Both the position numbers and the translations under genes were made by a program. The notes below the pieces were generated by a model. It did no database searches. It worked only from the letters and a program-made list of their open reading frames with translations, and was not told the origin of the DNA. DNA of 64,000 nucleotides from IMG/VR virus record IMGVR_UViG_3300032132_000001, positions 106,573 through 170,572 of that record; one strand, 5' to 3'. This document shows, one piece after another, positions 1 through 64,000 of this stretch (positions within the stretch are counted from its first letter, which is position 1; each line of letters starts with the position of its first letter). The stretch is from a virus.

Positions 1-44
1 TGTGGAGACGTCTATATCAAGAGCTTCGAAGAGAAGGGAGAGCT

Positions 45-614
45 TCATCTCTGACCGAGATGTCTTGCCAATCTATCGGTGGACCTTTTCTGGTCTGCTC
101 TCTTCATCGCTCGTGGCTGGGTTCTCGCCATGTTAGAACGAGTGACCTGTTGCACTGTAGAAATTAGATTATCTAGATGCTGCTTGAGTTTGATATTCCC
201 CATCGTCAACGGCTGTGCTAGATGGGCAATTTCTGGTACTAGCGCTTTATACTGATCCATAGCTGCTGCCAGGGTACCAACATCTTCTTGAGAAGTTAGA
301 CTGGCTCGCGCTGCCTTTGCTAAGCTGTAAATCTTACCATATGCTTGCATTCTTGCTTCTCTGGCCATAGGTACTTTCTCATACATCTGGCCTCTTTCTT
401 TTTCTGCCGCAGCCGCAGCGAGTTGTTCTTGGGATGGCCCTGCTCCCGCCGCTGTAGCTTCCGGATCCATTTCTGGTGGTGTCTCTTGCGGCATTCTCTT
501 CCGTTTGGAGGATAAACGTCGCTTGATCGCACCAGGTATGTCTCTGATCGGCATCTCATTCATCACATCTGGATCTTCAGTGATGAGAGCTGCAATGGTG
601 TCAATGTCATCCAT
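45..614 (-). CDS. hypothetical Ala-rich protein with conserved N-terminal leader motif MDDIDTIAALITEDPDVMNE
   Basis: ORF 45..632. The internal Met (res 7) starts a 20-aa motif shared with ORFs at 1830, 14963 and 34060. Confidence 0.5.
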   Translation of the reverse strand: MDDIDTIAALITEDPDVMNEMPIRDIPGAIKRRLSSKRKRMPQETPPEMDPEATAAGAGPSQEQLAAAAAEKERGQMYEKVPMAREARMQAYGKIYSLAKAARASLTSQEDVGTLAAAMDQYKALVPEIAHLAQPLTMGNIKLKQHLDNLISTVQQVTRSNMARTQPRAMKRADQKRSTDRLARHLGQR

Positions 615-645
615 ACTGTACGTTTGCACCACAAATATATACGGT

Positions 646-1125
646 ATGGATTTCAGCGTTTATGTTACTGATAACGTTTACTTCCTCGCTGATGTGGAAG
701 CGGACGAGATTTCGTTCCTCAAGGGGCAGTCGCCCACCACAATAGACTTCGCAAGAGATTCACTTCATCTTGATTTAGGTGGAATCTTCCGAGCACAAGA
801 TCTCGTAGAATTCGAAATTAAGGGATATAGATTCAAGATTCTATTATATAATCTACAAGCGATATTCGACCATTTATCTAAAGCACAGACTCTCACCGAA
901 TGCGATAAAGATGCAATCTTCACCCCTATTTACCCCCTCTACATAGTAATAATGAGCGGGGAGATGTGGCTAGAGGTGATGAAGAAACTTGTCGAAATCA
1001 GTAAAGAACAAGAAGATCGTATAATGTCATCCAGACTAGACTTGGAAGACTTCTGGCAGGGAGCAGAAGAAAGTGGTCTCTGGAAACGCCAAGGTGTAAT
1101 AAGAGAATCAGACCAACGTATTTGA
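646..1125 (+). CDS. hypothetical protein
   Basis: ORF 505..1125 trimmed to the first ATG (646) that does not overlap the upstream minus-strand gene. Confidence 0.4.
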   Translation: MDFSVYVTDNVYFLADVEADEISFLKGQSPTTIDFARDSLHLDLGGIFRAQDLVEFEIKGYRFKILLYNLQAIFDHLSKAQTLTECDKDAIFTPIYPLYIVIMSGEMWLEVMKKLVEISKEQEDRIMSSRLDLEDFWQGAEESGLWKRQGVIRESDQRI

Positions 1126-1553
1126 GCCTTCAACCTTTGGAGGGTTCTAACGTGTCTAAGAAGTACAAAGTAGAAGTGCCGACCACACACCGTAAAATCC
1201 GAGACGAAACTCGGACCAATCGTGCCAACAAGCGCGGCAGCAAAACGAAGTATAAAATCGCTTTCGTCACCCGGAAACGGAAGACGAAGGGGAAGAAGAA
1301 CGGTCGTATCTTCCAGTTGTTTGTTGATCCTACTACAAGGAACGACGGCGAAAAGAAGATTATCACCACTACTGAAGCCTACGAATTGACTAGAGAACAA
1401 GTCAACGTAATCAACGAGAAGAAGGAGTCCACTTGTTTGGATATTCTCACTTCTCCAGTTGGCAAGGTGGATTTCAGATGGATTTCTCGCGACGTTCTCC
1501 GTACCATTCGCCGGGACGTGCGCGAACGCGGAACAGTTCTTACCAAAGACTAG
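1122..1553 (+). CDS. hypothetical basic (Lys/Arg-rich) protein
   Basis: 143-aa ORF. ATGA-style overlap with the upstream gene. The antisense ORF 939..1625 is low-complexity. Confidence 0.4.
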   Translation: MSLQPLEGSNVSKKYKVEVPTTHRKIRDETRTNRANKRGSKTKYKIAFVTRKRKTKGKKNGRIFQLFVDPTTRNDGEKKIITTTEAYELTREQVNVINEKKESTCLDILTSPVGKVDFRWISRDVLRTIRRDVRERGTVLTKD

Positions 1554-1577
1554 ACCAGAGTGCCGCGTAGATAAAAT

Positions 1578-1826
1578 ATGCGCGGCACATTTTGGGTCTC
1601 CTTCCGCATACCTTACTCCCGTCAATGGCGTAAGGCATTAGACTTCTACATCGCTGAAATCACCAGCTTCGATGGTGTAGTAGTGGAAGAAACAGCTATC
1701 AATACTGAAGGGATCGGCTGTAAAATCAGCGCCCCGATCCTCACCATGGCAAAATATATCAACTCTGAGTATATGCCATACACCGTCTATGAGGTCTATC
1801 CTTTGGAACTGGAAGATCAAACATAG
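1578..1826 (+). CDS. hypothetical protein
   Basis: 82-aa ORF in the co-directional gene string. Confidence 0.3.
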   Translation: MRGTFWVSFRIPYSRQWRKALDFYIAEITSFDGVVVEETAINTEGIGCKISAPILTMAKYINSEYMPYTVYEVYPLELEDQT

Positions 1827-1829
1827 TGT

Positions 1830-2441
1830 GTGGACATACCAGACATCGTAGCGGCTTTACTCACTGAAGACCCCGACGTCCTCAATGAGATCTTGTCTCA
1901 TGACGAGATTACCAACCTAATTGCTCCCTTGATCGCTAGACATAAAGCGGGAAAGAAGGTGAGCAGCGGCGCTATCCATAAAATCATAAAAAGTGCCGAG
2001 CCAAAGACGCAAGAAGAAGCGTCGTCTCTTATGTGGCAAGTAAGACAGGCTATGATGCAGTATGGTATAGAATGGCCAGACCCAAAGGGCGCTGTTCCGA
2101 AAATTGCACCGGTACAGCCTGACCCAGAAGCGATCTCCAAAAGATATAAAGAATTTGACATTAATCCTGAGCGTAGAGATAAAAAAGCAGACCGTCGTCG
2201 TGAACGCCAGAAAGCCTGGAAGGGTGTAGAAAGGCGAAAGGCGCGGAGACGTAGTAGCCCTACCGATTCTTGGGTAGACGATTGCATCAAGACTACTAAA
2301 AATCCCAAGAAATGCAAAGAAGTAGCTCAGAGAGCCCGTTCTACTCCCCAACGCGGAGAGGAAGAGCAGGCACAGTGGTCTGGTCGCCCACGTCCAGTAC
2401 CTAAGCCCCCGAAAGAGGGGGAGCATGGGTTCAGAGGCTAG
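1830..2441 (+). CDS. hypothetical protein with N-terminal leader motif MDIPDIVAALLTEDPDVLNE and basic KR-rich C-terminus
   Basis: 203-aa ORF. The N-terminal 20 aa match the motif of ORFs at 614, 14963 and 34060. Confidence 0.55.
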   Translation: MDIPDIVAALLTEDPDVLNEILSHDEITNLIAPLIARHKAGKKVSSGAIHKIIKSAEPKTQEEASSLMWQVRQAMMQYGIEWPDPKGAVPKIAPVQPDPEAISKRYKEFDINPERRDKKADRRRERQKAWKGVERRKARRRSSPTDSWVDDCIKTTKNPKKCKEVAQRARSTPQRGEEEQAQWSGRPRPVPKPPKEGEHGFRG

Positions 2442-2456
2442 CAGTATCTGAGCTAT

Positions 2457-3098
2457 ATGCTCAATGTAATCTGTGTCAAGTGGGGCACCAAGTACAACCA
2501 CGATTACGTCAATAAGCTGTACAATATGACCCAGCGAAGGCTCAATTACGAGCATCGCTTCATCTGCCTCACCGACAACCCTGCCGGCATAGACCCTATA
2601 ATCGAGTCTTTGCCATTCCCGGAAGACGATACGGGATGGTGGAACAAACTAAACTTGTTTCGACCTTATCTCCACGACATCGAAGGTACTATCCTGTATA
2701 TGGATCTAGATGTCGTGCTTGTGGATAGTATCGACCCGTTGATCAACTACAAGGGCCGAAACTTCTGCATAATCGACGACTGGCTTCCACAGTTTCATCA
2801 TAATTCAAGTGTGATGCGCTTTGAGTTCGGCTCTCAACCACACATATGGACCAACTACGAAGAAAAGAAAGGGCTAATCCGCCAGAACTATAGAGGAGAT
2901 CAAGAATGGATCTCCAGACATGTACCAGATGCTACTACCTGGCCAGAAGGGTGGTGCTTCTCTTACAAATGGGGTGCCAAGCTCAAGGCGCTGAACAAAC
3001 CAGGTGTGGTGCCAGCCAACGGTAAGATTGGCGTATTTGCAGGAAGGCCAAAACAGGACGAAGTATCTGATCTCTGGGTGAAGCGTAACTGGAAGTAG
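2457..3098 (+). CDS. glycosyltransferase-like protein (DxD motif, nucleotide-sugar transferase fold)
   Basis: 213 aa. 'YMDLDVVLVD' DxD motif. N-terminal VICVKWGTKY is typical of sugar transferases. Confidence 0.45.
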   Translation: MLNVICVKWGTKYNHDYVNKLYNMTQRRLNYEHRFICLTDNPAGIDPIIESLPFPEDDTGWWNKLNLFRPYLHDIEGTILYMDLDVVLVDSIDPLINYKGRNFCIIDDWLPQFHHNSSVMRFEFGSQPHIWTNYEEKKGLIRQNYRGDQEWISRHVPDATTWPEGWCFSYKWGAKLKALNKPGVVPANGKIGVFAGRPKQDEVSDLWVKRNWK

Positions 3099-3133
3099 AT
3101 ACGCTGTTCACGAAACCTCAACCCAGGAAGAAA

Positions 3134-3547
3134 ATGAGATACGTATTGATTCTGTTGACTGTGTTTCTGACCGCTTGTTCTAATCCTCCTACGGAGAAGA
3201 AGGCACCTACCATCTCCTTCGAAACCCAGAGGACACTGAAGCTGTCAGTCACGCATTTCCACGACCACAACCGTACCCAATTCTACAGTACCATCGGCGA
3301 GATGGAAGCGTGGGACGGGAAGCAAAGCTCCGGGAAACTGGCGTTCAAGGCCGAAGAAGGAGCTGAAAACCAGGAAACGCCCTTTAGACCACTTGCTGGT
3401 CTACTGCTAGTCACTCAAGACGCAGTGAAGGCGTACACCACTCGCAATGAAGAGATCAACGAACTGCAAAGGTTCATCGATCTGAAGCAGTGGAACAATG
3501 CCTTGAAGGCTCAAGAAGCCCTGATCAGAACTCAAACTACTAAGTAA
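3134..3547 (+). CDS. putative lipoprotein
   Basis: Signal peptide ending in lipobox L-T-A-C (MRYVLILLTVFLTAC). Confidence 0.55.
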   Translation: MRYVLILLTVFLTACSNPPTEKKAPTISFETQRTLKLSVTHFHDHNRTQFYSTIGEMEAWDGKQSSGKLAFKAEEGAENQETPFRPLAGLLLVTQDAVKAYTTRNEEINELQRFIDLKQWNNALKAQEALIRTQTTK

Positions 3548-3553
3548 ACATTG

Positions 3554-3576
3554 GGAGGCCCTCCTAGAGGGCCTCC
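3554..3576. terminator. bidirectional stem-loop terminator (GGAGGCCCT/AGGGCCTCC, 5-nt loop) followed by a T-rich tract
   Basis: Perfect 9-bp GC-rich inverted repeat between convergent genes 3134..3547(+) and 3564..4382(-). Confidence 0.5.
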
Positions 3577-4382
3577 ATTATTTCCCCTGCTCTATCGAAC
3601 CCGTAAAGCCAGATATTTTCCATAGCTTTCGGGTTGAAATCTAGCACGTCGCCCAGGTGCCTCTCTGGGCTGATAATGATCAATTCCCTATTCCTACACA
3701 TTTGGGGTAGGTCGTTGCGCGCGATCTCGGATACCATAATATCTACGGTGCGCATCAAAATATCGATCAGGCCCGAAGGGTTTCTCTCTAGATGCTTGGT
3801 CTCAAGCGGGCTGTTGATTACTACTATGATCCGGTCAATGTGACGATCCCAAAGTACCGGTGCAACCGGGATAGTATCAATCAGACCTCCATCCCCGTAG
3901 TCGTCACCGTGGATGTTGACCAGAGGCATGATAGCTGGCATAGAGGCAGACGCTAGGACGTACTTCTCCCAGTTGTCCATATTCTCCATGGACGACTCGA
4001 TCCTTGCTACCATACCAGTTCTCATATTGGTAGCGGTTACGACGGCTTTCCGCCCGTTCACGTAAGCCTGTTGCAGCGCTTCTTTATCAGAGTAGCGTTC
4101 GATTAGGTTGGCGAGAGGGGAAGTATCAACGAGAGATCCGTGGACGAAAGCAGAGATTAGATCTCTATCTCTCAAAATGTCAGTATCTTCTATTCCACCT
4201 CGATAGACGTCATTTATTACTTCGATGTTGTCCAGGAGAATCGGACCTGCCATCAATGCTCCGGTCGAGGTCCCCGACACTATATCCCATCTGAAATCGT
4301 ACTGGGACATCAACCGGTAGATCGCACCCACCGCGAATGCCCCATTCCTTCCGCCTCCGCTGATTACTAATGCGTCGCTCAT
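3564..4382 (-). CDS. patatin-like phospholipase
   Basis: N-terminal GGGxxG oxyanion motif (ISGGGRNGAF), GTSTG serine lipase motif, and DGG catalytic Asp motif. Confidence 0.7.
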   Translation of the reverse strand: MSDALVISGGGRNGAFAVGAIYRLMSQYDFRWDIVSGTSTGALMAGPILLDNIEVINDVYRGGIEDTDILRDRDLISAFVHGSLVDTSPLANLIERYSDKEALQQAYVNGRKAVVTATNMRTGMVARIESSMENMDNWEKYVLASASMPAIMPLVNIHGDDYGDGGLIDTIPVAPVLWDRHIDRIIVVINSPLETKHLERNPSGLIDILMRTVDIMVSEIARNDLPQMCRNRELIIISPERHLGDVLDFNPKAMENIWLYGFDRAGEIMEAL

Positions 4383-4725
4383 TGGTTATTTCCAGGGCAG
4401 CTGTTATGAACAAGTGAACCACCTTAGACTCTGGTAGAGGTTCTACGCCTCTACGTTCTGCGATTCTCTTATATCGCAGATGTCCTAGTGACCCGGTTAC
4501 GTTTATTTTTCTTAGCTCAGCTTGTAACTTGACAATCGTTGGGATCTTAGTATCGTCCAGCCTGGATATTGTTACAGTCTTCCCAGGATCTCGGACCCAA
4601 GCTTTTATCCACGATTTGCAATCTGATCGTACTTCATCAACATGAGAACGATCATAGTCGGGTAGCTTGTCCCCGCAAGTGCAACCAGCAAGTACAAGAA
4701 GAGCGGCAAAGAGTAGTGTGCGCAT
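4210..4725 (-). CDS. putative lipoprotein (3' end uncertain; last ~57 codons overlap the patatin start out of frame)
   Basis: Lipobox LAGC (MRTLLFAALLVLAGC). The stop-to-stop ORF runs 173 nt into the patatin gene, with a low-complexity tail. Confidence 0.4.
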   Translation of the reverse strand: MRTLLFAALLVLAGCTCGDKLPDYDRSHVDEVRSDCKSWIKAWVRDPGKTVTISRLDDTKIPTIVKLQAELRKINVTGSLGHLRYKRIAERRGVEPLPESKVVHLFITAALEITNERRISNQRRRKEWGIRGGCDLPVDVPVRFQMGYSVGDLDRSIDGRSDSPGQHRSNK

Positions 4726-4729
4726 ATCC

Positions 4730-4741
4730 TATGTATACATA
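4730..4741. promoter_or_regulatory. perfect 12-bp palindrome TATGTATACATA in a divergent intergenic region, flanked by the inverted repeat ATCCTA/TAGGAT (candidate operator)
   Basis: Read directly in the 190-nt gap between the minus gene starting at 4725 and the plus gene starting at 4919. Confidence 0.3.
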
Positions 4742-4918
4742 AAGTATGTGCGAAATACCTTCTGAAAAGTATCTTTTGTGCTGTAGGATATTCGTCTTTT
4801 TAGATGAGTGGCTATTCTACTTGCTATTGCTTTATCTCTGGTTCCAGAGCGAACTCCTTTTGTTCGGGATAGTTGTTGCGCTGGGGTCTATCTTTATCGT
4901 TACATCGTACATAGGACA

Positions 4919-5110
4919 ATGGACACTCGAAAGAAAGAGGTTTGGGAGCTTGTTTACGTCTGTGCATGGTGTCAAGAAGACATTGTGGAAGACGGAACCC
5001 CCAAAACAATCTTAGTAGACAAGAAAGATCAAGCTGGGGTTTCGCACGGCATGTGTAAATCCTGCTTCGACATAAAGGTAGCTGAACTAAGGAGCGGCAA
5101 GAATGCCTAA
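4919..5110 (+). CDS. small zinc-ribbon protein
   Basis: MDTRKKE start inside ORF 4808..5110. CxxC...CxxC arrangement (CAWCQ...CKSC). Confidence 0.4.
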   Translation: MDTRKKEVWELVYVCAWCQEDIVEDGTPKTILVDKKDQAGVSHGMCKSCFDIKVAELRSGKNA

Positions 5111-5309
5111 GATGCGCGGAATCATCCTGAGACATGGCAAGATGAACAGTGATGGTAGAGTCTTCTCCAAGAAAGACGTAAAAGGGATCTGCGAGCGACT
5201 CACCAAGCGTGGGTATCCTGTAGAGCTTGATGATAATGGTAATCTCGTATCCAACGGGATGGAAATCCGAGATATCAAGAATGAGCTTAGTGTACCACAC
5301 GACGGCTAA
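5103..5309 (+). CDS. hypothetical protein
   Basis: 68-aa ORF. 8-nt overlap with the upstream gene (translational coupling). Confidence 0.4.
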   Translation: MPKMRGIILRHGKMNSDGRVFSKKDVKGICERLTKRGYPVELDDNGNLVSNGMEIRDIKNELSVPHDG

Positions 5310-5342
5310 AGAAATGCAAGTAACCCCACTGGGAGTAGCATC

Positions 5343-5795
5343 ATGCGATTCTCGCTTCTGCTTTTGCTTCTGTTGGTTGCCTGTAGTTTATCTGGATGTA
5401 TCTCGCTCGGACAAGACGAGCGATTGACGGAAATCGCACAAGAAGAATGGTTGCGCAGTGGGCCCCCTGATATGTTCAGGTACACCTATATTAGAGGAAA
5501 ACTGTGCATTGGGTCTCCTGCCGCAAGAGGACATTTTGATGGTACTCTATCAGTATATGTCCCATGGCCTTGGAACTATTGCGAATTTATGACTCGTATC
5601 ATAATGAGATATGAGCTGAGTAAAGTAGCCTGGCAGTTACATGGGGCTCAATTAGTAGAAGAGAATGGCCCATATGCTGCGCCGGTTACGATCCCTATTT
5701 GTATGTATATGTGGCTAGATGCTGTCTTCCATCTTCCAACCAGCGAACTCCACTCTTGGTACCGTTCGTTGTTTCCTGGGGAAATTCAAAAATAG
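5343..5795 (+). CDS. putative lipoprotein
   Basis: Signal peptide with lipobox LSGC (MRFSLLLLLLLVACSLSGC). Confidence 0.55.
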   Translation: MRFSLLLLLLLVACSLSGCISLGQDERLTEIAQEEWLRSGPPDMFRYTYIRGKLCIGSPAARGHFDGTLSVYVPWPWNYCEFMTRIIMRYELSKVAWQLHGAQLVEENGPYAAPVTIPICMYMWLDAVFHLPTSELHSWYRSLFPGEIQK

Positions 5796-5799
5796 GAAA

Positions 5800-6069
5800 A
5801 TGGAACCTCTCAAAATCAAGACCTATTGCGTCGTAGAGCGGACTCAAGAAACTGCTTGCAAGTATGCAACTGAGAGGTACATGTTCGACCATGGTGGGAT
5901 CGAAGAAGCCCGCATGTTGATTATTAAGGCGGGCGGATCCCTCAACTTCCGAATCACTGATGCTGTGATGATCCCTGGATCTCAAGAATTCATATTCCAG
6001 GTACAGATTGGGATCCCACATCCAGAAGAAGAAGAGGTCGAAGAAGACGACGACTACGATTTCATATAA
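5800..6069 (+). CDS. hypothetical protein with acidic C-terminus
   Basis: ATG at 5800 with an upstream AGGAAAA SD. C-terminus EEEEVEEDDDYDFI. Confidence 0.4.
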   Translation: MEPLKIKTYCVVERTQETACKYATERYMFDHGGIEEARMLIIKAGGSLNFRITDAVMIPGSQEFIFQVQIGIPHPEEEEVEEDDDYDFI

Positions 6070-6078
6070 ATATAAGTC

Positions 6079-6996
6079 ATGAGAAAGGCACTAATTGTAG
6101 GTATCAATAGATACAAAGACCCGCGTGATAATCTACGCGGATGTGTGCCCGATGCTAGAGGTATGCGCCGAGTTCTCAAGAACGTTTACAAGTTCCACCC
6201 TGATAATATCAGGATGCTCCTGAACGAGAGAGCCACCAGGCGTAACATCCTAGTTCGCTTGGAGTGGCTAGTTGGCAAAGCCAAGCCTGGCGACGTGCTA
6301 TTCTTCCATTTCAGTGGCCACGGCTCTCAGATCCGAGATCGCAACGGCGACGAACTCAACGACCATCTCGATGAGATTATTTGCCCATATGACATGGATT
6401 GGGCAAATCCGCTCTCGGACGACGTATTGAAAAGAAAGTTCGCCAAGCTTCCGCGCGGCGCACACATGTACTTGGTGTTCGATTGTTGCCACTCTGGTTC
6501 GGTTGACAGAGGCAACCCTCATTCACCTGATGCCGATGGTGACAGCTACCGTAAATCTCGGTTCCTGTTGCCACCATTGGACATAGCGATGCGCGCAGAC
6601 GAGCGTGAACTCAAACGTAGGAAAGTCGGTTTAAAAAACGCGGAGGCTTGTTGGTGCAGCCGCAAGTTTCCAAAAGTAATGAACTATCTTGGAGGGTTGG
6701 TTCCAGCGATCGCAGAGAGAGCAAGGAAAAAACCCCCAGAGCCTAAACAAAGACACATCATGATTTCCGGATGTCGCGATAATCAGACGAGCGCAGACGC
6801 CTTTATTCAAGGCGCTTACGCAGGGGCCCTATCTTGGCACCTAATCGACGCTCTCACGCGATATCCCGGCCTACCAGTGCAAGAGGTGCATAGAAGGGCA
6901 CGTCGGGCAATCCTACAGCGTGGATTCACGCAGGATTCCCAATTCAGGGGGCCCAAGGCCCTCCGAAATCTGCCCTTCTGCAGCGCCCCGGCCTAA
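6079..6996 (+). CDS. caspase-like peptidase (C14 metacaspase/orthocaspase, p20+p10)
   Basis: Catalytic His in HFSGHGSQ and Cys in LVFDCCHSG. A p10-like SGCRDNQTSADA segment is present. Confidence 0.75.
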   Translation: MRKALIVGINRYKDPRDNLRGCVPDARGMRRVLKNVYKFHPDNIRMLLNERATRRNILVRLEWLVGKAKPGDVLFFHFSGHGSQIRDRNGDELNDHLDEIICPYDMDWANPLSDDVLKRKFAKLPRGAHMYLVFDCCHSGSVDRGNPHSPDADGDSYRKSRFLLPPLDIAMRADERELKRRKVGLKNAEACWCSRKFPKVMNYLGGLVPAIAERARKKPPEPKQRHIMISGCRDNQTSADAFIQGAYAGALSWHLIDALTRYPGLPVQEVHRRARRAILQRGFTQDSQFRGPKALRNLPFCSAPA

Positions 6997-7214
6997 CCGC
7001 CGAAGTATCTGACCGATGCGGCGATTTCAAAACGAGGTTAGGCAATGTCTGTATGCGAACTGTGCTGGGTCAACGAGGGTTTCATCACCATTCCGATGGC
7101 CCCTCTACCAGACGCTCAAGTATGTGAGTACTGCGAAGGAGATCTAGAAGAAGTAAAGAAGCCAGCGATCCAGAAGATCGTAAATATCATCGGATGGCTA
7201 AGCAAAAAACGGAA

Positions 7215-7291
<77 letters not shown>

Positions 7292-7516
7292 GTGATTACA
7301 GTAAGACGGCTTTTGCCGAAGTACAGAACAGAACAGTTAGCTGAGTTCAACTCAGTGGAGGAGGCAACTAGAGCGGTGAGAGCATTCCGCAAAGAGGGTT
7401 ATACGGGGAGTTTGGTTGTAGAGGAGTGGGAAGAGGGCTATATGGCCCACTACTATCCTCCGCTTCCAACTCGTGTATCGGTTCGGTTGTACCAGAACCG
7501 CATATACCACCCGTAG
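7292..7516 (+). CDS. hypothetical small protein (GTG start immediately after tRNA-Pro)
   Basis: 74-aa ORF filling the inter-tRNA gap. Confidence 0.3.
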   Translation: MITVRRLLPKYRTEQLAEFNSVEEATRAVRAFRKEGYTGSLVVEEWEEGYMAHYYPPLPTRVSVRLYQNRIYHP

Positions 7517-7582
7517 CTCAACTGGCAGAGCGCTTGGCTGTAAACCAAGAGGTTGTAGGTTCGACTCCTACCGGGTGGACCA
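7507..7582 (+). tRNA. tRNA with anticodon GTA (Tyr), class I type with short variable loop
   Basis: Acceptor CCACCCG/CGGGTGG, anticodon stem CTTGG/CCAAG, loop CTGTAAA, CCA encoded. Confidence 0.6.
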
Positions 7583-7801
7583 ATGGATGAAAAAGATCTA
7601 AACAGACTGATCCACATGTCAGACCAAGCTGGAAAGGCAGTGGAGCTTCAGGCAGAGTTCTACAAGAAGTTCTTCTGGACTCTAGTTGCGGAACCACAGC
7701 CTATGCCACTAGAGGCTGCAATAGCTCTTGTGGTCGGGTATCAAAAGGCTGTTCTTTACGCCGCGCTTAACCAACAAGGAAATCAAGAAAATCAAGAATA
7801 A
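7583..7801 (+). CDS. hypothetical small protein
   Basis: 72-aa ORF starting at the base after the tRNA 3' end. Confidence 0.35.
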   Translation: MDEKDLNRLIHMSDQAGKAVELQAEFYKKFFWTLVAEPQPMPLEAAIALVVGYQKAVLYAALNQQGNQENQE

Positions 7802-7807
7802 CAAGAT

Positions 7808-7883
7808 GGGGTCTTAGCTCAATTGGGAGAGCACCTGCCTTGCACGCAGGGGGTTGAGGGTTCGAGTCCCTCAGGCTCCACCA
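7808..7883 (+). tRNA. tRNA-Ala(TGC)
   Basis: Acceptor GGGGTCT/AGGCTCC, anticodon loop CTTGCAC, CCA encoded. Confidence 0.8.
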
Positions 7884-7888
7884 TCTAA

Positions 7889-7963
7889 TCTGGGGTAACT
7901 CAATTGGTAGAGTACCTGGCTGTTAACCAGGGAGTTGCGGGTTCGAGTCCCGCCCCCAGAGCC
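7889..7963 (+). tRNA. tRNA-Asn(GTT)
   Basis: Acceptor TCTGGGG/CCCCAGA, anticodon loop CTGTTAA, CCA encoded. Confidence 0.8.
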
Positions 7964-8312
7964 AATGTGCACTAAATCCAAGGGAATGGGAAGCTTCCAG
8001 GCCGAGCTTCCCGCTGAGGAGGGAGATTGGCTCTGGGTATGCCAATGGGGATGCGGCTGCGTGCGTCGAGCTGGCATCGCTTGGATAGTGTCGATTCAAG
8101 ATGCGCCTGATGCTTTGGATCTTGGAAATGGCTTCGCTCTTTCCTGGGAAGGGCAGAGTCCGAATGACACGATAGACCGGATGGATTCTAGCCAGCTACA
8201 AGATGTAGCCGGTTGGATGAAGCTGGACCTTCCGGAAAGTTATGATAACAAGATGGACAGACAGAAAGAAGAAGACCTGCTGGAAGCTGTGAAAAATTGC
8301 CCTGTGGTGTAA
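7964..8312 (+). CDS. hypothetical protein
   Basis: ATG directly after the tRNA-Asn CCA. Trimmed from ORF 7935..8312. Confidence 0.35.
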
Positions 8313-8371
8313 TGGAAGCACGTTTGGCTCTGGACCAGACGGTCGAGGTTCGAATCCTCGCAGGGTAGCCA
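8298..8371 (+). tRNA. tRNA-Gln(CTG)
   Basis: Acceptor TGCCCTG/CAGGGTA, anticodon loop CTCTGGA, CCA encoded. Confidence 0.75.
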
Positions 8372-8617
8372 ATGTGGTGTGATTATCTAGAAAGCATGAG
8401 CGAAGCGGAGCTAAAAGCGTTCCGCCTCTCCCTATGGAAGCACGCGGGCGATGCGAGCAAGAAGATTCGCTGTCCGAAGTGCAACAAGAGGGTAGGGGTA
8501 CGCTCTGTATTCGACTCCAAGCTGGGAGAAACCGTGATCAACCTAAGTCCACATAAGGTCAGGACCACCAAAGCCAAGACGCCTAAGAATAAAGACAAGC
8601 GCATACGACAACGCTAA
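8372..8617 (+). CDS. hypothetical small protein with CPKC zinc-ribbon-like motif
   Basis: 81-aa ORF starting right after the tRNA. Confidence 0.35.
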   Translation: MWCDYLESMSEAELKAFRLSLWKHAGDASKKIRCPKCNKRVGVRSVFDSKLGETVINLSPHKVRTTKAKTPKNKDKRIRQR

Positions 8618-8621
8618 CCAT

Positions 8622-8695
8622 TGCCCTGTGGTGTAATGGTAGCACGAGAGGTTTTGGTCCTCCAGGCGCGAGTTCGATTCTTGCCAGGGCAGCCA
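8622..8695 (+). tRNA. tRNA-Gln(TTG)
   Basis: The 5' half is nearly identical to the tRNA-Gln(CTG) copy. Anticodon loop TTTTGGT, CCA encoded. Confidence 0.75.
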
Positions 8696-8703
8696 AAGGA
8701 GAA

Positions 8704-9042
8704 GTGATGAGTGAAGTAATTCGTGGTCTGTGTGTAACCATCTCAGGTCAAGAGATCGTAGAGCGAGCGCATAGGCGTTTGGAAGATGCTGAAGAACGTC
8801 TGGAGAAGTTGAGGGAAGCTCTCACTCGGGTCGATGAAATGGACCCTCGTGATCGTGAGCTTGCTGGGCTCAAGACTCGCGGAGGCGACATGAAGGACGA
8901 GGTCGAGCAGAAGATCAGACAGCAAGAGTCGGCTATTGAATTCTACGAGTTCTTGTCTGAACACGTCGAAACGGATTCTAGCTACCGGATCGATATCTCT
9001 CAACTCAAGATCTTCGGTATCGAGAGCCCTTACCGATACTAG
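8704..9042 (+). CDS. hypothetical coiled-coil protein
   Basis: 112-aa ORF. Confidence 0.35.
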   Translation: MMSEVIRGLCVTISGQEIVERAHRRLEDAEERLEKLREALTRVDEMDPRDRELAGLKTRGGDMKDEVEQKIRQQESAIEFYEFLSEHVETDSSYRIDISQLKIFGIESPYRY

Positions 9043-9046
9043 AGCC

Positions 9047-9457
9047 ATGAAGACCTACAAAAACATCGTCCAGTGTGGTGCGGATGATCTGAGGAAGATG
9101 CTTCTTCAGAAAGAGCAAGAAGAAATCAGCGGTGTAGTAAACGTCGCTTGGAATGTGAACCCTCCTATTGCTCACGATGCGTGGCGTCCTGTTCTTTGGC
9201 AACCTTATCACGATGAAAAAACACCAGAGGTAGATTGGTTCAAGCCAATCATTGCATTTTACGAACTCTGGAGCAAGAGTGGTAAGGTAGTAATCCACTG
9301 CCAAGCTGGTGGGAATCGTTCAAGAGGAACTTTCGGCGTACTTCTGGTCGCTTGTCACGGGATGACGGCTCAAGAAGCGATAAAGATCACTGGGCAGCCA
9401 GGGTACTCAGCATGGCGAATAGCGATTGAAAACCAAGCGAGACATCTGGGAAGATGA
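9047..9457 (+). CDS. dual-specificity/tyrosine protein phosphatase (CX5R)
   Basis: Active-site loop VVIHCQAGGNRSRG (HCxxGxxRS). The start was taken at the internal Met of ORF 8936..9457. Confidence 0.6.
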   Translation: MKTYKNIVQCGADDLRKMLLQKEQEEISGVVNVAWNVNPPIAHDAWRPVLWQPYHDEKTPEVDWFKPIIAFYELWSKSGKVVIHCQAGGNRSRGTFGVLLVACHGMTAQEAIKITGQPGYSAWRIAIENQARHLGR

Positions 9458-9738
9458 CGTACGACTACGAAGACAACGACGACACATACGTTTGCAGACT
9501 ACCAGGTGGGTACCATCTGTTTAGGAAGCCAAACGAAGCTGGTGGCTTCACTTATTACTCTGATGAAGTAGGTGGAGGCGTCTTCGTTTGGGACACCGGC
9601 TTGGTAGCTGACACCACCTTGATGGCAGCGATCGTAGCAGAGCAGGCAAGAGCGTTCGAAACAGAGATATTCCTCAAGAGAGAGACAAGAGACCAAGTTA
9701 ACGAGATCATAAGGGCCGACTCGGAGGACGAGGCGTGA
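9454..9738 (+). CDS. hypothetical acidic protein
   Basis: 94-aa ORF with an ATGA overlap. Confidence 0.4.
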   Translation: MTYDYEDNDDTYVCRLPGGYHLFRKPNEAGGFTYYSDEVGGGVFVWDTGLVADTTLMAAIVAEQARAFETEIFLKRETRDQVNEIIRADSEDEA

Positions 9739-9739
9739 C

Positions 9740-9812
9740 AAAGGCGACTAGTTACGGCACTTAGGTGTAGGACCTGTCACGAACGGTGGTTCAATTCCAT
9801 CTCGGTTCACCA
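9740..9812 (+). other. tRNA-like 3' fragment (T-arm GGTGG-TTCAATT-CCATC, acceptor 3' strand, CCA) with no matching 5' acceptor or anticodon arm found
   Basis: The T-loop and CCA end are canonical. The upstream 70 nt do not fold into D and anticodon arms. Confidence 0.3.
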
Positions 9813-10048
9813 TGAAAGTATACGCAGTAACGTTCAAAGTCCATCACCAGTTACCTAAATTGTTTTTGGAGCTTACTAAAGCTATAGGGTACGCACAGAA
9901 AGAGATGCCTAATTCTTTCTATCTTCCCTATGATAAGAATTGGGGTTGGCAGTTGAGCGCTATCACAAAAGATTGCAAATTCTGGAGGACAGTAGACGGT
10001 AACGTTTTTATACGTGAGACAACTTTAGACCAAGTATTGCGGGTGTAG
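9812..10048 (+). CDS. hypothetical protein
   Basis: 78-aa ORF. The ATG shares the A of the preceding CCA. Confidence 0.35.
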   Translation: MKVYAVTFKVHHQLPKLFLELTKAIGYAQKEMPNSFYLPYDKNWGWQLSAITKDCKFWRTVDGNVFIRETTLDQVLRV

Positions 10049-10113
10049 CTCAGTGGTAGAGCTTCGGGTTTCCAACCCGATGGTCGCGGGTTCGAATCCC
10101 GCCGCCCGCTCCA
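10039..10113 (+). tRNA. tRNA-Gly(TCC)
   Basis: Acceptor GCGGGTG/CGCCCGC, anticodon loop TTTCCAA, CCA encoded. Confidence 0.8.
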
Positions 10114-10323
10114 ATGACAACTCCAAGACAGTACAGTCTGGTGAAAGCAGTGCTGGCCGAGGAATATGAAGATCAATACCCGTTTGCAAACGGTGACACC
10201 TTCATCTTCCTCGGTGAGATAATCCAGATGCCTGGGCATTGTGTGATAGCAGCTAAAAATGGACAAGTTCTTTTCGGCTATCACACCGACAATTTTGTCG
10301 AACTAACTGAAGACGAAGCATGA
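10114..10323 (+). CDS. hypothetical small protein
   Basis: 69-aa ORF starting immediately after the tRNA. Confidence 0.35.
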   Translation: MTTPRQYSLVKAVLAEEYEDQYPFANGDTFIFLGEIIQMPGHCVIAAKNGQVLFGYHTDNFVELTEDEA

Positions 10324-10499
10324 AAGAGCTTGTCAGTAGGATTGAAGAACTGACACGAGAGAATCACGACCTGCGAAAGCAGGTCAAACAGTTGAGTAAG
10401 ACCAACATCGACGCTTTGGCATCGATGACGATCATTACTCAGAACACAGAGTTGAAAGACCTGAGGCGGCAGGTCGAGGAGTTGAAAGATGGGATATAA
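10320..10499 (+). CDS. small coiled-coil protein (59 aa, below the ORF-track cutoff)
   Basis: MKELVSRIEELTRENHDLRKQVKQL... Read by hand. ATGA overlap with the upstream gene. Confidence 0.3.
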   Translation: MKELVSRIEELTRENHDLRKQVKQLSKTNIDALASMTIITQNTELKDLRRQVEELKDGI

Positions 10500-11343
10500 A
10501 AAGATCGTGAACATGTACAAGGACACTGGAGTCCTTATGTTCCGGGAAGTCTACGCCATGGAGAAAATCCACGGCACATCCGCTCATATCAAGTACCATG
10601 AAGGGGAGATCACCTTCTTCTCTGGAGGCGGCAAACACGAGACGTTCGTAGCGCTGTTCGATCTAGAGAAGTTGGCTGAGGCTTTCAAGGCGATCGGTCA
10701 CGACGAAGTTACCATCTACGGTGAGTCCTACGGTGGCAAGCAGCAGGGTATGTCTGACACCTACGGTAAAGAGGCTCGCTTCGTAGCTTTCGAAGTGAAG
10801 GTACACGATTGCTGGCTCAATGTGCCGAACGCGCACGACGTCGTAACCAAGCTCGACCTTGAGTTCGTGCACTACGAGAAGGGCCCGGCTGAGCTTGACT
10901 GGCTCAACGAGCAACGGGACGCACCGTCTGTACAGGCGAAGCGGAACGGGATCGAAGAGGATAAGCTCCGGGAAGGTGTCGTTGTACGGCCTCTCATGGA
11001 GATGTGGAAGTCTAACGGCGAGCGGGTCATGTGCAAGCACAAGCATGATAAGTTCCGTGAGACTAAAACTCCCCGTGAGGTGGACCCTGAGAAAATGAAG
11101 GTCCTAGAAGACGCGCGGGCTGTTGCAGAAGAGTGGGTTGTAGATATGCGGCTCCAGCACGTCATGGACAAGATGGAGAAGGTGGGGGAGATGGAGCATA
11201 CCCCTCTCGTCATCAAGGCTATGATCGCTGACGTCAAGGCAGAGAGCGAGGGCGAAGTAGTATGGTCGAAGGACGTGGAGAAGGCGATCGGTCGGGCGAC
11301 AGCTCAGCTGTACAAGAAGACGGTCTCCAAGATCCCGGTGTAA
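10489..11343 (+). CDS. RNA ligase, Rnl2-like (T4 RnlB family)
   Basis: Motif I EKIHGTS (KxHGxN/S adenylation lysine), motif III YGESYGG, motif IV EGVVVRP, motif V MCKHK. Confidence 0.65.
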   Translation: MGYKKIVNMYKDTGVLMFREVYAMEKIHGTSAHIKYHEGEITFFSGGGKHETFVALFDLEKLAEAFKAIGHDEVTIYGESYGGKQQGMSDTYGKEARFVAFEVKVHDCWLNVPNAHDVVTKLDLEFVHYEKGPAELDWLNEQRDAPSVQAKRNGIEEDKLREGVVVRPLMEMWKSNGERVMCKHKHDKFRETKTPREVDPEKMKVLEDARAVAEEWVVDMRLQHVMDKMEKVGEMEHTPLVIKAMIADVKAESEGEVVWSKDVEKAIGRATAQLYKKTVSKIPV

Positions 11344-11423
11344 AACATCCTACTACCCTGTCAGGTTATTCAATAGACGACCTGGCAGGGGAGTTGGCCA
11401 ACCTACGATACGACGCGCTGACT

Positions 11424-11594
11424 ATGCTTTTGGCAAAGCTCGGGGCTAAACTGTGTAACGATGCTGTGGCTGATCTTGGAAGAGGTCGGCCACAGCTTGC
11501 AGGACACCTCAAGAAAGCTGGAGTGAGCACCTTTGATGCCGCTCGGGAAATGCGAAAGGCGTGGTTGGTCTGCGAACCTTTCATGAAAACCTAA
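11424..11594 (+). CDS. hypothetical small protein (start uncertain)
   Basis: Part of ORF 11262..11594 downstream of the ligase stop. Confidence 0.2.
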   Translation: MLLAKLGAKLCNDAVADLGRGRPQLAGHLKKAGVSTFDAAREMRKAWLVCEPFMKT

Positions 11595-11598
11595 AGAT

Positions 11599-11676
11599 GG
11601 TGGACGTAGCTCAGTCTGGTAGAGCGCCTGGTTGTGGTCCAGGTCCGCGCGGGTTCGAATCCCGTCGTCCACCCCA
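11599..11676 (+). tRNA. tRNA-His(GTG) with encoded G-1
   Basis: Acceptor GTGGACG/CGTCCAC with an extra 5' G opposite discriminator C. Anticodon loop TTGTGGT, CCA encoded. Confidence 0.8.
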
Positions 11677-12045
11677 TTGGATGAGCCACCTAATTTCTGC
11701 TGCATTTGTCGGGAGCCGATTTTCGACTCCTGGTTTCACGGGCAGGGGATGCGGTGTGGCAAGACCGAATGTGAAATCCTATTTGAGTTGAAAATGGCTG
11801 TTGGCTTAATGTGGATGAGGTACGTTGGATCTCCAGCTTTTGTTTGGGGATGTGCGGGTTCTGGAGATATAGCAGACCCAAACTTCAACCCAGCAGGTGT
11901 GAGGATCAACCAGTACATCATAAACTTCCAGAACGACGAAGTGTTTTATGTAAGTAACTGCTTTGGCGCTTACTGGCGAAAGCAGCGAGATTGTTCTGCT
12001 TTCGAATCTGAGATGGTAAGGAAGGAATTCGCAAAGAGAATATGA
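11677..12045 (+). CDS. hypothetical Cys-rich protein (CCICREP...CGKTEC), start codon uncertain (TTG?)
   Basis: ORF 11632..12045 trimmed to begin after the tRNA. Confidence 0.3.
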   Translation: MDEPPNFCCICREPIFDSWFHGQGMRCGKTECEILFELKMAVGLMWMRYVGSPAFVWGCAGSGDIADPNFNPAGVRINQYIINFQNDEVFYVSNCFGAYWRKQRDCSAFESEMVRKEFAKRI

Positions 12046-12296
12046 GCATTCTCCGACCTCAAAAAGACCCGCGAACCGCCGCGCAGAAAGAGTCAGATAA
12101 TCGCATACAAGAGAATATGAGTCCAGTCTACGACCTTTGGCGACAAGACGACAACGGGAATAGGTTCTTCGTCCAAACGTATGTAAGCTTGACTGAAGGG
12201 CAAGAAGTAAGAGATAACTTGGAAAGCAAAAATCACAAGCAACTTTACTTGCTTGTAACACGGAGTTGTGGCAGAGATGGTAATGCGCGGGATTGA
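12042..12296 (+). CDS. hypothetical protein (3' end overlaps tRNA-Phe)
   Basis: 84-aa ORF. Confidence 0.25.
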   Translation: MSILRPQKDPRTAAQKESDNRIQENMSPVYDLWRQDDNGNRFFVQTYVSLTEGQEVRDNLESKNHKQLYLLVTRSCGRDGNARD

Positions 12297-12336
12297 AGAT
12301 CCCGTGATCCCGGTTCGACTCCGGGCAACTCCACCA
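12262..12336 (+). tRNA. tRNA-Phe(GAA)
   Basis: Acceptor GGAGTTG/CAACTCC, anticodon loop TTGAAGA, CCA encoded. Confidence 0.75.
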
Positions 12337-12389
12337 AGGATGGAAACGATGGACGAACTCAAGCGAAAACCCTGGGGTAAACACAACCA

Positions 12390-12461
12390 CGGGGCGTAAC
12401 TCAACGGTAGAGTAGCTGGCTCTTAACCAGTCTGTTGTAGGTTCGAATCCTGCCGCCCTGA
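12390..12461 (+). tRNA. tRNA-Lys(CTT), no encoded CCA
   Basis: Acceptor CGGGGCG/CGCCCTG, anticodon loop CTCTTAA. Confidence 0.7.
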
Positions 12462-12465
12462 CTTC

Positions 12466-12538
12466 CGGGGTGTAGCTCAGCTGGTAGAGCATCCGGCTTT
12501 TAACCGGGCGGTCGTGGGTTCGAATCCCTCCACCCTGA
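12466..12538 (+). tRNA. tRNA-Lys(TTT), no encoded CCA
   Basis: Acceptor CGGGGTG/CACCCTG, anticodon loop CTTTTAA. Confidence 0.7.
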
Positions 12539-12819
12539 CTAGAAATGAGAATCTGGATCCTGAAAGGTCTTTACGGTCGAGGCAGATGTTTTCAACTTTG
12601 GAAGCATCTGGAAGAAATCTATGACACCTTTGAAGAAGCAGTCAAAGAGGTTGTCAACCTTCGGAAAAGTGGAATAACACTCCACATCAAGGTAGCAAGA
12701 GAAGTTGGGTTTATCGAACGATAACCCACTAACGAAGACCAATGAATAACACAACCACTCCCAACGGACCGAAGCGGCGATGGCGCCGACGATGTACTCG
12801 CCAACTATCGCGAGTATAT

Positions 12820-12894
12820 GGCCGTGTGGTAGAGTGGTTCATGCGCTAGACTGCAAATCTAGAGACCTGGGTTCGAATCCCAGCACGGCCTCCA
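12820..12894 (+). tRNA. tRNA-Cys(GCA)
   Basis: Acceptor GGCCGTG/CACGGCC, anticodon loop CTGCAAA, CCA encoded. Confidence 0.75.
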
Positions 12895-12900
12895 CGATTT

Positions 12901-12971
12901 AGGGAGGGTGCTGGGCATAGACCGGTCTCCAAAGCTAGTCCTCGCGGGTTCGATTCCCGTCCTCCCTGCCA
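12901..12971 (+). tRNA. atypical tRNA-like gene, possible Trp (CTCCAAA loop, anticodon CCA) with imperfect anticodon stem and short D-arm
   Basis: Perfect acceptor AGGGAGG/CCTCCCT, canonical T-arm GCGGG-TTCGATT-CCCGT, CCA encoded. The core does not fold canonically. Confidence 0.35.
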
Positions 12972-12978
12972 TACAATT

Positions 12979-13049
12979 AGGGGGCGGTCGGTGCCCACGC
13001 AGACCATCGAAAGTCCGTAAGCCAGGTTCGACTCCTGGGCCCCCTGCCA
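12979..13049 (+). tRNA. atypical tRNA-like gene, anticodon not assignable
   Basis: Perfect acceptor AGGGGGC/GCCCCCT, T-arm CCAGG-TTCGACT-CCTGG, CCA encoded. No canonical anticodon arm. Confidence 0.3.
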
Positions 13050-13128
13050 GAGACAACCTAGGATGTAGCTGCGAGTGCGCACAGAAAAGGCCACTCTCTA
13101 AGCTGGCAGCTGAAGGTTAGTCTCATTT

Positions 13129-13205
13129 GCACCCGTAGCTCAGTGGACTAGAGCATCTCGCTACGGACGAGGGGGTCGTAGGTTCGAATCCTACCGGGTG
13201 TGCCA
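13129..13205 (+). tRNA. tRNA-Arg(ACG)
   Basis: Acceptor GCACCCG/CGGGTGT, anticodon loop CTACGGA, CCA encoded. Confidence 0.75.
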
Positions 13206-13221
13206 CAAAGGAGGCAGTACC

Positions 13222-13373
13222 ATGGCAAAGCAGGCGAAGGGTCACCAGAAGAGGAAGTGTGAGCGTTGTGGTGGGACCGGGAGGACCTGGACCCAGATCA
13301 TCCCACTCAAAGGCAAGAAGAAGATGGTTTCTGCACCATGCGATAAGTGCGGCGTATCTAAGCAGAATGGCTA
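13222..13373 (+). CDS. small zinc-ribbon protein (50 aa), strong SD AAAGGAGG
   Basis: MAKQAKGHQKRKCERCGGTG...CDKCGVSKQNG. Read by hand; absent from the ORF track because it is under 60 aa. Confidence 0.5.
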
Positions 13374-13495
13374 GAAAATACGAGAAAGCGTTCTTCAAGA
13401 AGAGGTGGCTAACCACCATCTATGTTGATGGCGATATAGAGTCTGCTATCTCTGGTCTAGAATCTGCAAAAGAAAAAGAATCAAGGACGCAATAA
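13366..13495 (+). CDS. hypothetical small protein
   Basis: MARKYEKAFFKKRW... The internal start of ORF 13259..13495, overlapping the upstream gene by 8 nt. Confidence 0.25.
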
Positions 13496-13508
13496 GCCTA
13501 TTGCGTCG
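13487..13508. terminator. stem-loop GACGCAAT-aagcct-ATTGCGTC
   Basis: 8-bp perfect inverted repeat following the small-gene cluster. Confidence 0.3.
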
Positions 13509-13544
13509 TCACGGGTATTCAGTAGTCAAGAAAAAGGGAAAGAA

Positions 13545-13826
13545 ATGAAACTCCGTACATTTCTATCATTCACCGCTGGGATGATGTCAGCTTCGGCCTT
13601 GGCCTTTGCTGTCGCGTCCTTCATGGCGGAACCCCATATTGCCTGGCGCTGTCAAGCGACCGCTCTTATCCTCTTAGTCATCTCTTATTTCTGGACTCAC
13701 GAAGCTGTGAGGTTAGAGAAAGAAGAGAAGCGCCCAAAGGGAGCAGACAAAGAGAAGCAGAAGGAGATAGAAGGCGGTTATAAATTCTCAACGGCTCACT
13801 CTGCAGCTCTTAGGAGCAAGCCGTAA
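13545..13826 (+). CDS. small membrane protein (2 TM helices), in frame with the downstream RRF homolog across a single TAA
   Basis: Hydrophobic segments. SD AAGGGAAAG. The stop TAA at 13824 is in the same frame as the RRF-like sequence that follows. Confidence 0.45.
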   Translation: MKLRTFLSFTAGMMSASALAFAVASFMAEPHIAWRCQATALILLVISYFWTHEAVRLEKEEKRPKGADKEKQKEIEGGYKFSTAHSAALRSKP

Positions 13827-14330
13827 GGCAACCTACGGCAGGACCTCGATAAGCCGGTACAACATCTCAAAGATCTATATTCTGGAATCAGCGTAGGGAG
13901 AGCCAATCCGGCTCTCCTCGATGGTGTGAAGGTTGAGTGCTATGATGATCTACTCCCTCTCACCCAAATCGCATATGTGTCGATCCTAGGGCCTGAAATT
14001 CTTCAGGTTATACCTTATGATCGAGCACTCATTGGTGCTATCCGAAGAGGGTTGCACAATTCCAAGCTTCCGCTCAGCCCGACCGTAGAAGGTGATCGGC
14101 TGATCGTCAAGGTCCCGATCCCCGACATAGATGATCGGAAGAAGCTAGAGAAGCACGTCAAGAAGCTCGCTGAGGCTCAACGCGTTGCTATCAGGCAGAT
14201 CCGGCGCAAAGCGAGAAAGGCGGGCGAAAACGAAAAGACCGTTGAAGACCTGGTGAAAGAGTATATTAACAAAATAGACGACCTTCTAGCGAAGAAGGTC
14301 GAAGACCTAAACCCAAAGAGCTTCTTCTGA
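13827..14330 (+). CDS. frr: ribosome recycling factor homolog (frr-like); no canonical start codon before the GTG at 13926
   Basis: Residues align with E. coli RRF (LLDGVKVECYDD ~ LLDGIVVEYYG; AIRQIRRKARK ~ AVRNVRRDAND). The homology continues 33 codons upstream of the annotated start to the TAA. Confidence 0.55.
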   Translation, partial: GNLRQDLDKPVQHLKDLYSGISVGRANPALLDGVKVECYDDLLPLTQIAYVSILGPEILQVIPYDRALIGAIRRGLHNSKLPLSPTVEGDRLIVKVPIPDIDDRKKLEKHVKKLAEAQRVAIRQIRRKARKAGENEKTVEDLVKEYINKIDDLLAKKVEDLNPKSFF

Positions 14331-14650
14331 TGTTTCCTACTCGACCAGATGGGACTACCGAGCAATGGTTAGATGATCAGTTTATTAACGATCATCCCTA
14401 TGCTATGCTCACCAGAAGAGGGAAATTATATGATGTACACAGGCATTGGGGAGAAGATCTAGCAGACCCAAGGAATGAATATGATGCTATATTCTTCGTG
14501 TGCGACGGGATATCCTTCATAGCTGAAGATGATGGTTGCATCGGAGTAGCGGAATGGTCAAAAGTCGAGAAAGCATGGTTCGTCTGGTTCTGGGTAGATA
14601 AACATGGCGAACTAGAATATCTCAACCAACACCTGAGGGAAATACTATGA
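14330..14650 (+). CDS. hypothetical protein
   Basis: 106-aa ORF with an ATGA overlap. Confidence 0.4.
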   Translation: MFPTRPDGTTEQWLDDQFINDHPYAMLTRRGKLYDVHRHWGEDLADPRNEYDAIFFVCDGISFIAEDDGCIGVAEWSKVEKAWFVWFWVDKHGELEYLNQHLREIL

Positions 14651-14949
14651 ACAAATCCTACTTCGGAAATGTCAAGGTCCACCTTACTTGGCTCGTTCTT
14701 GCTACTCTGATGTCCTTCGTGTCCTACACGGTCGGTCAGTTCAAGTACAGCTACTTCGAAAACCTGGCCGACGACGCTACAAAGCAGCTAGTCGAGACCA
14801 AGGAAATTATGGAACGTCAACAGACGACCCTCGTCTCGGCTATCCGTAAGAAGAACCAAGCCGAAGGCCAGCTTGAAGGTCTCAAAGACGACGTAGACAA
14901 CCTCAAACTGCAAATCGAGATGTACAAGAAGCTATTGAAAAAGCAGTAG
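14647..14949 (+). CDS. membrane-anchored coiled-coil protein
   Basis: N-terminal TM helix then coiled-coil. ATGA overlap. Confidence 0.4.
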   Translation: MNKSYFGNVKVHLTWLVLATLMSFVSYTVGQFKYSYFENLADDATKQLVETKEIMERQQTTLVSAIRKKNQAEGQLEGLKDDVDNLKLQIEMYKKLLKKQ

Positions 14950-14962
14950 GCAAACCTAGAAT

Positions 14963-15967
14963 ATGGACGACATTATCGACGACATCGCTTCGCTAATCAC
15001 TGACGACCCAGACGTTGTAAATGAGAAGCGCGCTAAGCCTACAAGGCCCCAGAAAAAGCGCACGCTCAATGAAGACGTCCACACCGTCAAAGGGGAAAGC
15101 CCGAGGGGCGAAGAGAAGCGCAGCCTGATCCAGTATATCCGAGAGGGCAACACCTTTCGGCCGGCTGGCAAGATTGAGCTTCACGAGGAGCTTCCTCCTG
15201 CGTCCTACAATGTTGGGTCGGATATGCAAGGGCCCTTCCTTGAACTATTCCAGCCTGTAACAGATGAGTTGGTCCATTTCGAAGACAGCAAGATGGATTC
15301 TGTCATCAAAGAAGTGGATAAGTTCTGGGGTTTGAAAGAGAACTTCAAGCGCCTTGGGTACCTCCACAACCGTGGTATCCTTCTCCATGGTCCTCCGGGA
15401 ACTGGGAAGACCTGTCTGGTCCACCAAATCACCGAGAGCATGGTAGACAGCGGCGACTTGATCTTCCACGCGAACAACGTCTACGGCCTCAAAAGCGCTC
15501 TAAGCGCTTACCGCTCCGTCGAACCAGAGCGCCGTACGGTGATTGTACTTGAAGATATGGACGAGTATATCGGCCACCAGGAGCGTGCTATGCTCCAGCT
15601 GCTCGATGGCTCAAGCGCGACTGATAATGTGCTCTTCCTGGGTTCTACTAACTACATCAGCAAATTCCCGCCGCGTCTCCTCCGTCCAGGCCGGTTCGAC
15701 AAGAAGGTACACATTGACATGCCGCCGATGAACGGCCGTGCAGCGTACCTTGAACACAAGCTTGGCGAGATTGAAGAAGCTGACGTCATTGAATCTCTAG
15801 CAGAGAAGACAGACGGCTTCAGCTTCGGCCACCTCCGTGAATTGGTGATCGCTGGTTATGCTTTCCAGGAAGACCTGGATAGTACAATCAGTAGATTGCG
15901 GACACTCGATACTGAGTCCTTGCCCTTGCGCGAGGGTAAAGAACACGAGTTGTCCGCGCGTATCTAA
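14963..15967 (+). CDS. AAA+ ATPase carrying the N-terminal leader motif MDDIIDDIASLITDDPDVVNE
   Basis: Walker A GPPGTGKT, Walker B VLEDMDE, second-region-of-homology RPGRFD. The N-terminal 21 aa match the shared motif. Confidence 0.7.
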   Translation: MDDIIDDIASLITDDPDVVNEKRAKPTRPQKKRTLNEDVHTVKGESPRGEEKRSLIQYIREGNTFRPAGKIELHEELPPASYNVGSDMQGPFLELFQPVTDELVHFEDSKMDSVIKEVDKFWGLKENFKRLGYLHNRGILLHGPPGTGKTCLVHQITESMVDSGDLIFHANNVYGLKSALSAYRSVEPERRTVIVLEDMDEYIGHQERAMLQLLDGSSATDNVLFLGSTNYISKFPPRLLRPGRFDKKVHIDMPPMNGRAAYLEHKLGEIEEADVIESLAEKTDGFSFGHLRELVIAGYAFQEDLDSTISRLRTLDTESLPLREGKEHELSARI

Positions 15968-15981
15968 GACTCACCAAAACT

Positions 15982-16073
15982 GGAGAGGTGGCAGAGTGGC
16001 CGATTGCGCTGCCTTGCTAAGGCAGTGAGCCCTTTACGGGGCTCCGTGGGTTCGAATCCCACCCTCTCCGCCA
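15982..16073 (+). tRNA. tRNA-Ser(GCT), class II long variable arm
   Basis: Acceptor GGAGAGG/CCTCTCC, anticodon loop TTGCTAA, long variable stem-loop, CCA encoded. Confidence 0.8.
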
Positions 16074-16074
16074 T

Positions 16075-16254
16075 ATGTCTAGATTACCAGAGCTAAAGCG
16101 CCTAGAGAAAGCTCTAGAAACCGGAAATGAAACGGAACTAGAGTGGGCGGCTAAATATTGTAGTAGCAGACTCTCCTGGGTGCCTAACAGAAAACACCAA
16201 AGGCACTGGGAGAAAATGCTTAGAAAAGTAGAAGCTGCCCAAACAGAAGACTAA
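16075..16254 (+). CDS. hypothetical small protein (59 aa)
   Basis: Read by hand. Starts 2 nt after the tRNA and ends at the next gene's ATG. Confidence 0.3.
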   Translation: MSRLPELKRLEKALETGNETELEWAAKYCSSRLSWVPNRKHQRHWEKMLRKVEAAQTED

Positions 16255-16255
16255 C

Positions 16256-16603
16256 ATGCATTATATCGGCACCTATTTCTGCGACATCGACGGAACCTTA
16301 GTCCAGCACGGAACCACCACGTTCCTACCAGGCGCCAAAGAGTTCCTCCAGAAACTAAGAGACGAAGACTTTAGGATCATCTTCGTCACTCGTAGAGGCG
16401 ATTTTGAGTTCAAGGGGCATCCAGCCTATAGCAAAGCTGCTACGGAAAAGATGCTCCGAGATAACGGCCTAGATGACTGTACGATCATCTATGACGTGAT
16501 GAGCCCTAGGTTCATCGTGGATGATAGCCAAGCTTTTGTTCTAGAGCGTGATACCAACATTGGTTTCACTCAAGAAGAAATAGACATGGTAGGGAGGAGA
16601 TAG
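16256..16603 (+). CDS. small HAD-superfamily phosphatase
   Basis: Motif I FCDIDGTL (DxDGT). Confidence 0.5.
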   Translation: MHYIGTYFCDIDGTLVQHGTTTFLPGAKEFLQKLRDEDFRIIFVTRRGDFEFKGHPAYSKAATEKMLRDNGLDDCTIIYDVMSPRFIVDDSQAFVLERDTNIGFTQEEIDMVGRR

Positions 16604-16605
16604 AG

Positions 16606-16734
16606 ATGAATTGGGATGCGATAATGATGTGGGCAGGAGTGGCGCTAATCATGTTCGCTTGGATCCCTGTCAAATGGGCCATGACTATCCTCGGTGCGCT
16701 ATGGGTAATCGTAGCACTCTTACCTAGAAAGTAA
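16606..16734 (+). CDS. small membrane protein (42 aa)
   Basis: Read by hand. SD GGGAGGAG. Hydrophobic throughout. Confidence 0.3.
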   Translation: MNWDAIMMWAGVALIMFAWIPVKWAMTILGALWVIVALLPRK

Positions 16735-16737
16735 ACT

Positions 16738-16829
16738 GGAGAGGTGGCAGAGCGGCCGAATGCGCTCGCTTGGAAAGCGAGTAGGGGGTTCACGCCCCCT
16801 CGCGGGTTCGAATCCCGCCCTCTCCGCCA
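16738..16829 (+). tRNA. tRNA-Ser(GGA), class II
   Basis: Same acceptor as Ser(GCT). Anticodon loop TTGGAAA, long variable arm, CCA encoded. Confidence 0.8.
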
Positions 16830-17132
16830 GTGGATAACAGAGAAGACTCAATACTGTCTGTATTGGCGATCTCTGTCGTAAACTCTAAGGGTTATGACAG
16901 TCGCCTATTCGACATAGTGCGCAACGACACCAATAGTGGTGAGCTGCAGAGGGCGCTTTTTGCTCTGGAAGAAGCGCTCAAGAAAACCCAAGCGGGAAGA
17001 TGGCCAGAACAACTCCAAATCATCTGTGAGTTCCTAAAGTCTAGAGACAATGTAGATTGTAGGAGAGCAGGTTACGCTCTAGACTGGGCTATCATCACCA
17101 ACAAAAGGAAGCCCAGACCGCCTAAAAGATAA
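16830..17132 (+). CDS. hypothetical protein (GTG start)
   Basis: 100-aa ORF directly after the tRNA. Confidence 0.35.
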   Translation: MDNREDSILSVLAISVVNSKGYDSRLFDIVRNDTNSGELQRALFALEEALKKTQAGRWPEQLQIICEFLKSRDNVDCRRAGYALDWAIITNKRKPRPPKR

Positions 17133-17135
17133 GGG

Positions 17136-17333
17136 ATGGAAAACATCCCAGAAGGCGCAGGCGACAAACTACTTCATTTCATAGTCGAATCAGGGTTGAT
17201 AGGGTTCGAAGAAGGCGACGAAGAAGGTGCTACACTATTCTTCACAGCCAACGCGGGCGAACAAGTGGAAGCGTGGTTAAGAGATGAGCTTTGCAGAAGA
17301 TCTGGACCCTCTCCAGAAGAAGATCCTAGCTAA
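17136..17333 (+). CDS. hypothetical acidic protein
   Basis: 65-aa ORF. Confidence 0.3.
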   Translation: MENIPEGAGDKLLHFIVESGLIGFEEGDEEGATLFFTANAGEQVEAWLRDELCRRSGPSPEEDPS

Positions 17334-17775
17334 CACGCTAAAGCAACCTAATGCTCCTATAGATTTCTCTAGGTTCGCCCTACCTTTAATCAAGAAATCA
17401 CACCCAAGACTGATAGCTGAAGACTTAGTAAAAGTCCAGCCAATGTCTCAGCCTTCTAGTCTTCTGTTCTACATGAAGTATAAGTATGCACTCCAGAAGC
17501 CGCAGGGGGTAGTAGCACTTCTAGAGCGCATCAGCCCGTGCGGGATGTTCGGCTACCCTTGCGAAGAAGTACACAATCCAGAATACGACCCACAGCACGC
17601 AGTATTCCGGTACGACGGCGATCTTTACTGGGTCAACCTAAATAAGACTAGGATCTGGGAAGCTCTGGACCATATAATGGTCTTACCAAAAGAAGAGATG
17701 CGTTTCGAACGCGTCAAACAGGTGAGTGTTGAACGACGCCGGGCTCTCTATATTGCCTTCGCTGAGATGCTATGA
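17284..17775 (+). CDS. hypothetical protein
   Basis: 163-aa ORF. Confidence 0.4.
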   Translation: MSFAEDLDPLQKKILANTLKQPNAPIDFSRFALPLIKKSHPRLIAEDLVKVQPMSQPSSLLFYMKYKYALQKPQGVVALLERISPCGMFGYPCEEVHNPEYDPQHAVFRYDGDLYWVNLNKTRIWEALDHIMVLPKEEMRFERVKQVSVERRRALYIAFAEML

Positions 17776-18089
17776 TCACTTACGACGCTTGGTTCGTCGG
17801 CTTCCTCTTCAACATCATGGAAGTAGGAGATGGGGCTCAAGTAAAAGGGACGAAGAGCGATACCAAGCATTTCGACCCGAATTTCAAACCAACGGATGCG
17901 ATCTTCGGTACGAAATCCAGCCTTTGGTGGGTAGAACTAGAAACAAGTAAAATCTGGCCAGCTACCAACATATATGATAACGGATGGAAAGATCCTACCG
18001 ATAGATGCAACTATTGGAGAGGCCACTCAGAAGTCACCGATCCTAAAATAAAATCGGGCCTGCTCAGCATGTTCAGAGGAGCAATGTGA
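17772..18089 (+). CDS. hypothetical protein
   Basis: 105-aa ORF with an ATGA overlap. Confidence 0.4.
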   Translation: MITYDAWFVGFLFNIMEVGDGAQVKGTKSDTKHFDPNFKPTDAIFGTKSSLWWVELETSKIWPATNIYDNGWKDPTDRCNYWRGHSEVTDPKIKSGLLSMFRGAM

Positions 18090-18358
18090 ACTTCCGCAAG
18101 TTGATATGGGTGGACGATTTTGGGCTAGCCTTAGACCCTCTTGACCCGAGAACTAACCCTGAAGCGGCTATCGTTCATTTTGAAGAAAGCGATTGGCTCG
18201 CTACCGACTATTATTACTGGATAGATCTCGAAAGAGAAAGAATCTTCAAATCCCATTTAGATTGTACAGATTGCGGTAGATATCAATGGTGGAAGAACGG
18301 ACTAGTAGACGTTCCTACACACATTGAAGTCTTAGCCATCTTCAAAGCAAATATCTAA
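18086..18358 (+). CDS. hypothetical protein
   Basis: 90-aa ORF with a GTGA/ATGA-type overlap. Confidence 0.4.
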   Translation: MNFRKLIWVDDFGLALDPLDPRTNPEAAIVHFEESDWLATDYYYWIDLERERIFKSHLDCTDCGRYQWWKNGLVDVPTHIEVLAIFKANI

Positions 18359-18548
18359 CTATGAACACGACCAACGGAATCAAGCAGCTCTCGCGAAGAC
18401 AAAGACGCGATAGAGCCTCCGTATGGTCGCCCTCATCGCGCTCCTAGCGCGCGTCTGTATCTCATCTACAGATGTGGGGCCACAACTTCGTCATGCGTTG
18501 TAGATTATACGCATTCGGCCTAGCGCCGCCGCCAGTAGAAGTAACCGA

Positions 18549-18669
18549 GATGCAAAAAGAACTACTAGAAGAGAAGAGAGCAGAGGAGCTTTGCCAAGCA
18601 TTACAGAATTACCTGGAGCGCATCCGGCTGGATGAGGAGCTGGTTTTGAAAACCAGTAACGGGCGTTAA
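18549..18669 (+). CDS. hypothetical small coiled-coil protein (overlaps the 5' half of the putative tRNA-Ser(TGA))
   Basis: MQKELLEEKRAEEL... The internal ATG of ORF 18472..18669. Confidence 0.2.
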
Positions 18670-18708
18670 TAGCGTCCGTTCGGGGTTCGAGTCCCTGGCG
18701 TTCCGCCA
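18615..18708 (+). tRNA. putative tRNA-Ser(TGA), class II, irregular D-arm
   Basis: Anticodon arm CTGGT-TTTGAAA-ACCAG, variable arm AACGG...CCGTT, T-arm CGGGG-TTCGAGT-CCCTG, acceptor GGAGCGC/GCGTTCC with one G-U, CCA encoded. Confidence 0.4.
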
Positions 18709-18723
18709 CTTAGGAGAATAACG

Positions 18724-18954
18724 ATGGGTAAACTCACGCTTGTAAGCGATATCATGGCCGGGACAGAGGGTGCTCCTTTTTGTGCCCCAGCCAAGCCTCG
18801 TCTATGCCCACTATGCTTTGCCCTTGCTGTTCTACCGCTCGATGAAAAGAATCTAGCCAAGCAACCAGATGCTACTACTCACGTATGTCACCCCTCGATT
18901 GATGGGTGCAACTTCGGCTTTGAACATATGCCCGAGGAGAAGAACGATGGGTAA
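18724..18954 (+). CDS. hypothetical small Cys-rich protein
   Basis: AGGAG SD. 76 aa. Confidence 0.35.
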   Translation: MGKLTLVSDIMAGTEGAPFCAPAKPRLCPLCFALAVLPLDEKNLAKQPDATTHVCHPSIDGCNFGFEHMPEEKNDG

Positions 18955-19675
18955 AGACACAGGGATAAGCTGGACAACGCACACGTGGAATCCATGGCGA
19001 GGTTGCCTAAAGGTTAGCCCTGGCTGCAAGATCTGTTACATGTATCGCGACCAGACGCGCTATGGAAAGAATCCAGCAGAGGTGGTCCGTGCAAAGCCAA
19101 CCACTTTCAACGCACCTCAGCGCTGGAAGGAACCAGCACACGTATTCACCTGCTCGTGGTCAGATTGGTTTATCGAAGAAGCAGACGAGTACCGGCCGGA
19201 AGCATGGGAGATCATCAAGAACACCCCGCACCTCATCTACCAAATCCTGACCAAACGCCCTGAAAATATTGCAGGTCGATTGCCGGCCGATTGGGGTGCT
19301 GGATATCCGAATGTCTGGTTGGGCGTAAGCGTTGAAAGTCAGGAATATGCAGATGAACGTATACCGACCTTGCTTGAGCAGCCGGCTGCTCTCCACTTCC
19401 TGAGCATTGAGCCTCTATTATCTGAGGTGACGCTCAATAATACCGACGAATGGCTAAATAAGGTCGGATGGGTAATCGTCGGCGGTGAGAGTGGTGGTGG
19501 GTACCGTCCCATGGAACCAGCCTGGGCGTTGTCGGTTCGCGACCAGTGCGGTGCATATGGTGTCCCATTCTTCTTCAAGCAGCACGGTGGTACGAAGAAA
19601 ATCGATGGAGAATGGGGCGGTAATAAGCTGTCTGGTCGAACATGGCAAGATATGCCAAAGGAAACACATGTTTGA
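18947..19675 (+). CDS. DUF5131 (phage Gp37/Gp68 family) protein
   Basis: N-terminus GISWTTHTWNPWRGC...SPGCKICY is typical of the family. The start is the internal Met of ORF 18869..19675. Confidence 0.6.
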   Translation: MGKDTGISWTTHTWNPWRGCLKVSPGCKICYMYRDQTRYGKNPAEVVRAKPTTFNAPQRWKEPAHVFTCSWSDWFIEEADEYRPEAWEIIKNTPHLIYQILTKRPENIAGRLPADWGAGYPNVWLGVSVESQEYADERIPTLLEQPAALHFLSIEPLLSEVTLNNTDEWLNKVGWVIVGGESGGGYRPMEPAWALSVRDQCGAYGVPFFFKQHGGTKKIDGEWGGNKLSGRTWQDMPKETHV

Positions 19676-20060
19676 AGAGCTGCTTGGCGTGCCAAATCAG
19701 CACACGATCAACTTGGAACTCAGGGAGTCCATAAAGAGTCTCTCGATCCAAATAGCTTGTTTGATGTACGTGCTAAATGAGAAAGGGTGGCTCAACCCAG
19801 ATGAATGGCCGAAGATCCAAGCCAAAGTAACAAGTGAAATGGATCAAATCTGGACCAAGACCGAAAGAGACTACGTAGAGAAGTTCATCAAGGAGCAACG
19901 GAGCGATCCGGGGAAGAAGCTCTTATTCGACATGTTCCTTAGGAAGGGTCTTGAGGAACAAGGTTACAAGATCGAGGACGAAGAAGATGGCGCAAGTACA
20001 GATGACTCTGGTGGATCTACCACACAACCAGGTGAAGATGGAATGGAAGATTCAGCCTGA
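19668..20060 (+). CDS. hypothetical protein with acidic C-terminus
   Basis: ATGTTTGA overlap with the upstream gene. Confidence 0.4.
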   Translation: MFEELLGVPNQHTINLELRESIKSLSIQIACLMYVLNEKGWLNPDEWPKIQAKVTSEMDQIWTKTERDYVEKFIKEQRSDPGKKLLFDMFLRKGLEEQGYKIEDEEDGASTDDSGGSTTQPGEDGMEDSA

Positions 20061-20181
20061 GATCCCAGAAGACGCAGAACCAACTGACCTCAGCACCGCG
20101 CAGAAGATCGCACTGGAGCTTATGAGGTTCATGGCCGAAGATCTCGGCAAGATTTCCAAACTCACCCCACAAGGCGAGTGA
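19987..20181 (+). CDS. hypothetical small protein (overlapping, different frame)
   Basis: MAQVQMTL... inside ORF 19951..20181. Confidence 0.2.
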   Translation: MAQVQMTLVDLPHNQVKMEWKIQPEIPEDAEPTDLSTAQKIALELMRFMAEDLGKISKLTPQGE

Positions 20182-20187
20182 TCAATC

Positions 20188-20263
20188 GCGCCCGTAGCTC
20201 AGGGGACAGAGCAACGGCCTTCTAAGCCGTGGGTCGTAGGTTCGAATCCTACCGGGCGTGCCA
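20188..20263 (+). tRNA. tRNA-Arg(TCT)
   Basis: Acceptor GCGCCCG/CGGGCGT, anticodon loop CTTCTAA, CCA encoded. Confidence 0.8.
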
Positions 20264-20281
20264 GTCTAGTATCTTAGGTGC

Positions 20282-20680
20282 ATGAAATACCTCATGCTCC
20301 TACTGTTGTTCGTCGGCTGCGCCCCCACCTCCCAGCAGCTCGTCGATAGGACTCTCCAAAAACACCCAAATCTGGCTCATCGTGTAACGGTAATCTTGAG
20401 CCAAGATCTACGGATCCACATCGGTGGTGTCCGTGGGATGTACGACCCAGCCACTCGGACAATAACGGTGGCAGATACCCCAGATCGTCTAGAATCTTGG
20501 CTTATCCACGAACTAGGCCATGCTCATTGGTATCTTGTGCTGACCAAAGAACAGCGAGAAGTGTGGATGCAAGATTGGGTGGATCGGACAGATGCCGGTG
20601 GGCCGTGGCCTTCCGATTATGCTGCTACAAACCCGAGCGAGTTCTATGCAGAATCTTTCCGGTTAGAACACGAAGGCTAG
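20282..20680 (+). CDS. lipoprotein with HExxH zinc-metallopeptidase motif
   Basis: Lipobox FVGC. Motif LIHELGHAHW. Confidence 0.55.
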   Translation: MKYLMLLLLFVGCAPTSQQLVDRTLQKHPNLAHRVTVILSQDLRIHIGGVRGMYDPATRTITVADTPDRLESWLIHELGHAHWYLVLTKEQREVWMQDWVDRTDAGGPWPSDYAATNPSEFYAESFRLEHEG

Positions 20681-20817
20681 CCCCAGGGACCTTGGCCTCC
20701 ACCACGCCCACGATTCTCTCTTGCGAGCTGAGCAGAAAGTTTCGAACCACCGACGACTTGCTTTAGCTCTTCGTCGGTGAGTTCCCGCGATTCGTCTACA
20801 ACAGACTTTTCGTTCAT
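20677..20817 (-). CDS. double-glycine leader peptide (bacteriocin/RiPP-precursor-like), Gly-rich core
   Basis: MNEKSVVDESRELTDEELKQVVGG|SKLSAQLARENRGRGGGQGPWG. The internal Met of ORF 20677..20931, with an AAAGG SD 8 nt upstream. Confidence 0.45.
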   Translation of the reverse strand: MNEKSVVDESRELTDEELKQVVGGSKLSAQLARENRGRGGGQGPWG

Positions 20818-20832
20818 GGTTGTACCTTTGCT

Positions 20833-21099
20833 TTGTATTTGAGGTGCATGAGCGCTGAAATATGGTACAGGATTTGGTGCCCCAACCCTGAATGTGGAAC
20901 TACGAACTGGGTTTATGGTGGCGACCCACAAGATTGTACCTTCTGTGATTCAGAAGCTGTGAAGTGCCACAAGTGTGGGCAATGTTGGTGGGTCGATAGT
21001 GAATGGAAGGATATGGTTGGAGAAGATGCTTCAGTAGAAGATCACGCGGAAGAAGGTGACCCCGCACCTTCCGGTTGCCAGAAGATAGAAAAGAAATGA
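20833..21099 (+). CDS. Cys-rich zinc-ribbon protein
   Basis: CPNPEC...CTFC...CHKCGQC. Confidence 0.4.
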   Translation: MYLRCMSAEIWYRIWCPNPECGTTNWVYGGDPQDCTFCDSEAVKCHKCGQCWWVDSEWKDMVGEDASVEDHAEEGDPAPSGCQKIEKK

Positions 21100-21449
21100 A
21101 ACTCATCATTGCTGGCTCTCGCACTATCACCGATGTGGAATATGTAGTTGAATGTATCGAAGATTTCATCTCCAACTTGTGAGGGGAAGAGATCACCGAA
21201 GTCGTCAGCGGTCTAGCTGGCGGCGTAGACTCCATTGGCAAAGCCTGGGCCGATGAGATGGGCATTCACGTTGAACCTTTCCCTTATCCGGACGGTTATG
21301 GGCGTGCGGGTGGTCCGATCCGCAATGCTAAAATGGCCGAATACGGAGACGCACTACTACTCATTTGGGATGGGAAATCTCGCGGGAGCCAAAGTATGTT
21401 ACGAGAGGCAACAAAACGAAAGCTCCGCGTGCAAACTTACATGGTGTAA
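21096..21449 (+). pseudogene. SLOG/DUF2493 (YpsA-like) nucleotide-binding protein interrupted by an in-frame TGA at 21180
   Basis: MKLIIAGSRTITD...SNL*GEEITEVVSGLAGGVDSIGKAWADEMG...GPIRNAKMAEYGDALLLIWDGKSRGS. A continuous DUF2493-like sequence in one frame, except for the TGA. Confidence 0.5.
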
Positions 21450-21450
21450 C

Positions 21451-21654
21451 ATGAGAACTCTAGCCCTTTTCGCTCTGATCCTTTGTGGTTGTGGCACGTC
21501 TCGCCTAGACGTGATGGAAGAGCGTGTAGATGGGCTCGAAAAGCGGTTACACCACACTGAGACCGTATTGGTCTTAGAAGTGACGGGACAGATCGACCGA
21601 GAACGGGTCCGAGAATACATCCTTAAGCGCGCTCAAGAACAAGAGCAGCGCTAG
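21451..21654 (+). CDS. small lipoprotein
   Basis: MRTLALFALILCGC lipobox. The internal start of ORF 21235..21654. Confidence 0.45.
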   Translation: MRTLALFALILCGCGTSRLDVMEERVDGLEKRLHHTETVLVLEVTGQIDRERVREYILKRAQEQEQR

Positions 21655-21661
21655 GTACTAC

Positions 21662-21738
21662 GGCCCTATCGTCTAGTCTGGTTAGGACACCAGGTTTTCA
21701 TCCTGGCAACACCGGTTCGAATCCGGTTAGGGTCACCA
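21662..21738 (+). tRNA. tRNA-Glu(TTC)
   Basis: Acceptor GGCCCTA/TAGGGTC, anticodon loop TTTTCAT, CCA encoded. Confidence 0.75.
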
Positions 21739-21757
21739 GACATCTATAACATAACAG

Positions 21758-23083
21758 GTGGAATCCATGCTCCCAGCCCCAAAAGAAATCCATATCATCG
21801 GCGGCGGCACCTTCTTCCATGTTCGACCTCACCTAGCGCTCGCTGCTCCAGCTTTTGGAGCAACAGCAGAGAAGCTCATCAAGCTATGTGAAGATCGATT
21901 CCAGGAGAAGATGCTGGTATACTGCCATCGCACTAAGATGGCAGACTATGGAAGTGATATCGAGACAAATGAAGATGTCTCCAAGCTGTTAGATGAACTG
22001 ATCGAAGATCTCAATGTACGAGTAATCTTCCTCTCTGCTGCGCTGTGTGACTACGAAGGTACCATCCTGGATAAGAGCACTCCACATTGGGTGCAACCCA
22101 TGGACCAGGTACGCACGCCAAGCGGCAAACAGGCTGAACGCCTCCGCACGCAAGATGGTGAGCAGACCATGCTGCTTACTCCTGCTCGGAAGATCATCAG
22201 CAAGATCAGGAAGAAAAGGAAAGATATCTTCCTCATCGGGTTCAAGACCACTGCTGGGGCAAGCATAGAGGAACAGTTCGCCAGAGGGTTGAACCTGCTG
22301 AAGTCCTCGTCATGTAATCTTGTTCTCGCGAATGATATCCACACTCGCATGAACATGATCATCACTCCTGAAGAGTCCAACTACCATCAGACCACCGACA
22401 GGAATGAGGTTCTGAAAGAGCTAGTTGATATGGTGTGGCACCGCACCCACCTGACCTTCACAAGGTCAACTGTAGTGGACGGTCATCCAATCCCATGGAG
22501 TGACCATAGAGTTCCCACTGCTCTACGCACTGTGGTAGATCATTGCCGATTCAATGGCGCCTACAAAGAATTCAGAGGCTCGACCGTAGGGCATTTCGCC
22601 GCCAAGATCGACGAGACCACCTTCCTCACGTCCATCCGGAAGACTGATTTCAACGATCTCCACAACACGGGCCTGGTCATGATCAAGACCGATGGGCCCG
22701 ACTCTGTAATCGCCTATGGCGCAAAGCCGAGTGTAGGAGGCCAGAGCCAGCGGATCGTGTTCTCCGAGCATCAAGACTGCGACTCTATCGTCCACTTCCA
22801 CTGCCCGATGAAGGAAGGAAGCGAAGTACCCGTGATGAGCCAACGCGAGTACGAGTGTGGGAGCCACCAGTGTGGCCAAAACACCAGTAACGGCTTGAAG
22901 AGGTTTGGCAACCTCTACGCTGTAATGCTCGACCAGCATGGCCCCAACATCGTATTCAACAGCGACATTAACCCGCAAGAGGTCATCGACTTCATCGAGG
23001 CCAATTTCGATCTGAGCGGGAAAACTGACGGACTACATCAGACTCACTCCCCTGCTGGGATCCCCGCCGCTCCGCGTATTTGA
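21758..23083 (+). CDS. two-domain hypothetical protein; N-terminal Rossmann domain resembling CoaB/DFP (phosphopantothenoylcysteine synthetase family)
   Basis: HIIGGGTFFHVRP and SAALCDY resemble the CoaB motifs ITAGPT...VR and AAVADY. The C-terminal domain is unassigned. Confidence 0.35.
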   Translation: MESMLPAPKEIHIIGGGTFFHVRPHLALAAPAFGATAEKLIKLCEDRFQEKMLVYCHRTKMADYGSDIETNEDVSKLLDELIEDLNVRVIFLSAALCDYEGTILDKSTPHWVQPMDQVRTPSGKQAERLRTQDGEQTMLLTPARKIISKIRKKRKDIFLIGFKTTAGASIEEQFARGLNLLKSSSCNLVLANDIHTRMNMIITPEESNYHQTTDRNEVLKELVDMVWHRTHLTFTRSTVVDGHPIPWSDHRVPTALRTVVDHCRFNGAYKEFRGSTVGHFAAKIDETTFLTSIRKTDFNDLHNTGLVMIKTDGPDSVIAYGAKPSVGGQSQRIVFSEHQDCDSIVHFHCPMKEGSEVPVMSQREYECGSHQCGQNTSNGLKRFGNLYAVMLDQHGPNIVFNSDINPQEVIDFIEANFDLSGKTDGLHQTHSPAGIPAAPRI

Positions 23084-23134
23084 GCTGCAAAGATAGAAAA
23101 AGCGCTCCTGTCTCACCTCAAAAAGGAGGCAACC

Positions 23135-24085
23135 ATGCAAGTGCGCACTCCGGACACCGATGTAGGTGTCATCATCGGTCGATTCCAGGTTCCAACCCTG
23201 CACGATGGCCATAAGGGCCTCATCGACCATGTGCTGTCCAAGCACAAGAAGGTCTTGATCCTCGTAGGATCAACCCCCGGCATTCGCGCCACGAGGCGGC
23301 AACCCCTCGATTACCACACGCGATTGCTGATGATCCAGGAAGAGTATTCACAAGTCCTGGTCGCTCCCATCACCGACATGCCCTCTGATGAGGATTGGTC
23401 GAGAATGGTGGACGGCAAGATTTATGATACCTTCCAAACTCCATCTGCTGCGCTATATGGCTCCCGTGATGGTTTCATCCCCCACTACAGTGGCAGGTAT
23501 GAGACTGTAGAGCTTGCTTCTTCGATTGACACTTCCGGTTCGAAAGTGCGGAAGGATATTTCAGATGAAGTGCGCCAGCACGAAGAGTTCCGCCGAGGCG
23601 TCATCTATTCGTCGTTCGCCCGCTTCCCCACGATGTATGCTACCGTGGATGTTGCGATCCTGAACGATCTAAACGACTGGATGATCGCACTTTGCAGGAA
23701 ACACAATGATCCTCCTGGGATGTACCGATTCCCAGGCGGCTTCGCAGACCCAAACCAGGATAAGACATTCCTGGAAGCTGCGAAGAGAGAGGCTGAGGAA
23801 GAGTTGGTAGGAGGAATCTTCAAGGATTTCGAATACGTAGGCTCCACCTTAGTCCATGACTGGCGCTACCGCAGCGAAAGCGACAGCATCATGACCACTC
23901 TGTTCGCTGCGAAGCATCATGGTGGTGAACTTGAGCCAGGTGATGATCTCCGAGGTGGAGAGATCAAGTGGTTCAACGTGAGGGACATGGACGATGAAAT
24001 CCTCCTCCCTCAACACCGTGGTCTGATTACTTTGGTGCGGAACCATATTGGTTGCGCAGTCAAGAAAACCAAAACCAAAAAGTAA
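23135..24085 (+). CDS. natV: bifunctional NMN adenylyltransferase / Nudix hydrolase (NatV-like)
   Basis: Nucleotidyltransferase HxGH motif (GRFQVPTLHDGH). C-terminal Nudix box REAEEELVG. SD AAAAGGAGG. Confidence 0.75.
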   Translation: MQVRTPDTDVGVIIGRFQVPTLHDGHKGLIDHVLSKHKKVLILVGSTPGIRATRRQPLDYHTRLLMIQEEYSQVLVAPITDMPSDEDWSRMVDGKIYDTFQTPSAALYGSRDGFIPHYSGRYETVELASSIDTSGSKVRKDISDEVRQHEEFRRGVIYSSFARFPTMYATVDVAILNDLNDWMIALCRKHNDPPGMYRFPGGFADPNQDKTFLEAAKREAEEELVGGIFKDFEYVGSTLVHDWRYRSESDSIMTTLFAAKHHGGELEPGDDLRGGEIKWFNVRDMDDEILLPQHRGLITLVRNHIGCAVKKTKTKK

Positions 24086-24110
24086 CCCGCCTTACGAAAA
24101 GGAGGCAATC

Positions 24111-25511
24111 ATGGGTAAGCAGAATCTGTTGCTCCTCACCGACTCGTACAAGCTCTCACACTACAAGCAGTACCCGGCGAACACATCCAACGTGTACTCG
24201 TACTTCGAGAGCCGAGCAGGAGCTAAGTACAAGACTACCACCTTCTTCGGTCTACAGTACTATCTATACAAGTACCTCGTAGGCCGAGTGGTGACAAGAG
24301 GCGATATCGAAGTGGCTGCGAATATCGCCAAGACTCACTTCAACTCCGATGCACTTTTCTACAAGGAAGGGTGGGAGTACATTCTCAAAGAGCATGACGG
24401 CCACTTGCCGATCAGCATCAAGGCAGTGCCAGAAGGTACCAAAGTTCCCGAAAGCAACGTCATGATGACGATTGAGAACACCGACCCCAACTGTTGGTGG
24501 CTCCCAAACTATCTGGAAACGTTGCTCGTGATGTTGTGGTACCCGAGCACCGTAGCGACGACTTCAGGCCACGTGCGGGACCTCATCAAGCTTGGTCTGG
24601 AAGAGACTGGCGATATTGCCGGCCTTCCTTTCAAATTGCACGATTTCGGTTTCCGTGGCTCGACTAGCGTCGAGTCGGCTGGCATCGGCGGTTTGGCCCA
24701 CCTGGTCAACTTCATGGGCACCGATACTATCGCTGCCTTGACTACGGGCATGGAGTACTACGATAGCGGTTGCGCCGGTTTCTCGATCCCGGCCTCGGAA
24801 CACAGCACGATCACGTCCTGGGGTGAAGATGGAGAGCTGGAAGCGTTCCGCAATATGCTGAAGCAGTATCCGACCGGTCTGGTCGCCTGCGTAAGCGACA
24901 GCTTCGACATCACAGCCGCTTGCAGCGACCTGTGGGGAACCAAGCTCAAGGACGAGGTACTGGCACGGGAAGGTTGCCTGGTCGTAAGGCCGGATAGCGG
25001 CGATATCGTTCCCACGGTGTTGCACGTCTTGGATACTCTAGGTGAGAAGTTTGGCACCTACGAGAACGACAAGGGCTACCGGACGCTGAACGACAAAGTG
25101 AGGGTTATCCAGGGTGACGGTTGTACGCCCGAGACTATCTCACAGGTCGTGCGGAACATGGTGCGCGAGAAGTGGTCGGTGGACAACATCGCCTTCGGCA
25201 TGGGCGGTGGGTTGCTCCAGAGGCTGGACCGCGACACGCAGCGCTTCGCTTTTAAGTGCAGCAGCGTCGTTGTGGACGGCAAGGAGCGGGACGTGTACAA
25301 GCGGCCCGCCACAGATCCCACGAAGAACTCCAAGCGCGGCCGGCTGGCCCTGGTCCGCGAAGATGGGCAGTTGACCACGATCCGTGAAGAGGATCTCGGC
25401 AACCGTGAGGACCATCTCAAAGAGGTGTTCCGGGACGGTGAGATCTTGATCACCGAGGAATGGGGCAACATTCGCGACCGAGCGGCTGGTCTGGCACCAG
25501 TCAGCGCGTAA
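24111..25511 (+). CDS. nadV: nicotinamide phosphoribosyltransferase (NAMPT/NadV)
   Basis: LLTDSYKLSHYKQYP and overall NAMPT-like sequence. The start was taken at the Met with SD AAAAGGAGG (ORF track 24048). Confidence 0.8.
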   Translation: MGKQNLLLLTDSYKLSHYKQYPANTSNVYSYFESRAGAKYKTTTFFGLQYYLYKYLVGRVVTRGDIEVAANIAKTHFNSDALFYKEGWEYILKEHDGHLPISIKAVPEGTKVPESNVMMTIENTDPNCWWLPNYLETLLVMLWYPSTVATTSGHVRDLIKLGLEETGDIAGLPFKLHDFGFRGSTSVESAGIGGLAHLVNFMGTDTIAALTTGMEYYDSGCAGFSIPASEHSTITSWGEDGELEAFRNMLKQYPTGLVACVSDSFDITAACSDLWGTKLKDEVLAREGCLVVRPDSGDIVPTVLHVLDTLGEKFGTYENDKGYRTLNDKVRVIQGDGCTPETISQVVRNMVREKWSVDNIAFGMGGGLLQRLDRDTQRFAFKCSSVVVDGKERDVYKRPATDPTKNSKRGRLALVREDGQLTTIREEDLGNREDHLKEVFRDGEILITEEWGNIRDRAAGLAPVSA

Positions 25512-25519
25512 CCATAAGG

Positions 25520-25552
25520 GCTCATATCCGTCAAGGTCCGATCTTGACGGAT
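25520..25552. terminator. 13-bp perfect stem-loop CATATCCGTCAAG-gtccgat-CTTGACGGATATG
   Basis: Read directly, just downstream of the nadV stop. Confidence 0.45.
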
Positions 25553-25559
25553 ATGACCC

Positions 25560-26045
25560 GTGGAGGAGCCGATGCCTATCATCAGAGTAATGCGTAAGCA
25601 GTATACTATCGCAGGCCGCCGTAATTGGGATAGGGTATATTGGGCGATCGATTTGCATTCTACCCTCATCATGCCCAATTACCAGAGAATGAAAGCGGAA
25701 GATGTGGAGTACTACCCACATTCTCTGGAAGTAATGCAAGCACTATCAGAGAGGTCGGATGCCAAACTGATGATGTATACATGCTCATGGGACCGTGAGA
25801 TCCTCGAATATCAGAAGCGCTTCCGTGCTGACGGAATCCTCTTCGATTGGGAGGGTCACAACCCTGAAGTGAATCAGACGGAGTATGGGTGCTACACCAA
25901 AAAGCCGTATTTCAACATCCTGCTCGACGATAAAGCCGGCTTTGATCCGGATAACGATTGGATACGTTTATTGGAGGCGCTGGAGCAACTTCCAGTGCTA
26001 GATCCAAATGGCCCAGTCCTACCTTCTACAAATAGTACGGGTTAA
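25560..26045 (+). CDS. hypothetical protein
   Basis: 161-aa ORF. Confidence 0.4.
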   Translation: MEEPMPIIRVMRKQYTIAGRRNWDRVYWAIDLHSTLIMPNYQRMKAEDVEYYPHSLEVMQALSERSDAKLMMYTCSWDREILEYQKRFRADGILFDWEGHNPEVNQTEYGCYTKKPYFNILLDDKAGFDPDNDWIRLLEALEQLPVLDPNGPVLPSTNSTG

Positions 26046-26376
26046 CAGAGTCTTCCCGGTCAGGCGCACACCGAAGCGCGGCTGGCTACGACACAGAGGG
26101 ACTCTGAGTCCATATGCTAGGGTAGACGGAGTCTTGTTTGAATGTAAAGCAAGGCTCCGTCGCCCTTCTACCAATGGTGTGAAAGGCGATACGATCCTAT
26201 ATTCTACCAGTTTTCTTATCGTCGCTAAAGAGAACGAAGATCTTGTAGTGATCGGTAACAATCAAGCTGTCCACGAGATAGCTGTGCTAGAAGAATCAAG
26301 AGTGGACAGAACCGAGCTGGTGATTCACCCTAAGAATCTAATCAACGTGAAAAAGAAGCTGATAGCAGCGCTATAA
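26008..26376 (+). CDS. hypothetical protein (start uncertain)
   Basis: 122-aa ORF overlapping the upstream gene. Confidence 0.25.
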   Translation: MAQSYLLQIVRVNRVFPVRRTPKRGWLRHRGTLSPYARVDGVLFECKARLRRPSTNGVKGDTILYSTSFLIVAKENEDLVVIGNNQAVHEIAVLEESRVDRTELVIHPKNLINVKKKLIAAL

Positions 26377-26411
26377 GCGTATTTGACCCAAGCAAATATC
26401 TTCCTGCCGAT

Positions 26412-26489
26412 GGGGGCGTAACTCAGTCCGGTTAGAGTGCCACTCTGATAAAGTGGAAGTCGGCGGTTCAAATCCGCCCGCCCCCACCA
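26412..26489 (+). tRNA. tRNA-Ile(GAT)
   Basis: Acceptor GGGGGCG/CGCCCCC, anticodon loop CTGATAA, CCA encoded. Confidence 0.8.
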
Positions 26490-26493
26490 GTTC

Positions 26494-26565
26494 GCCACTG
26501 TAGCTCAACTGGAAGAGCCCTTCTTGGTAGGAAGGAAGATGCAGGTTCGATCCCTGTCAGTGGCT
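26494..26565 (+). tRNA. tRNA-Thr(GGT), no encoded CCA
   Basis: Acceptor GCCACTG/CAGTGGC, anticodon stem CCTTC/GAAGG, loop TTGGTAG. Confidence 0.7.
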
Positions 26566-26578
26566 TTAGGAGACACCC

Positions 26579-27718
26579 GTGTTCAACGGACGGTTACTAT
26601 TAGGTCCTGGTCCTAGTCTCGTCAGTGAAAAGGTCCTCTGGGCGATGTCCCGCCCAACGATTGGACACCTAGACCCCGAATTCATCAAGATAATGCGAGG
26701 GGTGCAGGACAAACTCCGCCAGGTCTTCCAAACCAGCAACGAGCTGACCTACCCTGTCTCTGGCACCGGCACAGCCGGCATGGAGACCTGCCTCACCAAC
26801 CTGATCGAACCAGAAGATAGGGTTGCCGTGTTGATCAACGGTGTCTTCGGTCAGAGAATGGCCAATCTGGTTCGTCGCCTAAGCGCCGGGACTTGCTACG
26901 AGATCAACTTCCCGTGGGGGTCCCCAATCGAACCTAGCACAGTCAAGGATATCCTTGACTCTGAAGGATCATTCGACGTAATTTGTGCGGTCCACATTGA
27001 TACCTCCACTGGTGTTCAGTCGGATATATGCTCTCTCGGTGAGATAATCCGAAGCGACAATGAAGATACTGTCTTCATAGTGGACGCGGTGACTTCCTTG
27101 GGTGGTTCGGAGCTTTACGTGGACGCCTGGCAGATCGACGCATGTTTCTCTGGTTCTCAGAAGTGTCTCTCTTGCCCTCCGGGCTTAGCTCCCGTCACGT
27201 TCGGCCCGAGAGCCCTCAAAAAGCGGAAAGCACGGAAGACGGCCCTTCCGAGCTTTTACTTTGACATCTTAGAGCTTGAGAAGTATTGGGGCGATGATCG
27301 GGCTTATCACCATACAGCCCCTGTAAACATGATTTACGCTCTAGACGCGGCACTCGATGACGTGCTAAGAGAAGGTCTAGAAAATAGGTGGGAGAGGCAC
27401 AGGAGGGTGTCGGTCAATCTGGTGCATCAGCTTGAGAAGATGGGTATAGAATTACTACCAACTTTCAATACTGCGTCGCGCCCTCTTACCGCAGTGAAGA
27501 TCCCCGAAGGAGTATCTGACTCTTTCGTGCGAGATGAACTTCTGTCCGGGTACAACATCGAGATTGGTGGTGGGCTTGGAGAGTTGAAAGGAAAAGTTTG
27601 GCGAATCGGCCTTATGGGCGAATCAGCTAGAAACGTACATGTACGGACGCTTGTGGAAGCACTAGAAGACGTCCTACGGAGAGAAAAATGGAAAGCGAGT
27701 TCCCAACCAAAGGCGTAG
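26579..27718 (+). CDS. class V aminotransferase (PLP-dependent, AGXT/PhnW-like)
   Basis: 379 aa, GTG start. SGSQKCLSCPPG contains the PLP lysine context. Global class V fold pattern. Confidence 0.6.
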   Translation: MFNGRLLLGPGPSLVSEKVLWAMSRPTIGHLDPEFIKIMRGVQDKLRQVFQTSNELTYPVSGTGTAGMETCLTNLIEPEDRVAVLINGVFGQRMANLVRRLSAGTCYEINFPWGSPIEPSTVKDILDSEGSFDVICAVHIDTSTGVQSDICSLGEIIRSDNEDTVFIVDAVTSLGGSELYVDAWQIDACFSGSQKCLSCPPGLAPVTFGPRALKKRKARKTALPSFYFDILELEKYWGDDRAYHHTAPVNMIYALDAALDDVLREGLENRWERHRRVSVNLVHQLEKMGIELLPTFNTASRPLTAVKIPEGVSDSFVRDELLSGYNIEIGGGLGELKGKVWRIGLMGESARNVHVRTLVEALEDVLRREKWKASSQPKA

Positions 27719-28107
27719 CAATCGGCTGCGGTATTCTTTTTACCCTTATCGTCGCCACGATGGTCGTCTGGCCACAGTATCGGGTATGGAGCAAGGAGCT
27801 GGAAGGTAAAGCGAAGCTCAAAGAGGCCGAGTGGAGCCGCCAGATCGAGATTCAAGAAGCCAAAGCCAAGATGGAAGCCGCAAAGAGCCTCGCGCAGGCC
27901 GAGATCGAGCGCGCCAAGGGTGTAGCCGAAGCCAACAAGATCATCGGAGATTCCCTCAAAGGGAACGAGTCTTACCTCCGATATCTCTGGATTCAGGGCC
28001 TCCACGACGGAAATAGTGAGGTCATCTATGTTCCGACCGAGACCAACCTACCAATCCTTGAAGCTACTCGCAAGCTTCAGAAACCAATAGAAAAGGCCAA
28101 GAAGTGA
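27688..28107 (+). CDS. membrane-anchored SPFH/prohibitin-like protein
   Basis: N-terminal TM helix. C-terminal Ala/Glu/Lys-rich region resembles the HflC/prohibitin C-terminus. Confidence 0.4.
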   Translation: MESEFPTKGVAIGCGILFTLIVATMVVWPQYRVWSKELEGKAKLKEAEWSRQIEIQEAKAKMEAAKSLAQAEIERAKGVAEANKIIGDSLKGNESYLRYLWIQGLHDGNSEVIYVPTETNLPILEATRKLQKPIEKAKK

Positions 28108-28283
28108 TGTTCTTAGACAAGCTCCTCGAATTCGGAGCAATGTTTATATGTTTCATGTTCAAGCTAGCAATGAGGCTAGTATTGTCGCCATTTGTTCTTT
28201 TTGAATGGCTAACCAAACCAAAGAAAAACAATGACCCTTGGCCAAATGTTCCAAGGCCAGGTGAGAGAGGCGGAATAAGATGA
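28107..28283 (+). CDS. small membrane protein (58 aa)
   Basis: Read by hand. The ATG overlaps the upstream TGA. Hydrophobic. Confidence 0.25.
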   Translation: MFLDKLLEFGAMFICFMFKLAMRLVLSPFVLFEWLTKPKKNNDPWPNVPRPGERGGIR

Positions 28284-28855
28284 AAATCCTACTAGATATG
28301 GATGGGGTATTGTGCAACTGGGTAAAGCCGGTTTGTGAGCTTCTCGATGTACCCTATCAAGAAACCTTGGATAACTGGAAGGTTGGTACTCACAATCTAG
28401 CCGGCAATCTTGAAATGGACAGAGCCAAGGTTTGGGAGGTCATCGATAGCGCAGGAGAAGATTTCTGGGCCAACCTGGAATTGTTCCCTTGGACTGAAGA
28501 CATGTGGGAGCACTGCGAGTCTCTCGCAGACACCTACATCCTCACCTGCCCTTCGCTCCACCCCCAGAGCTTGTCTGGTAAGCTGAGGTGGATGCAGAAG
28601 CACCGCAACCGCTTCTTCCGGAAGTACCTCGTCGGCCCTCCCAAGTTCTTGTGCGCCGCCGAAGACACGTTGCTGATCGATGACAAAGACGAGAACATCG
28701 AGAAATTCATCGAGAGAGGCGGCAATGGTATCCTGTTCCCACAGCCCTGGAACAGGAACCATGAACTAGCGACGGAGCCAGCGGTTCGACTCAAATATGT
28801 GAAAGATCAGCTCGCTGAGATCGTAGAAACTCACCGGACTGAATATATTCACTAG
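28280..28855 (+). CDS. HAD-family 5'(3')-deoxyribonucleotidase-like phosphatase
   Basis: Motif I LLDMDGVL. Later IDD motif. Confidence 0.55.
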   Translation: MKILLDMDGVLCNWVKPVCELLDVPYQETLDNWKVGTHNLAGNLEMDRAKVWEVIDSAGEDFWANLELFPWTEDMWEHCESLADTYILTCPSLHPQSLSGKLRWMQKHRNRFFRKYLVGPPKFLCAAEDTLLIDDKDENIEKFIERGGNGILFPQPWNRNHELATEPAVRLKYVKDQLAEIVETHRTEYIH

Positions 28856-28859
28856 TAAA

Positions 28860-28937
28860 GCCGGCGTAGCTCAGTCTGGTCAGAGCGGCTGATTTGTAAT
28901 CAGCGGGTCGGGGGTTCGAATCCCTCCGCCGGCTCCA
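28860..28937 (+). tRNA. tRNA-Thr(TGT)
   Basis: Acceptor GCCGGCG/CGCCGGC, anticodon loop TTTGTAA, CCA encoded. Confidence 0.75.
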
Positions 28938-28939
28938 CG

Positions 28940-29263
28940 ATGACTAGTTGGAATAAACTAAGAAAACGTGCTCACCTAGCTGCAATCTGGGACGGATCTT
29001 CCATACCCAAAGTCACTATGCTCGCAAAAGTCGCGATCAGTGAAGCAAAATACAGAAATTTCAAACCGGTAATAGACGAAGAAACTCTGGCTGATCCAGA
29101 ATTTATACCGGATGGCATCCTCCTGGACCTCTTCGCCAACGAAGAAGAGGAATATCTACTTGATTTAGAAACCGATATAGTATACATAATGGCGCGCGGT
29201 TGCGCTCAAAGCCAAGCCAAAAACGCGGAAGATATCAAGGCGATCATTGGCGCCTGTATATAA
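28940..29263 (+). CDS. hypothetical protein
   Basis: 107-aa ORF starting right after the tRNA. Confidence 0.4.
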   Translation: MTSWNKLRKRAHLAAIWDGSSIPKVTMLAKVAISEAKYRNFKPVIDEETLADPEFIPDGILLDLFANEEEEYLLDLETDIVYIMARGCAQSQAKNAEDIKAIIGACI

Positions 29264-29290
29264 CCATACAAGCCTACCAGGAGGGCAAGT

Positions 29291-29770
29291 ATGCGAGTAA
29301 TCGAAGGGGTGAGAGTCCGTGATTTGAAGGTGATCACGGACGAACGTGGGCGTCTCATGGAGATGCTACGTTCTGACTCTGATATCTTCATCAAGTTCGG
29401 ACAGATGTACATGACCACTGCTTATCCCGGCGTGGTCAAAGCATGGCACTATCATAAAAAGCAGACTGATTACTTCGTCTGCGTAAAGGGTATGATGAAA
29501 GTCGTCCTTTATGATGATCGCCACGAGAGCCCTACCTTTGGAGAACTAAACGAGTTCTTCATCGGTGAACATAGCCCCCGAGTCATCGTCATTCCGCCTC
29601 TTGTTTACCACGGTTTCAAGTGCATCTCAGACACAGAAGCTATGGTGATCAATTGCCCCACTGAAGTGTACAACTACGATCAGCCTGACGAATATCGAAT
29701 CTCACCGCATCGCGGAGTAACAGAGTCAGGCGATCTGATTCCATACGATTGGAAGAGATCAGATGGGTAA
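29291..29770 (+). CDS. cupin-fold dTDP-sugar epimerase/isomerase (RmlC/FdtA-like)
   Basis: 159 aa with an RmlC-like cupin pattern. Adjacent to the sugar nucleotidylyltransferase. Confidence 0.5.
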   Translation: MRVIEGVRVRDLKVITDERGRLMEMLRSDSDIFIKFGQMYMTTAYPGVVKAWHYHKKQTDYFVCVKGMMKVVLYDDRHESPTFGELNEFFIGEHSPRVIVIPPLVYHGFKCISDTEAMVINCPTEVYNYDQPDEYRISPHRGVTESGDLIPYDWKRSDG

Positions 29771-30119
29771 CATTCAAGTTTGGTTTATCCCGGCGATGAT
29801 GGCCATTATGGTAGTCATCCTATTGGCCCGCCGCGAGATGAGGAAGCGTGCTTGTGCCCGGGGCGACCACCAGATCATGAGGAAGCATTGGTGCGGATAC
29901 TCCCTAGATGCGCCACAAGGGCACAGCGGATTTCGAGCTGTGGCCTACAGCCTGCACACGAGCTGGTTACAGTGCCGCTGTGGGTATCTCCCAGAAAGTG
30001 AAAAACGAGAAGTCCACGATTGTGATTCTATTCAGAGTTTGGAGATGCCAGACTACGATTGGCGTCGACTACGATCTGATCGTATACTGACCCAATCAAC
30101 ATGGTGGCGAAAAGCATGA
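29763..30119 (+). CDS. hypothetical membrane protein
   Basis: N-terminal TM helix. 118 aa. Confidence 0.35.
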   Translation: MGNIQVWFIPAMMAIMVVILLARREMRKRACARGDHQIMRKHWCGYSLDAPQGHSGFRAVAYSLHTSWLQCRCGYLPESEKREVHDCDSIQSLEMPDYDWRRLRSDRILTQSTWWRKA

Positions 30120-30874
30120 AGGGTATAATCCTAGCTGGAGGGTTGGGCACTCGCCTTTATCCTCTCACCAAGATCACCAACAAGCACCTCTTGCCGGTCT
30201 GGAATAGGCCGATGATCCACTACCCTCTCCAGATGTTGAGGGAGGAGGGGATCGATGAGATCTGTCTCGTCGTCGGAGGTACCTTCGCTGGCCAGTTCAT
30301 CCAACTCTTGGGTAACGGCGAATGCTTCAACCTGAAGCACCTTCACTACGTCTACCAGGAAGGGGAAGGCGGGATCGCTGAAGCTCTCCGCCTTACTCGA
30401 TCATTCGTAGAAGGGGAAGACGTCATCGTAGCTCTCGGTGATAACATCTTCGATTACCCGATTGATGATTTCATCAACGATTTCCATTCCCAGGAAGGTC
30501 CGAAGAAAGCACAGATCTACCTGGCAGAAGTAGACGATCCATGTCGCTTTGGTAATCCTGAAATCAGCGAAGATGATAAGATCGTCCGCATCATAGAAAA
30601 GCCAGATAAGCCTGTATCCAAGTACGCTGTAACCGGGCTGTACTGCTACGATTCTTCCGTTTTTGATGTGATCGACACTCTCGTGCCATCTGCACGAGGA
30701 GAGCTTGAAATCACGGATGTCAACAACGCCTATCTGAAAATGGGCGCTCTGGAACACACCTATGCAGATGGCTGGTGGACCGACGCCGGCACTTTTGAGT
30801 CTCTGCGTCTAGCTAGCGACCTAGTTTACAAGAAAGAGCGCCGCGAGTTTCGCGAGTTCGACAAGATGCTTTAG
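30116..30874 (+). CDS. sugar-1-phosphate nucleotidylyltransferase (RmlA/RfbF-like)
   Basis: MKGIILAGGLGTRLYPLT signature. The start is the internal Met of ORF 30101..30874. Confidence 0.7.
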   Translation: MKGIILAGGLGTRLYPLTKITNKHLLPVWNRPMIHYPLQMLREEGIDEICLVVGGTFAGQFIQLLGNGECFNLKHLHYVYQEGEGGIAEALRLTRSFVEGEDVIVALGDNIFDYPIDDFINDFHSQEGPKKAQIYLAEVDDPCRFGNPEISEDDKIVRIIEKPDKPVSKYAVTGLYCYDSSVFDVIDTLVPSARGELEITDVNNAYLKMGALEHTYADGWWTDAGTFESLRLASDLVYKKERREFREFDKML

Positions 30875-31128
30875 GGTAACTGGCATCTCACCACGAAGCG
30901 TGGCGGATTCCGTTGGTATTCCCAGTCTTCTGGGTTATATCCGTCAATGATAAATGGTCGGGTCCCCCCAAGCTTTTCCATTATTCCTCGTAAACTATTA
31001 AACTCAAAAGTCTGTACAGGACCGCCATATGGCTCGCTGCTACAAGCGATACCCATGTTTTCGATCTTGTCACGAGTCAATAATTCTGGCATTCGATGAT
31101 CTCCAAAAAATTCCTGCGTTAGATACAT
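30871..31128 (-). CDS. hypothetical protein
   Basis: ORF 30871..31254 trimmed to Met43. Its start overlaps the divergent plus gene in a CATG palindrome. Confidence 0.3.
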   Translation of the reverse strand: MYLTQEFFGDHRMPELLTRDKIENMGIACSSEPYGGPVQTFEFNSLRGIMEKLGGTRPFIIDGYNPEDWEYQRNPPRFVVRCQLP

Positions 31129-31531
31129 GAGTAGAGAAAAACCAACCCTCCCAGAAATAGTACATTTCTGGATTAGAGAATATATTGAAACGGTAGATGA
31201 TGTCTTTATTTCCTTCCCGGTTTTCATGGACGATGATTGGTATAGATCATTCAATGTGATCCACTTAGCACATAAGAAGTTCCGAACTAGAATGCACTTT
31301 GATATTCAGCTGAAGTATGTTGGGCTCTTTTGGGCTGTGGAGACTTACAGCAAGAAAGATATGACCAAGACGGAACTGAAAAGAGGGAAACCAGTCTTCC
31401 CTTATGATCCGGAGTTCTTTGACGATATAGGTACATATATTCAAGAGTGGATAACGGAGAATCTGGAGAAGGAAGATGAAGAAGAAATGCAGCAAATGCA
31501 AGGACCCGAAGGACCCGAGCGAATTCTATAA
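31127..31531 (+). CDS. hypothetical protein
   Basis: 134-aa ORF. Confidence 0.4.
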   Translation: MSREKPTLPEIVHFWIREYIETVDDVFISFPVFMDDDWYRSFNVIHLAHKKFRTRMHFDIQLKYVGLFWAVETYSKKDMTKTELKRGKPVFPYDPEFFDDIGTYIQEWITENLEKEDEEEMQQMQGPEGPERIL

Positions 31532-32099
31532 AGATAGTCGCAATAAAGATGGCCTACAGTCCGCTTGCATAGTATGCCACAAAGAAGTCTTGGCAGACTG
31601 GCGCTCCCGAAACAAGGATAAGGTCAAGAAGTATAATAAAGATAAGCGGCAGAGGAAGAAAGAAGGCATCGTGAAGAAACATCGATTCCAAAAGATTGCC
31701 ACGCTTTATTCCGAGATGGCAAAGGAAAGTGGTGTTCGCAACGAGCTGACCAAAGAACAGCTCGATACCGTCGCAGCGCATTGGCATAGCCGGTGCGTGT
31801 ACTGCGGAGAGATCTCTGAGACCTTCGACCATCTTTCTCCAATCACAGGTACCGGCCCAAACATCCTCTACAACGTAGTGCCAGCCTGCGAAGGGTGTGC
31901 CCTCAAGAAGAACGAGACAGACCTATTCTTCTGGGCGTTCATCGCGGGCAAGAAGATAGGCCCTATCTTGACCTGGGCAGCTCGCGACACCGAACTCATC
32001 AAAGAGTTGAACCGAATAAGGGAGAGGTCTTGCGCTCACTCTTTCCAATCAGAGATGAGAATAGCACTGAAGGCGGCGATCAGTAACCCTCAAAAATAA
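31476..32099 (+). CDS. HNH endonuclease-like protein with N-terminal zinc ribbon
   Basis: CSKCK...CIVCH. HNH core FDHLSPITGTGPNILYNVVPACEGCALKKNE. Confidence 0.5.
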   Translation: MKKKCSKCKDPKDPSEFYKDSRNKDGLQSACIVCHKEVLADWRSRNKDKVKKYNKDKRQRKKEGIVKKHRFQKIATLYSEMAKESGVRNELTKEQLDTVAAHWHSRCVYCGEISETFDHLSPITGTGPNILYNVVPACEGCALKKNETDLFFWAFIAGKKIGPILTWAARDTELIKELNRIRERSCAHSFQSEMRIALKAAISNPQK

Positions 32100-32102
32100 T
32101 CT

Positions 32103-32357
32103 ATGGACACTTCCGGTCTCATAGAAATCGCCCACATCCAAAATCTGACGCGCCAACCGGTCCAGATTATCGTAGACGAACCGGAAGAAGACACGGCTCC
32201 CATCCTGTTTGCAGGGAGCGGCTTAGTCTACCTCGCTCCAGGTGAGACGATCGAGGTGAGAGAGGAGCGGGTGAATCGCGGCCAACTGGAGTACCTGTTC
32301 CAGGAGCGGTTCATCTTCTTACGTTATATGCAGCGGGATATCGACGCCGTTACGTAA
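32103..32357 (+). CDS. hypothetical protein
   Basis: 84-aa ORF. Confidence 0.35.
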   Translation: MDTSGLIEIAHIQNLTRQPVQIIVDEPEEDTAPILFAGSGLVYLAPGETIEVREERVNRGQLEYLFQERFIFLRYMQRDIDAVT

Positions 32358-32724
32358 GTTCTTTGAGAAACGGTCGTCTCACCCCATCCGGCCCAAAGTT
32401 GGCAATTTGCCATCTTAGGGACGCAAACCGGACATTGATCCAGTAGCCGTCTGGGAATTCTGCTGCTTTGCCGTTCCTGTAATACGAAGGCGGGAGAGAC
32501 CAACTCTCTTCAGTAAGACTGACTTCCCAATCGGCCTTCTTGAAACCTCGCGCTCGTGCTTCTTGTCTGATTCGTTTCCAAACGGCTTCCCGAGCGGTCC
32601 ACCATCCGCATTCGACCCCGTACCGATGCTGAGATTCAGCTATTATTACTTCTACTAGATCTATAGTTTCTAGCTGTAGCTGATCTATAGAAACCGGAGT
32701 TAGTCCAAACAGCCATCTAAGCAT
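32350..32724 (-). CDS. hypothetical protein
   Basis: 124-aa ORF. Confidence 0.35.
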   Translation of the reverse strand: MLRWLFGLTPVSIDQLQLETIDLVEVIIAESQHRYGVECGWWTAREAVWKRIRQEARARGFKKADWEVSLTEESWSLPPSYYRNGKAAEFPDGYWINVRFASLRWQIANFGPDGVRRPFLKELT

Positions 32725-33214
32725 CTCTCAATATCCTTCGCACGTCGGTTAGGACCTCTCCCAACCAGTTCTTGCCGAGCCAGTCGATCCGGCGCTGGGC
32801 TGCAGGGTCACTCTCTCGCAGGCCAATGCCCCAGATCTTGTCATAGGGCGAAGCTTCTACTAGGGTAGTGCCTTCGGTATTTTCTAGTCTGTGTAGTAGA
32901 TGGGCGTTCTGAGTGAACTTAGCCACGTTTCCACGATGGACTATGTTCCAACAGCGTGGGCGGCCGTTTTCTTCGTCTTCAGTCCACGTGTCGAAGTCGA
33001 AATTCTGGACCTGACGCCCAAGCTTTTTCTGCACCTTGGGGCTGTCGCTCTCCATGATCATTCGGAGAGTCTCTTCGTCCTTGAAGAGACGTGCTTTCTC
33101 CGCCATCATGTACTGTTCTGCACAGTTATATTCTATGGTATCAATTGTGAAGTAGCTATAATACCATTGAGAGAAGGGGCCGTTCCAGAAGAACGTGAAC
33201 TGTTCGTCATGCAT
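32717..33214 (-). CDS. NADAR-domain protein (YbiA-like, DUF1768)
   Basis: FTFFWNGPFSQW...EQYMMAEKARLF...DWLGKNWLGEVL matches NADAR signatures. The start is the internal Met of ORF 32717..33406. Confidence 0.6.
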   Translation of the reverse strand: MHDEQFTFFWNGPFSQWYYSYFTIDTIEYNCAEQYMMAEKARLFKDEETLRMIMESDSPKVQKKLGRQVQNFDFDTWTEDEENGRPRCWNIVHRGNVAKFTQNAHLLHRLENTEGTTLVEASPYDKIWGIGLRESDPAAQRRIDWLGKNWLGEVLTDVRRILRDA

Positions 33215-33410
33215 TGATTTGGATTTCCATTCTCTTCTTGCACTTGGGACATTCGCACCGGAACTTGACATATTCGATCTGGTCAATTCCAGAGTCGTAC
33301 GACGTGACTCGGAGCCACATATTCTTGGGCGGAATGTCAACCTCACCACAGTCAGGGCATAGCACCTTGAAAGACACCATGGCAGGCTCGATAGTATAAG
33401 TATCACCCAT
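33207..33410 (-). CDS. small zinc-ribbon protein
   Basis: CPDCG...CECPKC. Confidence 0.4.
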   Translation of the reverse strand: MGDTYTIEPAMVSFKVLCPDCGEVDIPPKNMWLRVTSYDSGIDQIEYVKFRCECPKCKKRMEIQINA

Positions 33411-33576
33411 CTGATTTCTTACCGTAAACCTTTTGGAACTTTTCTTCTAAGCACTTCAGCCTATATTGCATTTGGGATATAGTACAATCCATACTGTGCT
33501 TCATGCCATTCAGACTGCTTTTCGCAGACTTAATTTCGTCAGCTAGTCTGGCTTGGACTTGATCCGTCTCTTCCAT
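33403..33576 (-). CDS. small coiled-coil protein (57 aa)
   Basis: MEETDQVQARLADEIKSAKSSLNGMKHS... Read by hand. ATGGGTGA overlap with the downstream gene. Confidence 0.25.
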   Translation of the reverse strand: MEETDQVQARLADEIKSAKSSLNGMKHSMDCTISQMQYRLKCLEEKFQKVYGKKSDG

Positions 33577-34060
33577 CTGACGCCTCCGTGCTTAGATCGG
33601 ACAGATCAAATACGGGAACGGCCGCTTCATTTGGATGTAAGAGCTTGTGGCAATGACGACATTTCGAGTCAGATAATAGGTTCTTAGTATGACAACTGCT
33701 ACATGCGGCTGTTTCTATCTTCTTGGGGCTCTTCTGGGAACGTTTCTTTGGCGCCCCTTCGCGGATGAAGAACTTTTTCGACTTTCGTAGTACCTTGTTG
33801 CCGCTCTTCTCTTCTCTGAGCATGAAGAGAACGCCCCGTTTGGTAATTTGGACGCCCTCGATGACAGCTGGTTGGTTGGAGCGGATACCGATAGCCGTCA
33901 CTGGCTCCCCGATAAGCTCGATCAGATTCTTAACTGTGAGTTTTTCAAGCTTCTTCTTATCGAGATTTTCTAGTATCTCTTTGGGAGTCATGAGGACATA
34001 CCTTCTGTTTGGAACGTCAGGGTCGTCGGTGATCAAGTCTGCGATGTCGTCAGGCTTCAT
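33539..34060 (-). CDS. hypothetical basic protein with N-terminal leader motif MKPDDIADLITDDPDVPN and C-terminal CxxCH...CxHCH
   Basis: 173-aa ORF. The N-terminal motif is shared with three other ORFs. Confidence 0.5.
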   Translation of the reverse strand: MKPDDIADLITDDPDVPNRRYVLMTPKEILENLDKKKLEKLTVKNLIELIGEPVTAIGIRSNQPAVIEGVQITKRGVLFMLREEKSGNKVLRKSKKFFIREGAPKKRSQKSPKKIETAACSSCHTKNLLSDSKCRHCHKLLHPNEAAVPVFDLSDLSTEASDGRDGSSPSQTS

Positions 34061-34062
34061 GG

Positions 34063-34323
34063 TTAGGTATACCGTAGAGCTTTCCCGATCATCATCCAGA
34101 GCGCTTCCAGCTCTGAGGTTGACATGTTAGCGTAGGAGCTGCCTAGATCCAGAGAGTAGAACGAGTTCTCTTCCATCTCTATTTTAGAAATTCCAACTCT
34201 AGTGATCAATTGGTGGATCTCATCCCCTACTACTTGGTCGTCTGGTCTCCGGACCAGGACAAATTTCTTGGCAGGAATTTCCATTTCATCGTGCCAGACA
34301 AGCTCAGCAGGGTCGTCGGTCAT
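34063..34323 (-). CDS. hypothetical protein
   Basis: 86-aa ORF with an ATGA overlap. Confidence 0.4.
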   Translation of the reverse strand: MTDDPAELVWHDEMEIPAKKFVLVRRPDDQVVGDEIHQLITRVGISKIEMEENSFYSLDLGSSYANMSTSELEALWMMIGKALRYT

Positions 34324-36269
34324 AGGTATTTCCTAACCACGTTGGGGTATTGTGCTCTTAGTCTGTTCCGAAGTTCATTTAGGGCTAATGGTTTGTTCGC
34401 ATTGTAGCGATTATAGAACCGCTGCATGATACCCTTATTTATCCTATGCCGCTTCTCCCATCCGGGAGATCTACCATGCCATAGATGGAACAAAGACACT
34501 GTTCTTTCATTGAAGAATTTGCAATTGTCCTTCAATCGAATGAAGAAGTCGCAATCTTCACACCCATAGCCAACGTAGGCATCATTGAACCCACCAACCT
34601 GGAAGTAAGTTTTCCTGTGGCAAGCTAGAGACCCTCCCTCGAAGTATCCCACTGCACGTTCGCATTCATTAGTTTCGGTCACCTTGCCCTTATTGAATAT
34701 CTCATGGGTGGTCCCATGGTTGAAATAGAGGACATATTTTCCAACGTGAACACCTTCATATTCATTTAGCAGTTTGAATATCTTCCCTGCATAGTCATTG
34801 GACATCATGATGTCCGCATCTTGGAGTAGTAGGCGTTCGGTCTGCGCCACTGCGGCCCCAAGGTTGAAGGCTACCGCTTTCGTGAATGGTTGGTCAGGAG
34901 ATTTCCCGGCGATTTGCCTGTGGGTGCATGGCCCAATCTTGTCATAGCGAACTTTCTTCATCACATCTTGTTCTACTACGATCAAATCAATGTGGGGGAA
35001 CAGTTGCCCCTTCATGTTCATGGCGACCGTTTCGATTACTCTTACATCGCGATCTTCGGCCCGGCACGGGATAATAATAGACATCCCAGGAACATCACAG
35101 CTTGGCGTAGCGTTTACTTTGATGCGGTTGTGATCTTTCTTGTGTTGGTTGAAGATCGACCTATTATCTCGAAGCCCAGATTTGGGCACTGAGGTGATCT
35201 CAGGGTGGATTTTGAAGAACTTATCAGCGCCATCAACGTCGTGGAAACCGGGCGGTTGAATCTTAGATAATCCCACGCGGTTAGACCAATCTACGTGCTC
35301 CATCCCATAGTAGCCAAACTGTTCATCGAAATATCCGACGCGCTGGAAGGCTGTTTCATCTAGTGCCATCACAGCACCATGTGGTTTATCGTGTATAGTC
35401 TTGATTATCTTGCCGCTGACTCTAGATCCTGAACCGTCTTTGGCCGTTGCACCATATACACCAGCCTGGCGATAGCAGAAGTGGTGGTACTTCTTGGTAA
35501 GCTCCATCACTTCAAAGTAGAAGCTGTCCCAACCACGGCTCATAATCTGAACGTCGTCATTCAGCAAGAGCTTATACTTGAATCTTCTCAAGCAGTTCAG
35601 TAAACGGTTGCTTTGACCAGCGATCCCCAACCGTACCGAATTGTCCAATAATACTATATCTTTCTGCTCTCGAAGCCATTTCTTCACTTCGGGCCTGTCG
35701 GACTCATCGCTTACGAAGATCGTCGTCTTGGACAGATCTGTGAAATTCCGGATTGAATCGAGCAGTCGTCGTATGCAGTGTAGCCTATTGTAACTTAGGA
35801 TTCCTACTCCGATGTTGTTGGAAATAGGAATGGTGAGACCAGAGGATTCAGCACGAAAGAGGCGCGTTGCATCTCCAGAAATAGCTCTGCCAACCATACG
35901 GCCTCTAGTTCGGCGACCAACATAGTTAGCTCGTCCTCGTTTCCGGGTCGGCTGTCTAGGCTTTCTCTGTCCACGTGGCGATTTCTTCCTATCACTATTG
36001 GGGTTTACCCCTGCAGCGCGTCTTCGTTTCACGATTTTTACTGCGCTCTTTTTTTTCAGTTTCCCCTTCTTAGTAGAAGGGCTCGGAAGGCTTATTTGCT
36101 CTTTCTGGGCGTCCCCTATGACCCGTACTTCCCGTAAGAACTGAGGAGAGTATTTGGAGAACCACTTGGGTAGTACAACCCTTGCCGACTTAGGTACTCT
36201 GATGACTTTGCCATCAGGCCCAGGCAGGGTTATACTGTACGGATGTGGGTTTACGTACTCTATCAGCAT
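34320..36269 (-). CDS. large glycosyltransferase with two GT2/GT-A-like domains and an N-terminal Lys/Arg-rich region
   Basis: Two separate GT-A modules: ILSYNRLHCIRRLLDSI...VSDESD and MSIIIPCRAEDRDVRVIETV...VEQD. Basic 90-aa N-terminus. Confidence 0.55.
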   Translation of the reverse strand: MLIEYVNPHPYSITLPGPDGKVIRVPKSARVVLPKWFSKYSPQFLREVRVIGDAQKEQISLPSPSTKKGKLKKKSAVKIVKRRRAAGVNPNSDRKKSPRGQRKPRQPTRKRGRANYVGRRTRGRMVGRAISGDATRLFRAESSGLTIPISNNIGVGILSYNRLHCIRRLLDSIRNFTDLSKTTIFVSDESDRPEVKKWLREQKDIVLLDNSVRLGIAGQSNRLLNCLRRFKYKLLLNDDVQIMSRGWDSFYFEVMELTKKYHHFCYRQAGVYGATAKDGSGSRVSGKIIKTIHDKPHGAVMALDETAFQRVGYFDEQFGYYGMEHVDWSNRVGLSKIQPPGFHDVDGADKFFKIHPEITSVPKSGLRDNRSIFNQHKKDHNRIKVNATPSCDVPGMSIIIPCRAEDRDVRVIETVAMNMKGQLFPHIDLIVVEQDVMKKVRYDKIGPCTHRQIAGKSPDQPFTKAVAFNLGAAVAQTERLLLQDADIMMSNDYAGKIFKLLNEYEGVHVGKYVLYFNHGTTHEIFNKGKVTETNECERAVGYFEGGSLACHRKTYFQVGGFNDAYVGYGCEDCDFFIRLKDNCKFFNERTVSLFHLWHGRSPGWEKRHRINKGIMQRFYNRYNANKPLALNELRNRLRAQYPNVVRKYL

Positions 36270-36321
36270 CTATACTATCTACCAACGTAGAATGTACAGT
36301 ATGTTTGATAGTGCCGACAGG

Positions 36322-36579
36322 CTATTTGGGCTTTAGTATCTGCTTATCGTGCGCAGCTTTGCCCTTGGTGGTAGACTTGCCAGGAGTATTATAGTCATGA
36401 TCAAAGTCCGAAGTAGCATACTTCATCATGAACCGGGAGCCCTTTCCAGCCTTCGCTCCCTTCGGCAAGCCCGTCTTCTCATCCTCCCAGCCTTTGTAGG
36501 GGTCCGTAACGCCCTTGCTTGGCTGTGAACCCGTCTTTACCGGGGTCGTATAGTCTTCGTAGAGGAGAGAAAGTTTCAT
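36322..36579 (-). CDS. hypothetical protein
   Basis: 85-aa ORF. Confidence 0.35.
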   Translation of the reverse strand: MKLSLLYEDYTTPVKTGSQPSKGVTDPYKGWEDEKTGLPKGAKAGKGSRFMMKYATSDFDHDYNTPGKSTTKGKAAHDKQILKPK

Positions 36580-37415
36580 AGATATTCGCCGTACCAGCTT
36601 ACTTTATCGTCTTGCTGGTCTTCCCACTTCTTCCTTTTGCGACCCATCAAGATATCTCGATCTTTCTTATCGAGCACTTGAGTGGTCATCGGCATCGCGA
36701 TGGAACCAGTGGTTGTAGTCGCTTCATCTAGCAGTTGGTTGATTGCGCCGTAAAGGATGGTCTTCTCGTTTTCCGTGAGGCCGATCTCTTCGATGGCGTT
36801 CTCTACGAGCCCAAGCCCGCGCTCGATGCTCGCCATCGGGACTTCAGGAACCTCAGCAGCAGGCCGAGCCCCAACATCGTCTGGCATCTCTTGATCAGGA
36901 GCCTGGGCGCCCATTGGAGCCCTGGCGCCTTCGGGGGTGGGGTCCCCGAGCTTTTCGCCAGCCGCCGATCCTTGTGGGATCTCATCGTAGTAGTTGTATA
37001 CTGCGAGGGCTTCGGCACCACGCTTCGCGGACATCTGCATCAGAGTGCCGCTAAGCTTGATCAGAGCCGCTTCAAGAGCCCTGTTCGGTCCGCTAAGAAG
37101 ACCAGTGATCTGGTTGGCGTATTCGCCGAGACCAACACTGACCTGGTTGTTCCCTAAAACGTTAGCTGCTTGGCTGAGAAATTGCTTAGCAGCATGGAGT
37201 TTGTGGAACGCCCTCATAGACTCACGCATCTTATCGGCGTCTGAGAACTCTACAGCCTCAGGTTTCGGAGGTTTCTCCGCACCGCCAGCAAGTTCAGGTC
37301 TGTCTAGAGGGACTTCTGGTTCTGCGGCCAAGTCTGCGTCGAGTTCCGCGTCAAGCGGGTCCTCTCCGATAGCTTCGGCCAACAGTCGGCGTTGTCTTGA
37401 TGATAGTTTGTTCAT
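36576..37415 (-). CDS. hypothetical Ala/Glu/Pro-rich protein
   Basis: 279-aa ORF. The antisense plus ORFs are low complexity. Confidence 0.4.
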   Translation of the reverse strand: MNKLSSRQRRLLAEAIGEDPLDAELDADLAAEPEVPLDRPELAGGAEKPPKPEAVEFSDADKMRESMRAFHKLHAAKQFLSQAANVLGNNQVSVGLGEYANQITGLLSGPNRALEAALIKLSGTLMQMSAKRGAEALAVYNYYDEIPQGSAAGEKLGDPTPEGARAPMGAQAPDQEMPDDVGARPAAEVPEVPMASIERGLGLVENAIEEIGLTENEKTILYGAINQLLDEATTTTGSIAMPMTTQVLDKKDRDILMGRKRKKWEDQQDDKVSWYGEYL

Positions 37416-37429
37416 TTAGATATATTTGA

Positions 37430-38608
37430 TCATTCGGGCCTCAAACACATCCTAGTTACCCATTCCAAAAATTCAGCGGGATCACATACATCATGCTTGA
37501 TGTCCCAGATCGCGACCATCTCCCGAGCCAACATGGAACAGTCTGGGTCATCACCATCTACAACGTCCTGGACCTTCTTGAAGATCTCAGTATTGTTTCC
37601 ATTAGCCACAATGGTTTTTAAGACCTCTTCAAAGGGGTCTCCAGCCTCTAAGGCTAATTTCTCTGCGCGGAGGCGCATTTTTCGCCGCCTTTGCCAATGT
37701 TTACCACCCAGACCTTTATAAGTGTCATCCCTATCTCTGCGGAACTTCCCATGTTCCGCTCTGGTAAAGATGCCCAGATTGTCTAGAGAGTTATTATGGC
37801 CGTTCCCGTCCAGATGAACCACAAACATGTCATCTACGTTGAAACCTGCTCGCTCTAAGAGCCACCGATGCTCCTGGACGCGATGGTCTTTCCCGTCATC
37901 CCCTCGCCATTTGAGCATAATAGTTTTCTGACGAGTCCAGCGGATGGGGCGTTCTGCCGTGCCAAGGTAACACGCGTCACTACACGTCTTTTTGCGCGAG
38001 TTGCTGCGAATGAAGTCGCCACAAACTGCACAACGGCGCTTTCGTTGGCCTTCTCCAGCGCAAGCAGTGCTACAGTACTTGAGCTTGGCTTGCTTCACTT
38101 CGGTTCCGCAGATCAGACAAGGCTGCCGTTTCCGCCTACCGATATATTGACATTCGGCTGAGCAGTACTTCTTCTGGCTCTGTTTCCGTGGGCCTTCACA
38201 AACTAGGCATTTCAGGTCTTTGAATTGCCTAGACGCGTTATAGCAGGTCCTGGAGCAGTATAGCCTACCAGCTCTGGGTGTAGTCCCACCGCACGTGCGA
38301 CATCGAGGGCGTCTTGGGAAGCGTGACGCGTTATAGCAGCTCTGGCTACAAAACTGTCGGTGCGGCTCTTTGACAGGCTCGCCACAGTGCTGGCACGGAT
38401 TTCGATCTTTGGTGTTATAGACCGATCTGCAGTCAGTACCGCAGACTATGCGATGAGAAGCTTTGACTGGCTTCGTGCACACCTTACATTTTGGCCACTT
38501 CTTGAAGCACTCTTTACTACAAATTGCTACTGGGCAATCTTCTATCCCCGTACCCCAATCAACGAGGTTTTGGCATATACGGCACTTTTTTCGTTGTTTT
38601 CGGCGCAT
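37430..38608 (-). CDS. HNH endonuclease with N-terminal array of ~7 tandem zinc-ribbon repeats
   Basis: Repeats of CxxCG-x9-10-(Y/F)CSxxC(Y)N. C-terminal HLDGNGHNNSLDNLGIFTRAEH HNH motif. Confidence 0.55.
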   Translation of the reverse strand: MRRKQRKKCRICQNLVDWGTGIEDCPVAICSKECFKKWPKCKVCTKPVKASHRIVCGTDCRSVYNTKDRNPCQHCGEPVKEPHRQFCSQSCYNASRFPRRPRCRTCGGTTPRAGRLYCSRTCYNASRQFKDLKCLVCEGPRKQSQKKYCSAECQYIGRRKRQPCLICGTEVKQAKLKYCSTACAGEGQRKRRCAVCGDFIRSNSRKKTCSDACYLGTAERPIRWTRQKTIMLKWRGDDGKDHRVQEHRWLLERAGFNVDDMFVVHLDGNGHNNSLDNLGIFTRAEHGKFRRDRDDTYKGLGGKHWQRRRKMRLRAEKLALEAGDPFEEVLKTIVANGNNTEIFKKVQDVVDGDDPDCSMLAREMVAIWDIKHDVCDPAEFLEWVTRMCLRPE

Positions 38609-39272
38609 TGACTACTTTTCTGGTTACGGTGGCGTATAGCGGGAACATTGACTTCCCACGCGGCGTCTGTCGCTCTACCGTCTCAAATGCGCTTGTTTTA
38701 ATTGTTAATTCCCCAGCGAAGTTGCCCTTCCCCGCTTGTATAGCATCCAAAGTCGCATCATCTATATTCACGACCTTGTTGACTTCCTGGGTTGGCACGA
38801 TCTTAGAAAACAAGTCTCTGATCATGCCAGGCCCAACGAACTTGTTGAGCGAAAGACGGACGTCTACGAGCTGCATCTTGCCTTCTCGCAGGCCCATGTA
38901 CAGGAGAGCTTGGCTAAGTCCAATCGTCCGGAATAATCGAATAGTATTGTCCAGATACTTCCCAATAAACTCATTCGCCAACTTGGATAGCTCGCCGGCC
39001 TTTTGTATATCGATCTGCTTCCCGTTCCAATCTCCGAACCTTACACAGATATTATCGTCTTGAATCAGAACGTTGGCTGCGATGCCGTCTTCATAGCCTT
39101 TGATAATATAGGCTAATTTACCATTCAGCTCAGGCACTTCCGACAGTGGAAGGACGTCCGGATAAGGCAGGAAATCAGGAAGTTCTATAGTTTCAGACGA
39201 ACCAGACATAGCTAGTCCCATTTCTTTGTTGGATGGCGTACTTTCCGCCTCGGGATGATGTGACCTTGCCAA
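38559..39272 (-). CDS. hypothetical protein (start uncertain)
   Basis: 237-aa ORF. Confidence 0.35.
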   Translation of the reverse strand: MARSHHPEAESTPSNKEMGLAMSGSSETIELPDFLPYPDVLPLSEVPELNGKLAYIIKGYEDGIAANVLIQDDNICVRFGDWNGKQIDIQKAGELSKLANEFIGKYLDNTIRLFRTIGLSQALLYMGLREGKMQLVDVRLSLNKFVGPGMIRDLFSKIVPTQEVNKVVNIDDATLDAIQAGKGNFAGELTIKTSAFETVERQTPRGKSMFPLYATVTRKVVNAPKTTKKVPYMPKPR

Positions 39273-39498
39273 TATCCACGGTCCTCTTTCTCTTTTCCAT
39301 ATCGGAAGGGGTCATCGTAAAGAGGAGAAAAGGCAGACCGGCTTGGATCACTTCGACTGTATAGTTTCGCACATTGAGGGAAGATACTACCCCGTACCAG
39401 TGGAACAACCAACCATGATGCACAATGAAGTCGCCTACCTGTGGCTGCCACTTGTCAATTGGCAGATACTGAGCCAGAGGCATTGTCGAGATGTTCAT
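39193..39498 (-). CDS. hypothetical protein
   Basis: 101-aa ORF. Confidence 0.3.
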   Translation of the reverse strand: MNISTMPLAQYLPIDKWQPQVGDFIVHHGWLFHWYGVVSSLNVRNYTVEVIQAGLPFLLFTMTPSDMEKRKRTVDIGKVTSSRGGKYAIQQRNGTSYVWFV

Positions 39499-39979
39499 TC
39501 GTTTCCCTCGTTAGTTTGCCGCTCTTGGGATCAAATACAAATGTCCCATCGTCCAGCTGCCACTCAATCATATTATCTGAACGGCGTTTTGCGTCAAGAC
39601 AGCGCTTGATCATCAGGTCCACCCAGCCGAAACGAGTGCCACTTGGGAGCGAGACTGGTGTAAAGCCCCCGAACGCATCATCGTCTGCAGGGTTCCCCTG
39701 CGCAGCAAATAGTTCTTGCTGACGCGTCACCATCTCTAACCCTTGCAGGAGCAGTTTACGCTTATTCGTGCTGCTTAGGGTCGCTTTGATAGTGCCGGAT
39801 CTTTTGATCGTGTCGTCATCTGGGTCGAACTTGACGTCAGATGCGTCAGTCTCAATCGTGACATCTTGATTGGCGTGGTGATCTGGGAGGAACGGAGCAA
39901 TCGCTTTCTTAAGCTCCGATAGATTCCTCACTTGGACCCCTTCCTTCAAGAGATTCTTCTGTTCGTCCGTTAATTTCAT
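39455..39979 (-). CDS. hypothetical protein
   Basis: 174-aa ORF. Confidence 0.4.
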   Translation of the reverse strand: MKLTDEQKNLLKEGVQVRNLSELKKAIAPFLPDHHANQDVTIETDASDVKFDPDDDTIKRSGTIKATLSSTNKRKLLLQGLEMVTRQQELFAAQGNPADDDAFGGFTPVSLPSGTRFGWVDLMIKRCLDAKRRSDNMIEWQLDDGTFVFDPKSGKLTRETNEHLDNASGSVSAN

Positions 39980-40322
39980 CGTCTTCCTCTTTTGCGTTAA
40001 TAATTACCAATTGGAAGGGTTCACCATTCAACCTTCTATTCATCAATACATGCAGGAGGTTAGAAAGGCGATGTAAAGCGAATGTCTTCACTACACCATC
40101 GAAGACCCATAGGCCAATAATGGTGCCGGGAAGAAAGAATCCAACGGTCAGAGCAGCCCAGACGGACATACAATAGCCGCAGGTGACAAGCGTAGCCGGT
40201 AGTCCGGGCCATTTTGTCGCCACTTTGTCCCGGAAGTCGAAGAACAGTACGGAGGTCGTGATGATCTCTGAGACTGCTTCGACGTACAAAATGGCCAAAA
40301 GCCAAATTGCGACGTATTCCAT
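39909..40322 (-). CDS. hypothetical membrane protein
   Basis: Multiple hydrophobic helices. Confidence 0.35.
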   Translation of the reverse strand: MEYVAIWLLAILYVEAVSEIITTSVLFFDFRDKVATKWPGLPATLVTCGYCMSVWAALTVGFFLPGTIIGLWVFDGVVKTFALHRLSNLLHVLMNRRLNGEPFQLVIINAKEEDDEINGRTEESLEGRGPSEESIGA

Positions 40323-40325
40323 TTG

Positions 40326-40511
40326 TTATCTATTGAAGAGTTTCTTGCAGGCTCTATTCAAGCAGACATATCTGATTGCTGTGCGCCTGGTCCTGTGGTC
40401 ATACTTATGTACTTTCCTGGTAGCAGACCCACAGGCGGGGCATTCCGGATTATTGTTCCGGATGCTTATTGATCTTGGTGGTCTCTTTTTTCCTTGTCCG
40501 CAACATCCCAT
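40326..40511 (-). CDS. small zinc-ribbon protein
   Basis: CPACG...CLNRAC. Confidence 0.35.
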   Translation of the reverse strand: MGCCGQGKKRPPRSISIRNNNPECPACGSATRKVHKYDHRTRRTAIRYVCLNRACKKLFNR

Positions 40512-40512
40512 A

Positions 40513-41436
40513 CTACATCTTTGATTTTACTCGCTCGATGATGGTTTCTCGGGATAGCTTCAAAAGATCGTCTAACAGGACCACGTGGACGTCCATGATC
40601 GGCATGTTCGCACCGTAGAGCGGCGCGCCAAGCTGTCGATATAGATCGTCGTGGAGCATCGCAAATAGAGGTAGATGATTGCGGGTAAAAATGGTCAGAG
40701 GTTGGAGACCTGATATTTCCGCTTCTTCTCTGGTCTGCTCCCAGAATTTGTGGAGCACCGACTTGGTAGAAACAAGAGAAGTGGAGAACTTCCACGCTTC
40801 GTTGTTCTTGATCTCTACACAGAAGGGGAATTCTTCGTCAGTAGTGACGATATCTCCCTTCATCTTGAAGTCGCCACCTTTATCCCAACCGCCGGAAGAA
40901 GGTGTAGGACGAAAATCGCCAGTCCCCCACCATTCTTGAAGGATCTTGGCTACTTCTCGCTCTTTCCGTTTTCCCTTTCTGCGGGAATGCTTACCACTCG
41001 CGCTCGCAGAACGCTTACTAGCAATTTCAGCGAAGGGGAAGATAGCAAGATTGCGAATGTCATTATTACTAACGCATCCATCCAGGTGATATGGTATCTC
41101 ATAGTCTTCTAGGCGGCGATGGTAATAGTGCTCAATCTTTAGCTCGTGGACCAAGCGTCTGCGCTTGCTTCTTATCATCCACTCATGCGGCTCGTTTTCT
41201 TCTTTGTCCAGCCAGCCTTTTGGATAGTCCACATAGACGAACCCATCTTTCCGCAGCTTCTGCGAGAGCCGTTCCCACCACTTCTCCCCTGCCTTTCTAG
41301 ATAGAGGAGTGCCCCCGTAGAAGTAGAAATAACCCTCGGGGGCAATGCAGTGTTTGGAAATGAGATGCTTTAGAAACTTCTCATTCTTGTCGAACTGCTC
41401 GGCGCAGATCTCACATTCGTTTTTATATTCATTCAT
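40513..41436 (-). CDS. nuclease with N-terminal C2H2-like zinc finger and C-terminal Hjc-like PD-(D/E)xK resolvase domain
   Basis: CEICAEQF...HLISKH. GKHSRRKGKRKEREVAKIL...GDIV...VEIK resembles archaeal Hjc. Confidence 0.45.
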   Translation of the reverse strand: MNEYKNECEICAEQFDKNEKFLKHLISKHCIAPEGYFYFYGGTPLSRKAGEKWWERLSQKLRKDGFVYVDYPKGWLDKEENEPHEWMIRSKRRRLVHELKIEHYYHRRLEDYEIPYHLDGCVSNNDIRNLAIFPFAEIASKRSASASGKHSRRKGKRKEREVAKILQEWWGTGDFRPTPSSGGWDKGGDFKMKGDIVTTDEEFPFCVEIKNNEAWKFSTSLVSTKSVLHKFWEQTREEAEISGLQPLTIFTRNHLPLFAMLHDDLYRQLGAPLYGANMPIMDVHVVLLDDLLKLSRETIIERVKSKM

Positions 41437-42350
41437 CCACTCTTAGATACTAATCGCTTGAATGGCTTAATATACTGGTTCCCTTCCATAACCACGCCGT
41501 TTACCTTATTCTTGCGCAGCGATTCTACCACTTTGCTATACTCGAAGATAGTCTTCGAAGTAAGCTTACCCTCGACGTACATCATGTTGTCGAGGAGGTG
41601 AGGGCAGAGCGACATGTCAATCAGCGCTCGGTTGCGGCGGAACAGAGTAGACCCTACAATCTCTGCTACTCCTTCGTTCATCACTTTGGCTCGATCAGAC
41701 TTGAAGAACTCCTTCCTGCGAACCAAGTCTACAACCAAGCTTTGCGACTTCACCTTGCCTACACCGTAGTACCCGGCGATGTTGTCTGACTTGTCCCCGG
41801 CGAACGCCTTGGCAAGAACCGGATCGTGACGTGGCACATCTTCGATGCGCTTTTTGTACCGGTTCATCGGGTTGTGGATGTCAATCGTGCCGTACTGGTA
41901 GCTGATCTGCTTGAAGTCAGCATCACTCGATATGATCAGGACCCTCTCGCCAAGAGTAGACCGGCAGAATGCATAAATCAGGTCGTCAGCTTCCTGGCTC
42001 TCACGGAAGTACTGCCGTAATCCCATGTTCTTGAGGATGTTGACGCAGATGTGGGTCTGTCTTTTCAGTTCCTTCCGCACGTCGATCTCGTAATCAGCGT
42101 ACATTCCCTTCCGGTGTCCCTTGTAGGTCGGCATGATCTCATGCCTCCAGGACGGTGAAGAGTCCCAGAATATGTGCATATTCTTGGGCTTGAAGGAGTC
42201 TAGGTATTTGTGCAGGAACTTGACCATGATTGCGAAATAGTCATGGCCCTTCGCACGGAAAGCTGCATCCCTATACCCGGCAAAGATCGCTCGATATAAG
42301 GCGTTCTTACCATCTATGAGAAGATGGTCATAGTCTTTCGTTGTACTCAT
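41433..42350 (-). CDS. flap endonuclease / 5'-3' exonuclease (T4 RNase H, T5 D15 family)
   Basis: LLIDGKNALYRA N-terminus, ISSDADFKQI, helix-3-turn-helix AGDKSDNIAGYYGVGKVK. Confidence 0.75.
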   Translation of the reverse strand: MSTTKDYDHLLIDGKNALYRAIFAGYRDAAFRAKGHDYFAIMVKFLHKYLDSFKPKNMHIFWDSSPSWRHEIMPTYKGHRKGMYADYEIDVRKELKRQTHICVNILKNMGLRQYFRESQEADDLIYAFCRSTLGERVLIISSDADFKQISYQYGTIDIHNPMNRYKKRIEDVPRHDPVLAKAFAGDKSDNIAGYYGVGKVKSQSLVVDLVRRKEFFKSDRAKVMNEGVAEIVGSTLFRRNRALIDMSLCPHLLDNMMYVEGKLTSKTIFEYSKVVESLRKNKVNGVVMEGNQYIKPFKRLVSKSG

Positions 42351-42423
42351 GTGACCTCCTGAAAACAGGACGAGCCCCCTTGCGGAGGCTCGTCCCTACC
42401 TGAATTTGCCGAAACCGACTAAA

Positions 42424-43539
42424 CTACTCGTCGGAGTGGATCTCAGCGAGGAGGCCCGCCAGCTCCTCGTCGTCCTCTTCCTCGGTCTCGGTCTGCTCCG
42501 TGGCTTTCGTGGCCTTTGGCTTTGCAGCCTTCTTTGCTTTGGCCTTCGGTGCAGGTGTCTCTTCTTCAGGCTCGTCCAGCAGCTCTTCCGTGTCCTCGGT
42601 CGTGTCCTCTACCAGATTGTCGCTGGTATCGGCCTTGGTATCGACCTTGGTGTTGGTGTTTGCTGTGGACTTGGTGTCCTGCTCCTCGTCCCCGTCGAAC
42701 TCAGAGGTAGCGTCACCGTCGTCCTCAGCGAGGATTTCGTTGACGATCTCCTTGAGCTTCGCCGGGTTCCGCTCATCGAACTTGGCGTGGAGGTCATGGC
42801 GTGCATCCAAGATCTTCTGGATCTTGACTGCGTTGGTGCCACCCTGACCATCCTTGACCAGCGGCCCGAGTGAGTTGGGCAGGAACTTCGAGGTCTTGTA
42901 GTTGTTGAAGCCGCTTTCCTTCACGGCCACAAGCTGGAAGGTGTAACCACCCGGGTTAGGGGTTCCATCATCGAACTCTTCCAGTCCGGTCAGGTAGAAG
43001 ACGCCGAACGCTTCGGGATCATCCGGATCACCACCATCATCATCCTTGGCGATGGTCTTCTCCATGATCTCAGCGATCGTCTTGGGCAGCTGTACCCACT
43101 TCACCTGGCCCCGGAGTTCTTCCGGAGTGGACTCGTACGGCGGGAACCAGACGTTCACAGCATACCGCGTATTCGGCAAGTAGGTCTTGCCGATGTACGA
43201 ACGCTGCTCCTTGTCATCGGTCTCGCTGAAGAGTTCGAACCCGAACTCGCACATCGGGCAGTCTTCACCGTCGAAGATGCGCGGGCAGGGGTGGGGGCGC
43301 TTCTTGTACCAGTGGTATCCCACCGGGACGTAGAAGATTTCGTCCATGCCACGGGAGGCGTTACCCGTTGCGCAGACATCCCCTTCTTCCAGAGGTGGAA
43401 GGACCACCAACTTGAACTTCTTGGTGTCGCCTTCCTTGTCGATCTTGGGCGGGTACCATTCGTTGGGATCCCGTTGGTTGCCGCCCTTCTTGTCGGCCAA
43501 CTTCTTACGAATTCGGTCAAGCATTTTCTGCTTATTCAT
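42424..43539 (-). CDS. single-stranded DNA-binding protein, T4 gp32-like, acidic C-terminal tail
   Basis: Zn-binding region HWYKKRPHPCPRIFDGEDCPMCEF. YTFQLVAVKESGFNNYKTSKFL matches gp32 [22 protein letters not shown]. Confidence 0.8.
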   Translation of the reverse strand: MNKQKMLDRIRKKLADKKGGNQRDPNEWYPPKIDKEGDTKKFKLVVLPPLEEGDVCATGNASRGMDEIFYVPVGYHWYKKRPHPCPRIFDGEDCPMCEFGFELFSETDDKEQRSYIGKTYLPNTRYAVNVWFPPYESTPEELRGQVKWVQLPKTIAEIMEKTIAKDDDGGDPDDPEAFGVFYLTGLEEFDDGTPNPGGYTFQLVAVKESGFNNYKTSKFLPNSLGPLVKDGQGGTNAVKIQKILDARHDLHAKFDERNPAKLKEIVNEILAEDDGDATSEFDGDEEQDTKSTANTNTKVDTKADTSDNLVEDTTEDTEELLDEPEEETPAPKAKAKKAAKPKATKATEQTETEEEDDEELAGLLAEIHSDE

Positions 43540-43600
43540 AGCCTTTTGCTCCTTTTGCTGTTTGGCTATTCGGACTGTTTGGACTGTTTTGCTACGATCG
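43540..43600 (-). promoter_or_regulatory. 5' leader of the gp32-like gene with four tandem CAAAACAG-type repeats and AAAGGAG SD (candidate autoregulatory operator)
   Basis: mRNA sense: CAAAACAGTCCAAACAGTCCGAATAGCCAAACAGCAAAAGGAGCAAAAGGCT-ATG. Confidence 0.3.
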
Positions 43601-43639
43601 CTACGTTGCTCTTTCAGATACGTTTGTTCCCCACCTATA

Positions 43640-44149
43640 TTATATATTGCTCTGTTGCATTTCCATTCGTTTGAACCCAGCCAACGAACGGAGATGCTCA
43701 GATTTCATCCGCAACGCTTCCACGATCCCGTACAACTTGCTTTCGGTTCTCTTCTCTTGGATATAGGTCGCATCCAACTTGATCATCTTGACATCTTTTT
43801 CCATCAGGTCTTTGATGTCTTCGCGGCGCAGTCCAGCTCTAGTGCCGATTCCTCCGCCGGATGCGGCGATCTTCTTGCTCTCGTCCAGAAGCTCTTGCGT
43901 CACCATCCCTCTTCGCGCTTTGATTTTCCGCTCGATCACCATGACTCTGGCCCGTTGCTCGGCTAGAACTGAAGACCACCAAGCGAACATCCCTGGCATT
44001 TCAGTCAGTTGCTCTTCTAGGAGGTCATAGTCTATAGCTATGTCGCCCCGGAAATCTCTATCGATTTCTTCGCCGTTCGGGAGCTTGACCTTAATTCGGA
44101 TTACAGCTTTTGCGACATCTTCGTCTATTTGATCGAACCAGCTTTTCAC
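43640..44149 (-). CDS. hypothetical protein
   Basis: 169-aa ORF. Confidence 0.4.
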   Translation of the reverse strand: MKSWFDQIDEDVAKAVIRIKVKLPNGEEIDRDFRGDIAIDYDLLEEQLTEMPGMFAWWSSVLAEQRARVMVIERKIKARRGMVTQELLDESKKIAASGGGIGTRAGLRREDIKDLMEKDVKMIKLDATYIQEKRTESKLYGIVEALRMKSEHLRSLAGFKRMEMQQSNI

Positions 44150-45291
44150 TTTCTGAACTCCTTATATCGCTTCCACTTTCGCCATCGCTTCCCTATGCTC
44201 ACCTTTACCGGAAATACGGGGTTTGAGGACAGAACCCCATCGAACGGTCTCAACATCACTGGGAGCACTTCCTTGAGAACGTTAGATACCGAGGATTTAT
44301 CGCAAGATATTATCACGGAGTCATGCACTTCGGTGAGGATCTGATCTGGCATCATAGCAAATAGCTTGATCAGTACCAGCTGCATCGCATGGGCTACTGT
44401 TCCCTGGATGATCGCGTTGAAAGCGGTCTTTTCCCCGCTTTCAACGGAGAACCTGCGACCGAGTATCGTCTCAGTATAGCCTGTGTCTCTCATCTCTACT
44501 AGAGCTTCTTTCATCCAGTTGAGAAAGCCTGGATAGTACTCGAACACTGGGCTTTCCACATTGAGCGAGTACATGCTCTTGAGAAATTCGACTTTCAAGT
44601 CTTCACGGTTTGCTTCGTACCCACAATGCTTCTGCAGGTCTTCAGCTAGAACCGTATACGGATCTGACTTTTCGAAGACTGCCTGCATCTTCTCGTCTTT
44701 GGACAGGACTGAAGCAGCTCGGAGGTCCGCGCCCATCCAGTCGAAATGGACCAGATAATCTTCACTACCCTCAGCGATCCGGACGTCTGATTCTTCTGTT
44801 GCACCCTGAATGTTGAACCCGGAAGTGGAAGACCTACCGGTAATGGTGAACCCGTAGAGAGGTTTCTCAAGCTTCCAATCTACAATCACACCCCGGTTCT
44901 GGAGATGCTGATAGACTAGACATGCGTCAGCCAGTATCTTCTGCCATCTCGATGGCTTTGTCTTCTTCATCGAGATCAACTTGCTGGCGATGTACTTCTT
45001 AGCTTGCTTGAGGTCGTCTGGTTGCACTCTGAGGCTTGGGAACGTATAAGCGTCATACGTGCAAAAGGTGGGCAGATCTAAAGCCCAGATATGGGTCTTC
45101 ATGTCGTTGACGAAGACCTTTGTTGTCAGAGCTTCGATGACCTTCTGTTTATTCTCTTCCACCTGGTACAGTGACAGTCCGGTACCCTTCATGTACATGG
45201 GGTAGAACTTCACCGTTTTGTCAATGACCACGCCAGAAATTAACGGTTTCGGCGGGTCATGCTCATCGAAGAGGGTGTAGAGGAGCTGCAC
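44146..45291 (-). CDS. minimal family-A DNA polymerase (polymerase domain only, no exonuclease)
   Basis: Motif A HFDWMGADLRAAS, motif B region REDLKVEFLKSMYS, motif C EVHDSVII, O-helix-like AFNAIIQGT. Confidence 0.6.
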   Translation of the reverse strand: MQLLYTLFDEHDPPKPLISGVVIDKTVKFYPMYMKGTGLSLYQVEENKQKVIEALTTKVFVNDMKTHIWALDLPTFCTYDAYTFPSLRVQPDDLKQAKKYIASKLISMKKTKPSRWQKILADACLVYQHLQNRGVIVDWKLEKPLYGFTITGRSSTSGFNIQGATEESDVRIAEGSEDYLVHFDWMGADLRAASVLSKDEKMQAVFEKSDPYTVLAEDLQKHCGYEANREDLKVEFLKSMYSLNVESPVFEYYPGFLNWMKEALVEMRDTGYTETILGRRFSVESGEKTAFNAIIQGTVAHAMQLVLIKLFAMMPDQILTEVHDSVIISCDKSSVSNVLKEVLPVMLRPFDGVLSSNPVFPVKVSIGKRWRKWKRYKEFRK

Positions 45292-45353
45292 GACGTTCAG
45301 ATACGATGCGTGGGGAGCGGTTCCAGGACTATATAGAAGAAAGGAGACTTATT

Positions 45354-45566
45354 ATGAAAATGCACGTTCGACTCAACCCAGAGAACCCTTCGGCGATGGA
45401 ATCCGTCACAGAATATCTCGGCCGGATGGGTATTGTTATGCTAGAACAGCATAACAATCTTATCGTTATCGACATGGCTGGAGACCAGCTGAAACACTTG
45501 ATCTCTCACACGGACGTCCAAGGGGTAGTAAACCCGGAGAACGGCAAGAGCTACATGTCTAAGTGA
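45354..45566 (+). CDS. hypothetical small protein
   Basis: AAGGAG SD then MKMHVRLNPENP... The internal start of ORF 45306..45566. Confidence 0.4.
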   Translation: MKMHVRLNPENPSAMESVTEYLGRMGIVMLEQHNNLIVIDMAGDQLKHLISHTDVQGVVNPENGKSYMSK

Positions 45567-46035
45567 TCTTCCCGCCGCCCTGATTACCTTTCCCAAACCC
45601 AAAATAGCTGGTCTTCCTATTGCCGTGGCGGTCGTAGCCTATCTTCCCTGCATTGCGCAGCTTCTGGGCTAAGTCGTCCTTCTCTCCCGCCTGGCGCATA
45701 TGACCGTATGGGTCTTCCTTCATCAGCTTGTACAAGTTCATATCTCTTGTACAACCTTGTTTGTCTAGATAGCCGTCACCTCTAACATAGCTGACGACCT
45801 CTACACCGATCATAGTCTTCTTACAGACTACTCCGCAGCAAGGACACGAGATCTCCGGATCATCGAAGATTGAGTGGCGCTCTTCCCAGACTAGAGGCTG
45901 GGCCCCATCTTTCCTAAAGTCGATCTGAACCTTCTTCTCGATTTTAGTCTCTAGATGGAGTACCCCATCTTCCTCGACCTCTTCTACAGCGTCGGAAAGA
46001 GTGCAGGTTTCGCAGAGATAGTTATACCAGGGCAT
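45559..46035 (-). CDS. hypothetical Cys-rich protein
   Basis: 158-aa ORF. Confidence 0.4.
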   Translation of the reverse strand: MPWYNYLCETCTLSDAVEEVEEDGVLHLETKIEKKVQIDFRKDGAQPLVWEERHSIFDDPEISCPCCGVVCKKTMIGVEVVSYVRGDGYLDKQGCTRDMNLYKLMKEDPYGHMRQAGEKDDLAQKLRNAGKIGYDRHGNRKTSYFGFGKGNQGGGKIT

Positions 46036-47777
46036 TACTTATTGTATCTCTTGTGGCTCTCGGGCGACCACTTCATCTTGACACCGCTTTCTCCAGCGAC
46101 GAAGTGGTAAGACTCATTCGACGTCGAAGTGTGGGAGCTTGGGTTGTGTACCGGCTTCGGCTTATTTGAGGTTGCATCCAAGGCTGCTTTGTACCGATCG
46201 GATGTCTTGCTGTTCCATTTGCAGGCCATACAAGACTGGTGATCGTCAGAAGAAAGCAGCTCATGCTCTCCACAGCTCGGGCAAGCATCCTTTAGTCGCT
46301 CAATCCTCTTGGTCGGACGCTCTGCTGGATCAGTCTCAACCTCGTCAGCATAACCTACTATCGAAGCTAGATCCACCCCGATTTCCATGTTTTCGAATTC
46401 TTCGTATCGACCAAGCCCCGGCTCTCCAACTTCTCCAGGTTCCCCCTCGGGGCAATCGGTACCCGCAATCTCTGTTCCAAATGAGATTACAATGTCGTCG
46501 CTTGTTTCAACGAGAATCTCAGTAGGCGCTTCTATTTTAACTGGCGCTACAATAGAGATCTCATCAGAGATTGTGATCGATGGGGTATTGCAACCACCAG
46601 GTGGTGAGTAGACTGCTGGAGGTGGAGGGGTTGGCCTCTTTCTCTTAGTCCTGTCGAACATGCCCTTGCCATTGCAACGTGGGCAGGGAGGGTTATCTCC
46701 GTCTTGGGCTACCTTGGAGAATCCAGTACTGTTACAGAGAAGGCACTCACCAAGATCGCCGTAAATCCCTCGGCCATCTTCGTTGAGAGACTTGAACCGC
46801 TCCTGAATTTCCTTGTCAGAAGTCGGTACGATCGTCACACATGTGGTACCAGCATCGCCAACGATCTTAGTTGGAATTTCAATGCCAGCACCTAGCTTGT
46901 TCTTTACCGTCTTGGTCTTCTTGACATTCGTCTTGAATGCTTTCTTCGCACCATGTTTGTCAGCAAGCGGTGCCGTCGTATCGTATGGATCGATAGCTTC
47001 TTTTTGGAGTGGCGGTGTGACGATTTCTTTCGCTTCGTGGCGAAAGGGGCCTTTCCCATCCTCCGTTTTCTCAGCGATTAGGCCAAGCACGAGCTGGTCA
47101 GCCACTGCCTGTTCTTCTTTGGTGGGTGGCTTCTTTTTCTGCTTGTCCAGCTCCTCAGCGATCCTATCGATGTCTTCATTGCCACCGCTTAGTTTGTACT
47201 GTAGCTTATCGAACTTCTCTTGTAGTTCAGCGCGAAGCTTCTTCTCGTCGTTGACTGCATCTTCTGCAGTCGCCTTGATCAGTTGGTAATCGAGTTGAAG
47301 GTTACGGAGATTTTCGCGAGTCTCAGCTAGCTTGATTTCGGTAGCTTCTAGCTTACTGTTGGCGATATCGAGAGCCAACCTCTTGGAGTCTATAGTATCT
47401 TGAGCTGCATCGAAATCGCTCAGACACTTATTGAGTGTCACCCCTTGGGCGACCTTCTCTTCTAGGATCTTCTTGATTTTCTCAGCTTGCCAGTCACGGG
47501 CTCGCGTCAGATCCTTGATCTCTTTATCCTTGCGATCGATCTCCATAGAAGCTAGCCATTCTTCAAGCTCCATGAAGTCGCCAATCGGCTTATCTTTACG
47601 AGTATTCAGGACGCGGATAGACTCAGCATCTCGGAAGCTCATAAACTCCCCGCCTTCCACACCCACTTTAGTGCGGACCAGCGCGCCGTTGTCACCCAAG
47701 ATGATTACAAGGTCTCCAACTTCAAGGAAGAGGTGCTTCTTGACTACGCCTTGGTGGAGTGCTTCTTTTGCGCCCAT
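46035..47777 (-). CDS. large coiled-coil protein with DnaJ-type CxxCxGxG zinc-finger module
   Basis: Long coiled-coil N-half. ERFKSLNEDG...CLLCNSTGF...CPRCNGKGMF. Confidence 0.45.
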   Translation of the reverse strand: MGAKEALHQGVVKKHLFLEVGDLVIILGDNGALVRTKVGVEGGEFMSFRDAESIRVLNTRKDKPIGDFMELEEWLASMEIDRKDKEIKDLTRARDWQAEKIKKILEEKVAQGVTLNKCLSDFDAAQDTIDSKRLALDIANSKLEATEIKLAETRENLRNLQLDYQLIKATAEDAVNDEKKLRAELQEKFDKLQYKLSGGNEDIDRIAEELDKQKKKPPTKEEQAVADQLVLGLIAEKTEDGKGPFRHEAKEIVTPPLQKEAIDPYDTTAPLADKHGAKKAFKTNVKKTKTVKNKLGAGIEIPTKIVGDAGTTCVTIVPTSDKEIQERFKSLNEDGRGIYGDLGECLLCNSTGFSKVAQDGDNPPCPRCNGKGMFDRTKRKRPTPPPPAVYSPPGGCNTPSITISDEISIVAPVKIEAPTEILVETSDDIVISFGTEIAGTDCPEGEPGEVGEPGLGRYEEFENMEIGVDLASIVGYADEVETDPAERPTKRIERLKDACPSCGEHELLSSDDHQSCMACKWNSKTSDRYKAALDATSNKPKPVHNPSSHTSTSNESYHFVAGESGVKMKWSPESHKRYNK

Positions 47778-48232
47778 TATTCTTCTCCTGTGTGTTCCTT
47801 CGCTATATTTACTTCTCCAAGTATTTTGTCAACTATGAGTCGATCGATCTCTTCTTTCATCTTAGGCAACATGCGGCGTGATAAAGCCTGTTCGTGATAT
47901 TCTTGGTCACTATAGCTCTTGCCGTTCATCTGTTCTTCTAGAAGAATCTCGAAATCGATCTTGTCGGTCGATTCGGGCCAAGTATCGGGATCACACTCTG
48001 GGTCTGCCAAACGTTCTAGTAGTTCGGCTTTCTTTTTCTTCCAGGTATTGCCTAAGATGGCGTCTTCTGCGGCTATACTATGAACCGATATAAGGTCCTG
48101 CTTCGCTTCCAGGCTCCACGTTGTCCTTAGCTTGGAGTTCTTCGCGGAGCACTCGTCTGAAGTTATCTCGATCTTCACCGGTCCAAAGATCGGGGTCGCA
48201 TTCGGGGTCTGAGAGTCGTTCGATGAGTTCAC
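47777..48232 (-). CDS. hypothetical protein, tandem paralog of 48078..48521 (shared ERLxDPECDPDxW motif)
   Basis: 151-aa ORF whose N-terminal region overlaps the paralog's C-terminus out of frame. Confidence 0.35.
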   Translation of the reverse strand: MNSSNDSQTPNATPIFGPVKIEITSDECSAKNSKLRTTWSLEAKQDLISVHSIAAEDAILGNTWKKKKAELLERLADPECDPDTWPESTDKIDFEILLEEQMNGKSYSDQEYHEQALSRRMLPKMKEEIDRLIVDKILGEVNIAKEHTGEE

Positions 48233-48521
48233 GCTTAATACCCGGCCACGGGTCCTCCGTTAGTGTAAGGTTAATTACATGGAGAGGTTGAACCGGTGTG
48301 ATGTTGACCTTGACAGTTAATCTATTATTTTCTATATCTTCCGGTGTTGGTTCTACTGATTCTACTTCCACCTTTGCAGAAGATTCTCCATAGATTTGAA
48401 GATTCCGGAGAACTTCCATTATAGCTTCTTGATCTGTTGATGTCTCTATCAACGGAGACAGAGCCAGACGGCCCTTCTCATTTATTATGTCAATCAGCTT
48501 TTGTGGGTCTACTTTGCTCAT
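48078..48521 (-). CDS. hypothetical protein, tandem paralog
   Basis: 147-aa ORF. Confidence 0.4.
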   Translation of the reverse strand: MSKVDPQKLIDIINEKGRLALSPLIETSTDQEAIMEVLRNLQIYGESSAKVEVESVEPTPEDIENNRLTVKVNITPVQPLHVINLTLTEDPWPGIKRELIERLSDPECDPDLWTGEDRDNFRRVLREELQAKDNVEPGSEAGPYIGS

Positions 48522-49909
48522 AGCTCGGCTTTCATGGTCATTGTCGCGTAGTCCACCTTTGCACGCACAGTCTCCTGGTACGCACCGTTGCGATTCTTCG
48601 CGATGTAAAGCCTCACCCGTCCAGCGTTATATTCTTCCGGCGACTGGTTGATGCTGATCATATAGTCGATAGGCATCGCCTTACCATACGATTCGGCAAT
48701 CCGGTTCAGTCCGATAATGCCTCCACTCGTGTCCTCTCCGCCTCCTTGCTTCGCCGGGTTACGGTTGGTCTGCGTGGCAGTGATGACTAGGACGTTTTCC
48801 TGCGCAGCGAGGCCGCGCACCTCAGTGGTGACCTTCTTCTGACGCTTGTACTCTTCCTTGTTGTACTCCGCTTTTCTGGAGTTCATCAGCTCCAGGTAGT
48901 CGAGAATCACAACATCTGGATTCCACCGCTCCACACGCCGCAGACGCTTGATGAGGGCGTAGATTGTGTCTACGGTGATCTCATCTGGCGGGTATTCGTA
49001 GATCAGAAGGTCATCACCGTACGTGTTCTTCTGAGCGGTGAGCTTCCGCTCGATCTCACTCTTCTTCTGCTGTCGCCTGATGATCTGCTCGCCGGTCAAC
49101 GCACCCATGTAACGCCGCTTCGTCTTCTGCTCGGACAGCTCCAAGGTGATGTGAAGGACCTTGAAGCCCATACGGTAGTTCGCGATGCCAGAATTGACCA
49201 GAGCGATAGACTTACCAACGCCTGTGGGAGCCATGAAACACACGACCTCACCTCTGGTCGGCCCTCCGTCGTTGAGGAATCGGTCCAGGGGTTTGAACCC
49301 GCAGGTCAGTTTCTCTTCCAGGTCTTCTTGGAACAACGTAGGGATCTCTCTGAAGAACCAAGATCCACGAGCGGTGGCGTCCGTCAACCGCTTGGCAGAA
49401 TCGAAAATCTCTTCCAAGCTGTCATAGTCACCGATCTCATACCTTTCGAAGGCTTCCTCGGTGTACAGCATGCCGAATGCGCGGTTGCGCGCCCACTCGA
49501 TCAGGCGTGCCTTGATTGTCGGCGATTCTCGCGGGTCTGCGGCGCGGTCCAGGAGTGCTACGATGTCTTCGTAGTCATCATCTACTGTAAACTTCCGCAG
49601 AATCGCGTCCCTGACCAGGCCCTTGGTCGGGATGACATCATGTTGATCGAACTGGTCGTGAATCTCTTGGTAGATCGCACGAGCTTCCGGTAGTTGGAAG
49701 TAGTCTGGTTCAATCTGATGGCAAATAGACGAAAAGAAATCTGGGTTCTCAAGAGCAAGGGAGATTATCGCACGCTCTTCATTTGGTCCAAACGGGTGTT
49801 CTTGTTCTTCGTCTGACATTCTCTCATCCGGTTGTGTCTGCCTCGTCACATACGGCCACAAAGTCAGACGCCATCTTGATGATAGCACGTTCAAGATGGT
49901 CGATAGCAT
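48518..49909 (-). CDS. replicative DNA helicase, DnaB-like
   Basis: Walker A APTGVGKS. DnaB-family C-terminal RecA-like fold, N-terminal helical domain. Confidence 0.75.
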   Translation of the reverse strand: MLSTILNVLSSRWRLTLWPYVTRQTQPDERMSDEEQEHPFGPNEERAIISLALENPDFFSSICHQIEPDYFQLPEARAIYQEIHDQFDQHDVIPTKGLVRDAILRKFTVDDDYEDIVALLDRAADPRESPTIKARLIEWARNRAFGMLYTEEAFERYEIGDYDSLEEIFDSAKRLTDATARGSWFFREIPTLFQEDLEEKLTCGFKPLDRFLNDGGPTRGEVVCFMAPTGVGKSIALVNSGIANYRMGFKVLHITLELSEQKTKRRYMGALTGEQIIRRQQKKSEIERKLTAQKNTYGDDLLIYEYPPDEITVDTIYALIKRLRRVERWNPDVVILDYLELMNSRKAEYNKEEYKRQKKVTTEVRGLAAQENVLVITATQTNRNPAKQGGGEDTSGGIIGLNRIAESYGKAMPIDYMISINQSPEEYNAGRVRLYIAKNRNGAYQETVRAKVDYATMTMKAEL

Positions 49910-50525
49910 AATTCAGAGCATCGCACTCTGTAATTAGCTCGTTCTCAAGGAAGTACATTCTTGGCACAACAGTCTGCGCAGGTCGGAGTATGAAATTTCC
50001 ATTCCTATCTCGCTGACGCTGGTCTCCCTTGATGTCTAGGAAGTATTTCCACTGCCTTTGGTCTGCGGTGCGGTAGATGTTGGTTATCGTATGGCTTTCC
50101 AAGAATCCGATCTTGGCAGATTCTCGGATAAAGATGCAATCTCCTACGTTGAACACAGGAGATTGCTGCTGGCGGAGGGCGACTCTTGGGGGCCTAGATT
50201 CAAAATCGGACCCTACGCAGATCTCATCTCGCCGGTCCATCATCCGACCAATCTGGGCATCTAGTGAAAGCAAGGCGAAATCCATAGCTTCACACCCCGA
50301 GATAAGCTCGCTCTCGGTGAAGAAGAGTTGACGCTCTTCTTTGAGATCATTCAAGCCGCCCACAGTTGCTTCTGCGGGCGGCTTTTGGTCGATAAAGATC
50401 TGGTAAATGAACTTACCTAAACCCTTATCGTGGATCCCACCTACTTTATACGATTCTAGCTGTCCAACTCTAGCAGAAGATGCTAGGTACGCTAGATCAT
50501 TTATCCGAAACTTTGGTATTGGCAT
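49824..50525 (-). CDS. hypothetical protein with internal tandem duplication
   Basis: Two ~90-aa repeats (KFIYQIFIDQK...ESELISGCEAMDFAL / WKYFLDIKGDQ...ENELITECDALNYAI). Confidence 0.35.
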   Translation of the reverse strand: MPIPKFRINDLAYLASSARVGQLESYKVGGIHDKGLGKFIYQIFIDQKPPAEATVGGLNDLKEERQLFFTESELISGCEAMDFALLSLDAQIGRMMDRRDEICVGSDFESRPPRVALRQQQSPVFNVGDCIFIRESAKIGFLESHTITNIYRTADQRQWKYFLDIKGDQRQRDRNGNFILRPAQTVVPRMYFLENELITECDALNYAIDHLERAIIKMASDFVAVCDEADTTG

Positions 50526-51525
50526 CTTGATAGGCTTTTAGAATGTCGTGTTGAAGCAAGTCGTATACTTCCTCATTATCTTTTAGGAAGGATACCGCAT
50601 TCTGCTTGCCCATGCCAAGCTTGACGTCGCCGAAAGAGTAGTGGGAACCCCTCTTCTGGATGATCTTGTACTTCTCACCCATGTCCATGAGACAACCGCC
50701 AGCGCTGATACCATCGCCAAAGATGATGTCATATTCGCAGACCCGGTACGGCGGGGCTACCTTATTCTTGACGATCTTCACCTTGGTGCGGTTACCGATA
50801 GGAGAAGTTTCCTTGCTTCCCTGACGAACAGCTGCAATTCGCCTGATGTCCATTCGCAGAGTGGAGTAGAACTTCAAGGCACGACCGCCAGGGGTCGTCT
50901 CAGGGGAACCGTAGCCGAACCCGCCGATCTTATCCCTGATCTGGTTAATGAAAATGACCGCCACATTCGCCCTATTGATCTCCGCCTTAATCATGCGGAT
51001 GGACTTACTCATCATTCGGGCCTGGGCGCCTACCTGCTTGTCGCTGATGTCGCCTTTCAGCTCTTCTTCTGGCGCGAGAGCGGCAACCGAGTCGATCACG
51101 ATCACACCGACCGCACCAGATGTTGTGAGATGCTCCAACGTTTCCAAAGCCTCTTCGCCCGAGTCTGGCTGGGCGAAGATCAGGTCGTCCCAGTTCACCC
51201 CGATACCTTCGGTGGCATATACGGGATCTAGGGCGTGTTCAGCGTCGATGAACGCGGCAACTAAGCCCATCTCTTGTGCTTGAGCTACCACGTGGAGGGC
51301 TAGAGTGGTCTTCCCACACCCTTCTGGGCCGTAGATTTCGGTAATTCGGCCTCTCGGAATACCCCCTACACCCAGAGCGAGGTCTAAAGAGAGTGCTCCG
51401 GTGGGTATCACATCCACGTCTTTTACTTCTAGTTCACCTATCGTAACTGCCGCGTCGGCATATTTTTTATGAATCTTCTCGATCGCTCCGTCAATCTTGC
51501 TCCGCTCTTCTGCTGGAATTGCCAT
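50497..51525 (-). CDS. recA: recombinase RecA (bacterial type)
   Basis: Near-collinear match to E. coli RecA, including GRITEIYGPEGCGKTTLAL, FIDAEHALDP and IFINQIR. Confidence 0.9.
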   Translation of the reverse strand: MAIPAEERSKIDGAIEKIHKKYADAAVTIGELEVKDVDVIPTGALSLDLALGVGGIPRGRITEIYGPEGCGKTTLALHVVAQAQEMGLVAAFIDAEHALDPVYATEGIGVNWDDLIFAQPDSGEEALETLEHLTTSGAVGVIVIDSVAALAPEEELKGDISDKQVGAQARMMSKSIRMIKAEINRANVAVIFINQIRDKIGGFGYGSPETTPGGRALKFYSTLRMDIRRIAAVRQGSKETSPIGNRTKVKIVKNKVAPPYRVCEYDIIFGDGISAGGCLMDMGEKYKIIQKRGSHYSFGDVKLGMGKQNAVSFLKDNEEVYDLLQHDILKAYQDANTKVSDK

Positions 51526-51940
51526 CTGTAGTTCCTCTTTCCCTTAGGTAGGCCAGTGCTTTTTGCTTTTCGCTCTCTGAGCTTACTTGATACGGCAGGT
51601 TGTACTTTAGAAGAAGTTTCCGGGCTTCCTCTTCACCTACCGTTAGCTTCTCAGATACCGTGGCCACCATGTCTATATTATTAATATTCCTCCCCACTTG
51701 CTTGACTTGTCTCATGAAGTTGACAAGATCGTAAGCGGCTATTCGACGAATGTCCGTAACCGGGGCTACGACTATTGTATTTTGTTTAGCAAGAACCACA
51801 TCAACACCCATGAACCCTACAACGGACCAGTTCCCGTGAGGAAGGGCCGCTCGGTTTCTGGGTCCTGACAGAAAACGTATATTTTTGGTTCTTAGGATCT
51901 GAACTACGTCAAACTGGTTCCACATGGGTCTTGTGCTCAA
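51491..51940 (-). CDS. hypothetical protein
   Basis: 149-aa ORF. Confidence 0.35.
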   Translation of the reverse strand: MSTRPMWNQFDVVQILRTKNIRFLSGPRNRAALPHGNWSVVGFMGVDVVLAKQNTIVVAPVTDIRRIAAYDLVNFMRQVKQVGRNINNIDMVATVSEKLTVGEEEARKLLLKYNLPYQVSSESEKQKALAYLRERGTTDGNSSRRAEQD

Positions 51941-51991
51941 AAATATTTGTGCTGATATATATCGTCGTACGGCAATTTCCGGGAAGGTACG

Positions 51992-52738
51992 ATGCCTTTG
52001 AAATCGAACGAGAAGAAAGTCCTAAAAGCAATTAGCAGCATGCTAAGCCACGACCTCTTAGGTTTGGATGTGCATGAAGGTGAGGAGACTTCTCACCACT
52101 CACAATTTAGATGGGAAGAGATTGCAAGCGCATTCCGATTGAAGTGTGCAAAATCCCCATACTGTGAGTCTATGGCTGCTGCATTCCGCAAAACTCATGA
52201 CTACAAATATATTGACCATCCAACGTTCAAGTTGGCTATGGAAGCAGATATGCGTAGTATGGGTTTGCCACGTCACGTAATCGAGCAGGCGCTTGGATAC
52301 GTAGATGGCATCGTGAATGAGCTGAAAGAGAGTATGCCTTCCGAGAAAGATGCCGGTTGGCCTGACATGGACGCATTGCACGATGTTACCACTATGGCAC
52401 ACGATCGCAAGCCGAAGGCCGAACAGCCCTTCACTGGTGGTGGTCCGAGCCCAGAAGGTGATAAGCGCAAGCTGAAGATGGAAAGCCGGCGTAAAAGGAT
52501 CCGCGTTTCCAGAATCCTAGACGAAGGATTATTGGAACCTCGACAGGCTATCAAGCGGCTTATGGGTGAGATCAAGGGTGTTTCTGATCCTAGTCAGCTG
52601 AAAGACCTAGAGAAAGCTGTCCAGCGCTTGAATGATATGGTCCCACCCCAGAGGGGTAATGAGGACTTCTATGGCGCCTGCGATAAAGCCCGGACCTTAC
52701 TCCAGAGAAAGAAGAAAGCTCTAGTAGCCCAGGTGTAA
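51992..52738 (+). CDS. hypothetical protein
   Basis: 248-aa ORF in a plus-strand island. Confidence 0.4.
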   Translation: MPLKSNEKKVLKAISSMLSHDLLGLDVHEGEETSHHSQFRWEEIASAFRLKCAKSPYCESMAAAFRKTHDYKYIDHPTFKLAMEADMRSMGLPRHVIEQALGYVDGIVNELKESMPSEKDAGWPDMDALHDVTTMAHDRKPKAEQPFTGGGPSPEGDKRKLKMESRRKRIRVSRILDEGLLEPRQAIKRLMGEIKGVSDPSQLKDLEKAVQRLNDMVPPQRGNEDFYGACDKARTLLQRKKKALVAQV

Positions 52739-53145
52739 TGCTTCTCTCTGAGCTTCACAGCACCTATGTAGATGATAGCCGATTTATCCCAAAACTACCA
52801 ACTGTAGTGGGAAATCGAGCTGCTGTGATGCAAGACCCTAACCGCCCCGAACCCCTCGGCACTCAAACCGGGGATAGTAGCGAACTTGGGATGCGGTCAG
52901 GAAACCAGTACGCCATGCCAGCCAACCGAGGAGACGGCAAATTCTTCCAGCATGGCCCTCAGGACGCTGAGGGGATTGCCAGCCGGCGTCCGGTGAAGGT
53001 AAGCTCTGTAGAAGGAGAGCCTTCGGACGAGTTTCAGGGCGATTTTGACGACGATGAAGAACCCGAGGACGACCTTGCTGGCATCCTGCAGGGAATTATT
53101 CAGAAGATGCAGACTACAAACACCGACAATCAGTTCTTCAATTAG
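52738..53145 (+). CDS. hypothetical acidic protein
   Basis: 135-aa ORF. Confidence 0.4.
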   Translation: MLLSELHSTYVDDSRFIPKLPTVVGNRAAVMQDPNRPEPLGTQTGDSSELGMRSGNQYAMPANRGDGKFFQHGPQDAEGIASRRPVKVSSVEGEPSDEFQGDFDDDEEPEDDLAGILQGIIQKMQTTNTDNQFFN

Positions 53146-53927
53146 CCGAGATATCCACGGCCGTTGCACTTCGGGCATTTCTGCCCTCCCACTCTCGTCC
53201 TACCAGTTGCGTTGCAGAACGTGCAATCCCTAGTTACACCATATGCTCCAGGGATTGGGGTATCATTGAGGCTTTTGAACCGGTCTAGCATCTCTTGTGG
53301 TGTCACCTTGATGATCGAAATCTCTGTCTGGCCAGTGTCGCCTTGCACTTTAGCTGGAATCTGAACAGGGATACCTTCACGACCGGGGACGATCTGGCTT
53401 TCTGTAATGAAGTCTACCGGCTTGGCTACTTCACCATCTTTGGTCTTGATTTCGCGATCAAGAGAATATTGTTGTCCTTGTTGACCGTTCCAGTTGATAC
53501 CTCTTGCTGCACCCGCACCGGCAGCCGATGTAGGTGTGTGGATGCCTCCCATCGCTAGTGCTTCAGATGATTTGATCTTCTCTACTGAGCCTGGCGCTAT
53601 TGGTTGTTTCGGTCGCCTTGCTGGTAGTTGGCGCTCCGGTTCTGGTTCCGGTTCGATTTCAGATGGGTGTAATGGTACATCACTCGGGTCAGCCAAGACC
53701 AACCCCATCTCCTTTGCTCTTCTGATGAGATCTTCCTTTTCTTTATCGATTGCGCTCTTTTCACTTATAAGCGATCCTGCAGCTTTCTTTACGGCCTTTG
53801 GAGTGGCCATATCTTCACAGTTTTCGCAGACAGCCACTCGATACTTATTACTCTCGATTGTGACGTTCATTACCGTATCTAAAGAGCGGGTCGAATCGCA
53901 GAAGACGCATTTCTTTGAGAAATCCAT
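53142..53927 (-). CDS. DnaJ-type zinc-finger protein, paralogous C-terminal module to 46035..47777
   Basis: DRFKSLNDTPIPGAYGVTRDCTFCNATGRTRVGGQKCPKCNGRGYLG. The ATG at 53927 overlaps the divergent gene in a CATG palindrome. Confidence 0.45.
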   Translation of the reverse strand: MDFSKKCVFCDSTRSLDTVMNVTIESNKYRVAVCENCEDMATPKAVKKAAGSLISEKSAIDKEKEDLIRRAKEMGLVLADPSDVPLHPSEIEPEPEPERQLPARRPKQPIAPGSVEKIKSSEALAMGGIHTPTSAAGAGAARGINWNGQQGQQYSLDREIKTKDGEVAKPVDFITESQIVPGREGIPVQIPAKVQGDTGQTEISIIKVTPQEMLDRFKSLNDTPIPGAYGVTRDCTFCNATGRTRVGGQKCPKCNGRGYLG

Positions 53928-54327
53928 GACCAAGCCTCGCGTTCACGTCGTCAAAATTGATCTAGACATAGATTTAGATGAAGAGATCAAGAAGGCAACC
54001 GCAGTGTCCGATGAAATAAAAGTCCATATTAAAGGCTTCTTAGAAGAGAAGCAGATGCGCCGCCAGGAGATCTCAAAGAGAGTCAAGCCGACTCCCAAAG
54101 AATGGCTTCCGAAGATGGACCGACTTTTCGACGCCCTCCAGAAAGCTGGAGACGGCGCACTGAACAAAGACGAGATGGCACAGACCATTGACGTGCCACC
54201 CAACGAGATCGGACCGATCATCCAGCGGTTCAAGTCTTACCTCAAAGCCGAAAAGAACAATGATTGGCACCTAGAAATCAAGGTGCGCTCCAAAATACGT
54301 ACTTATCGGCTACGCAAGCTAATCTAA
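53926..54327 (+). CDS. hypothetical protein
   Basis: MTKPRVHVVKIDLD... The internal start of ORF 53494..54327. Confidence 0.4.
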   Translation: MTKPRVHVVKIDLDIDLDEEIKKATAVSDEIKVHIKGFLEEKQMRRQEISKRVKPTPKEWLPKMDRLFDALQKAGDGALNKDEMAQTIDVPPNEIGPIIQRFKSYLKAEKNNDWHLEIKVRSKIRTYRLRKLI

Positions 54328-55008
54328 ATTCTTCACAATACCGCACAGAAGTTCTATCTGACGATAGAAGTCCTTCTTGCGCTGCTCGTCTTCTAGATTC
54401 CTAGGGGACGGGTGATGTATGGCGAATACTTTCACGCCATAGACATCAGATCGAGATATTCGGCCTCGGCGATCTGAATATCTCTGCCCTGGGCAGAGCC
54501 GCTCGAACGCCACTGCGCCCAATGTGACTACCAACTTGGGTCGCATGATGCGGATTTCCATCCGCAAGTAGGGCTCACAAGCATCTGACTCATCAAGGGC
54601 CGGCTTTTCGTTGCTAGACGTGGCACACTTGACGGTGTTTGTGATATAGAAGCTGTTTCTCTTGACTCCGTGCGCTCTCACAGCCTTATTGAAGGTCTTC
54701 CCAGCTTCTCCGACGAAAGGAAGGTCCTCGTGGCACTCGTCGTAGCCTGGGTTTTGACCTATGATCATAACCCGGCTTGGCAGCATGTTACTAAAGACGC
54801 GATGGTCTTTTACCTGCTCGCCACGAATAGTCGGCTGTCGCATTCCTAAACGACACATGGTGCAGTCTTTGCACATGTCCCTTAGGGGCCTGAGCATCAC
54901 TAGGGCATCTTGGGCTCGCTTCTCTAGATGAGACACAGCAACCCAATCCCAGCGCCGGAAAGTGCGCTCAAAATAGTCTTTATCAGGATCATACTTCTTC
55001 AGGCGCAT
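54319..55008 (-). CDS. uracil-DNA glycosylase superfamily protein (family 4/5-like, Fe-S)
   Basis: IGQNPGYDE...PFVGEAGKTFNKA motif A, HPSPRN motif B, Cys cluster CKDCTMC. Confidence 0.7.
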   Translation of the reverse strand: MRLKKYDPDKDYFERTFRRWDWVAVSHLEKRAQDALVMLRPLRDMCKDCTMCRLGMRQPTIRGEQVKDHRVFSNMLPSRVMIIGQNPGYDECHEDLPFVGEAGKTFNKAVRAHGVKRNSFYITNTVKCATSSNEKPALDESDACEPYLRMEIRIMRPKLVVTLGAVAFERLCPGQRYSDRRGRISRSDVYGVKVFAIHHPSPRNLEDEQRKKDFYRQIELLCGIVKNLD

Positions 55009-55447
55009 GCTTTTGCCGTAGCTTCTTTCGGCAGTCTGAGCACAAAAGAGTTCCTGTCATCACTGGTTCTGCTAAACCTGGGATCGGCGTAAACACAGCC
55101 GCTCCTCCGCATTCTTCGCAGATTTCCATCGATTTCCGTCCAGCTTCTGCTATTATCTCTCGGAGGTTTTCTAATATCTCTTTACTCGCTTTACACCTGA
55201 TGTAGATACGCAATGTGCAGAACTTCTGTTTCACCTGCACAATTCTTACTTTAGATAATCCTTCATCTACAACAGATAGGTAGTCGTGCATCTTCTTGGA
55301 AGTTTCCCAAACGAGATCATGCCAACCGTCTCCGACACAGACCCCACATCGGACATCTTCATATAATTGAGGGAAAGCTTTCTGAAGCTTTCCATAGAAT
55401 AGATTCTTTTCAGGATCTAAGTAATCAGGGACTCTTCCGCGTCTCAT
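54989..55447 (-). CDS. hypothetical Cys-rich protein
   Basis: 152-aa ORF. Confidence 0.35.
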   Translation of the reverse strand: MRRGRVPDYLDPEKNLFYGKLQKAFPQLYEDVRCGVCVGDGWHDLVWETSKKMHDYLSVVDEGLSKVRIVQVKQKFCTLRIYIRCKASKEILENLREIIAEAGRKSMEICEECGGAAVFTPIPGLAEPVMTGTLLCSDCRKKLRQKHAPEEV

Positions 55448-56375
55448 GCTTATTAGATACGATCTTAGTCAAGCGATTTAGACAGGATGATACACACATG
55501 AGATCATCGTGTTGAGCTAAGCTGCCCACACAATAGATACCATCTTTCTCAAGGTAGTCCAGATTGGGAGGTGGGCCAAGAGGGAAAGCGTTAGAAATAG
55601 AAGTGTGATTCACACTTTGGAAGTCATCTACAAACGCGTGGAGTACCGCATCGTTGAGCCAGGAGAAGGATTCAAAGACGAAATCGACAGGAGAATAACG
55701 AGATACCTTGTAGAACGGAATCTCTTCATCTGCTACATGCACGATATACGATTCTTCGAAATCTAACGATTTGGTTGCGATATGTCTATAGTAAACATCG
55801 TTAGACTTAAACGAAAGATCATATTCACACCATTTATTTAAAACATCTAGCGGCACTGTGCTGATTATATTTTCATATTCTAACACGCCACCATCGAGCA
55901 GCCTTATAAGTCTGTTGATTGGATCAATAGATGCTATGCCGCCATAGCCTTCATTGTTTTCTGTTAGTTCCTTCATGTACCTCTTTTGAAGCCTCTGGTA
56001 CACATCTTGGGCGCTGACACCGTACACGAAACGTTCAAGCTTCATGAGGTCTTTAGCGATCGGGTGCATATCTTCGCCATAGACCTTGCTAAGATAGGTC
56101 TGAATGGCAAGAGGGGAACTAAAGAAAACGAGAGAGCCGCTCAGAGATATTGCATTTTGGACCATATAGGTCATCGAATGCGGAGCAACGTCCTTGATAA
56201 ACGGCTCAATTTCAGGGTGAGCTATAATATAGTTGTCGGCCAATGGTGGGTTGAAACTATAAAACAGGCTTTGCCCCATAGGGATGATTTCCCAATCGGG
56301 GCACATAACCTTGGCCGCGAGAGCAATCAGCCCTCCGCCTAGGATATAGTTCTTAGACTTCAAAGGTTCCGGCAA
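55425..56375 (-). CDS. FAD-dependent oxidoreductase, UDP-galactopyranose mutase-like
   Basis: N-terminal dinucleotide-binding motif NYILGGGLIALAA. Overall Glf-like length and pattern. Confidence 0.4.
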   Translation of the reverse strand: MPEPLKSKNYILGGGLIALAAKVMCPDWEIIPMGQSLFYSFNPPLADNYIIAHPEIEPFIKDVAPHSMTYMVQNAISLSGSLVFFSSPLAIQTYLSKVYGEDMHPIAKDLMKLERFVYGVSAQDVYQRLQKRYMKELTENNEGYGGIASIDPINRLIRLLDGGVLEYENIISTVPLDVLNKWCEYDLSFKSNDVYYRHIATKSLDFEESYIVHVADEEIPFYKVSRYSPVDFVFESFSWLNDAVLHAFVDDFQSVNHTSISNAFPLGPPPNLDYLEKDGIYCVGSLAQHDDLMCVSSCLNRLTKIVSNKHETRKSP

Positions 56376-56784
56376 TTACGGGATTCTGGAAGACATCGCA
56401 GGTGTTTTGGTACACCTCTTCTTGAGTGTCTTGAGTATTGTCTTCTAGAATCTGTTGTAGCTCAGCTTGAAGCTCAGTCGGCGGCGTGGTGTTGACCAGA
56501 TCTACTACTTTGTCTCTGCCGATGTTACAGGTTTCGCAGCTGACGAAGACCGACTCATCTTCCATGGCACAATTTTCCATGGAAAACTCGATCAATTGAG
56601 CGCAACCAGGGCAGGTCGTGTGCCACTTGGTCGCATGGACATATTCTCCGTCCTTATCTCGTCCAAAGCCGTCTTCATCTTGGCCCGACCACTCGACTGG
56701 TCTGGCGTGTAGTACTTCCTTATTGATCTTCACTTCTAGTAGATCGTACGGCAGTTTCGACTTCAGCAGTTCTAACATAATCAC
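56353..56784 (-). CDS. hypothetical Cys-rich protein
   Basis: 143-aa ORF. Confidence 0.35.
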   Translation of the reverse strand: MIMLELLKSKLPYDLLEVKINKEVLHARPVEWSGQDEDGFGRDKDGEYVHATKWHTTCPGCAQLIEFSMENCAMEDESVFVSCETCNIGRDKVVDLVNTTPPTELQAELQQILEDNTQDTQEEVYQNTCDVFQNPVIAGTFEV

Positions 56785-57217
56785 GCCTAGTCTCCTTGAC
56801 TTTATCCGAAATCTCGTTATAGCATTTGCTATCTAGTTTTAGATCTAGGACATTCTTATCTACTTCTAGGTTGTACTGGACTTCGTCGGTGTTGGGGTTT
56901 GTTCCAGGCGGCGTAGAGACCCGGACCTTGGAGAATATGAACCAGATGTACTCAAAATCGCCATGGTGTACTTCACCACACTGTTCACATTGGACTATGT
57001 GCGGATTGGGATTTAGATGATCGAGGCATCTTTTTACCATTTTGGCATGGCAGTCTTCGCACATGTCGAAATCGACTACTTTACCCATATTATTGGTAGC
57101 TTTTACGCTCTCACGCACAAGCACCATTTGACCTTCTATAGAGTAATAGGTGAAGTCTCGTTTATATTGATTACCACATGTGTCGCATAGAATGCCATCA
57201 GTTTCTCTGAGGAGCAT
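56720..57217 (-). CDS. hypothetical Cys-rich protein
   Basis: 165-aa ORF. Confidence 0.35.
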   Translation of the reverse strand: MLLRETDGILCDTCGNQYKRDFTYYSIEGQMVLVRESVKATNNMGKVVDFDMCEDCHAKMVKRCLDHLNPNPHIVQCEQCGEVHHGDFEYIWFIFSKVRVSTPPGTNPNTDEVQYNLEVDKNVLDLKLDSKCYNEISDKVKETRRDYVRTAEVETAVRSTRSEDQ

Positions 57218-57219
57218 TA

Positions 57220-59805
57220 TTAGACTCTTTCAAGGGGGATGCAAATGGTGTTTTTCCGGAGATTGAAACTCCGATACTTTTCATTCCAATTAACTTTCAT
57301 TCGGAGACCAATGCCTGGGTCGAACACCTCGTCCCCATTATTTTGCCAGGCATCGCTCCACACCATGACTTTGGCGCTCTCCACTCCGTCAGTCACGATC
57401 AGTTGGAGGAAAGTAGAGCTGGCCCCTTGACGCTCCTCTCTTTCCTCAATCACCACTTCTAAGGTCTCATGAGACCTAGCATAGTTAATAGAACATCCAT
57501 CATGCTTGAATTGATCTAACGGTGAGTTCCAATAGAACCCTAGGAAACTTTTCTCGAATTCTAAGATCTCAGTGAGAGTATAATCAAACTCAAACAACTG
57601 CATCACATGCTTGGACTGGATGACGACTTTGTTTGAAGTCTTGTACTCTTCTGCTGCTTCATCGTCCAATCTGAGCTGAGACAGGTCCTTTGCTACTTTG
57701 TCCCAGAAACCTTCATCGCCTGGGCTGCGCCGTTCCAGAATGGTAGTCTCTTTGCCCACTTTCTCAACGAACAAGACTGCATTCTCTAACACATTGAATC
57801 GAGGTTTGTCGATTGGTAGTGTGGGGACCCAGTTGGTGATCTTTACTGGTACCTTCGTCCTGTTCGGGTATTCTTTGCGCCATGCGCGCTCTTTCCGCAG
57901 CCGCTCTTCTTGGATCTCTTCGTTGGTCCAGCAATAACAGCACCGAATCAGCCGTCTCAGGGCTGTCATGTAGGTGCCAGACCCGTGCTTGTATAGGTAC
58001 CACATCCACAAGGCTTTCTTGTTGTCGTGCTTGGCTCGGAAACCACCAAGCTTGATCAGCCGTTCAAGTACCGTTTTGCTTTTGCCGTGTCTCTCTACGA
58101 AGTGGTCCAAGCTGTCGTACGGACCCTTCCCGGAGAACTCTTTTGCTGCGCTTTCTCCGATGCCCTTCACGCCCATCAGACCGGGAGTGACGTGATCACC
58201 GAGAACTGTGAATTTAGTGGTCAGCTTGTCACAGTGCATATCTGTGAACTCTACGCCCTCTGCACGCGCCACACTCATATACCGCTTCAGCTTTTCTGAG
58301 TGACAGTCGGACATCACTGCTGCCCACCACTCTGCTGGGAAGTGTGCCTTCAACCAGATGCAGCGATAAGCGATGGTAATGTAAGCGCTCACGTGGCTGA
58401 CGTTGAAGGCGTAGCGACCGAAGGTGACCATCTTCTCCCACCATTCTTTGGCGCTCTCTTCTCCAAGCGTTTTGGATGCTCCGCGCAGCCACTTCTCTTC
58501 GATTGGTACTAGTTTCTCAACCCACTTTTTGGCGACTGCTTTCCTGGCTGCTTCTGCCTCGGGCGCTGTGAAACCCGCGAGCTTCCGCCAGATAGTAGCA
58601 AGCTGCTCTTGATAGACGATTACCCCGTACGTGTCTCCCAAGATGTCGATGATTCGCTCATCTTCACCGTCCATCCACTTGCTTTCGTCGATTCGCTCAC
58701 CGGTCTCACCATCTACTCTCACCTTGCCGTCCCGGCGCGCGATGTACACGTCTACCATGGGTAGTGGGCCAGGGCGACCGAGAGCTGAATAAACGACGAG
58801 GTCCTTGAATTCCTTTACCCCGCCTTTCTGGATGATCGACTTAGATAGTTCAGTCTCGAACTGGAAGATAGAGTCTACCTGCACTCGATCAGCTGACTGG
58901 ATGGCTTTCTCATCGTTGAACAAGATGGGGTGGTCGCCCTTCTCATCTTTCTGCCATCCAGCACGATCTACGTCTGGGTCCATGTCTTCCCAGTCGATTT
59001 CGATGCCCCGGTTCTCTTTGATGAGGTTACAAGCTGTCCAGATGTACAGGAGATTCTTCAAGCCGAGGAAGTCGAACTTGATAAACCCAAACTTAGACAG
59101 CTGTGTATTACGACCTTCTGTCCAGGCGGAGGTCCAGACATCGTTACTCATAGTGAGCGGAAGGTGGTCCCGCACTGGGACGCTGGAGATGATCAGACCG
59201 CCAGCATGTCTCAGCTGGGTCTTGATCATGCCCTTCATCCGATAGGCGATATCTACTAGATCTTTATTATCTTCATAGAATTTCTTGAAAGCCTCAAACT
59301 CATCCAAGGCTTGTTTCAGCGTCAGATCATCAAACGCCTGAGGCAGCTCTCTCGTCAGAGCTATTGACTTATGTCTATCATAGCCGAGAGCAGGAGCAGC
59401 ATCTTGCAACGCCAATTTCGGGCCATAAGTCTGCCAAGCCCCGACTGCACATACTTTATCAGCACCATATTGCTGAATCGCGAATTCCCGGACAGGCCCG
59501 CGCGCATGGGGGAGAAAGTCAATATCGATGTCCGGGAAGTCAGGCTGATACTGAATGTTATGCTCTATACCTTCAGCTATTGGGTCTATCCTAGTGATGC
59601 CCAGCAACCAAGGGAGAACCAGCCCGTTGTCGTTGTGATCGAAGGTCTTCTCTGCATTGAGTAGTTCTACCCAATAATCAGATGCACCTTGCTTGTTTAT
59701 TTCTTTGAATTCGAATAATAGACGGTCTTTATATTCCCCGTCTAGCTTCCTTTTGAGAAGCTCTTGTGCAGCTCTCTTCTGCACATCTGCCCACTCTATG
59801 CTCAT
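57220..59805 (-). CDS. dnaE: DNA polymerase III alpha (DnaE-type) C-terminal fragment: catalytic palm/fingers onward
   Basis: PDFPDIDIDF catalytic Asp motif. GFIKFDFLGLKNL ~ E. coli LVKFDFLGLRTL. RPGPLPMVD ~ RPGPLQSGMVD. Confidence 0.75.
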   Translation of the reverse strand: MSIEWADVQKRAAQELLKRKLDGEYKDRLLFEFKEINKQGASDYWVELLNAEKTFDHNDNGLVLPWLLGITRIDPIAEGIEHNIQYQPDFPDIDIDFLPHARGPVREFAIQQYGADKVCAVGAWQTYGPKLALQDAAPALGYDRHKSIALTRELPQAFDDLTLKQALDEFEAFKKFYEDNKDLVDIAYRMKGMIKTQLRHAGGLIISSVPVRDHLPLTMSNDVWTSAWTEGRNTQLSKFGFIKFDFLGLKNLLYIWTACNLIKENRGIEIDWEDMDPDVDRAGWQKDEKGDHPILFNDEKAIQSADRVQVDSIFQFETELSKSIIQKGGVKEFKDLVVYSALGRPGPLPMVDVYIARRDGKVRVDGETGERIDESKWMDGEDERIIDILGDTYGVIVYQEQLATIWRKLAGFTAPEAEAARKAVAKKWVEKLVPIEEKWLRGASKTLGEESAKEWWEKMVTFGRYAFNVSHVSAYITIAYRCIWLKAHFPAEWWAAVMSDCHSEKLKRYMSVARAEGVEFTDMHCDKLTTKFTVLGDHVTPGLMGVKGIGESAAKEFSGKGPYDSLDHFVERHGKSKTVLERLIKLGGFRAKHDNKKALWMWYLYKHGSGTYMTALRRLIRCCYCWTNEEIQEERLRKERAWRKEYPNRTKVPVKITNWVPTLPIDKPRFNVLENAVLFVEKVGKETTILERRSPGDEGFWDKVAKDLSQLRLDDEAAEEYKTSNKVVIQSKHVMQLFEFDYTLTEILEFEKSFLGFYWNSPLDQFKHDGCSINYARSHETLEVVIEEREERQGASSTFLQLIVTDGVESAKVMVWSDAWQNNGDEVFDPGIGLRMKVNWNEKYRSFNLRKNTICIPLERV

Positions 59806-60218
59806 GCACTTTCAGATACAGACGCTTTGGTGAGCTTCGAAAGATCTTCAATCGTGGGATTTTTCTTTACCAACTCAGCAGAGAAACCAGGCACCGAATC
59901 CAGAATCGTTCGGATCTTTTTCACGGTTTCTTTGTTTTTCTTTGGTTCGTTATTCCAAACCATGCCTTCCTGCGTCTGGGTGCGCTGAAGCATGCCGTAG
60001 ACATATGGGTTGGCCACGTTGATTTGAATGTGCGATTCAGATAGTTCCACGATAGCACAAAGCGCATACTCAACGGCCCTAAGCTCTGCTTGGTTTTTGG
60101 TACACTCATCTAGGGCAAGCACGTTGCGGTGCACACCCTTTTCGCATTCTAGGAAGGCTCCGATGCTTGTGCCTTCACCCGTCTTGGTGTACCCGGTTGT
60201 GTATACTGCTATGTTCAT
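59802..60218 (-). CDS. RNase H-like fold protein with non-canonical active site
   Basis: Pattern IAVYTTGY...TKNQAELRAVEYAL...INVANPYV aligns to RNase HI. The conserved Asp positions read T and A/N. Confidence 0.4.
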   Translation of the reverse strand: MNIAVYTTGYTKTGEGTSIGAFLECEKGVHRNVLALDECTKNQAELRAVEYALCAIVELSESHIQINVANPYVYGMLQRTQTQEGMVWNNEPKKNKETVKKIRTILDSVPGFSAELVKKNPTIEDLSKLTKASVSESA

Positions 60219-60669
60219 CGTTGGCCTCCGTATTGGTCACCATATTTACATATGGCTTCACCCTACGAAACTTCGTACCATTATGTTGCTCTATCTTGAG
60301 GAAAAGAGCATTTACAAGATCAATAGCTGCTCTTTTCCCTCGGAGGCCCTTCAGAGATCTAACATAACCAAGCCCTTCCACCGGATCAGCATACCACTTA
60401 AGATTGTTACAGTGGTCAACTACGGCTTCGGCAATCCACAGCATGGGGAGATAGGCGATTTCGTTCAAATCGTCCCGGACTGTATTTAGATGCTTAACAT
60501 CTCCAGTTTCTACAAATTGAAGGTAGGCATCGCATACATCAGGCCATTTGAAAGCTAGAATATCTCCACGGCTGCCGAAAGTCCCAGCCATACCGGCTTG
60601 GGTTGCCATAGAATGCTTAGCTTCATTATGAAGCGTGTGCAGGACTTCAAGCACTTTGTCGTCGATCAC
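60175..60669 (-). CDS. hypothetical protein inside the dnaE split
   Basis: 164-aa ORF. Confidence 0.35.
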   Translation of the reverse strand: MIDDKVLEVLHTLHNEAKHSMATQAGMAGTFGSRGDILAFKWPDVCDAYLQFVETGDVKHLNTVRDDLNEIAYLPMLWIAEAVVDHCNNLKWYADPVEGLGYVRSLKGLRGKRAAIDLVNALFLKIEQHNGTKFRRVKPYVNMVTNTEANDEHSSIHNRVHQDG

Positions 60670-62156
60670 ATCGTCACCTGTAACATGTTTCCGCCACGGC
60701 TGGGTGACAGGAAGCGGTCAAAGCTCAACCCCCACTTCAGCGGATCCATGTCGTGGATCCCGAGCGCGAAGCACACCACGCTCCCGCCTGCGCTGCCCCG
60801 AGCAGGACCAATAGGCCAACCTGAATCGCGGGAGAATTTCACCAGCTCTTCTGTGATCAAGAAGTATGAAGCGAACCCCTTGTCAATGAACCGCTTTAGT
60901 TCGATCTCTGTCTGCTCTAAGTGGGTTACCATTCGGTTGTCGATTTCGTACTTCTTCTCTGAGTTTAGAATACCTCTCCACTCTAGACCTTTCATTGTCT
61001 GCGCTCGCAGACGTTCATTGGCGTCTGCGATTTCAGGAAGCTTTGGGTCTAGGTCAGGATCGAATGTCTGACACATCCCTGCGACCATCAGAGTGTTTTC
61101 ACAGCTTGTTTCGAAGTCTGTCAATGTCGAATGCTGATCATACCCACCCTCTAGGTAGGTCTGTCTGAGTTGTGCTCGCGTCTTCATGAACTGGTTGTCA
61201 GAGTTGACGTGAAAAAGCTGGTCTTCCCATCCGTCCTTGCTCAAGTCCACACCCTGAGAGATCGCCATCATTGTCAGCTGAAGCTGGAAGTCGCGACGTT
61301 CCAAATAGTGTACATCGTTCGTGAGGACGCTTGGAATCTTCCGCTTCTTACTCATCCTATTCAGATGCCAGAAGATCTGTTGCTGGTTGGGGATGTCTGG
61401 GCCTGGCATCTGGAGTTCGATGAAGTAATGGTCGCCGAAGATCTCTCGGAAACGATCTACTAACGCATTCGCGTTGTGCCAGAATTCCTTGATTTTAGCT
61501 GGCTTCTTGTCCCTTATTGATTCTTCCATTCTCCAGAATTCATGTGCCACTGGACCGTTGAGGCAACCGGAAAGGACAATTAGACCTTCCCGATGCTCAT
61601 CCAACTTGTCCAGCCAGATCCTGGGCTTGTTGATGAAAGTATGCTGCCAAGCCTGGGATGTCAGCTGAATCAGGTTCTTATATCCGACCATATCCTTGGC
61701 AAGCACTGTGAGGTGCCGGTTGCGCCTGAATCTTGCTGCGAGGTCGGGCTCTTCTTCTTTGAAGGCTTGCAGTTTGTCTGGTAGCTCTACCGTTTCTCCA
61801 CCGCGCAGGTACGGATGTGGCAGGACTACCGGTTCTCCAGCGCGTCTCGCTTCATTCGCGTGATAGTAATCGCAGTAGTAGATCTCACAGCCTGGTATGA
61901 ACTTGATATCATGAGCCTTTGCGGCCCAGTATGCATCGGGAAAAGAAGAAAGCTGGCCGTGGTCCGTAATAGCCATGGCCGGCATCTCAAACTCTGCACA
62001 CCGTTCGAAGAGCGCATCGGGAGTCGCGACACCATCGAGCGGACTGAAAATGGTATGCAAATGGAGATGTGCGAAACCGGTTGGACCTGGATATTGTTCA
62101 GCTGCTTTCGCAGCTTCGGTTTTGGCTATGCTTTCGGTCATCGTAGGTCCTAACAA
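60666..62156 (-). CDS. dnaE: DNA polymerase III alpha (DnaE-type) N-terminal fragment: PHP domain to just before the catalytic aspartates
   Basis: HLHLHTIFSPLDG PHP motif. C-terminus GPARGSAGGSVVCFALGIHDMDPLKWGLSFDRFLSPSR ~ E. coli [38 protein letters not shown]. Confidence 0.75.
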   Translation of the reverse strand: MLGPTMTESIAKTEAAKAAEQYPGPTGFAHLHLHTIFSPLDGVATPDALFERCAEFEMPAMAITDHGQLSSFPDAYWAAKAHDIKFIPGCEIYYCDYYHANEARRAGEPVVLPHPYLRGGETVELPDKLQAFKEEEPDLAARFRRNRHLTVLAKDMVGYKNLIQLTSQAWQHTFINKPRIWLDKLDEHREGLIVLSGCLNGPVAHEFWRMEESIRDKKPAKIKEFWHNANALVDRFREIFGDHYFIELQMPGPDIPNQQQIFWHLNRMSKKRKIPSVLTNDVHYLERRDFQLQLTMMAISQGVDLSKDGWEDQLFHVNSDNQFMKTRAQLRQTYLEGGYDQHSTLTDFETSCENTLMVAGMCQTFDPDLDPKLPEIADANERLRAQTMKGLEWRGILNSEKKYEIDNRMVTHLEQTEIELKRFIDKGFASYFLITEELVKFSRDSGWPIGPARGSAGGSVVCFALGIHDMDPLKWGLSFDRFLSPSRGGNMLQVTM

Positions 62157-62170
62157 GAATTCGGCGCGCG

Positions 62171-62198
62171 ACCCGCCCGGATCGCGCGCCTTGATACC
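62171..62198. promoter_or_regulatory. GC-rich stem-loop GGCGCGCGA-cccgcccgga-TCGCGCGCC in a divergent intergenic region
   Basis: 9-bp perfect inverted repeat between the dnaE N-fragment start and plus gene 62249. Confidence 0.3.
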
Positions 62199-62248
62199 CT
62201 TTGATGCCCGTTAGATACTGACACAGCCCGCTTATCAAAATATACTGT

Positions 62249-62692
62249 ATGAAGCTCTCCTTAATTCATACAGCACCTCCAGACCTTTTACTGGAAGAAG
62301 AACTCTTACTAGAGAACTTCTTATCAGATATATACGATAAAGCTGTTGGCTGGATGAAAGCAGGGAAAGAGATCGGCAAAGAGCATGTCATGCCCAAGGT
62401 ACGATCTGCCCAGGAGATGGTCCAGAAGTTCAAACAGAAAGTTACCGACTTTAATAATGATCCGAGGGTCCAGAAAGCGAAGGAAATCGCTGATTGGATC
62501 ACTTCCAAAAAACTGGCAGCCAATTGGCAGGACCGGCTTGCCAACGCTGGTCGATTCTTCTCTTTCTATGTTATTATCGCATTCTCGTCTTTGGTAACAG
62601 GCGCGGGTGCAGGGATTATTACCCCACTAATAGCTGCACTGGTCATCCACTTCATCTATAAGAAGGGACTGACCATGATGCCTTCAGAGTAG
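62249..62692 (+). CDS. hypothetical protein with C-terminal TM helices
   Basis: 147-aa ORF. Confidence 0.4.
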   Translation: MKLSLIHTAPPDLLLEEELLLENFLSDIYDKAVGWMKAGKEIGKEHVMPKVRSAQEMVQKFKQKVTDFNNDPRVQKAKEIADWITSKKLAANWQDRLANAGRFFSFYVIIAFSSLVTGAGAGIITPLIAALVIHFIYKKGLTMMPSE

Positions 62693-63085
62693 CATCTCGA
62701 AAGCTTTCCGCACAGCCGCAGCTTCTCTCGTCTCGTAACTCACACAGCAATATGGCCTGATGGCTGTGTCTATTACCATATCCCATACTTCAGGATATGG
62801 TAAGGTATCGAGGATTAGGAGGTACTCTCTCGGAACTCTAGTGCGGGGACCTATATGTCTAAGATCCCCAGGTTTCCCCTGAGCAGACACTGATACTTCC
62901 AGTATCACCACTGCTCCTTCTGGGACAAAATCTGGATCAGCAGGCTCTATACTCTCGCAGGTCCACAACCCAGGATCGTATGGGGCATCGTAATCTTGGG
63001 ATTCTTCGTAGGCATGCATTCGCTTGGCGAACTGGTAGCTAAGCGGTCGGTGGATCTTCATCGCTTTTCTCGTTCTACATCCCAA
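62684..63085 (-). CDS. hypothetical protein
   Basis: 133-aa ORF. Confidence 0.35.
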   Translation of the reverse strand: MGCRTRKAMKIHRPLSYQFAKRMHAYEESQDYDAPYDPGLWTCESIEPADPDFVPEGAVVILEVSVSAQGKPGDLRHIGPRTRVPREYLLILDTLPYPEVWDMVIDTAIRPYCCVSYETREAAAVRKAFEMLL

Positions 63086-63402
63086 TTCGCCGGCATAAAT
63101 TCTGGAGTGAGAATGTCGAGGAAGTGCTGTCGCCAGAGGAGAACCAGAGCCCGAATGCCCATCTTCTCAAGGATCGCCTCTCCGAACCGCTTAGAGTCCT
63201 CATCCTCGATAAGGTACTCAAGAGAAGAAATCTCTTCAAGCACATGCTGCGTTACATTCTCGATCCCCGTCAGTTCCATGATCACCATAATCATGTCATC
63301 TTGGCGTTCTGGTGGGATCTTCTCACTATGACGCAGCAGAGTGCTTGCAAAAGCTCGCACTTTTAGGACGTCTTTGTCGATATATCGACCTACACCCATC
63401 AA
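63058..63402 (-). CDS. hypothetical protein
   Basis: 114-aa ORF. Confidence 0.35.
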   Translation of the reverse strand: MMGVGRYIDKDVLKVRAFASTLLRHSEKIPPERQDDMIMVIMELTGIENVTQHVLEEISSLEYLIEDEDSKRFGEAILEKMGIRALVLLWRQHFLDILTPEFMPANWDVEREKR

Positions 63403-63477
63403 AGGGACATCATATTCCTTTGATAATTCTTTACGTAGGTCCCAAGCATGATCCTCATACTCACTATGACACTCAAG

Positions 63478-63819
63478 TCACAATGGCACAATATCATGAT
63501 AAGAATGTTGCTTTTGCTCCATCGGAAAGAATTTCCGGAAGCAATATGGGACAATATGGTGTCGAGATAAAAACTCCTCGGCACCGCAATTTACGCATCG
63601 GTTGACGAATTCCTGAGAGTAATATTCGTCACCGGCATGTCCTGGCCCGTTAGGCTCGAATATCAACCGTATAGTCTGGGGGTCATCACAGACTTGGGTC
63701 GCCAAGCCCTTCTTAAGGTACCAGTTGACCTTGCGTTGGCTTACCTTGCAAAGGAAAGTCCCATCAGGACCCTCCATTATGCAGTTGCTGTACAGGTCCT
63801 TGGATAGGTGCCGTTGCAT
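63478..63819 (-). CDS. hypothetical Cys/His-rich protein
   Basis: 113-aa ORF. Confidence 0.35.
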   Translation of the reverse strand: MQRHLSKDLYSNCIMEGPDGTFLCKVSQRKVNWYLKKGLATQVCDDPQTIRLIFEPNGPGHAGDEYYSQEFVNRCVNCGAEEFLSRHHIVPYCFRKFFPMEQKQHSYHDIVPL

Positions 63820-63822
63820 AAC

Positions 63823-64000
63823 TATTCTTCCGGAAGACGTGCTCCTGCCTCTGCGTCGAGCATCATGAGGCCAGTTGCGGTATCAGCACGGGCTGTACGT
63901 TCCAGCCACTCTTGAGCCAAAGCTTCTTCCTCGACTTGCTCGGTGACGAACCAGTCAAGCTCGCGCTGTAGTGCGAGATCCTCAACTTCGACTGCACGCT
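63823..64000 (-). CDS. partial CDS running off the window end
   Basis: Open minus-strand frame with no start inside the window. Confidence 0.25.

Follow-up and report, generated by a model that had tools for sequence, protein, structure and literature searches.

In the window, the 64,000-nucleotide stretch of viral DNA analyzed here, positions 13827-14330 hold an entire huge-phage gene for ribosome recycling factor (RRF) that has no initiation codon of its own. The coding frame (13827..14330, + strand) comprises 167 codons followed by the stop codon TGA at 14328-14330. It is the direct continuation, in the same frame, of an upstream open reading frame (ORF) of 93 codons (13545..13826, + strand), which has an ATG start and ends at a TAA (13824-13826). 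Read from stop to stop, the RRF frame has its first canonical start (ATG, GTG or TTG) at GTG 13926; no in-frame ATG, GTG or TTG was found in 13827-13925, where the sole near-cognate codon is ATC 13887. A canonical start from which a frameshift could lead into the RRF frame was not found in the other two frames either, and this route of entry was therefore rejected. The original prediction, that the RRF frame continues through TAA 13824 into the upstream ORF and contains 33 codons free of ATG, GTG and TTG, is thus borne out by the sequence and its translation. Because RRF homology begins about 2-6 codons 3' of the TAA, a shared open frame back to this codon is by itself roughly a 1-in-4 coincidence. 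The true anomaly is the absent start codon, not the frame shared with the upstream ORF.

The 33 start-less codons (GNLRQDLDKPVQHLKDLYSGISVGRANPALLDG; 13827..13925, + strand) have a coding-like codon usage and encode helix alpha-1 and the GRAxPxLLD motif of RRF. The 167-residue translation matches Pfam family PF01765 with E=1.3e-33 and 116.6 bits (cut-off 29.7), residues 15-161 aligning with profile positions 2-152 of 164, and RRFs of known structure in the PDB align from query residue 2-7 (E down to 1.6e-21). RRF homology therefore extends 5' of GTG 13926, as originally proposed, and the earlier alignment of LDKPVQHL... with MDKCVEAF... of Escherichia coli RRF was reproduced by MAFFT. AlphaFold modeled the protein with a mean pLDDT of 91.9, placing helices at residues 3-19, 101-131 and 136-161 and a beta domain at 35-95. 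The predicted fold is the L-shaped, two-domain structure in which an alpha/beta domain is inserted after helix 1 of a three-helix bundle, and Foldseek gave TM scores of 0.78-0.81 to the RRF chains of 1IS1, 4V9D and 6ERI. Helix alpha-1 itself (residues 3-19) is predicted with a pLDDT of about 93 and starts two residues after the TAA. All invariant residues (G24, P97, E116, R123, R126 and K157) are present; the basic residues of helix 3, R129 and R132 in E. coli, are kept as R123 and R126, and G24, R25 and P28 of the GRAxPxLLD linker are kept as well. No internal stop or frameshift was found in the 167 codons. On these sequence features and the modeled structure, the RRF of the window is probably functional.

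Compared with bacterial frr products (PF01765; 1EK8 from E. coli and 1IS1 from V. parahaemolyticus), the window protein shares the two-domain fold and keeps the conserved Arg, Gly and Pro residues. It differs in a shorter three-helix bundle, with about 15 residues fewer at the alpha3-alpha4 tip and 6 fewer at the N-terminus, and its gene differs in lacking a start codon, its frame opening at the stop of another ORF. The view that a phage-encoded RRF is itself rare was only partly right, as RRF genes have already been reported in huge phages (PMC7162821) and an RRF is annotated in Sinorhizobium phage Phosso. The window RRF has no near relative, its best match showing 42% identity. The gene was seen on this single metagenomic contig only, with no independent copy: a DNA similarity search with 13200-14700 against 50,697 phage records gave no match, a search of IMG/VR for orthologues with the window protein gave none, further IMG/VR scans with A6, P0007 and P0011 gave none, and an exact degenerate pattern of the window RRF had 0 matches in a set of metagenome contigs that does not include the source contig.

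The GTG picked by the gene caller (13926..13928, + strand) is most likely not the real start. No Shine-Dalgarno-like sequence was found before it, and initiation there would remove helix alpha-1 and the GRANPALLDG linker; with helix 1 starting two residues after the TAA, the GTG start appears to be a gene-calling artefact, one that has entered the databases as protein P0001. A second position to be considered is the CTC (Leu) at 13845..13847 (+ strand), where the relatives of the window RRF carry an ATG called as the start. This position is equivalent to the internal Met13 of E. coli RRF, and a Met occupies the column in at least 90% of 40 RRFs, mostly ordinary 185-residue proteins. The ATG called as the start of the 'short' relatives is this conserved internal Met13. 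The called ATGs are mostly not preceded by a Shine-Dalgarno sequence, and the mini-ORFs upstream of them mostly have one of their own. In the window, the change of Met13 to Leu is harmless only if codon 13845 is not the start. Gene callers thus formally provide what the original prediction counted against itself, orthologues with an ordinary ATG; but this ATG is internal, and homology continues upstream of it, so the prediction is not refuted. By such calls the whole clade is shortened by 4-15 residues, and the window RRF by 33.

The clade of RRFs called 'short' emerged from an exhaustive HMMER search, and 11 related loci were compared (L007, L008, L009, L012, L013, L014, L015, L016, L018, L049 and L141). 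In all 11, nothing interrupts the RRF frame 5' of the called ATG until the stop that ends a mini-ORF or an upstream gene is reached, and the frame lacks a start codon in this stretch. Across ten loci, stop codons are absent from the 89 codons of the RRF frame and occur in 3 of 81 and 6 of 79 codons of the other frames; L141 adds 8 further open codons to this count. The alignment with a standard-RRF HMM extends into the stretch, as can be seen when FSEILLDAEIRM of L049 is compared with ISDIRKDAEVRM of E. coli. The length of the stretch tracks that of the alpha3-alpha4 tip, against which it should pack (Spearman 0.79, p=0.004), and between L007 and L009, whose leaders are nearly identical, it differs by a 9-nt in-frame indel. 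The stretches were also scored with a PSSM of standard N-termini, which gave -103 in the RRF frame versus -172 and -203 in the others, although such N-termini are too variable for this comparison to decide. Two candidates were excluded from the set: L139 (P0038), in which an in-frame TGA follows a normal ATG in AT-rich DNA and which is probably from an organism with genetic code 4 or 25, and L017, which has an ordinary ATG 11 codons upstream.

The stop codons at which these frames open are embedded in recurrent signals. In 7 of the 11 loci, GGAG or GAGG precedes the last sense codon by exactly 3 nt, versus 1.4% of 4112 control ORF ends, and in 8 of 11 a second copy of this codon occurs across the stop, in the RRF frame, versus 4% of controls. 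Such frequencies are well removed from chance; as the 11 loci share ancestry, binomial P values overstate the significance of these counts. The repeats take the forms AAC-T-AAC (L016, L049), AAA-T-AAA (L008) and GAC-TA-GAC (L012), so that the repeat survives both a change of codon and a change of offset to +2. Overall, the RRF frame is offset by +1 in nine relatives (L141 read by hand) and by +2 in the other two. L013 misses only the exact codon match (AAC versus AAA), and L141 and L015 have neither a matched codon nor a Shine-Dalgarno-like element at 3 nt. Among 106 control loci, three of which are short-clade genes misplaced there, a single Asn-stop mini-ORF occurred. The upstream ORFs of the relatives are unrelated and range from mini-ORFs of 3-9 codons to full genes of 112 (L141) and 145 codons (L014), the 3' ends of both genes containing an in-frame mini-ORF. 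The phage RRF clade shares a stop-codon junction with signals that resemble those of prfB.

In the window, this junction takes an in-frame form, AGGAG-CAAG-CCG-TAA-GGC. A Shine-Dalgarno-like AGGAG (13812..13816, + strand) lies inside the upstream ORF, 7 nt before the TAA and 4 nt before the last sense codon, GGAG thus ending 4 nt before CCG; the usual ribosome binding sites of window genes are AGGAG or GGAGG with a spacing of 6-8 nt. The junction proper (13821..13826, + strand) consists of the last sense codon CCG (Pro) and the stop TAA, followed by G. TAA-GGC-AAC of the window aligns with TAA-C-GGC-GAC of L016 and L049 and with TAA-A-GGC-GAC of L008, and the pattern common to window and relatives is GGAG-N3/4-XXX-TAA-(N)-GGC-[GA]AC. 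The window differs from the relatives in having no matched codon across the stop (CCG versus GGC) and in its frame offset of 0 versus +1 or +2 in all 11. Its upstream ORF has a codon-usage log-likelihood ratio of +0.23 per codon in its own frame and negative values in the other two; by hydropathy it encodes two stretches of moderate hydrophobicity (about residues 7-27 and 37-51) followed by a 38-residue charged tail ending in ...LRSKP. This ORF has no Pfam family, no RRF similarity and no homologue beside other RRFs, and no homology was found between the neighboring genes in the window and those in the related loci.

Two further elements surround the window stop. An 8-bp hairpin, GCCGUAaGG-caa-CCUACGGC (13820..13839, + strand), contains the CCG and the TAA; this hairpin is of ordinary stability (z=-1.25) and absent from the relatives, so it was rejected as a shared stimulatory structure, and its role in the junction is uncertain. 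The hexamer AAGCCG occurs at 13818-13823 and again at 13851-13856 (span 13818..13856, + strand), 33 nt apart and in frame. The chance of such an in-frame repeat within 11 codons is roughly estimated at 0.3%, for a repeat noticed post hoc, and the two copies are possibly a take-off and landing pair.

That translation of the RRF gene is entered from the stop codon of the upstream ORF, by whatever route, we regard as an even call. Within it we tentatively favor one particular route, in which release precedes resumption. The upstream ORF would bring ribosomes to the junction, where its peptide would be released at TAA 13824 and pairing of 16S rRNA with AGGAG at 13812-13816 would keep the ribosome on the mRNA. 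A ribosome not removed in time would then move one codon forward, in frame, and resume at GGC 13827. Because the peptide would be freed first, the product would be a free 167-residue RRF rather than a fusion, and because the event would respond to RRF, RRF output would rise when the capacity for termination or ribosome recycling is low, closing a feedback loop. The upstream ORFs of the clade, unrelated and widely varying in length, fit a released peptide better than a fused one. Work from the Kaji laboratory has described how, without RRF, ribosomes remain at a UAA and then continue in the same frame, beginning with the codon that follows, and how a nearby Shine-Dalgarno sequence retains them (PMC9955659). 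When RRF was depleted in E. coli, however, reporters placed after stops were not raised in any frame (PMC7538156), so that start-independent resumption in vivo is contested. Analogy with prfB would also count against release as the first step, since it would predict recoding before peptide release and hence a fusion. Against entry from the stop by any route, UAA-G is not known as a leaky stop.

For the clade as a whole, we consider it possible, though improbable, that all its members including the window RRF are expressed only by recoding or restart at the stop of a leader ORF. Here the Shine-Dalgarno-like element would serve as an anchor, the P-site tRNA would re-pair on the codon copy that overlaps the stop, and unrecycled ribosomes would continue, providing a feedback that senses RRF.

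An alternative that must be taken seriously, though we hold it improbable, is that the gene was recently disabled. Its ancestor may have had a +1 junction, the Met13 ATG or both, lost through deletion of 1 nt after the TAA and the change of ATG to CTC, with an ORF that has not yet decayed. The absent start codon agrees with this, as do the missing matched codon, a frame offset unlike that of all 11 relatives, and the occurrence of the gene on this one contig only. Moreover, by comparison with L008 and L016, one nucleotide after the window TAA seems to be missing, and its loss could equally have destroyed a +1 device and thereby inactivated the gene. On the other side are 167 codons without a stop or frameshift, the retention of all residues invariant in the family, a pLDDT of 92 that includes the N-terminus, and a codon usage that is still coding-like. 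In addition, ATG to CTC takes two substitutions, which put Leu, a conservative replacement, into a position of the hydrophobic core, and the Shine-Dalgarno-like element and the register of TAA-GGC were kept.

Stop-codon readthrough making a membrane-tethered RRF, one of the explanations first offered, is possible but not favored, and we judge it unlikely. Readthrough, or a short in-frame 'stop-hop', at TAA 13824 before release would yield a protein of about 260 residues consisting of a membrane anchor, a charged linker and a cytoplasmic RRF. The frames of the upstream ORF and the RRF are identical, the 38-residue charged tail could serve as the linker, its charge fits the cytoplasmic side, and the Shine-Dalgarno-like element lies near the stop. 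A C-terminal Pro before a stop codon slows termination, which also speaks for readthrough. In prfB itself, the geometry of the Shine-Dalgarno element is reported to act before release (PMC12421855), which again favors a fusion. However, the TAA is a normal stop throughout the window, where 28 of the 91 long ORFs on the + strand end with it. Neither the 22 tRNAs of the window nor its two odd tRNA-like genes include a UUA anticodon, so a suppressor tRNA was rejected for the window, which covers 64 kb of the 395,473-bp contig. In the relatives, the ORFs that precede RRF are unrelated and anything from 3 to 145 codons long, an argument against the upstream peptide forming part of the protein, and no membrane-anchored RRF was seen among the phage or bacterial matches. 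Long matches (P0013, P0022 and P0047) were rejected as candidates for natural membrane-RRF fusions in phages, as their sequences look like those of eukaryotic organellar precursors. An alternative code with TAA as a sense codon was likewise rejected, as it would fuse many ORFs on both strands.

The explanation of the TAA as a nonsense mutation inside a once-continuous membrane-RRF protein is not supported, since RRF homology sets in immediately 3' of the TAA, nothing in the upstream ORF resembles RRF and the ORFs of the relatives are unrelated. What finds support in the original interpretation is that the 33 codons belong to RRF, that GTG 13926 is not credible as a start and that expression is tied to the TAA, as the frames of the 11 related loci also begin at a stop.

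Independent initiation inside the ORF, either at GTG 13926 with a 134-residue product or at a non-canonical codon in 13827-13925, is very improbable: the choice of this GTG by the gene caller, the existence of P0001 as its product and the distance of about 8 nt that AGGAG would have from CTC 13845 if the 13820-13839 hairpin formed are offset by the missing Shine-Dalgarno-like sequence at the GTG, a product deprived of helix alpha-1 and GRAxPxLLD, the location of the only near-cognate codon (ATC 13887) inside helix 1 and its linker, a CTC that is not a known initiator and a hairpin that is not unusual. An assembly or sequencing error, or a minor variant, with the real genome having a start codon or no TAA, has hardly any credit with us either, for although the sequence comes from a single metagenomic contig with no second copy in the metagenome pattern search or IMG/VR, two bases would have to differ for an ATG at 13845, the site lies outside homopolymers and the junction (Shine-Dalgarno-like element, stop, GGC) matches independent assemblies of the relatives.

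Entry from the upstream stop codon has partial parallels in known systems, among them the +1 frameshift of prfB (RF2). In both, a translation-factor gene is broken near its 5' end by a stop and the main frame has no start of its own. An internal Shine-Dalgarno-like element is located 3 nt 5' of the last sense codon in 7 of 11 relatives (4 nt in the window), and the main frame is +1 in 9 of 11. However, the main ORF of the window is in frame 0 after an upstream ORF of 93 codons, so no frame change is needed. The stops in the window and relatives are UAA or UAG, never UGA. CCG-U in the window and AAC-U, AAA-U and GAC-U in the relatives give no cognate +1 pairing, unlike the CUU-U type; the relatives have an identical codon at +4 or +5 instead, and their upstream ORFs vary in length and sequence. 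Finally, the prfB frameshift autoregulates RF2, whereas the factor to be sensed here, RRF, does not read the stop codon.

Stop-hops and bypassing, known from synthetic matched-codon hops and from T4 gene 60, resemble the relatives in that matched codons flank the stop in 8 of 11, and may resemble the window in the in-frame recurrence of AAGCCG 33 nt downstream and in a hairpin that covers the putative take-off codon and the stop. Hops in the relatives would differ in being only +4 or +5 and overlapping the stop, and in the window the 33-nt gap contains codons for conserved RRF residues (G-N-L, L-D-K), an argument for its being translated. According to a review, no natural in-frame stop-hop is known (PMC5009743). 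The 'unscheduled' downstream translation of the Kaji laboratory has a geometry identical to that of the window, a UAA followed by in-frame reading without an initiator; the constructs in which it was observed were engineered, it is considered an error, and other workers did not reproduce it in vivo (PMC7538156), whereas here it would be a selected route of expression. In a search of the literature, no account of frr being recoded or autoregulated came up. The infC gene (IF3), with its AUU start, is a factor gene with a defective signal whose use depends on the activity of the factor itself. The RRF gene would be like it in tying a defective signal in a translation-factor gene to the activity of that factor; it differs in that a near-cognate start is present in infC and the window RRF has none.

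For 25 years the Kaji laboratory and ribosome-profiling work have been at odds over whether unrecycled bacterial ribosomes can take up translation again beyond a stop codon, and to our knowledge no regulation of RRF synthesis has been described. If entry from the upstream stop is real, the phage junctions would offer compact natural sequences of about 60 nt for testing resumption, with the matched-codon variants as ready compensatory tests. It would provide the first case in nature of a stop-hop, or of resumption without a start, being put to use, and the window RRF gene, which has no ATG anywhere and is in frame with the UAA, would be the cleanest natural example. RRF would then be the third translation factor, after RF2 (prfB frameshift) and IF3 (AUU start), whose activity is gauged by way of a faulty decoding signal in its own gene, and the junction would show how huge phages tune the translation cycle of their hosts.

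In the window, an upstream ORF of 93 codons with an ATG start and two hydrophobic segments (13545-13826, plus strand) ends ...AGG AGC AAG CCG TAA. The ribosome recycling factor (RRF) frame follows immediately (13827 to TGA 14328-14330, plus strand), beginning GGC AAC CTA CGG CAG GAC CTC GAT AAG CCG GTA. The original prediction that this frame continues through the TAA into the upstream ORF was borne out by sequence and translation. Translation of the window gave no in-frame ATG, GTG or TTG between the GTG at 13926 and the TAA, and no nearby canonical start was found in the other two frames of the start-less stretch. Codon usage in the 33 start-less codons is coding-like to the same degree as in the remaining RRF codons; that of the upstream ORF also looks coding, and no homologue of this ORF was found beside other RRFs. 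The database protein called from the GTG (P0001, 134 residues) is identical to the window product and occurs on a single JGI contig (395,473 bp). The window DNA is part of a huge phage genome, and a DNA similarity search against GenBank phages found no relative of the region. Because a product from GTG 13926 would be devoid of helix alpha-1 and the GRANPALLDG linker, and no Shine-Dalgarno-like sequence lies 5' of this codon, we regard it as a gene-calling artefact.

The 167-codon frame is a whole RRF. The Pfam RRF model matches residues 15-161 of 167 (E=1.3e-33), solved RRF structures align starting at query residue 2-7, and all family-invariant residues are kept. An AlphaFold model built on 40 homologues (mean pLDDT 91.9) can be superposed on RRFs from crystals and from ribosome complexes (TM 0.78-0.81) and places helix alpha-1 at residues 3-19, so that the helix starts two residues past the TAA. 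RRF is a known kind of huge-phage gene (PMC7162821) and is also annotated in phage Phosso.

The gene sits within a translation-related region (7215-28937, plus strand) in which 22 tRNA genes are interspersed with small ORFs; tRNA-Met, Leu, Val and Asp are absent from the window. Two tandem non-canonical tRNA-like genes (12901-12971 and 12979-13049) share A1-U72, G73 and an encoded CCA end. In the first, the acceptor, D, anticodon and T stems are 8, 3, 6 and 4 bp long, the anticodon is CCA, and Rfam gives a weak tRNA-Sec match (24.6 bits); the second has a 6-nt anticodon loop without a clear anticodon. Neither would read UAA. An ORF of 58 codons (13198-13374) that begins within the 3' end of tRNA-Arg (13129-13205) contains two CxxC pairs and a weak DnaJ-type zinc-finger match (E=0.005), and its codon usage is better than that of an alternative overlapping ORF (13259-13495). 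Just 3' of the RRF region, and followed by tRNA-Ser, the translation of a 334-residue ORF (14963-15967) carries a Walker A motif, GPPGTGKT, suggestive of an AAA+ type ATPase.

An indexed search found no close homologue of the window RRF. An exhaustive HMMER search identified RRFs with called lengths of 155-180 residues; in this group, Met1 aligns to query Leu7 (CTC 13845). Orthologues with an ordinary ATG had been proposed as grounds for rejecting the prediction, and at first sight these relatives provide them; as a refutation this fails, since the called ATG is the conserved internal Met13 of E. coli RRF. Of 40 RRFs compared, at least 90% have Met in this column; most are ordinary 185-residue proteins, where the residue is internal. 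We therefore examined the DNA of this short clade. At 11 independent loci, the RRF frame is open upstream of the called ATG, has no start codon there and reaches back to the stop codon of an upstream ORF. The leaders are located at L007 3960-4010, L008 296-368, L009 1608-1670, L012 268-299, L013 2955-3003, L014 2935-3003, L015 884-922, L016 503-570, L018 755-817, L049 upstream of 5017 (minus strand) and L141 1449-1503, which lies on an IMG/VR phage contig of 340 kb. The upstream ORF is a mini-ORF, 3-9 codons long, which in most loci has a Shine-Dalgarno sequence of its own (peptides MVNN, MTRLN, MKEFN, MMELN, MEKRMN, MIKREN, MRKD, MKN, MMKLTRESK and MSLC, each followed by a stop); in L014 and L141 it coincides, in frame, with the 3' terminus of a full-length upstream gene (145 and 112 codons, respectively). 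Because the RRF N-terminus is encoded between leader stop and called ATG, the short-clade database proteins are truncated by about 4-15 residues.

Several observations speak for translation of the stretch upstream of Met13 in these relatives. It contains no stop in 89 codons of the RRF frame, versus 3/81 and 6/79 in the other frames, and an HMM of about 96 standard RRFs extends its alignment into it (e.g., L049 FSEILLDAEIR-M versus E. coli ISDIRKDAEVR-M). The stretch tends to be longer where the alpha3-alpha4 tip, on which the RRF N-terminus has to pack within the helix bundle, is longer (Spearman 0.79, p=0.004, n=11). L007 and L009 differ here by an in-frame 9-nt indel, and their leader, GGAGAGG...ATGGTGAAYAACTAACAAC, is nearly invariant.

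Other features of these loci were also observed. A tRNA-like sequence, recognized by eye, lies directly upstream of P0007, the closest RRF relative of the window (L008 222-297; 42% identity), as in the window; phage tRNA clusters may regularly include RRF. In L012, the gene that precedes the leader (150-260) has a hydrophobic end, ...IPRWLVVLLLGLAWLLVFS before its stop, and looks like a membrane protein, as does the window's upstream ORF; no sequence similarity was detected between the two. In a further locus (L139 198-260), the normal ATG of the AT-rich RRF gene of P0038 is followed by 12 further codons and then by an in-frame TGA, three codons short of Met13 (MELNPVLDKAIND-TGA-KAD-MAKII...). 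The simplest explanation is an organism or phage with genetic code 4 or 25, in which TGA is sense; the database entry P0038 is truncated.

Two signals recur at the junctions of the 11 loci. In seven, GGAG or GAGG precedes the last sense codon at a spacing of exactly 3 nt, versus 1.4% of 4112 control ORF ends; in eight, versus 4% of controls, a second copy of that codon overlaps the stop in the RRF frame. These repeats comprise six AAC-T-AAC, one AAA-T-AAA (L008) and one GAC-TA-GAC (L012); the L012 RRF is in frame +2 instead of +1, and the repeat therefore shifts along with the frame. Both features are absent from L141 and L015; L013 lacks only the exact codon match. Binomial P values (about 1e-9 and 3e-11) are inflated because the loci have common ancestry; still, the pattern is far from chance. 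Of the 106 loci scored as controls, three of which were misplaced short-clade genes, a mini-ORF of any kind was present in 18 and an Asn-stop mini-ORF in one. The prfB frameshift site has the same geometry (Shine-Dalgarno-like element, 3 nt, codon, stop), and the matched codons resemble synthetic stop-hops; stop-hops are to date known from synthetic constructs only (PMC5009743).

The window junction (GGAG-CAAG-CCG-TAA-GGC-AAC-CTA) can be aligned with those of L008 (GGAG-TCT-AAA-TAA-A-GGC-GAC-TTG) and L016 (GAGG-TTG-AAC-TAA-C-GGC-GAC-CTG), all three reading G-[DN]-L in the RRF frame. Unlike these relatives, the window has a 93-codon membrane-type upstream ORF, no matched codon and one base fewer after the TAA, which brings its RRF into frame with the upstream ORF. 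The Leu at its Met13 position is a conservative change in the core, harmless only where the codon is not the initiator; thus, if functional, the window gene would be a natural ATG knockout that shows entry at the junction.

We give roughly even chances that the RRF frame is entered from the upstream stop codon. Within this reading we favor prior release: the upstream peptide would be released at the TAA (13824-13826), AGGAG (13812-13816) would keep the ribosome on the mRNA, and decoding would resume in frame at GGC 13827. We prefer this order because the clade's upstream ORFs are unrelated and range from mini-ORFs to full-length genes, because almost all of them end in UAA, a strong stop, and because the Kaji laboratory reports exactly such in-frame resumption by ribosomes without RRF (PMC9955659). 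Against it, start-independent resumption was not observed in vivo upon RRF depletion (PMC7538156), and the prfB analogy predicts recoding prior to release; in the window this would anchor a fusion product in the membrane, its RRF part facing the cytoplasm. Ribosomes could conceivably hop 33 nt from one AAGCCG copy (13818-23) to the other (13851-56), passing over a hairpin (13820-39), but conserved RRF residues are still encoded by the codons that would be skipped, and the hairpin, which relatives do not conserve, is of ordinary stability.

Recent disabling of the gene is a possible, although less probable, explanation: the missing base and matched codon could represent a broken +1 device, but the RRF ORF is otherwise flawless. 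Readthrough of the TAA into a fusion protein is unlikely, as TAA serves as a normal stop in the window and no UAA suppressor tRNA was found there. Internal initiation, at the GTG or a non-canonical codon, is very improbable; a sequence error is equally so. The original observation itself is real.

We found no literature report of recoding or autoregulation of frr, and the start-less, stop-coupled RRF architecture, in its +1/+2 form common to the phage RRF clade, seems not to have been described before. Short reporter constructs would allow a direct test of it. If resumption of the kind reported by the Kaji laboratory operates, the junction device would be a sensor of recycling capacity.

Follow-up and report, generated by a model that had tools for sequence, protein, structure and literature searches.

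Double-glycine pre-peptides of large phages and a recurrently adjacent, predicted lethal factor-like lipoprotein peptidase

Double-glycine leaders are the standard bacterial export route for pheromones, bacteriocins, and many modified peptides, and their genes usually lie beside that of the exporter. Such peptides, including the ComC/BlpC pheromones, class II bacteriocins, and colicin V-type microcins (TIGR01847, PF03047/PF10439), combine a common leader plan with a short basic core, and the leader residues that dock into the groove of the C39 peptidase have been defined experimentally as Leu-12, Glu-8, Leu-7, a hydrophobic residue at position -4, and the Gly-Gly (PMC6363468). Secreted-peptide genes are also carried by phages, such as sublancin on SPbeta, where the clusters are complete and the phages are temperate or present as prophages (Dragos et al., bioRxiv 10.1101/2020.10.01.322628). 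The window (the whole 64-kb stretch of viral DNA that was analysed) encodes a pre-peptide that follows the double-glycine plan including the short basic core, but its family differs from the known representatives in being encoded by large phages instead of cellular loci, in having neither a cognate exporter or two-component system nor an immunity gene of a known family nearby, and in a core that is new, hydrophilic, and Gly-rich with a conserved GPWG C-terminus. It likewise resembles the phage-borne bacteriocin clusters as a putative secreted-peptide gene on a phage, whereas here a lone precursor is accompanied by a peptidase.

20677..20817, minus strand: gene of the 46-aa double-glycine pre-peptide (from its translation), with the ATG at 20815..20817 and the TAG stop at 20677..20679
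20746..20817, minus strand: leader, residues 1-24 (MNEKSVVDESRELTDEELKQVVGG), TIGR01847 18.4 bits, N-terminal part variable and ELT-x3-L-x2-V-V-G-G conserved
20680..20745, minus strand: predicted core of 22 aa, residues 25-46 (SKLSAQLARENRGRGGGQGPWG), from family alignments and a predicted cleavage site
20825..20829, minus strand: Shine-Dalgarno-like AAAGG, 7 nt 5' of the ATG, within the conserved block GCAAAGGTACAA (20820..20831)
20835..20842, minus strand: short block TCAAATAC, found as TCAGATAC in L008 by the window-L008 alignment

The translation that an earlier note had given for this 46-codon minus-strand ORF was reproduced exactly, as MNEKSVVDESRELTDEELKQVVGG followed by SKLSAQLARENRGRGGGQGPWG (46 aa) and the TAG stop, and the ribosome-binding site that it had assigned to the gene was recovered in the AAAGG, which is kept in L008, the closest relative of the window peptide gene. 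A purine-rich motif at Shine-Dalgarno spacing occurred in every family member except L001, where a ATGACTGA overlap couples translation of the peptide gene to that of the gene upstream. Nucleotide conservation between the window and L008 begins about 25 nt 5' of the ATG and ends exactly at the stop codon, with 5, 4, and 20 differences at codon positions 1, 2, and 3, respectively. Different codons are used for 16 of the 30 residues identical between the window and L001, and most pairwise comparisons of family members showed 14-20 synonymous codon changes. The existence of homologs, the third-position bias, the codon changes, and the conservation stopping at the stop codon place the ORF above chance, and the comparison identified it as a genuine and conserved phage gene. 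A spurious ORF antisense to the plus-strand transcription unit would agree with its being the only minus-strand ORF in a plus-strand block (about 5.3-32.4 kb) and with a scan of the peptide locus in which no consensus promoter or terminator was found. This explanation has practically no probability left, being already refuted by the comparative data, in which homologs keep the synonymous-substitution pattern, the stop position, and the Shine-Dalgarno motifs, and the peptide gene is co-directional with its neighbors at the other loci. The block TCAAATAC is a possible candidate for a promoter element of some type, and the octamer was not enriched upstream of other genes. An in-frame TGA in a neighboring gene raised the question of stop-codon recoding, which was rejected for the peptide: the six core members end in TAG or TAA immediately after GPW[GE], and long ORFs end most often in TGA.

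The assignment of a double-glycine leader, also made in the earlier note, was put to a profile test with TIGR01847 (cut-off 15.7 bits), which the window pre-peptide passed with 18.4 bits together with three of the five other members (L001 17.6, L005 19.7, and L008 17.5 bits); L004 scored 14.2 bits and L006 gave no match, so that four of the six members pass. The positions Leu-12, Glu/Asp-8, Leu-7, Val/Ile-4, and Gly-Gly were invariant in all seven sequences (the six core members and the divergent P0010), as was VVGG followed by SK at the junction of leader and core. The window leader itself carries Leu-12, Glu-8, Leu-7, Val-4, and GG, i.e., the experimentally defined determinants (PMC6363468), and the family leaders are acidic, 22-32 aa long, and end in Gly-Gly, with a variable N-terminus and a conserved C-terminal helix as in known leaders. 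Judged by sequence, residues 1-24 form a canonical double-glycine leader with presumed leader activity. With the pre-peptide, no model of a specific bacteriocin or pheromone family reached its cut-off.

Homologs were confined to five members plus one divergent member among about 5.8 billion protein clusters, the family comprising P0001, P0012, P0002, P0004, P0008, and P0007 with P0010 as the divergent member. Both this family and that of the adjacent peptidase are extremely rare (6-7 and 7 clusters, respectively, among 5.8e9). Two scans of 185,579 species genomes revealed no family member and gave no clue to a host or prophage; therefore, no prophage copy was seen. Scans of IMG/VR gave no match to the peptide, the peptidase, or a profile of the core alone, and among GenBank phages blastn of the locus returned tRNA-level matches only and tblastn of the peptide returned none. 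All family contexts long enough for judgement were phage-like, and as far as found the family appears to be phage-only and very rare. The sole return of the metagenome scan, L003, was rejected as a member since its leader, although near-identical, is joined to an unrelated protein of 270 aa. The surroundings of the window peptide-peptidase pair are rich in tRNA genes and belong to a large phage, probably of about 400 kb, and three peptide copies were found inside or beside tRNA genes. The upstream neighbor in L005 encodes an HTH-rich Mom-family protein.

The gene facing the peptide gene had been noted as a lipoprotein gene with an HExxH motif, and both a lipobox and HELGH were found in its product.

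20282..20680, plus strand: 132-aa lipoprotein with a minimal zinc metallopeptidase domain, anthrax lethal factor-like (M34-like), from PDB search, AF2 model, and Foldseek
20318..20320, plus strand: codon of Cys13 in the lipobox LLLFVGC
20507..20521, plus strand: HELGH
20618..20620, plus strand: Tyr113
20639..20641, plus strand: Glu120

A sequence search of the PDB identified lethal factor (E=0.0045) with the HExxH, Tyr, and EF(F/Y)AE aligned, such that H76, E77, H80, Y113, and E120 match its HEFGH, TSY, and AEFFAE segments, presumably at H686, E687, H690, Y728, and E735 of lethal factor. The catalytic set of HExxH, Tyr, and Glu was invariant in seven homologs. The AF2 model (pLDDT 88.5) gave the lethal factor catalytic domain as all of the best 19 Foldseek matches against the PDB (probability 1.0 or 0.99, TM(query) about 0.45-0.5), followed by selecase and PPEP-3. 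The protein scored 15.2 bits against PF07737 (ATLF) with a cut-off of 27.4 bits and is therefore lethal factor-like rather than a scored member of the Pfam family. Lipoboxes were identified in the window protein, P0084, P0087, and P0089. Sequence and model together point to a lethal factor-like minimal zinc peptidase that is predicted to be catalytically competent and extracytoplasmic. It shares the HExxH, the downstream Tyr, and the Glu in an EF(F/Y)AE helix with the M34 lethal factor/Pro-Pro endopeptidases and the minigluzincins (selecase, projannalysin), and it differs from them in a mature domain of only about 115 aa, a predicted lipid anchor, and its phage origin.

The tail-to-tail arrangement of the two genes in the earlier note was confirmed, with a 4-bp overlap in which the palindrome CTAG (20677..20680) serves both stop codons. 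A peptidase gene adjoins the peptide gene in four of the six loci (the window, L001, L004, and L008), which come from different samples, and the two genes converge, overlapping by 4 bp, in the window and L008 and are co-directional in L001 and L004, the gap in L004 being only 30 nt. This linkage was kept though the peptidases are only about 27% identical and the flanks differ, and gene context across the loci marks the peptide-peptidase pairing as real and conserved. No HExxH relative was found in the 18 kb of L005 or the 8 kb of L006, both peptide loci. HExxH homologs in L009-L011 and L014 have no nearby peptide gene and the coupling is therefore not obligatory; the convergent genes in the window and L008 are therefore not co-transcribed there. 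The L005 and L006 loci and the convergent orientation were counted against a functional coupling. Neither the peptide family nor a double-glycine peptide paired with a lethal factor-like lipoprotein was found described in the literature.

The preferred reading, on which confidence is evenly divided, is that the exported peptide would be cut by an exporter of the host (or of the phage, outside the window) and coupled to the lipoprotein peptidase, acting as a ligand-type cue or effector. A peptidase-containing ABC exporter (C39, PCAT type), supplied by the host or encoded beyond the 64-kb window, would recognize the leader helix in the infected cell, cut after the Gly-Gly, and export the 22-aa hydrophilic cationic core SKLSAQLARENRGRGGGQGPWG. 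The absence of a C39/ABC exporter from the window, as stated in the earlier note, was upheld: the ABC signature LSGGQ was absent from all frames of the window and from the related loci, and ABC_tran was not among the best 25 of the 41 Pfam families matched by 87 window ORFs, a search that could miss a weakly matching C39 peptidase encoded on its own. Export therefore relies on an unseen component. The L006/L007 peptide continues the reading frame of a UDG-like domain upstream of it, an unusual arrangement for an N-terminal export leader and one that was counted against the proposed export.

Many small proteins of huge phages act inside the cell, and the peptide could similarly be an intracellular protein in which an acidic helix and a basic tail bind a host or phage target, the leader likeness being convergent or vestigial and export not occurring. 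The missing exporter in the window and related loci, the in-frame fusion to the UDG-like domain, which is of a cytoplasmic type, and the three copies in or next to tRNA genes, contexts that are not secretion-related, agree with such a role. It was nevertheless given a small probability in view of the invariant recognition positions and Gly-Gly in seven divergent sequences, the four of six members passing a curated leader model, and a recurrent partner that is a predicted extracytoplasmic lipoprotein; the L001 peptide gene also sits among three lipoprotein genes.

The core opens at its N-terminus with a conserved SKxSA..AR.xR block and closes with a conserved C-terminal GPWG, the two being separated by a Gly-rich spacer of varying length; the family consensus is SK[LIT]SA..[AV][RK]R…GPW[GE]-COOH. 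The cores are 18-28 aa long, hydrophilic (GRAVY -0.95 to -2.06), and mostly cationic, and three members have Leu or Phe at position 7 where the other three have Asp. Judging from physicochemical values and the alignment, the cores have no conserved hydrophobic or amphipathic stretch in common, and Cys was absent from the six core members, the divergent P0010 alone having two. On these sequence comparisons the core represents a new family. The label of a classic class II bacteriocin in the earlier note was weakened accordingly, the core being very hydrophilic, Gly/Arg-rich, and devoid of such a family-wide segment.

Putative metalloproteases (CPBP/Abi type) act as class II bacteriocin immunity proteins, and this was counted for a class II bacteriocin or microcin that kills competitors of the infected or lysogenized host, with the HExxH lipoprotein as an immunity factor degrading the peptide at the envelope of the producer. 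Also counted for it were the bacteriocin-type leader, whose weak best matches are bacteriocin and lantibiotic leader models, the naming of P0002 as a 'bacteriocin-like protein' by JGI, and the finding that nearly all biosynthetic clusters in phages encode bacteriocins (10.1101/2020.10.01.322628). The bacteriocin-family matches covered the leader only and fell below cut-offs. The adjacent lipoprotein could serve as the immunity protein, though it belongs to no known immunity family. A bacteriocin is considered unlikely given the strongly negative GRAVY of the short cores and their lack of a conserved amphipathic or hydrophobic segment, the absence of an exporter gene nearby, and the absence of a prophage copy among the 185,579 cellular genomes, whereas the cited phage bacteriocins ride temperate phages; its pore-forming version is poorly supported. 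A ligand-type product, i.e., a cue or a protein-binding effector, would be more likely than a membrane-disrupting bacteriocin because the core has two conserved ends and a variable spacer and lacks both Cys and a conserved hydrophobic or amphipathic segment.

The earlier suggestion of a RiPP precursor lost weight, since a radical SAM/SPASM enzyme was found at L001 only and the thioether chemistry of its closest relatives needs a Cys that the core lacks. The leader would in that case recruit a modifier, e.g., the L001 radical SAM/SPASM enzyme, and the core would be cross-linked (e.g., at Trp, Lys, or Arg) before export. The L001 enzyme is of a peptide-maturase type, begins 430 nt downstream in a tight same-strand cluster, and scored 189 bits against PapB, followed by QhpD and a nif11-type maturase; the presence of such an enzyme in the gene cluster is what L001 shares with the radical SAM/SPASM RiPPs (ranthipeptides/PapB, QhpD, nif11-type). 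Other radical SAM enzymes make Trp-Lys or Trp-Arg cross-links (PMC11851443), and the invariant Trp, Lys, and Arg of the core could be cross-link sites. Unlike in those systems, the maturase was present at one of the six loci, with none in L005 and L006, and tblastn of the L001 enzyme revealed no homolog in the 64-kb window. The core has no Cys, which is needed by the closest enzyme families (ranthipeptide, QhpD, SCIFF), all matches of the L001 enzyme were far below equivalog cut-offs, and a Cys-rich CxxC-repeat protein in L001 is a better substrate candidate. The chance of a RiPP precursor is consequently slim, and the thioether reading is poorly supported.

An extracellular protease beside a phage pre-peptide is conceptually like AimP maturation, and an arbitrium-like (AimP-type) peptide governing the lysis-lysogeny decision had also been raised. 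The likeness to AimP/AimR consists of a short phage pre-peptide whose maturation is probably extracellular, conservation of its extreme C-terminus (xGPWG), and the nearby gene of a presumed extracellular protease. The comparison did not sustain the suggestion: the phage type differs, the N-terminus is acidic and not hydrophobic, and the leader is of the double-glycine and not the Sec type, with no Sec-type signal peptide. The neighbors scanned in the window and L001 gave no TPR/HTH match that could be an AimR-like receptor, and the HTH-rich Mom-family neighbor in L005 is not AimR-like. No integrase or lysogeny module occurred among the best 25 of the 41 Pfam families, and the peptide C-terminus is nearly invariant, whereas that of arbitrium is phage-specific. 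Arbitrium is very improbable and not supported as family membership, and the reading as a whole is poorly supported.

Under the preferred reading of an exported, peptidase-coupled ligand, the peptide would meet the lipoprotein encoded by its neighbor outside the cytoplasm, where the lipoprotein, anchored on the extracytoplasmic membrane face, may trim it to an active form or alternatively destroy it, thereby limiting its range or protecting the producer. A more specific and rather doubtful proposal is that tRNA-rich large phages carry a two-gene module in which a peptide cue leaves by the host exporter and is then matured or quenched by the lipoprotein peptidase. If true, this would represent phage signaling or host manipulation unrelated to arbitrium that hijacks bacterial quorum-peptide export, possibly in Gram-negative or uncultured hosts.

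The family is unusual in being conserved yet extremely rare, in having been found on phage-like contigs only, and in combining a recurrent peptidase partner with the absence of an exporter gene nearby. The peptide (22 aa) and the peptidase (about 115 aa) are small enough for direct tests with a synthetic peptide and a recombinant protein. Should the peptide be exported, these phages would parasitize a host secretion route and release a small hydrophilic peptide during infection, which would amount to a novel kind of extracellular signal or effector made by a phage and to the first candidate peptide substrate for the lethal factor-like peptidase domains commonly found in phage proteins.

Translation of the minus-strand ORF gave MNEKSVVDESRELTDEELKQVVGGSKLSAQLARENRGRGGGQGPWG followed by a TAG stop, in exact agreement with the 46 codons of the earlier note, and the other local claims held as well: an AAAGG motif lies 7 nt 5' of the peptide ATG as an SD-like element of its own, and the HExxH lipoprotein gene is convergent with the peptide gene, their 3' ends sharing the 4-bp palindrome CTAG. 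Within the plus-strand block of ~5.3-32.4 kb, the peptide gene is the sole convincing minus-strand gene.

20677..20817 (-), double-glycine leader peptide gene
20282..20680 (+), lipoprotein gene, 132 aa, starting MKYLMLLLLFVGC (lipobox) and containing HELGH

Word-indexed and exhaustive HMMER searches of 1.84 billion representatives showed the peptide family to be very small, the whole sample being six or seven loci.

Members of the peptide family and the contigs carrying them
P0001, L002: same phage as the window, DNA 100% identical
P0012, L008: 79% identity
P0002, L001: 71% identity
P0004, L004: family member
P0008, L005: family member
P0007, L006/L007: only the C-terminal part belongs to the family
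P0010, L013: divergent member

Of 43 residues aligned between the window and L001, 30 were identical, 16 of them with different codons; the window and L008 differed at 5, 4, and 20 sites for codon positions 1, 2, and 3, and a third-position excess was common to all family pairs compared. In the window/L008 nucleotide alignment the conserved stretch opens ~25 nt before the ATG and breaks off precisely with the stop codon; the convergent neighbor, the peptidase gene, is far less conserved than the peptide gene. In family members a TAG or TAA stop comes immediately after GPW[GE], and a purine-rich SD-like motif was found at the right distance in every member except L001, whose peptide gene shows translational coupling with the gene before it. 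The ORF is almost certainly a real gene; a spurious ORF at 20677..20817 (-) has a negligible probability and was ruled out by this comparative coding evidence (homologs, codon-position pattern, conserved stop, and SD-like motifs).

The double-glycine leader, put forward earlier subject to a profile search, scored 18.4 bits against the NCBIfam bacteriocin-type leader model TIGR01847 (curated cut-off 15.7), which the L001, L005, and L008 peptides also passed; the L004 peptide fell just under it (14.2 bits) and the L006 peptide had no match. Every member has Leu-12, Ser/Thr-11, Glu/Asp-8, Leu-7, Val/Ile-4, and Gly-Gly, with a variable N-terminal part as in known double-glycine leaders, and specific bacteriocin, lantibiotic, and pheromone models matched the leader only, all below their cut-offs. 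By sequence the leader is canonical and of a known kind, and it probably works as an export leader, a small protein acting inside the cell being unlikely. On the low-GC contig L003 (245..1126), 16 residues identical to the window leader (RELTDEELKQVVGGSK) are fused to a 270-aa nucleotidyltransferase-like protein, possibly a large cargo behind a double-glycine leader. Four other metagenomic proteins, P0006, P0003, P0005, and P0009, contain 2-4 tandem ELTD(D/E)(E/Q)L…GG leader-like units with a short segment, Gly-rich or otherwise, behind each unit; they could be repeat proteins or precursors with several cores.

The core constitutes a new conserved family, in which the block SK[LIT]SA-x2-[AV][RK]R-x-R after the Gly-Gly is followed by a Gly-rich spacer differing by up to ~10 residues among members and an invariant GPW with G or E as the last residue. 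Cores are 18-28 aa long, mostly charged +1.5 to +2.5, and lack Cys; thioether chemistry on them is impossible. They are also very hydrophilic (GRAVY -0.95 to -2.06), and three members have Leu or Phe at position 7 where three others have Asp, which leaves no conserved amphipathic helix. The core therefore does not resemble a membrane-active class II bacteriocin, the architecture originally proposed, and such a bacteriocin with the protease as its immunity factor is improbable.

In the neighboring lipoprotein the catalytic signature known from anthrax lethal factor is complete: HExxH, Tyr, and the Glu in EF(F/Y)AE. A PDB sequence search aligned these residues with lethal factor (E=0.0045), and the confident AF2 model (pLDDT 88.5) matched best, without exception, the lethal factor catalytic domain, then minigluzincins and PPEP-3; the Pfam ATLF model scored 15.2, under its cut-off of 27.4. 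Similar domains occur in many phage proteins, and the peptidase family itself amounts to seven of 5.8 billion clusters. The lipoboxes of the window protein, P0084, P0087, and P0089 point to an extracytoplasmic location of the enzyme, and the partner is a predicted extracytoplasmic zinc peptidase like lethal factor with intact catalytic residues. The long-type relatives P0084, P0086, P0087, P0088, and P0089 (L001, L009-L011) have a basic stretch and end in …RAA, …RTAA, or …RAAA, a conserved tail reminiscent of a degradation or sorting tag.

Of six loci, from different samples, four have a peptidase homolog adjoining the peptide gene.

Arrangement of peptide and peptidase genes
Window: convergent, 4-bp overlap
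L008: convergent, 4-bp overlap; other flank unlike the window (tRNA-Glu and class V aminotransferase)
L004: co-directional, peptide gene starting 30 nt past the peptidase gene
L001: co-directional, a single lipoprotein gene between peptidase and peptide genes

Since the peptidase family is so rare and identity between the peptidases of the convergent and co-directional pairs is only ~27%, this recurrence excludes chance adjacency and makes simple synteny an incomplete explanation. The genes are genetically coupled, and a functional coupling is slightly favored. The link is not obligatory: no peptidase relative was found within L005 (18 kb) or L006 (8 kb), nor a double-glycine peptide near peptidase homologs on 133-192-kb phage contigs and an NCBI MAG fragment. 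Directly downstream of the L001 peptide gene, the lipoprotein at 2789..3208 has a homolog at window 5343..5795 (+), 15 kb from the peptide gene (32% identity, tblastn E=4e-11); this lipoprotein matched no known family.

The reading as a RiPP precursor drew on L001, where a PapB/QhpD-like radical SAM/SPASM enzyme lies 430 nt downstream of the peptide gene, but this enzyme occurs near the peptide in L001 only and has no homolog in the 64-kb window, and an L001 CxxC-repeat protein suits it better as substrate; a radical SAM RiPP is accordingly quite unlikely. That protein (735..1304), collagen-like and tail-fibre-like with a dense CxxC repeat at its end (CCSCNTCEKCNTCEQCNT…), lies ~2 kb upstream of the enzyme (3218..4306); a RiPP-type maturase may here cross-link a structural protein of the phage. 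In the window, the DUF5131 (phage Gp37/Gp68) protein at 18869..19675 (+), 0.6 kb upstream of the peptidase gene, weakly matched a radical SAM 'mobile pair protein A' model and showed no sign of connection to the peptide. As noted before, no exporter was seen: the ABC signature motif was absent in any frame from the window and related loci, and ABC_tran was not among the best 25 of 41 Pfam families matched in the window. Arbitrium-like signaling, also suggested earlier, is very improbable, as no TPR/HTH receptor was found among the neighbors scanned in the window and L001 and the L005 upstream neighbor is an HTH-rich Mom-family protein, not AimR-like; general family scans of window and L001 neighbors likewise revealed no histidine kinase.

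All peptide contexts long enough for judgement were phage-like, with tail-fibre-like collagenous proteins, Mom, methylase, helicase, and tRNA arrays, and their GC of 38% to 66% indicates that the family spans different phage lineages. The absence of any member from GenBank phages, IMG/VR, and 185,579 species genomes argues, for the last of these, against a bacteriocin carried by prophages such as Dragos et al. describe (bioRxiv 10.1101/2020.10.01.322628); the hosts could be uncultured. The window (~50% GC) belongs to a large phage-like genome encoding a Gp23-type capsid protein, Pol III alpha, RecA, NAMPT, and ribosome recycling factor, among others, and 22 tRNA genes at 7.2-28.9 kb, all on the plus strand. 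A protein recorded on a 397,419-bp contig matches the C-terminal 80 aa of the window lipoprotein without a difference, so a phage of ~400 kb is probably the source of the window.

Several further loci were unusual. In L006 (7198..7839) and L007 (217..858), from two independent samples, the family peptide and a weak UDG-like domain of ~160 aa share one reading frame, uninterrupted by a stop (P0007), and an internal AGGA-N6-ATG could allow separate translation. P0010 (L013 358..513; …VVGG then SKLSACLGGRGRSKWCRDL) is flanked by tRNA-Lys and tRNA-Ile of the same strand, at gaps of 13 and 7 nt, in an array of 8 tRNAs in 1.2 kb; its mRNA would need excision from a tRNA precursor. The window SLOG/DUF2493-like gene at 21096..21449 (+) (MKLIIAGSRT…GGPIRNAKM…LLLIWDGKSRGS) has one in-frame TGA (21180..21182), which may mark a pseudogene, read-through, or local recoding; TGA is otherwise the commonest stop of the long window ORFs (29/68). 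A small lipoprotein-like ORF at 21448..21654 (+) (MRTLALFALILCGCGTS… then a charged stretch) lies inside ORF 21235..21654 near the peptide/peptidase module, and with another lipoprotein at 3134..3547 the region is rich in such genes.

Taken together, a peptidase-containing ABC exporter, of the host or distantly encoded, would cleave and export the peptide, which would encounter the lipoprotein peptidase outside the cytoplasm, be processed or turned over by it, and act as a ligand-type peptide, not by forming pores; we give this composite an even chance. The core family, its restriction to large phages without an exporter gene nearby, and the recurrent lethal-factor-like lipoprotein partner are new, no description of any of them having been found in the literature. 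The peptide family is real, rare, and cheap to test.

Follow-up and report, generated by a model that had tools for sequence, protein, structure and literature searches.

A NARP2-type nicotinamide-to-NAD+ salvage cassette (natV and nadV, positions 23135-25511), preceded by a gene coding for an orphan two-domain enzyme with a separate function (X441), is probably the best explanation of the gene arrangement found in this part of the window (i.e., the whole stretch of 64,000 nucleotides analysed). The cassette and X441 are embedded in a tRNA island located on the + strand of the genome of a ~400-kb phage. The features are the following:

7215-28937, + strand: tRNA island, 22 tRNA genes (ARAGORN)
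21662..21738, + strand: tRNA-Glu (UUC) (ARAGORN)
21767..23083, + strand: X441, orphan two-domain enzyme, 438 aa from ATG 21767 (441 aa from GTG 21758)
21767..22444, + strand: X441 N-terminal domain, CoaB/PPCS-like nucleotide-binding fold (aa 1 to about 226)
22469..23032, + strand: X441 C-terminal domain, class II aldolase/adducin fold (aa about 235-422)
23121..23137, + strand: strong Shine-Dalgarno context of natV, AAAAGGAGGCAACCATG
23135..24085, + strand: natV-like gene, 316 aa, NadM-type NMN adenylyltransferase plus Nudix hydrolase domain
24097..24113, + strand: strong Shine-Dalgarno context of nadV, AAAAGGAGGCAATCATG
24111..25511, + strand: nadV, 466 aa, nicotinamide phosphoribosyltransferase (Nampt type)
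32717..33214, - strand: NADAR-domain protein (Pfam)

The product of nadV matches the NAMPT_N (3e-37) and NAPRTase (1e-55) domains and scores 597 bits, with a cutoff of 405, on the NCBIfam model NF006629. The comparison with human NAMPT gave 495 bits (E 1e-147) vs. 245 bits (E 1e-71) with 9W5X/9W5W, the former of which has been identified as Namat (PMC12774641); on the basis of these scores, NadV clearly belongs to the Nampt clade rather than being Namat-type. A crude search of the window, translated in six frames, for a Prs/Adps-like PRPP-loop motif disclosed none. As for NatV, its N-terminal domain (aa about 5-160) is weakly cytidylyltransferase-like, carrying the GRFQ..HDGH and SGSKVR motifs, matching a PHROG cytidyltransferase (1e-9), and reaching 20.1 bits with Pfam CTP_transf_like, just under the cutoff of 21; it is followed by a Nudix hydrolase domain (aa 170-295, NUDIX E 1.4e-11). 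The NadM-Nudix structures 2qjt and 2qjo are matched at E 4e-6 and 3e-4, at very low sequence similarity, and the NCBIfam bifunctional models yield 53 bits vs. cutoffs of about 350-450. Since NatV is remote from the characterised enzymes, shows two extra residues inserted in its GRFQ-HxGH motif, and has the first Glu of its Nudix box replaced, its activity has to be regarded as a predicted one. In JGI, several of the 385 homologues of NatV bear the name bifunctional NMN adenylyltransferase/nudix hydrolase; at E<=1e-5, INPHARED contains only seven phage records similar to NatV, KVP40 not being one of them.

The order natV-nadV, with gaps of about 0-75 nt, is the same in all six relatives (L167-169 and L251-253). 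In L167-L169 the pair stands among tRNA genes, and in L253, which is a cellular locus, an NrtR-like regulator gene is located upstream of it. The pair travels as a two-gene module, also in related large phages and in some bacteria. The identification of the two genes as a nicotinamide-to-NAD+ salvage pair, advanced in the original prediction, agrees with the domains, the architecture, and this conserved adjacency, so that the assignment to the NARP2 type may be considered supported by homology. According to the proposed scheme, NadV (Nampt) would condense nicotinamide and PRPP into NMN, which the NadM-type domain of NatV would adenylylate to NAD+, with the Nudix domain probably hydrolysing ADP-ribose or related dinucleotides; the module would be cargo inside the tRNA island.

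The two genes also share an almost identical translation signal, AAAAGGAGGCAA[C/T]CATG, at 23121-23137 (natV) and 24097-24113 (nadV), from which they would be translated at matched and high strength. The similarity of the two contexts had already been noticed, and it turned out to be unusually strong and unique in the window: the 64 kb contain exactly two copies of the 15-mer AAGGAGGCAAYCATG vs. 0.03 expected, and no further AGGAGG-N5-ATG site. X441 does not have the ribosome-binding site common to natV and nadV. The idea of an anti-SD/SD hairpin located 5' of the two genes was discarded, given that the folds exceed those of shuffled controls in stability by no significant margin (z -1.1 and -1.7); the CACCT...AGGAG motif, checked for the same idea, is not enriched.

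The NARP2 pathway is an established one (Osterman et al. 2024, bioRxiv 10.1101/2024.02.11.579819), and NAD salvage has already been described in jumbo phages (PMC11662467); the NAD part of the locus is a divergent example of this known counter-defence/salvage module. As in the NARP2 of the Vibrio phage KVP40 (NadV plus NatV), a Nampt and an NMNAT with a Nudix domain are encoded by adjacent genes of a phage genome. In contrast to KVP40, the NatV analysed here is highly divergent, it has the motif insertion and the changed Nudix-box residue mentioned above, and the putative cassette lies in the tRNA island of a ~400-kb phage. The bacterial nadM-nadV operons and their NadM-Nudix proteins (Francisella 2qjt, Synechocystis 2qjo) have the same order and the same architecture, i.e., an NMNAT N-terminal domain joined to a Nudix C-terminal domain of the ADPR-pyrophosphatase type, but the phage copy has no adjoining regulator gene. 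The movement of natV-nadV as a cassette within large-phage tRNA islands is of value for annotation and represents no surprise.

Concerning the role of the cassette, the published experiments in which NARP2 defeats Thoeris and other NAD+ depleters (bioRxiv 10.1101/2024.02.11.579819) are consistent with an anti-defence function, which might be exerted in this phage as well. The same work reports that NARP2 increases NAD+ even in defence-free cells, genes for PARP-like, ADP-ribosylglycohydrolase, and NADAR proteins occur in related huge phages, and the pair constitutes an ordinary salvage operon under NrtR regulation in the cellular genome. These data fit the idea that the cassette chiefly supplies NAD+ to consumers of the phage itself (ligases, ADP-ribosylation, RNA repair) and that counter-defence is secondary, a rather unlikely alternative, albeit one to be taken seriously; the two roles are compatible and not mutually exclusive.

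X441 is separated from natV by 51 nt and natV from nadV by 25 nt, with all three genes on the same strand. The scans for promoters and terminators between 20 and 29 kb revealed no signal exceeding the shuffled background. The same strand, the short gaps, and the lack of a terminator signal make it plausible that the three genes might be co-transcribed; nevertheless, co-transcription would be unspecific, because all the surrounding ORFs (18.8-32 kb) and tRNAs (7.2-28.9 kb) are on the + strand. A megablast search of the region against INPHARED matched a tRNA only.

The open reading frame of 441 codons originally described does exist from GTG 21758; its start, however, is better placed at ATG 21767 (438 aa), a codon that follows an AGGTGG and is preferred since both the public gene call and the alignment of the homologues favour it. 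At least 3,451 homologues were retrieved, the family comprising 303 clusters at E<=1e-30, and about 100 positions are invariant in an alignment of 30 sequences. Its members are found in huge phages and in the chromosomes of CPR bacteria, where X441 is vertically syntenic and placed beside a TrmB-like regulator, ValRS, and housekeeping genes. The cellular distribution rests on these chromosomes, since the homologue of a Sphingomonas isolate, rejected as a proof of cellular origin, is located on a doubtful 581-kb contig full of small unannotated ORFs, which may be a huge phage or an episome. Public annotation provides just the generic name "class II aldolase/adducin family protein", and no description of a CoaB-like/class II aldolase fusion was found in the literature on phages, in jumbo-phage reviews, or in CPR papers. 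No match at E<=0.001 was obtained when the full-length model was used for a fold search of BFVD.

Structure comparison of this protein revealed a CoaB/PPCS-like N-terminal domain and a class II aldolase/adducin C-terminal domain. The CoaB-like nature of the former, previously suggested from its motifs, is sustained by Pfam DFP (27.9 bits vs. a cutoff of 22, E 2.5e-6), by phrog_35624 (1e-41), and by the Foldseek matches to CoaB/PPCS structures at E 3e-12 to 1e-7 (2gk4 at 3e-12; 1u7w/1u7z, 6th2, 7edz); all the 50 Foldseek matches listed are CoaB, PPCS, or Cab2. The domain contains the motifs GGGT, VR.H, and ALCDY. Its fold is like that of the E. coli Dfp C-domain (1u7w/1u7z), the S. pneumoniae enzyme (2gk4), and human PPCS (7edz), with a TM of about 0.7 on the target, and the motifs GGT...VR, A(L)xDY, G-K...R-L-K, and (V/L)ANDx are common to both. 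Yet the scores on the NCBIfam CoaB equivalog models are far under the respective cutoffs (NF005231, 44 vs. 265 bits; TIGR02114, 32.5 vs. 217; TIGR00521, 31 vs. 220), and the Asn of the CoaB ...NHS(S/T)G segment, presumably N210 in E. coli, on which the second half-reaction depends, is not conserved in the X441 family, which has HLALxAPAFG there; in the alignment with 2gk4, a remote one whose register may be off by a few residues, an Ala or a Pro of X441 lies opposite this Asn. Judging from these scores, X441 would not be an equivalog of the known CoaB enzymes, and it differs from CoaBC in that a class II aldolase-fold domain takes the place of the CoaC flavoprotein.

The C-terminal domain, which had been left unassigned, can in fact be assigned to the class II aldolase/adducin fold. 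It was compared with FucA (1fua/4c25), RhaD, AraD, MtnB/APIP, the HMPDdc decarboxylase (2z7b), and OtnC/YgbL (6voq). The HxH...H metal triad of X441 (H343, H345, and H391) is invariant and aligns with H92/H94/H155 of FucA (the sequence of which was verified against 1fua); the hhalign E-value being weak (0.12), this equivalence also leans on the fold match. The catalytic Glu/Asp at the position of FucA E73/AraD D76 is absent: the PSSE of FucA aligns with PSVG(GQSQ), so that a Gly or a Gln occupies the place of Glu73, the acid/base and fourth metal ligand of FucA. Unlike the rest of the superfamily, X441 possesses its own invariant insert (SQRExECGSHxCG), and a profile search of the PDB sequences with X441 reached no solved class II aldolase. 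A separate observation concerns the Caulobacter phage CcrBL9, in which gp052c follows a stand-alone N-domain gene: this protein was considered as the missing C-domain and rejected, as it shows no similarity. X441 would thus combine a nucleotide-dependent, CoaB-like ligase/nucleotidyltransferase domain with a metal-dependent domain of the class II aldolase fold.

The suggestion that X441 might extend the NAD pathway is not supported by its neighbourhood in other genomes. Within 10 kb of X441, a NatV-like gene is present in two of the 82 viral/huge-phage loci and a NadV-like gene in two, both together in none; neither is found nearby in the 80 genome loci, and the 80 metagenome loci include one of each, never both (that is, 4/82, 0/80, and 2/80 linked loci). 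Conversely, X441 is missing near all six natV-nadV relatives. It is therefore very unlikely that X441 is a third accessory enzyme of an extended NARP2, catalysing a NadE-like amidation of nicotinate nucleotide or feeding ADP-ribose/ribose-phosphate into salvage, also in view of the vertical synteny of the family in CPR chromosomes (with the TrmB-like regulator and ValRS) and of the ribosome-binding site matched between the two NAD genes only. In favour of such a role are the adjacency itself (upstream of natV at a distance of 51 nt, on the same strand, no terminator), the formal identity of the CoaB reaction (acyl-NMP, then amide) with that of NadE, and the finding that 20 of the 66 non-redundant phage loci contain, no more than 10 kb from X441, a gene for ADP-ribose processing (NADAR, ADP-ribosylglycohydrolase, or WGR-PARP), a loose association given as a raw count. 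A precedent exists in the extended NARP1 operons, where an extra enzyme gene (RyDEP or the Macro-domain phosphatase Adpp, the latter an accessory gene according to bioRxiv 10.64898/2026.01.28.702374) adjoins the phage NAD+ reconstitution pair; however, in the cited papers these accessory genes belong with NARP operons, whereas no tie of X441 to natV-nadV is seen in any of the other loci examined. X441 does not appear to belong to the NAD pathway and probably stands beside the cassette by accident of location: the two adjoin in this lineage only, because both often ride in tRNA islands. The more useful outcome is this negative one, i.e., that adjacency in a huge-phage accessory region is no evidence of a common pathway. 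As a counterpoint, the position of X441 51 nt upstream, on the same strand and with no intervening terminator, makes co-expression or a local functional tie possible.

What lies directly beside X441 varies greatly across the 66 non-redundant phage loci, with no Pfam family common to these neighbours (maximum 3/118 proteins). Where X441 touches a pathway, this is CoA biosynthesis. The ORFs of X441, CoaB, and CoaC overlap serially in a Saccharibacteria MAG (L166), CoaB is directly upstream of X441 in an Uhrbacteria MAG (L131), and two proteobacterial MAGs (L141 and L142) have canonical CoaBC in divergent orientation 86-130 nt away. Since the canonical enzyme adjoins X441 in these four genomes, X441 is probably not simply a replacement of CoaB/CoaBC, and the arrangement argues for a different, possibly related, step. 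In addition, a CoaD-CoaE fusion lies 39 nt upstream of X441 in a phage contig (L052), CoaDE or CoaE are 2-7 kb away in four other loci (L163, L094, L018, and L248), and a MaoC-like gene (acyl-CoA hydratase fold) is directly downstream in five CPR loci. These contacts, along with the fact that CoaB/PPCS are the nearest known relatives in fold and sequence, can tentatively be read as placing X441 in a pantothenate/CoA-type metabolism, at a step distinct from canonical CoaB (e.g., an alternative 4'-phosphopantothenate route, salvage, or repair). This assignment is doubtful, as the contact concerns about 8-9 of roughly 200 loci, with an enrichment for direct adjacency only (a rough estimate, no formal test); moreover, the Asn and the model scores discussed above speak against it, the search of the 64-kb window for CoA genes found none, and a Zn-type class II aldolase fold is no obvious catalyst of any known CoA-pathway step. 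Under the CoA assignment, the position of X441 beside the NAD cassette would reflect a general cofactor-supply region. More improbable still is that X441 modifies or repairs tRNA/RNA, its site in the tRNA island reflecting function and not mere location. Of 60 phage loci, 25 have tRNA or tmRNA genes at up to 10 kb from X441 (raw count), invariably on its strand; among the single neighbours in phage loci, Thg1-like genes recur most often (9/66 and 7/80), and RNA ligase, HD, and metallophosphatase neighbours are also present. Yet no neighbour exceeds about 18% of loci, no RNA-acting relative is known for either domain, and the cellular homologues show no linkage to tRNA genes beyond ordinary housekeeping synteny.

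Because of its recurrent contact with CoA-biosynthesis genes, X441 represents a testable and concrete candidate for a missing cofactor step in organisms with a minimal metabolism. It might even be, although this is a speculative and rather unlikely proposal, the founding member of an unrecognised family of adenine-cofactor enzymes, most likely of the CoA/pantothenate type and less likely of the NAD type, in which a CoaB-like ligase forming an acyl-nucleotide and a metal-dependent class II aldolase-fold domain would carry out an undescribed step. If so, huge phages as well as CPR bacteria with their reduced genomes would depend on this step, and the phage under study would have grouped X441 with NARP2 as one cofactor-supply block.

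Lastly, the NADAR-domain protein reported elsewhere in the window is real (156.6 bits vs. a Pfam gathering cutoff of 35.1, E 8e-46), though its gene is unlinked to the NAD cassette, being located on the opposite strand, 7 kb away, with more than 10 genes in between.

The window is contained in a metagenomic contig of 397,419 bp, with genes for EF-Tu, RRF and DUF5131 among those flanking, and harbors 22 tRNA genes between 7.2 and 28.9 kb, all on the + strand; given this large size and the number of tRNAs, the contig is therefore ascribed to a huge phage. The three predicted ORFs under study are present as originally described and are embedded in the tRNA island:

7215-28937, + strand: tRNA island with 22 tRNA genes and interspersed cargo (DUF5131, X441, natV-nadV, a class V aminotransferase and NT5C)
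21758-23083, + strand: ORF of the two-domain protein X441; called publicly as a gene of 438 aa that starts at the ATG at 21767
23135-24085, + strand: natV, NMN adenylyltransferase-Nudix
24111-25511, + strand: nadV, nicotinamide phosphoribosyltransferase; this, and not the longer ORF with a TTG start at 24048, is the called gene

The ATG at 21767 is favored as the start of X441 by the AGGTGG preceding it and by the N-termini of the homologues. The intergenic regions are 51 nt (X441-natV) and 25 nt (natV-nadV) long. Both natV and nadV are preceded by AAAAGGAGGCAA[C/T]CATG, and the matched translation signals predicted for them are confirmed, since there are exactly two copies of the 15-nt core in the 64 kb (0.03 expected) and a crude survey showed few genes of the window to have a full AAGGAGG site; no further AGGAGG-N5-ATG site exists in the window. 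This shared signal is a matched, strong ribosome-binding site, and nothing more. A hairpin sequestering the Shine-Dalgarno sequence upstream of the two genes was also considered and found no support.

The analysis of natV and nadV agrees with the predicted nicotinamide-to-NAD+ salvage pair. NadV contains the NAMPT_N and NAPRTase domains and clears the NCBIfam equivalog cutoff (597 bits vs 405). Its match to human NAMPT (E 1e-147) far exceeds that to PDB 9W5X/9W5W (E only 1e-71), identified as Namat, the phage paralogue using ADPR-PP (PMC12774641), and a crude motif search of the window disclosed no PRPP loop of the Prs/Adps type; NadV is therefore an enzyme of the NARP2 (Nampt + Nmnat) rather than of the NARP1 (ADPR-PP/Namat) type. 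In NatV a Nudix domain is recognized (1.4e-11), and the N-terminus weakly resembles cytidylyltransferases; its top NCBIfam models are bifunctional NMNAT/Nudix proteins, with scores far below the cutoffs. Among solved structures, NatV is related only to the NadM-Nudix proteins of Francisella and Synechocystis. Aligned with these, it retains the GRFQ..HxGH motif, with two residues inserted, and has the REAEEE core of the Nudix box. The NatV family comprises 385 members at E<=1e-5, several of which are named "bifunctional NMN adenylyltransferase/nudix hydrolase" by JGI. In all six relatives examined (L167-L169 and L251-L253) a Nampt gene directly follows natV; one of the six loci is cellular and has an NrtR-type regulator upstream of the pair, and in L167-L169 the pair lies amid tRNA genes, as in the window. 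The pair corresponds to the classical nadM-nadV salvage operon, the NARP2 of phages, a name given by Osterman et al. to a pathway that they showed to counter NAD+-depleting defence (bioRxiv 10.1101/2024.02.11.579819); NAD+ salvage genes of jumbo phages have been surveyed previously (PMC11662467). On these comparisons, natV-nadV is a divergent new member of an already known cassette.

X441 has a CoaB-like domain, as predicted, joined to a class II aldolase-like domain. The former retains the CoaB-side motifs GGT...VR, ALCDY and GK...RLK, whereas the Asn of the ...NHS(S/T)G segment of CoaB is missing, and the scores against CoaB equivalog models are far below the cutoffs. In the latter, H343, H345 and H391 are invariant and align with the zinc ligands H92, H94 and H155 of FucA, while the position of FucA E73 is not acidic; an invariant insert, SQRExECGSHxCG, is specific to the X441 family. 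By these tests, X441 qualifies neither as a CoaB nor as any known aldolase, epimerase or dehydratase.

The X441 family is large, with at least 3,451 homologues at E<=1e-3 among 8,000 scored candidates; the best 120 share about 60-65% identity, and many of these lie on contigs of 300-590 kb. An exhaustive profile search yielded 303 clusters (50% identity) at E<=1e-30, including stand-alone N-domains, which also occur, annotated as hypothetical, in cultured Caulobacter and Pseudomonas phages. When one genome of each GTDB species was scanned, X441 turned up in 90, chiefly those of CPR bacteria (Saccharibacteria, Paceibacterota, Peregrinibacteria and others), along with Alphaproteobacteria and Bdellovibrio-like MAGs. 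On a complete 1.19-Mb Saccharimonadia chromosome the gene lies among those for ClpB, ValRS, TsaD and a Mur ligase; the synteny with ValRS recurs in nine genomes, and a TrmB-type regulator of about 255 aa is found near X441 in 38 of 73 genome loci, mostly directly upstream and divergent (in CPR genomes, L127:7111-7866, - strand, and L166:10375-11145; also L097, L103 and L114). These occurrences and contexts indicate that the family is cellular as well as viral, and the pairing with a TrmB-family HTH protein suggests a metabolite-responsive control of the X441 gene. The single isolate match is Sphingomonas sp. 3-13AW, where the protein bears no annotation beyond "class II aldolase/adducin family protein". 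The 20 kb surrounding it on the 581,572-bp contig NZ_JASNVZ010000001.1 (L170) are dense in small unannotated ORFs and encode NAD-dependent ligase, UvrD, RuvB and ERCC4; this contig may itself represent a huge phage or an episome, in which case it would offer a cultured system for X441.

The idea that the 441-aa protein might extend the NAD+ salvage pathway is not supported by the neighborhoods of its homologues:

NAD genes near X441 homologues
82 viral and huge-phage loci, within 10 kb: NatV-like 2, NadV-like 2, both 0
80 genome loci, within 8 kb: NatV-like 0, NadV-like 0, both 0
80 metagenome loci, up to 10 kb (36 loci of at least 8 kb): NatV-like 1, NadV-like 1 (weak), both 0

Conversely, none of the six natV-nadV relatives harbors X441 within 5-6 kb. 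The comparative evidence says that X441 is not part of the NAD pathway. Its direct neighbors are nearly all different across 66 non-redundant phage loci, and 25 of 60 loci have a tRNA or tmRNA gene no farther than 10 kb from X441. Since location among tRNA genes is what X441 and natV-nadV share, their adjacency in the window is best read as that of two independent cargo genes of the tRNA island. The NADAR gene, proposed to add an ADP-ribose-removing function, is genuine (Pfam 8e-46), but it stands apart from the cluster, on the opposite strand and 7 kb away, past sugar-nucleotide and other genes. A looser signal is that 20 of 66 phage loci have NADAR, ADP-ribosylglycohydrolase or WGR-PARP genes at no more than 10 kb from X441; these are variable and lie at distances of kilobases.

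The most specific contextual signal for X441 is CoA biosynthesis, whose genes adjoin it in independent lineages:

L166:7974-10372, Saccharibacteria MAG: X441, canonical CoaB and CoaC ORFs overlapping in series, with CoaD and CoaE 7 kb off
L131:2122-4256, Uhrbacteria MAG: CoaB directly upstream of X441
L141:4940-7772 and L142:6411-9233, proteobacterial MAGs: canonical CoaBC divergent from X441 at 86-130 nt
L052:8783-11300, phage contig: CoaD-CoaE fusion 39 nt upstream of X441

Four further loci carry CoaD or CoaE within 2-7 kb, and in five CPR loci a MaoC-like gene lies directly downstream. Because genuine CoaB or CoaBC adjoins X441, the latter is unlikely to substitute for them, and catalysis of a neighboring or parallel step is more plausible. 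This context, seen in a minority of loci, gives a lead rather than proof, and no CoA gene occurs in the window. Other recurrent partners are an M23-peptidase-like gene in nine alphaproteobacterial loci and, just downstream in 23 loci (16 genome, 7 phage), a protein of about 110 aa without Pfam match, carrying the motif PSALEGRRLRW..AWAxHNLxGHPxxQ..HDxTxP (e.g., L165:9812-10222, L131:4253-4582, L060:2771-3106 and L081:11341-11664) and lacking a homologue in the window. We regard X441 as a self-contained two-step enzyme, in which an NTP-dependent carboxylate-activating or nucleotidyl-transfer domain is combined with a metal-dependent domain of the lyase, epimerase or decarboxylase type, the substrate being a phosphorylated small molecule. 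That this substrate is of the CoA or pantothenate type is the likeliest of the specific proposals, yet tentative and rather unlikely; an RNA-related role, kept in view because Thg1-like genes are the commonest single neighbor in phage loci, is distinctly improbable, and a NAD-related one is the least probable of all, the greater share of the likelihood falling on none of the three. As an orphan fusion enzyme, X441 is a reasonable follow-up target in its own right.

Related huge-phage contigs disclosed further features. Proteins combining WGR and PARP-catalytic domains are encoded at eight IMG/VR loci (L022, 6101-7708; L024, L033-L036, L053 and L086), and genes for NADAR and ADP-ribosylglycohydrolase are often found a few kb off. 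tRNAs with a CUA anticodon, called tRNA-Pyl by ARAGORN (L036:427-501, L049:9625-9699 and L053:7936-8010), may be amber suppressors, which would hint at stop-codon recoding. tmRNA genes lie near the X441 homologue in L009 (16946-17318, - strand) and L052 (4187-4612, + strand).

Within the window, a 63-aa ORF (21258-21449, + strand) matches phrog_289, 'GTP-binding domain' (E 1.6e-9), over 58 of 500 profile positions, and may, given this partial coverage, be a gene fragment; the overlapping frame, ORF 21235-21654, gives a short peptide with a lipoprotein-like LILCGCG. Directly after nadV, 25560-26045 (+ strand) encodes a 161-aa protein with a weak PHROG match to 'phosphoheptose isomerase' (1.7e-6); its position next to nadV is not kept in the relatives, and in L064 one homologue is located 6 kb away from X441. 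Gene orientation switches near 32000, from + (ORFs at 18.8-32 kb, tRNAs at 7.2-28.9 kb) to - (listed ORFs at 32.3-36.3 kb), and the AT skew changes sign at the same position, which marks a convergent transcription boundary. A sugar-nucleotide or glycosylation module is suggested by the combined gene content at 26579-36269, which comprises a sugar-1-P nucleotidyltransferase, a dTDP-sugar-isomerase-like cupin and a double GT2 glycosyltransferase of 649 aa, as well as an NT5C nucleotidase and a class V aminotransferase; the last comes nearest to pyridoxamine-pyruvate and PhnW-type models, none of which it matches above cutoff.
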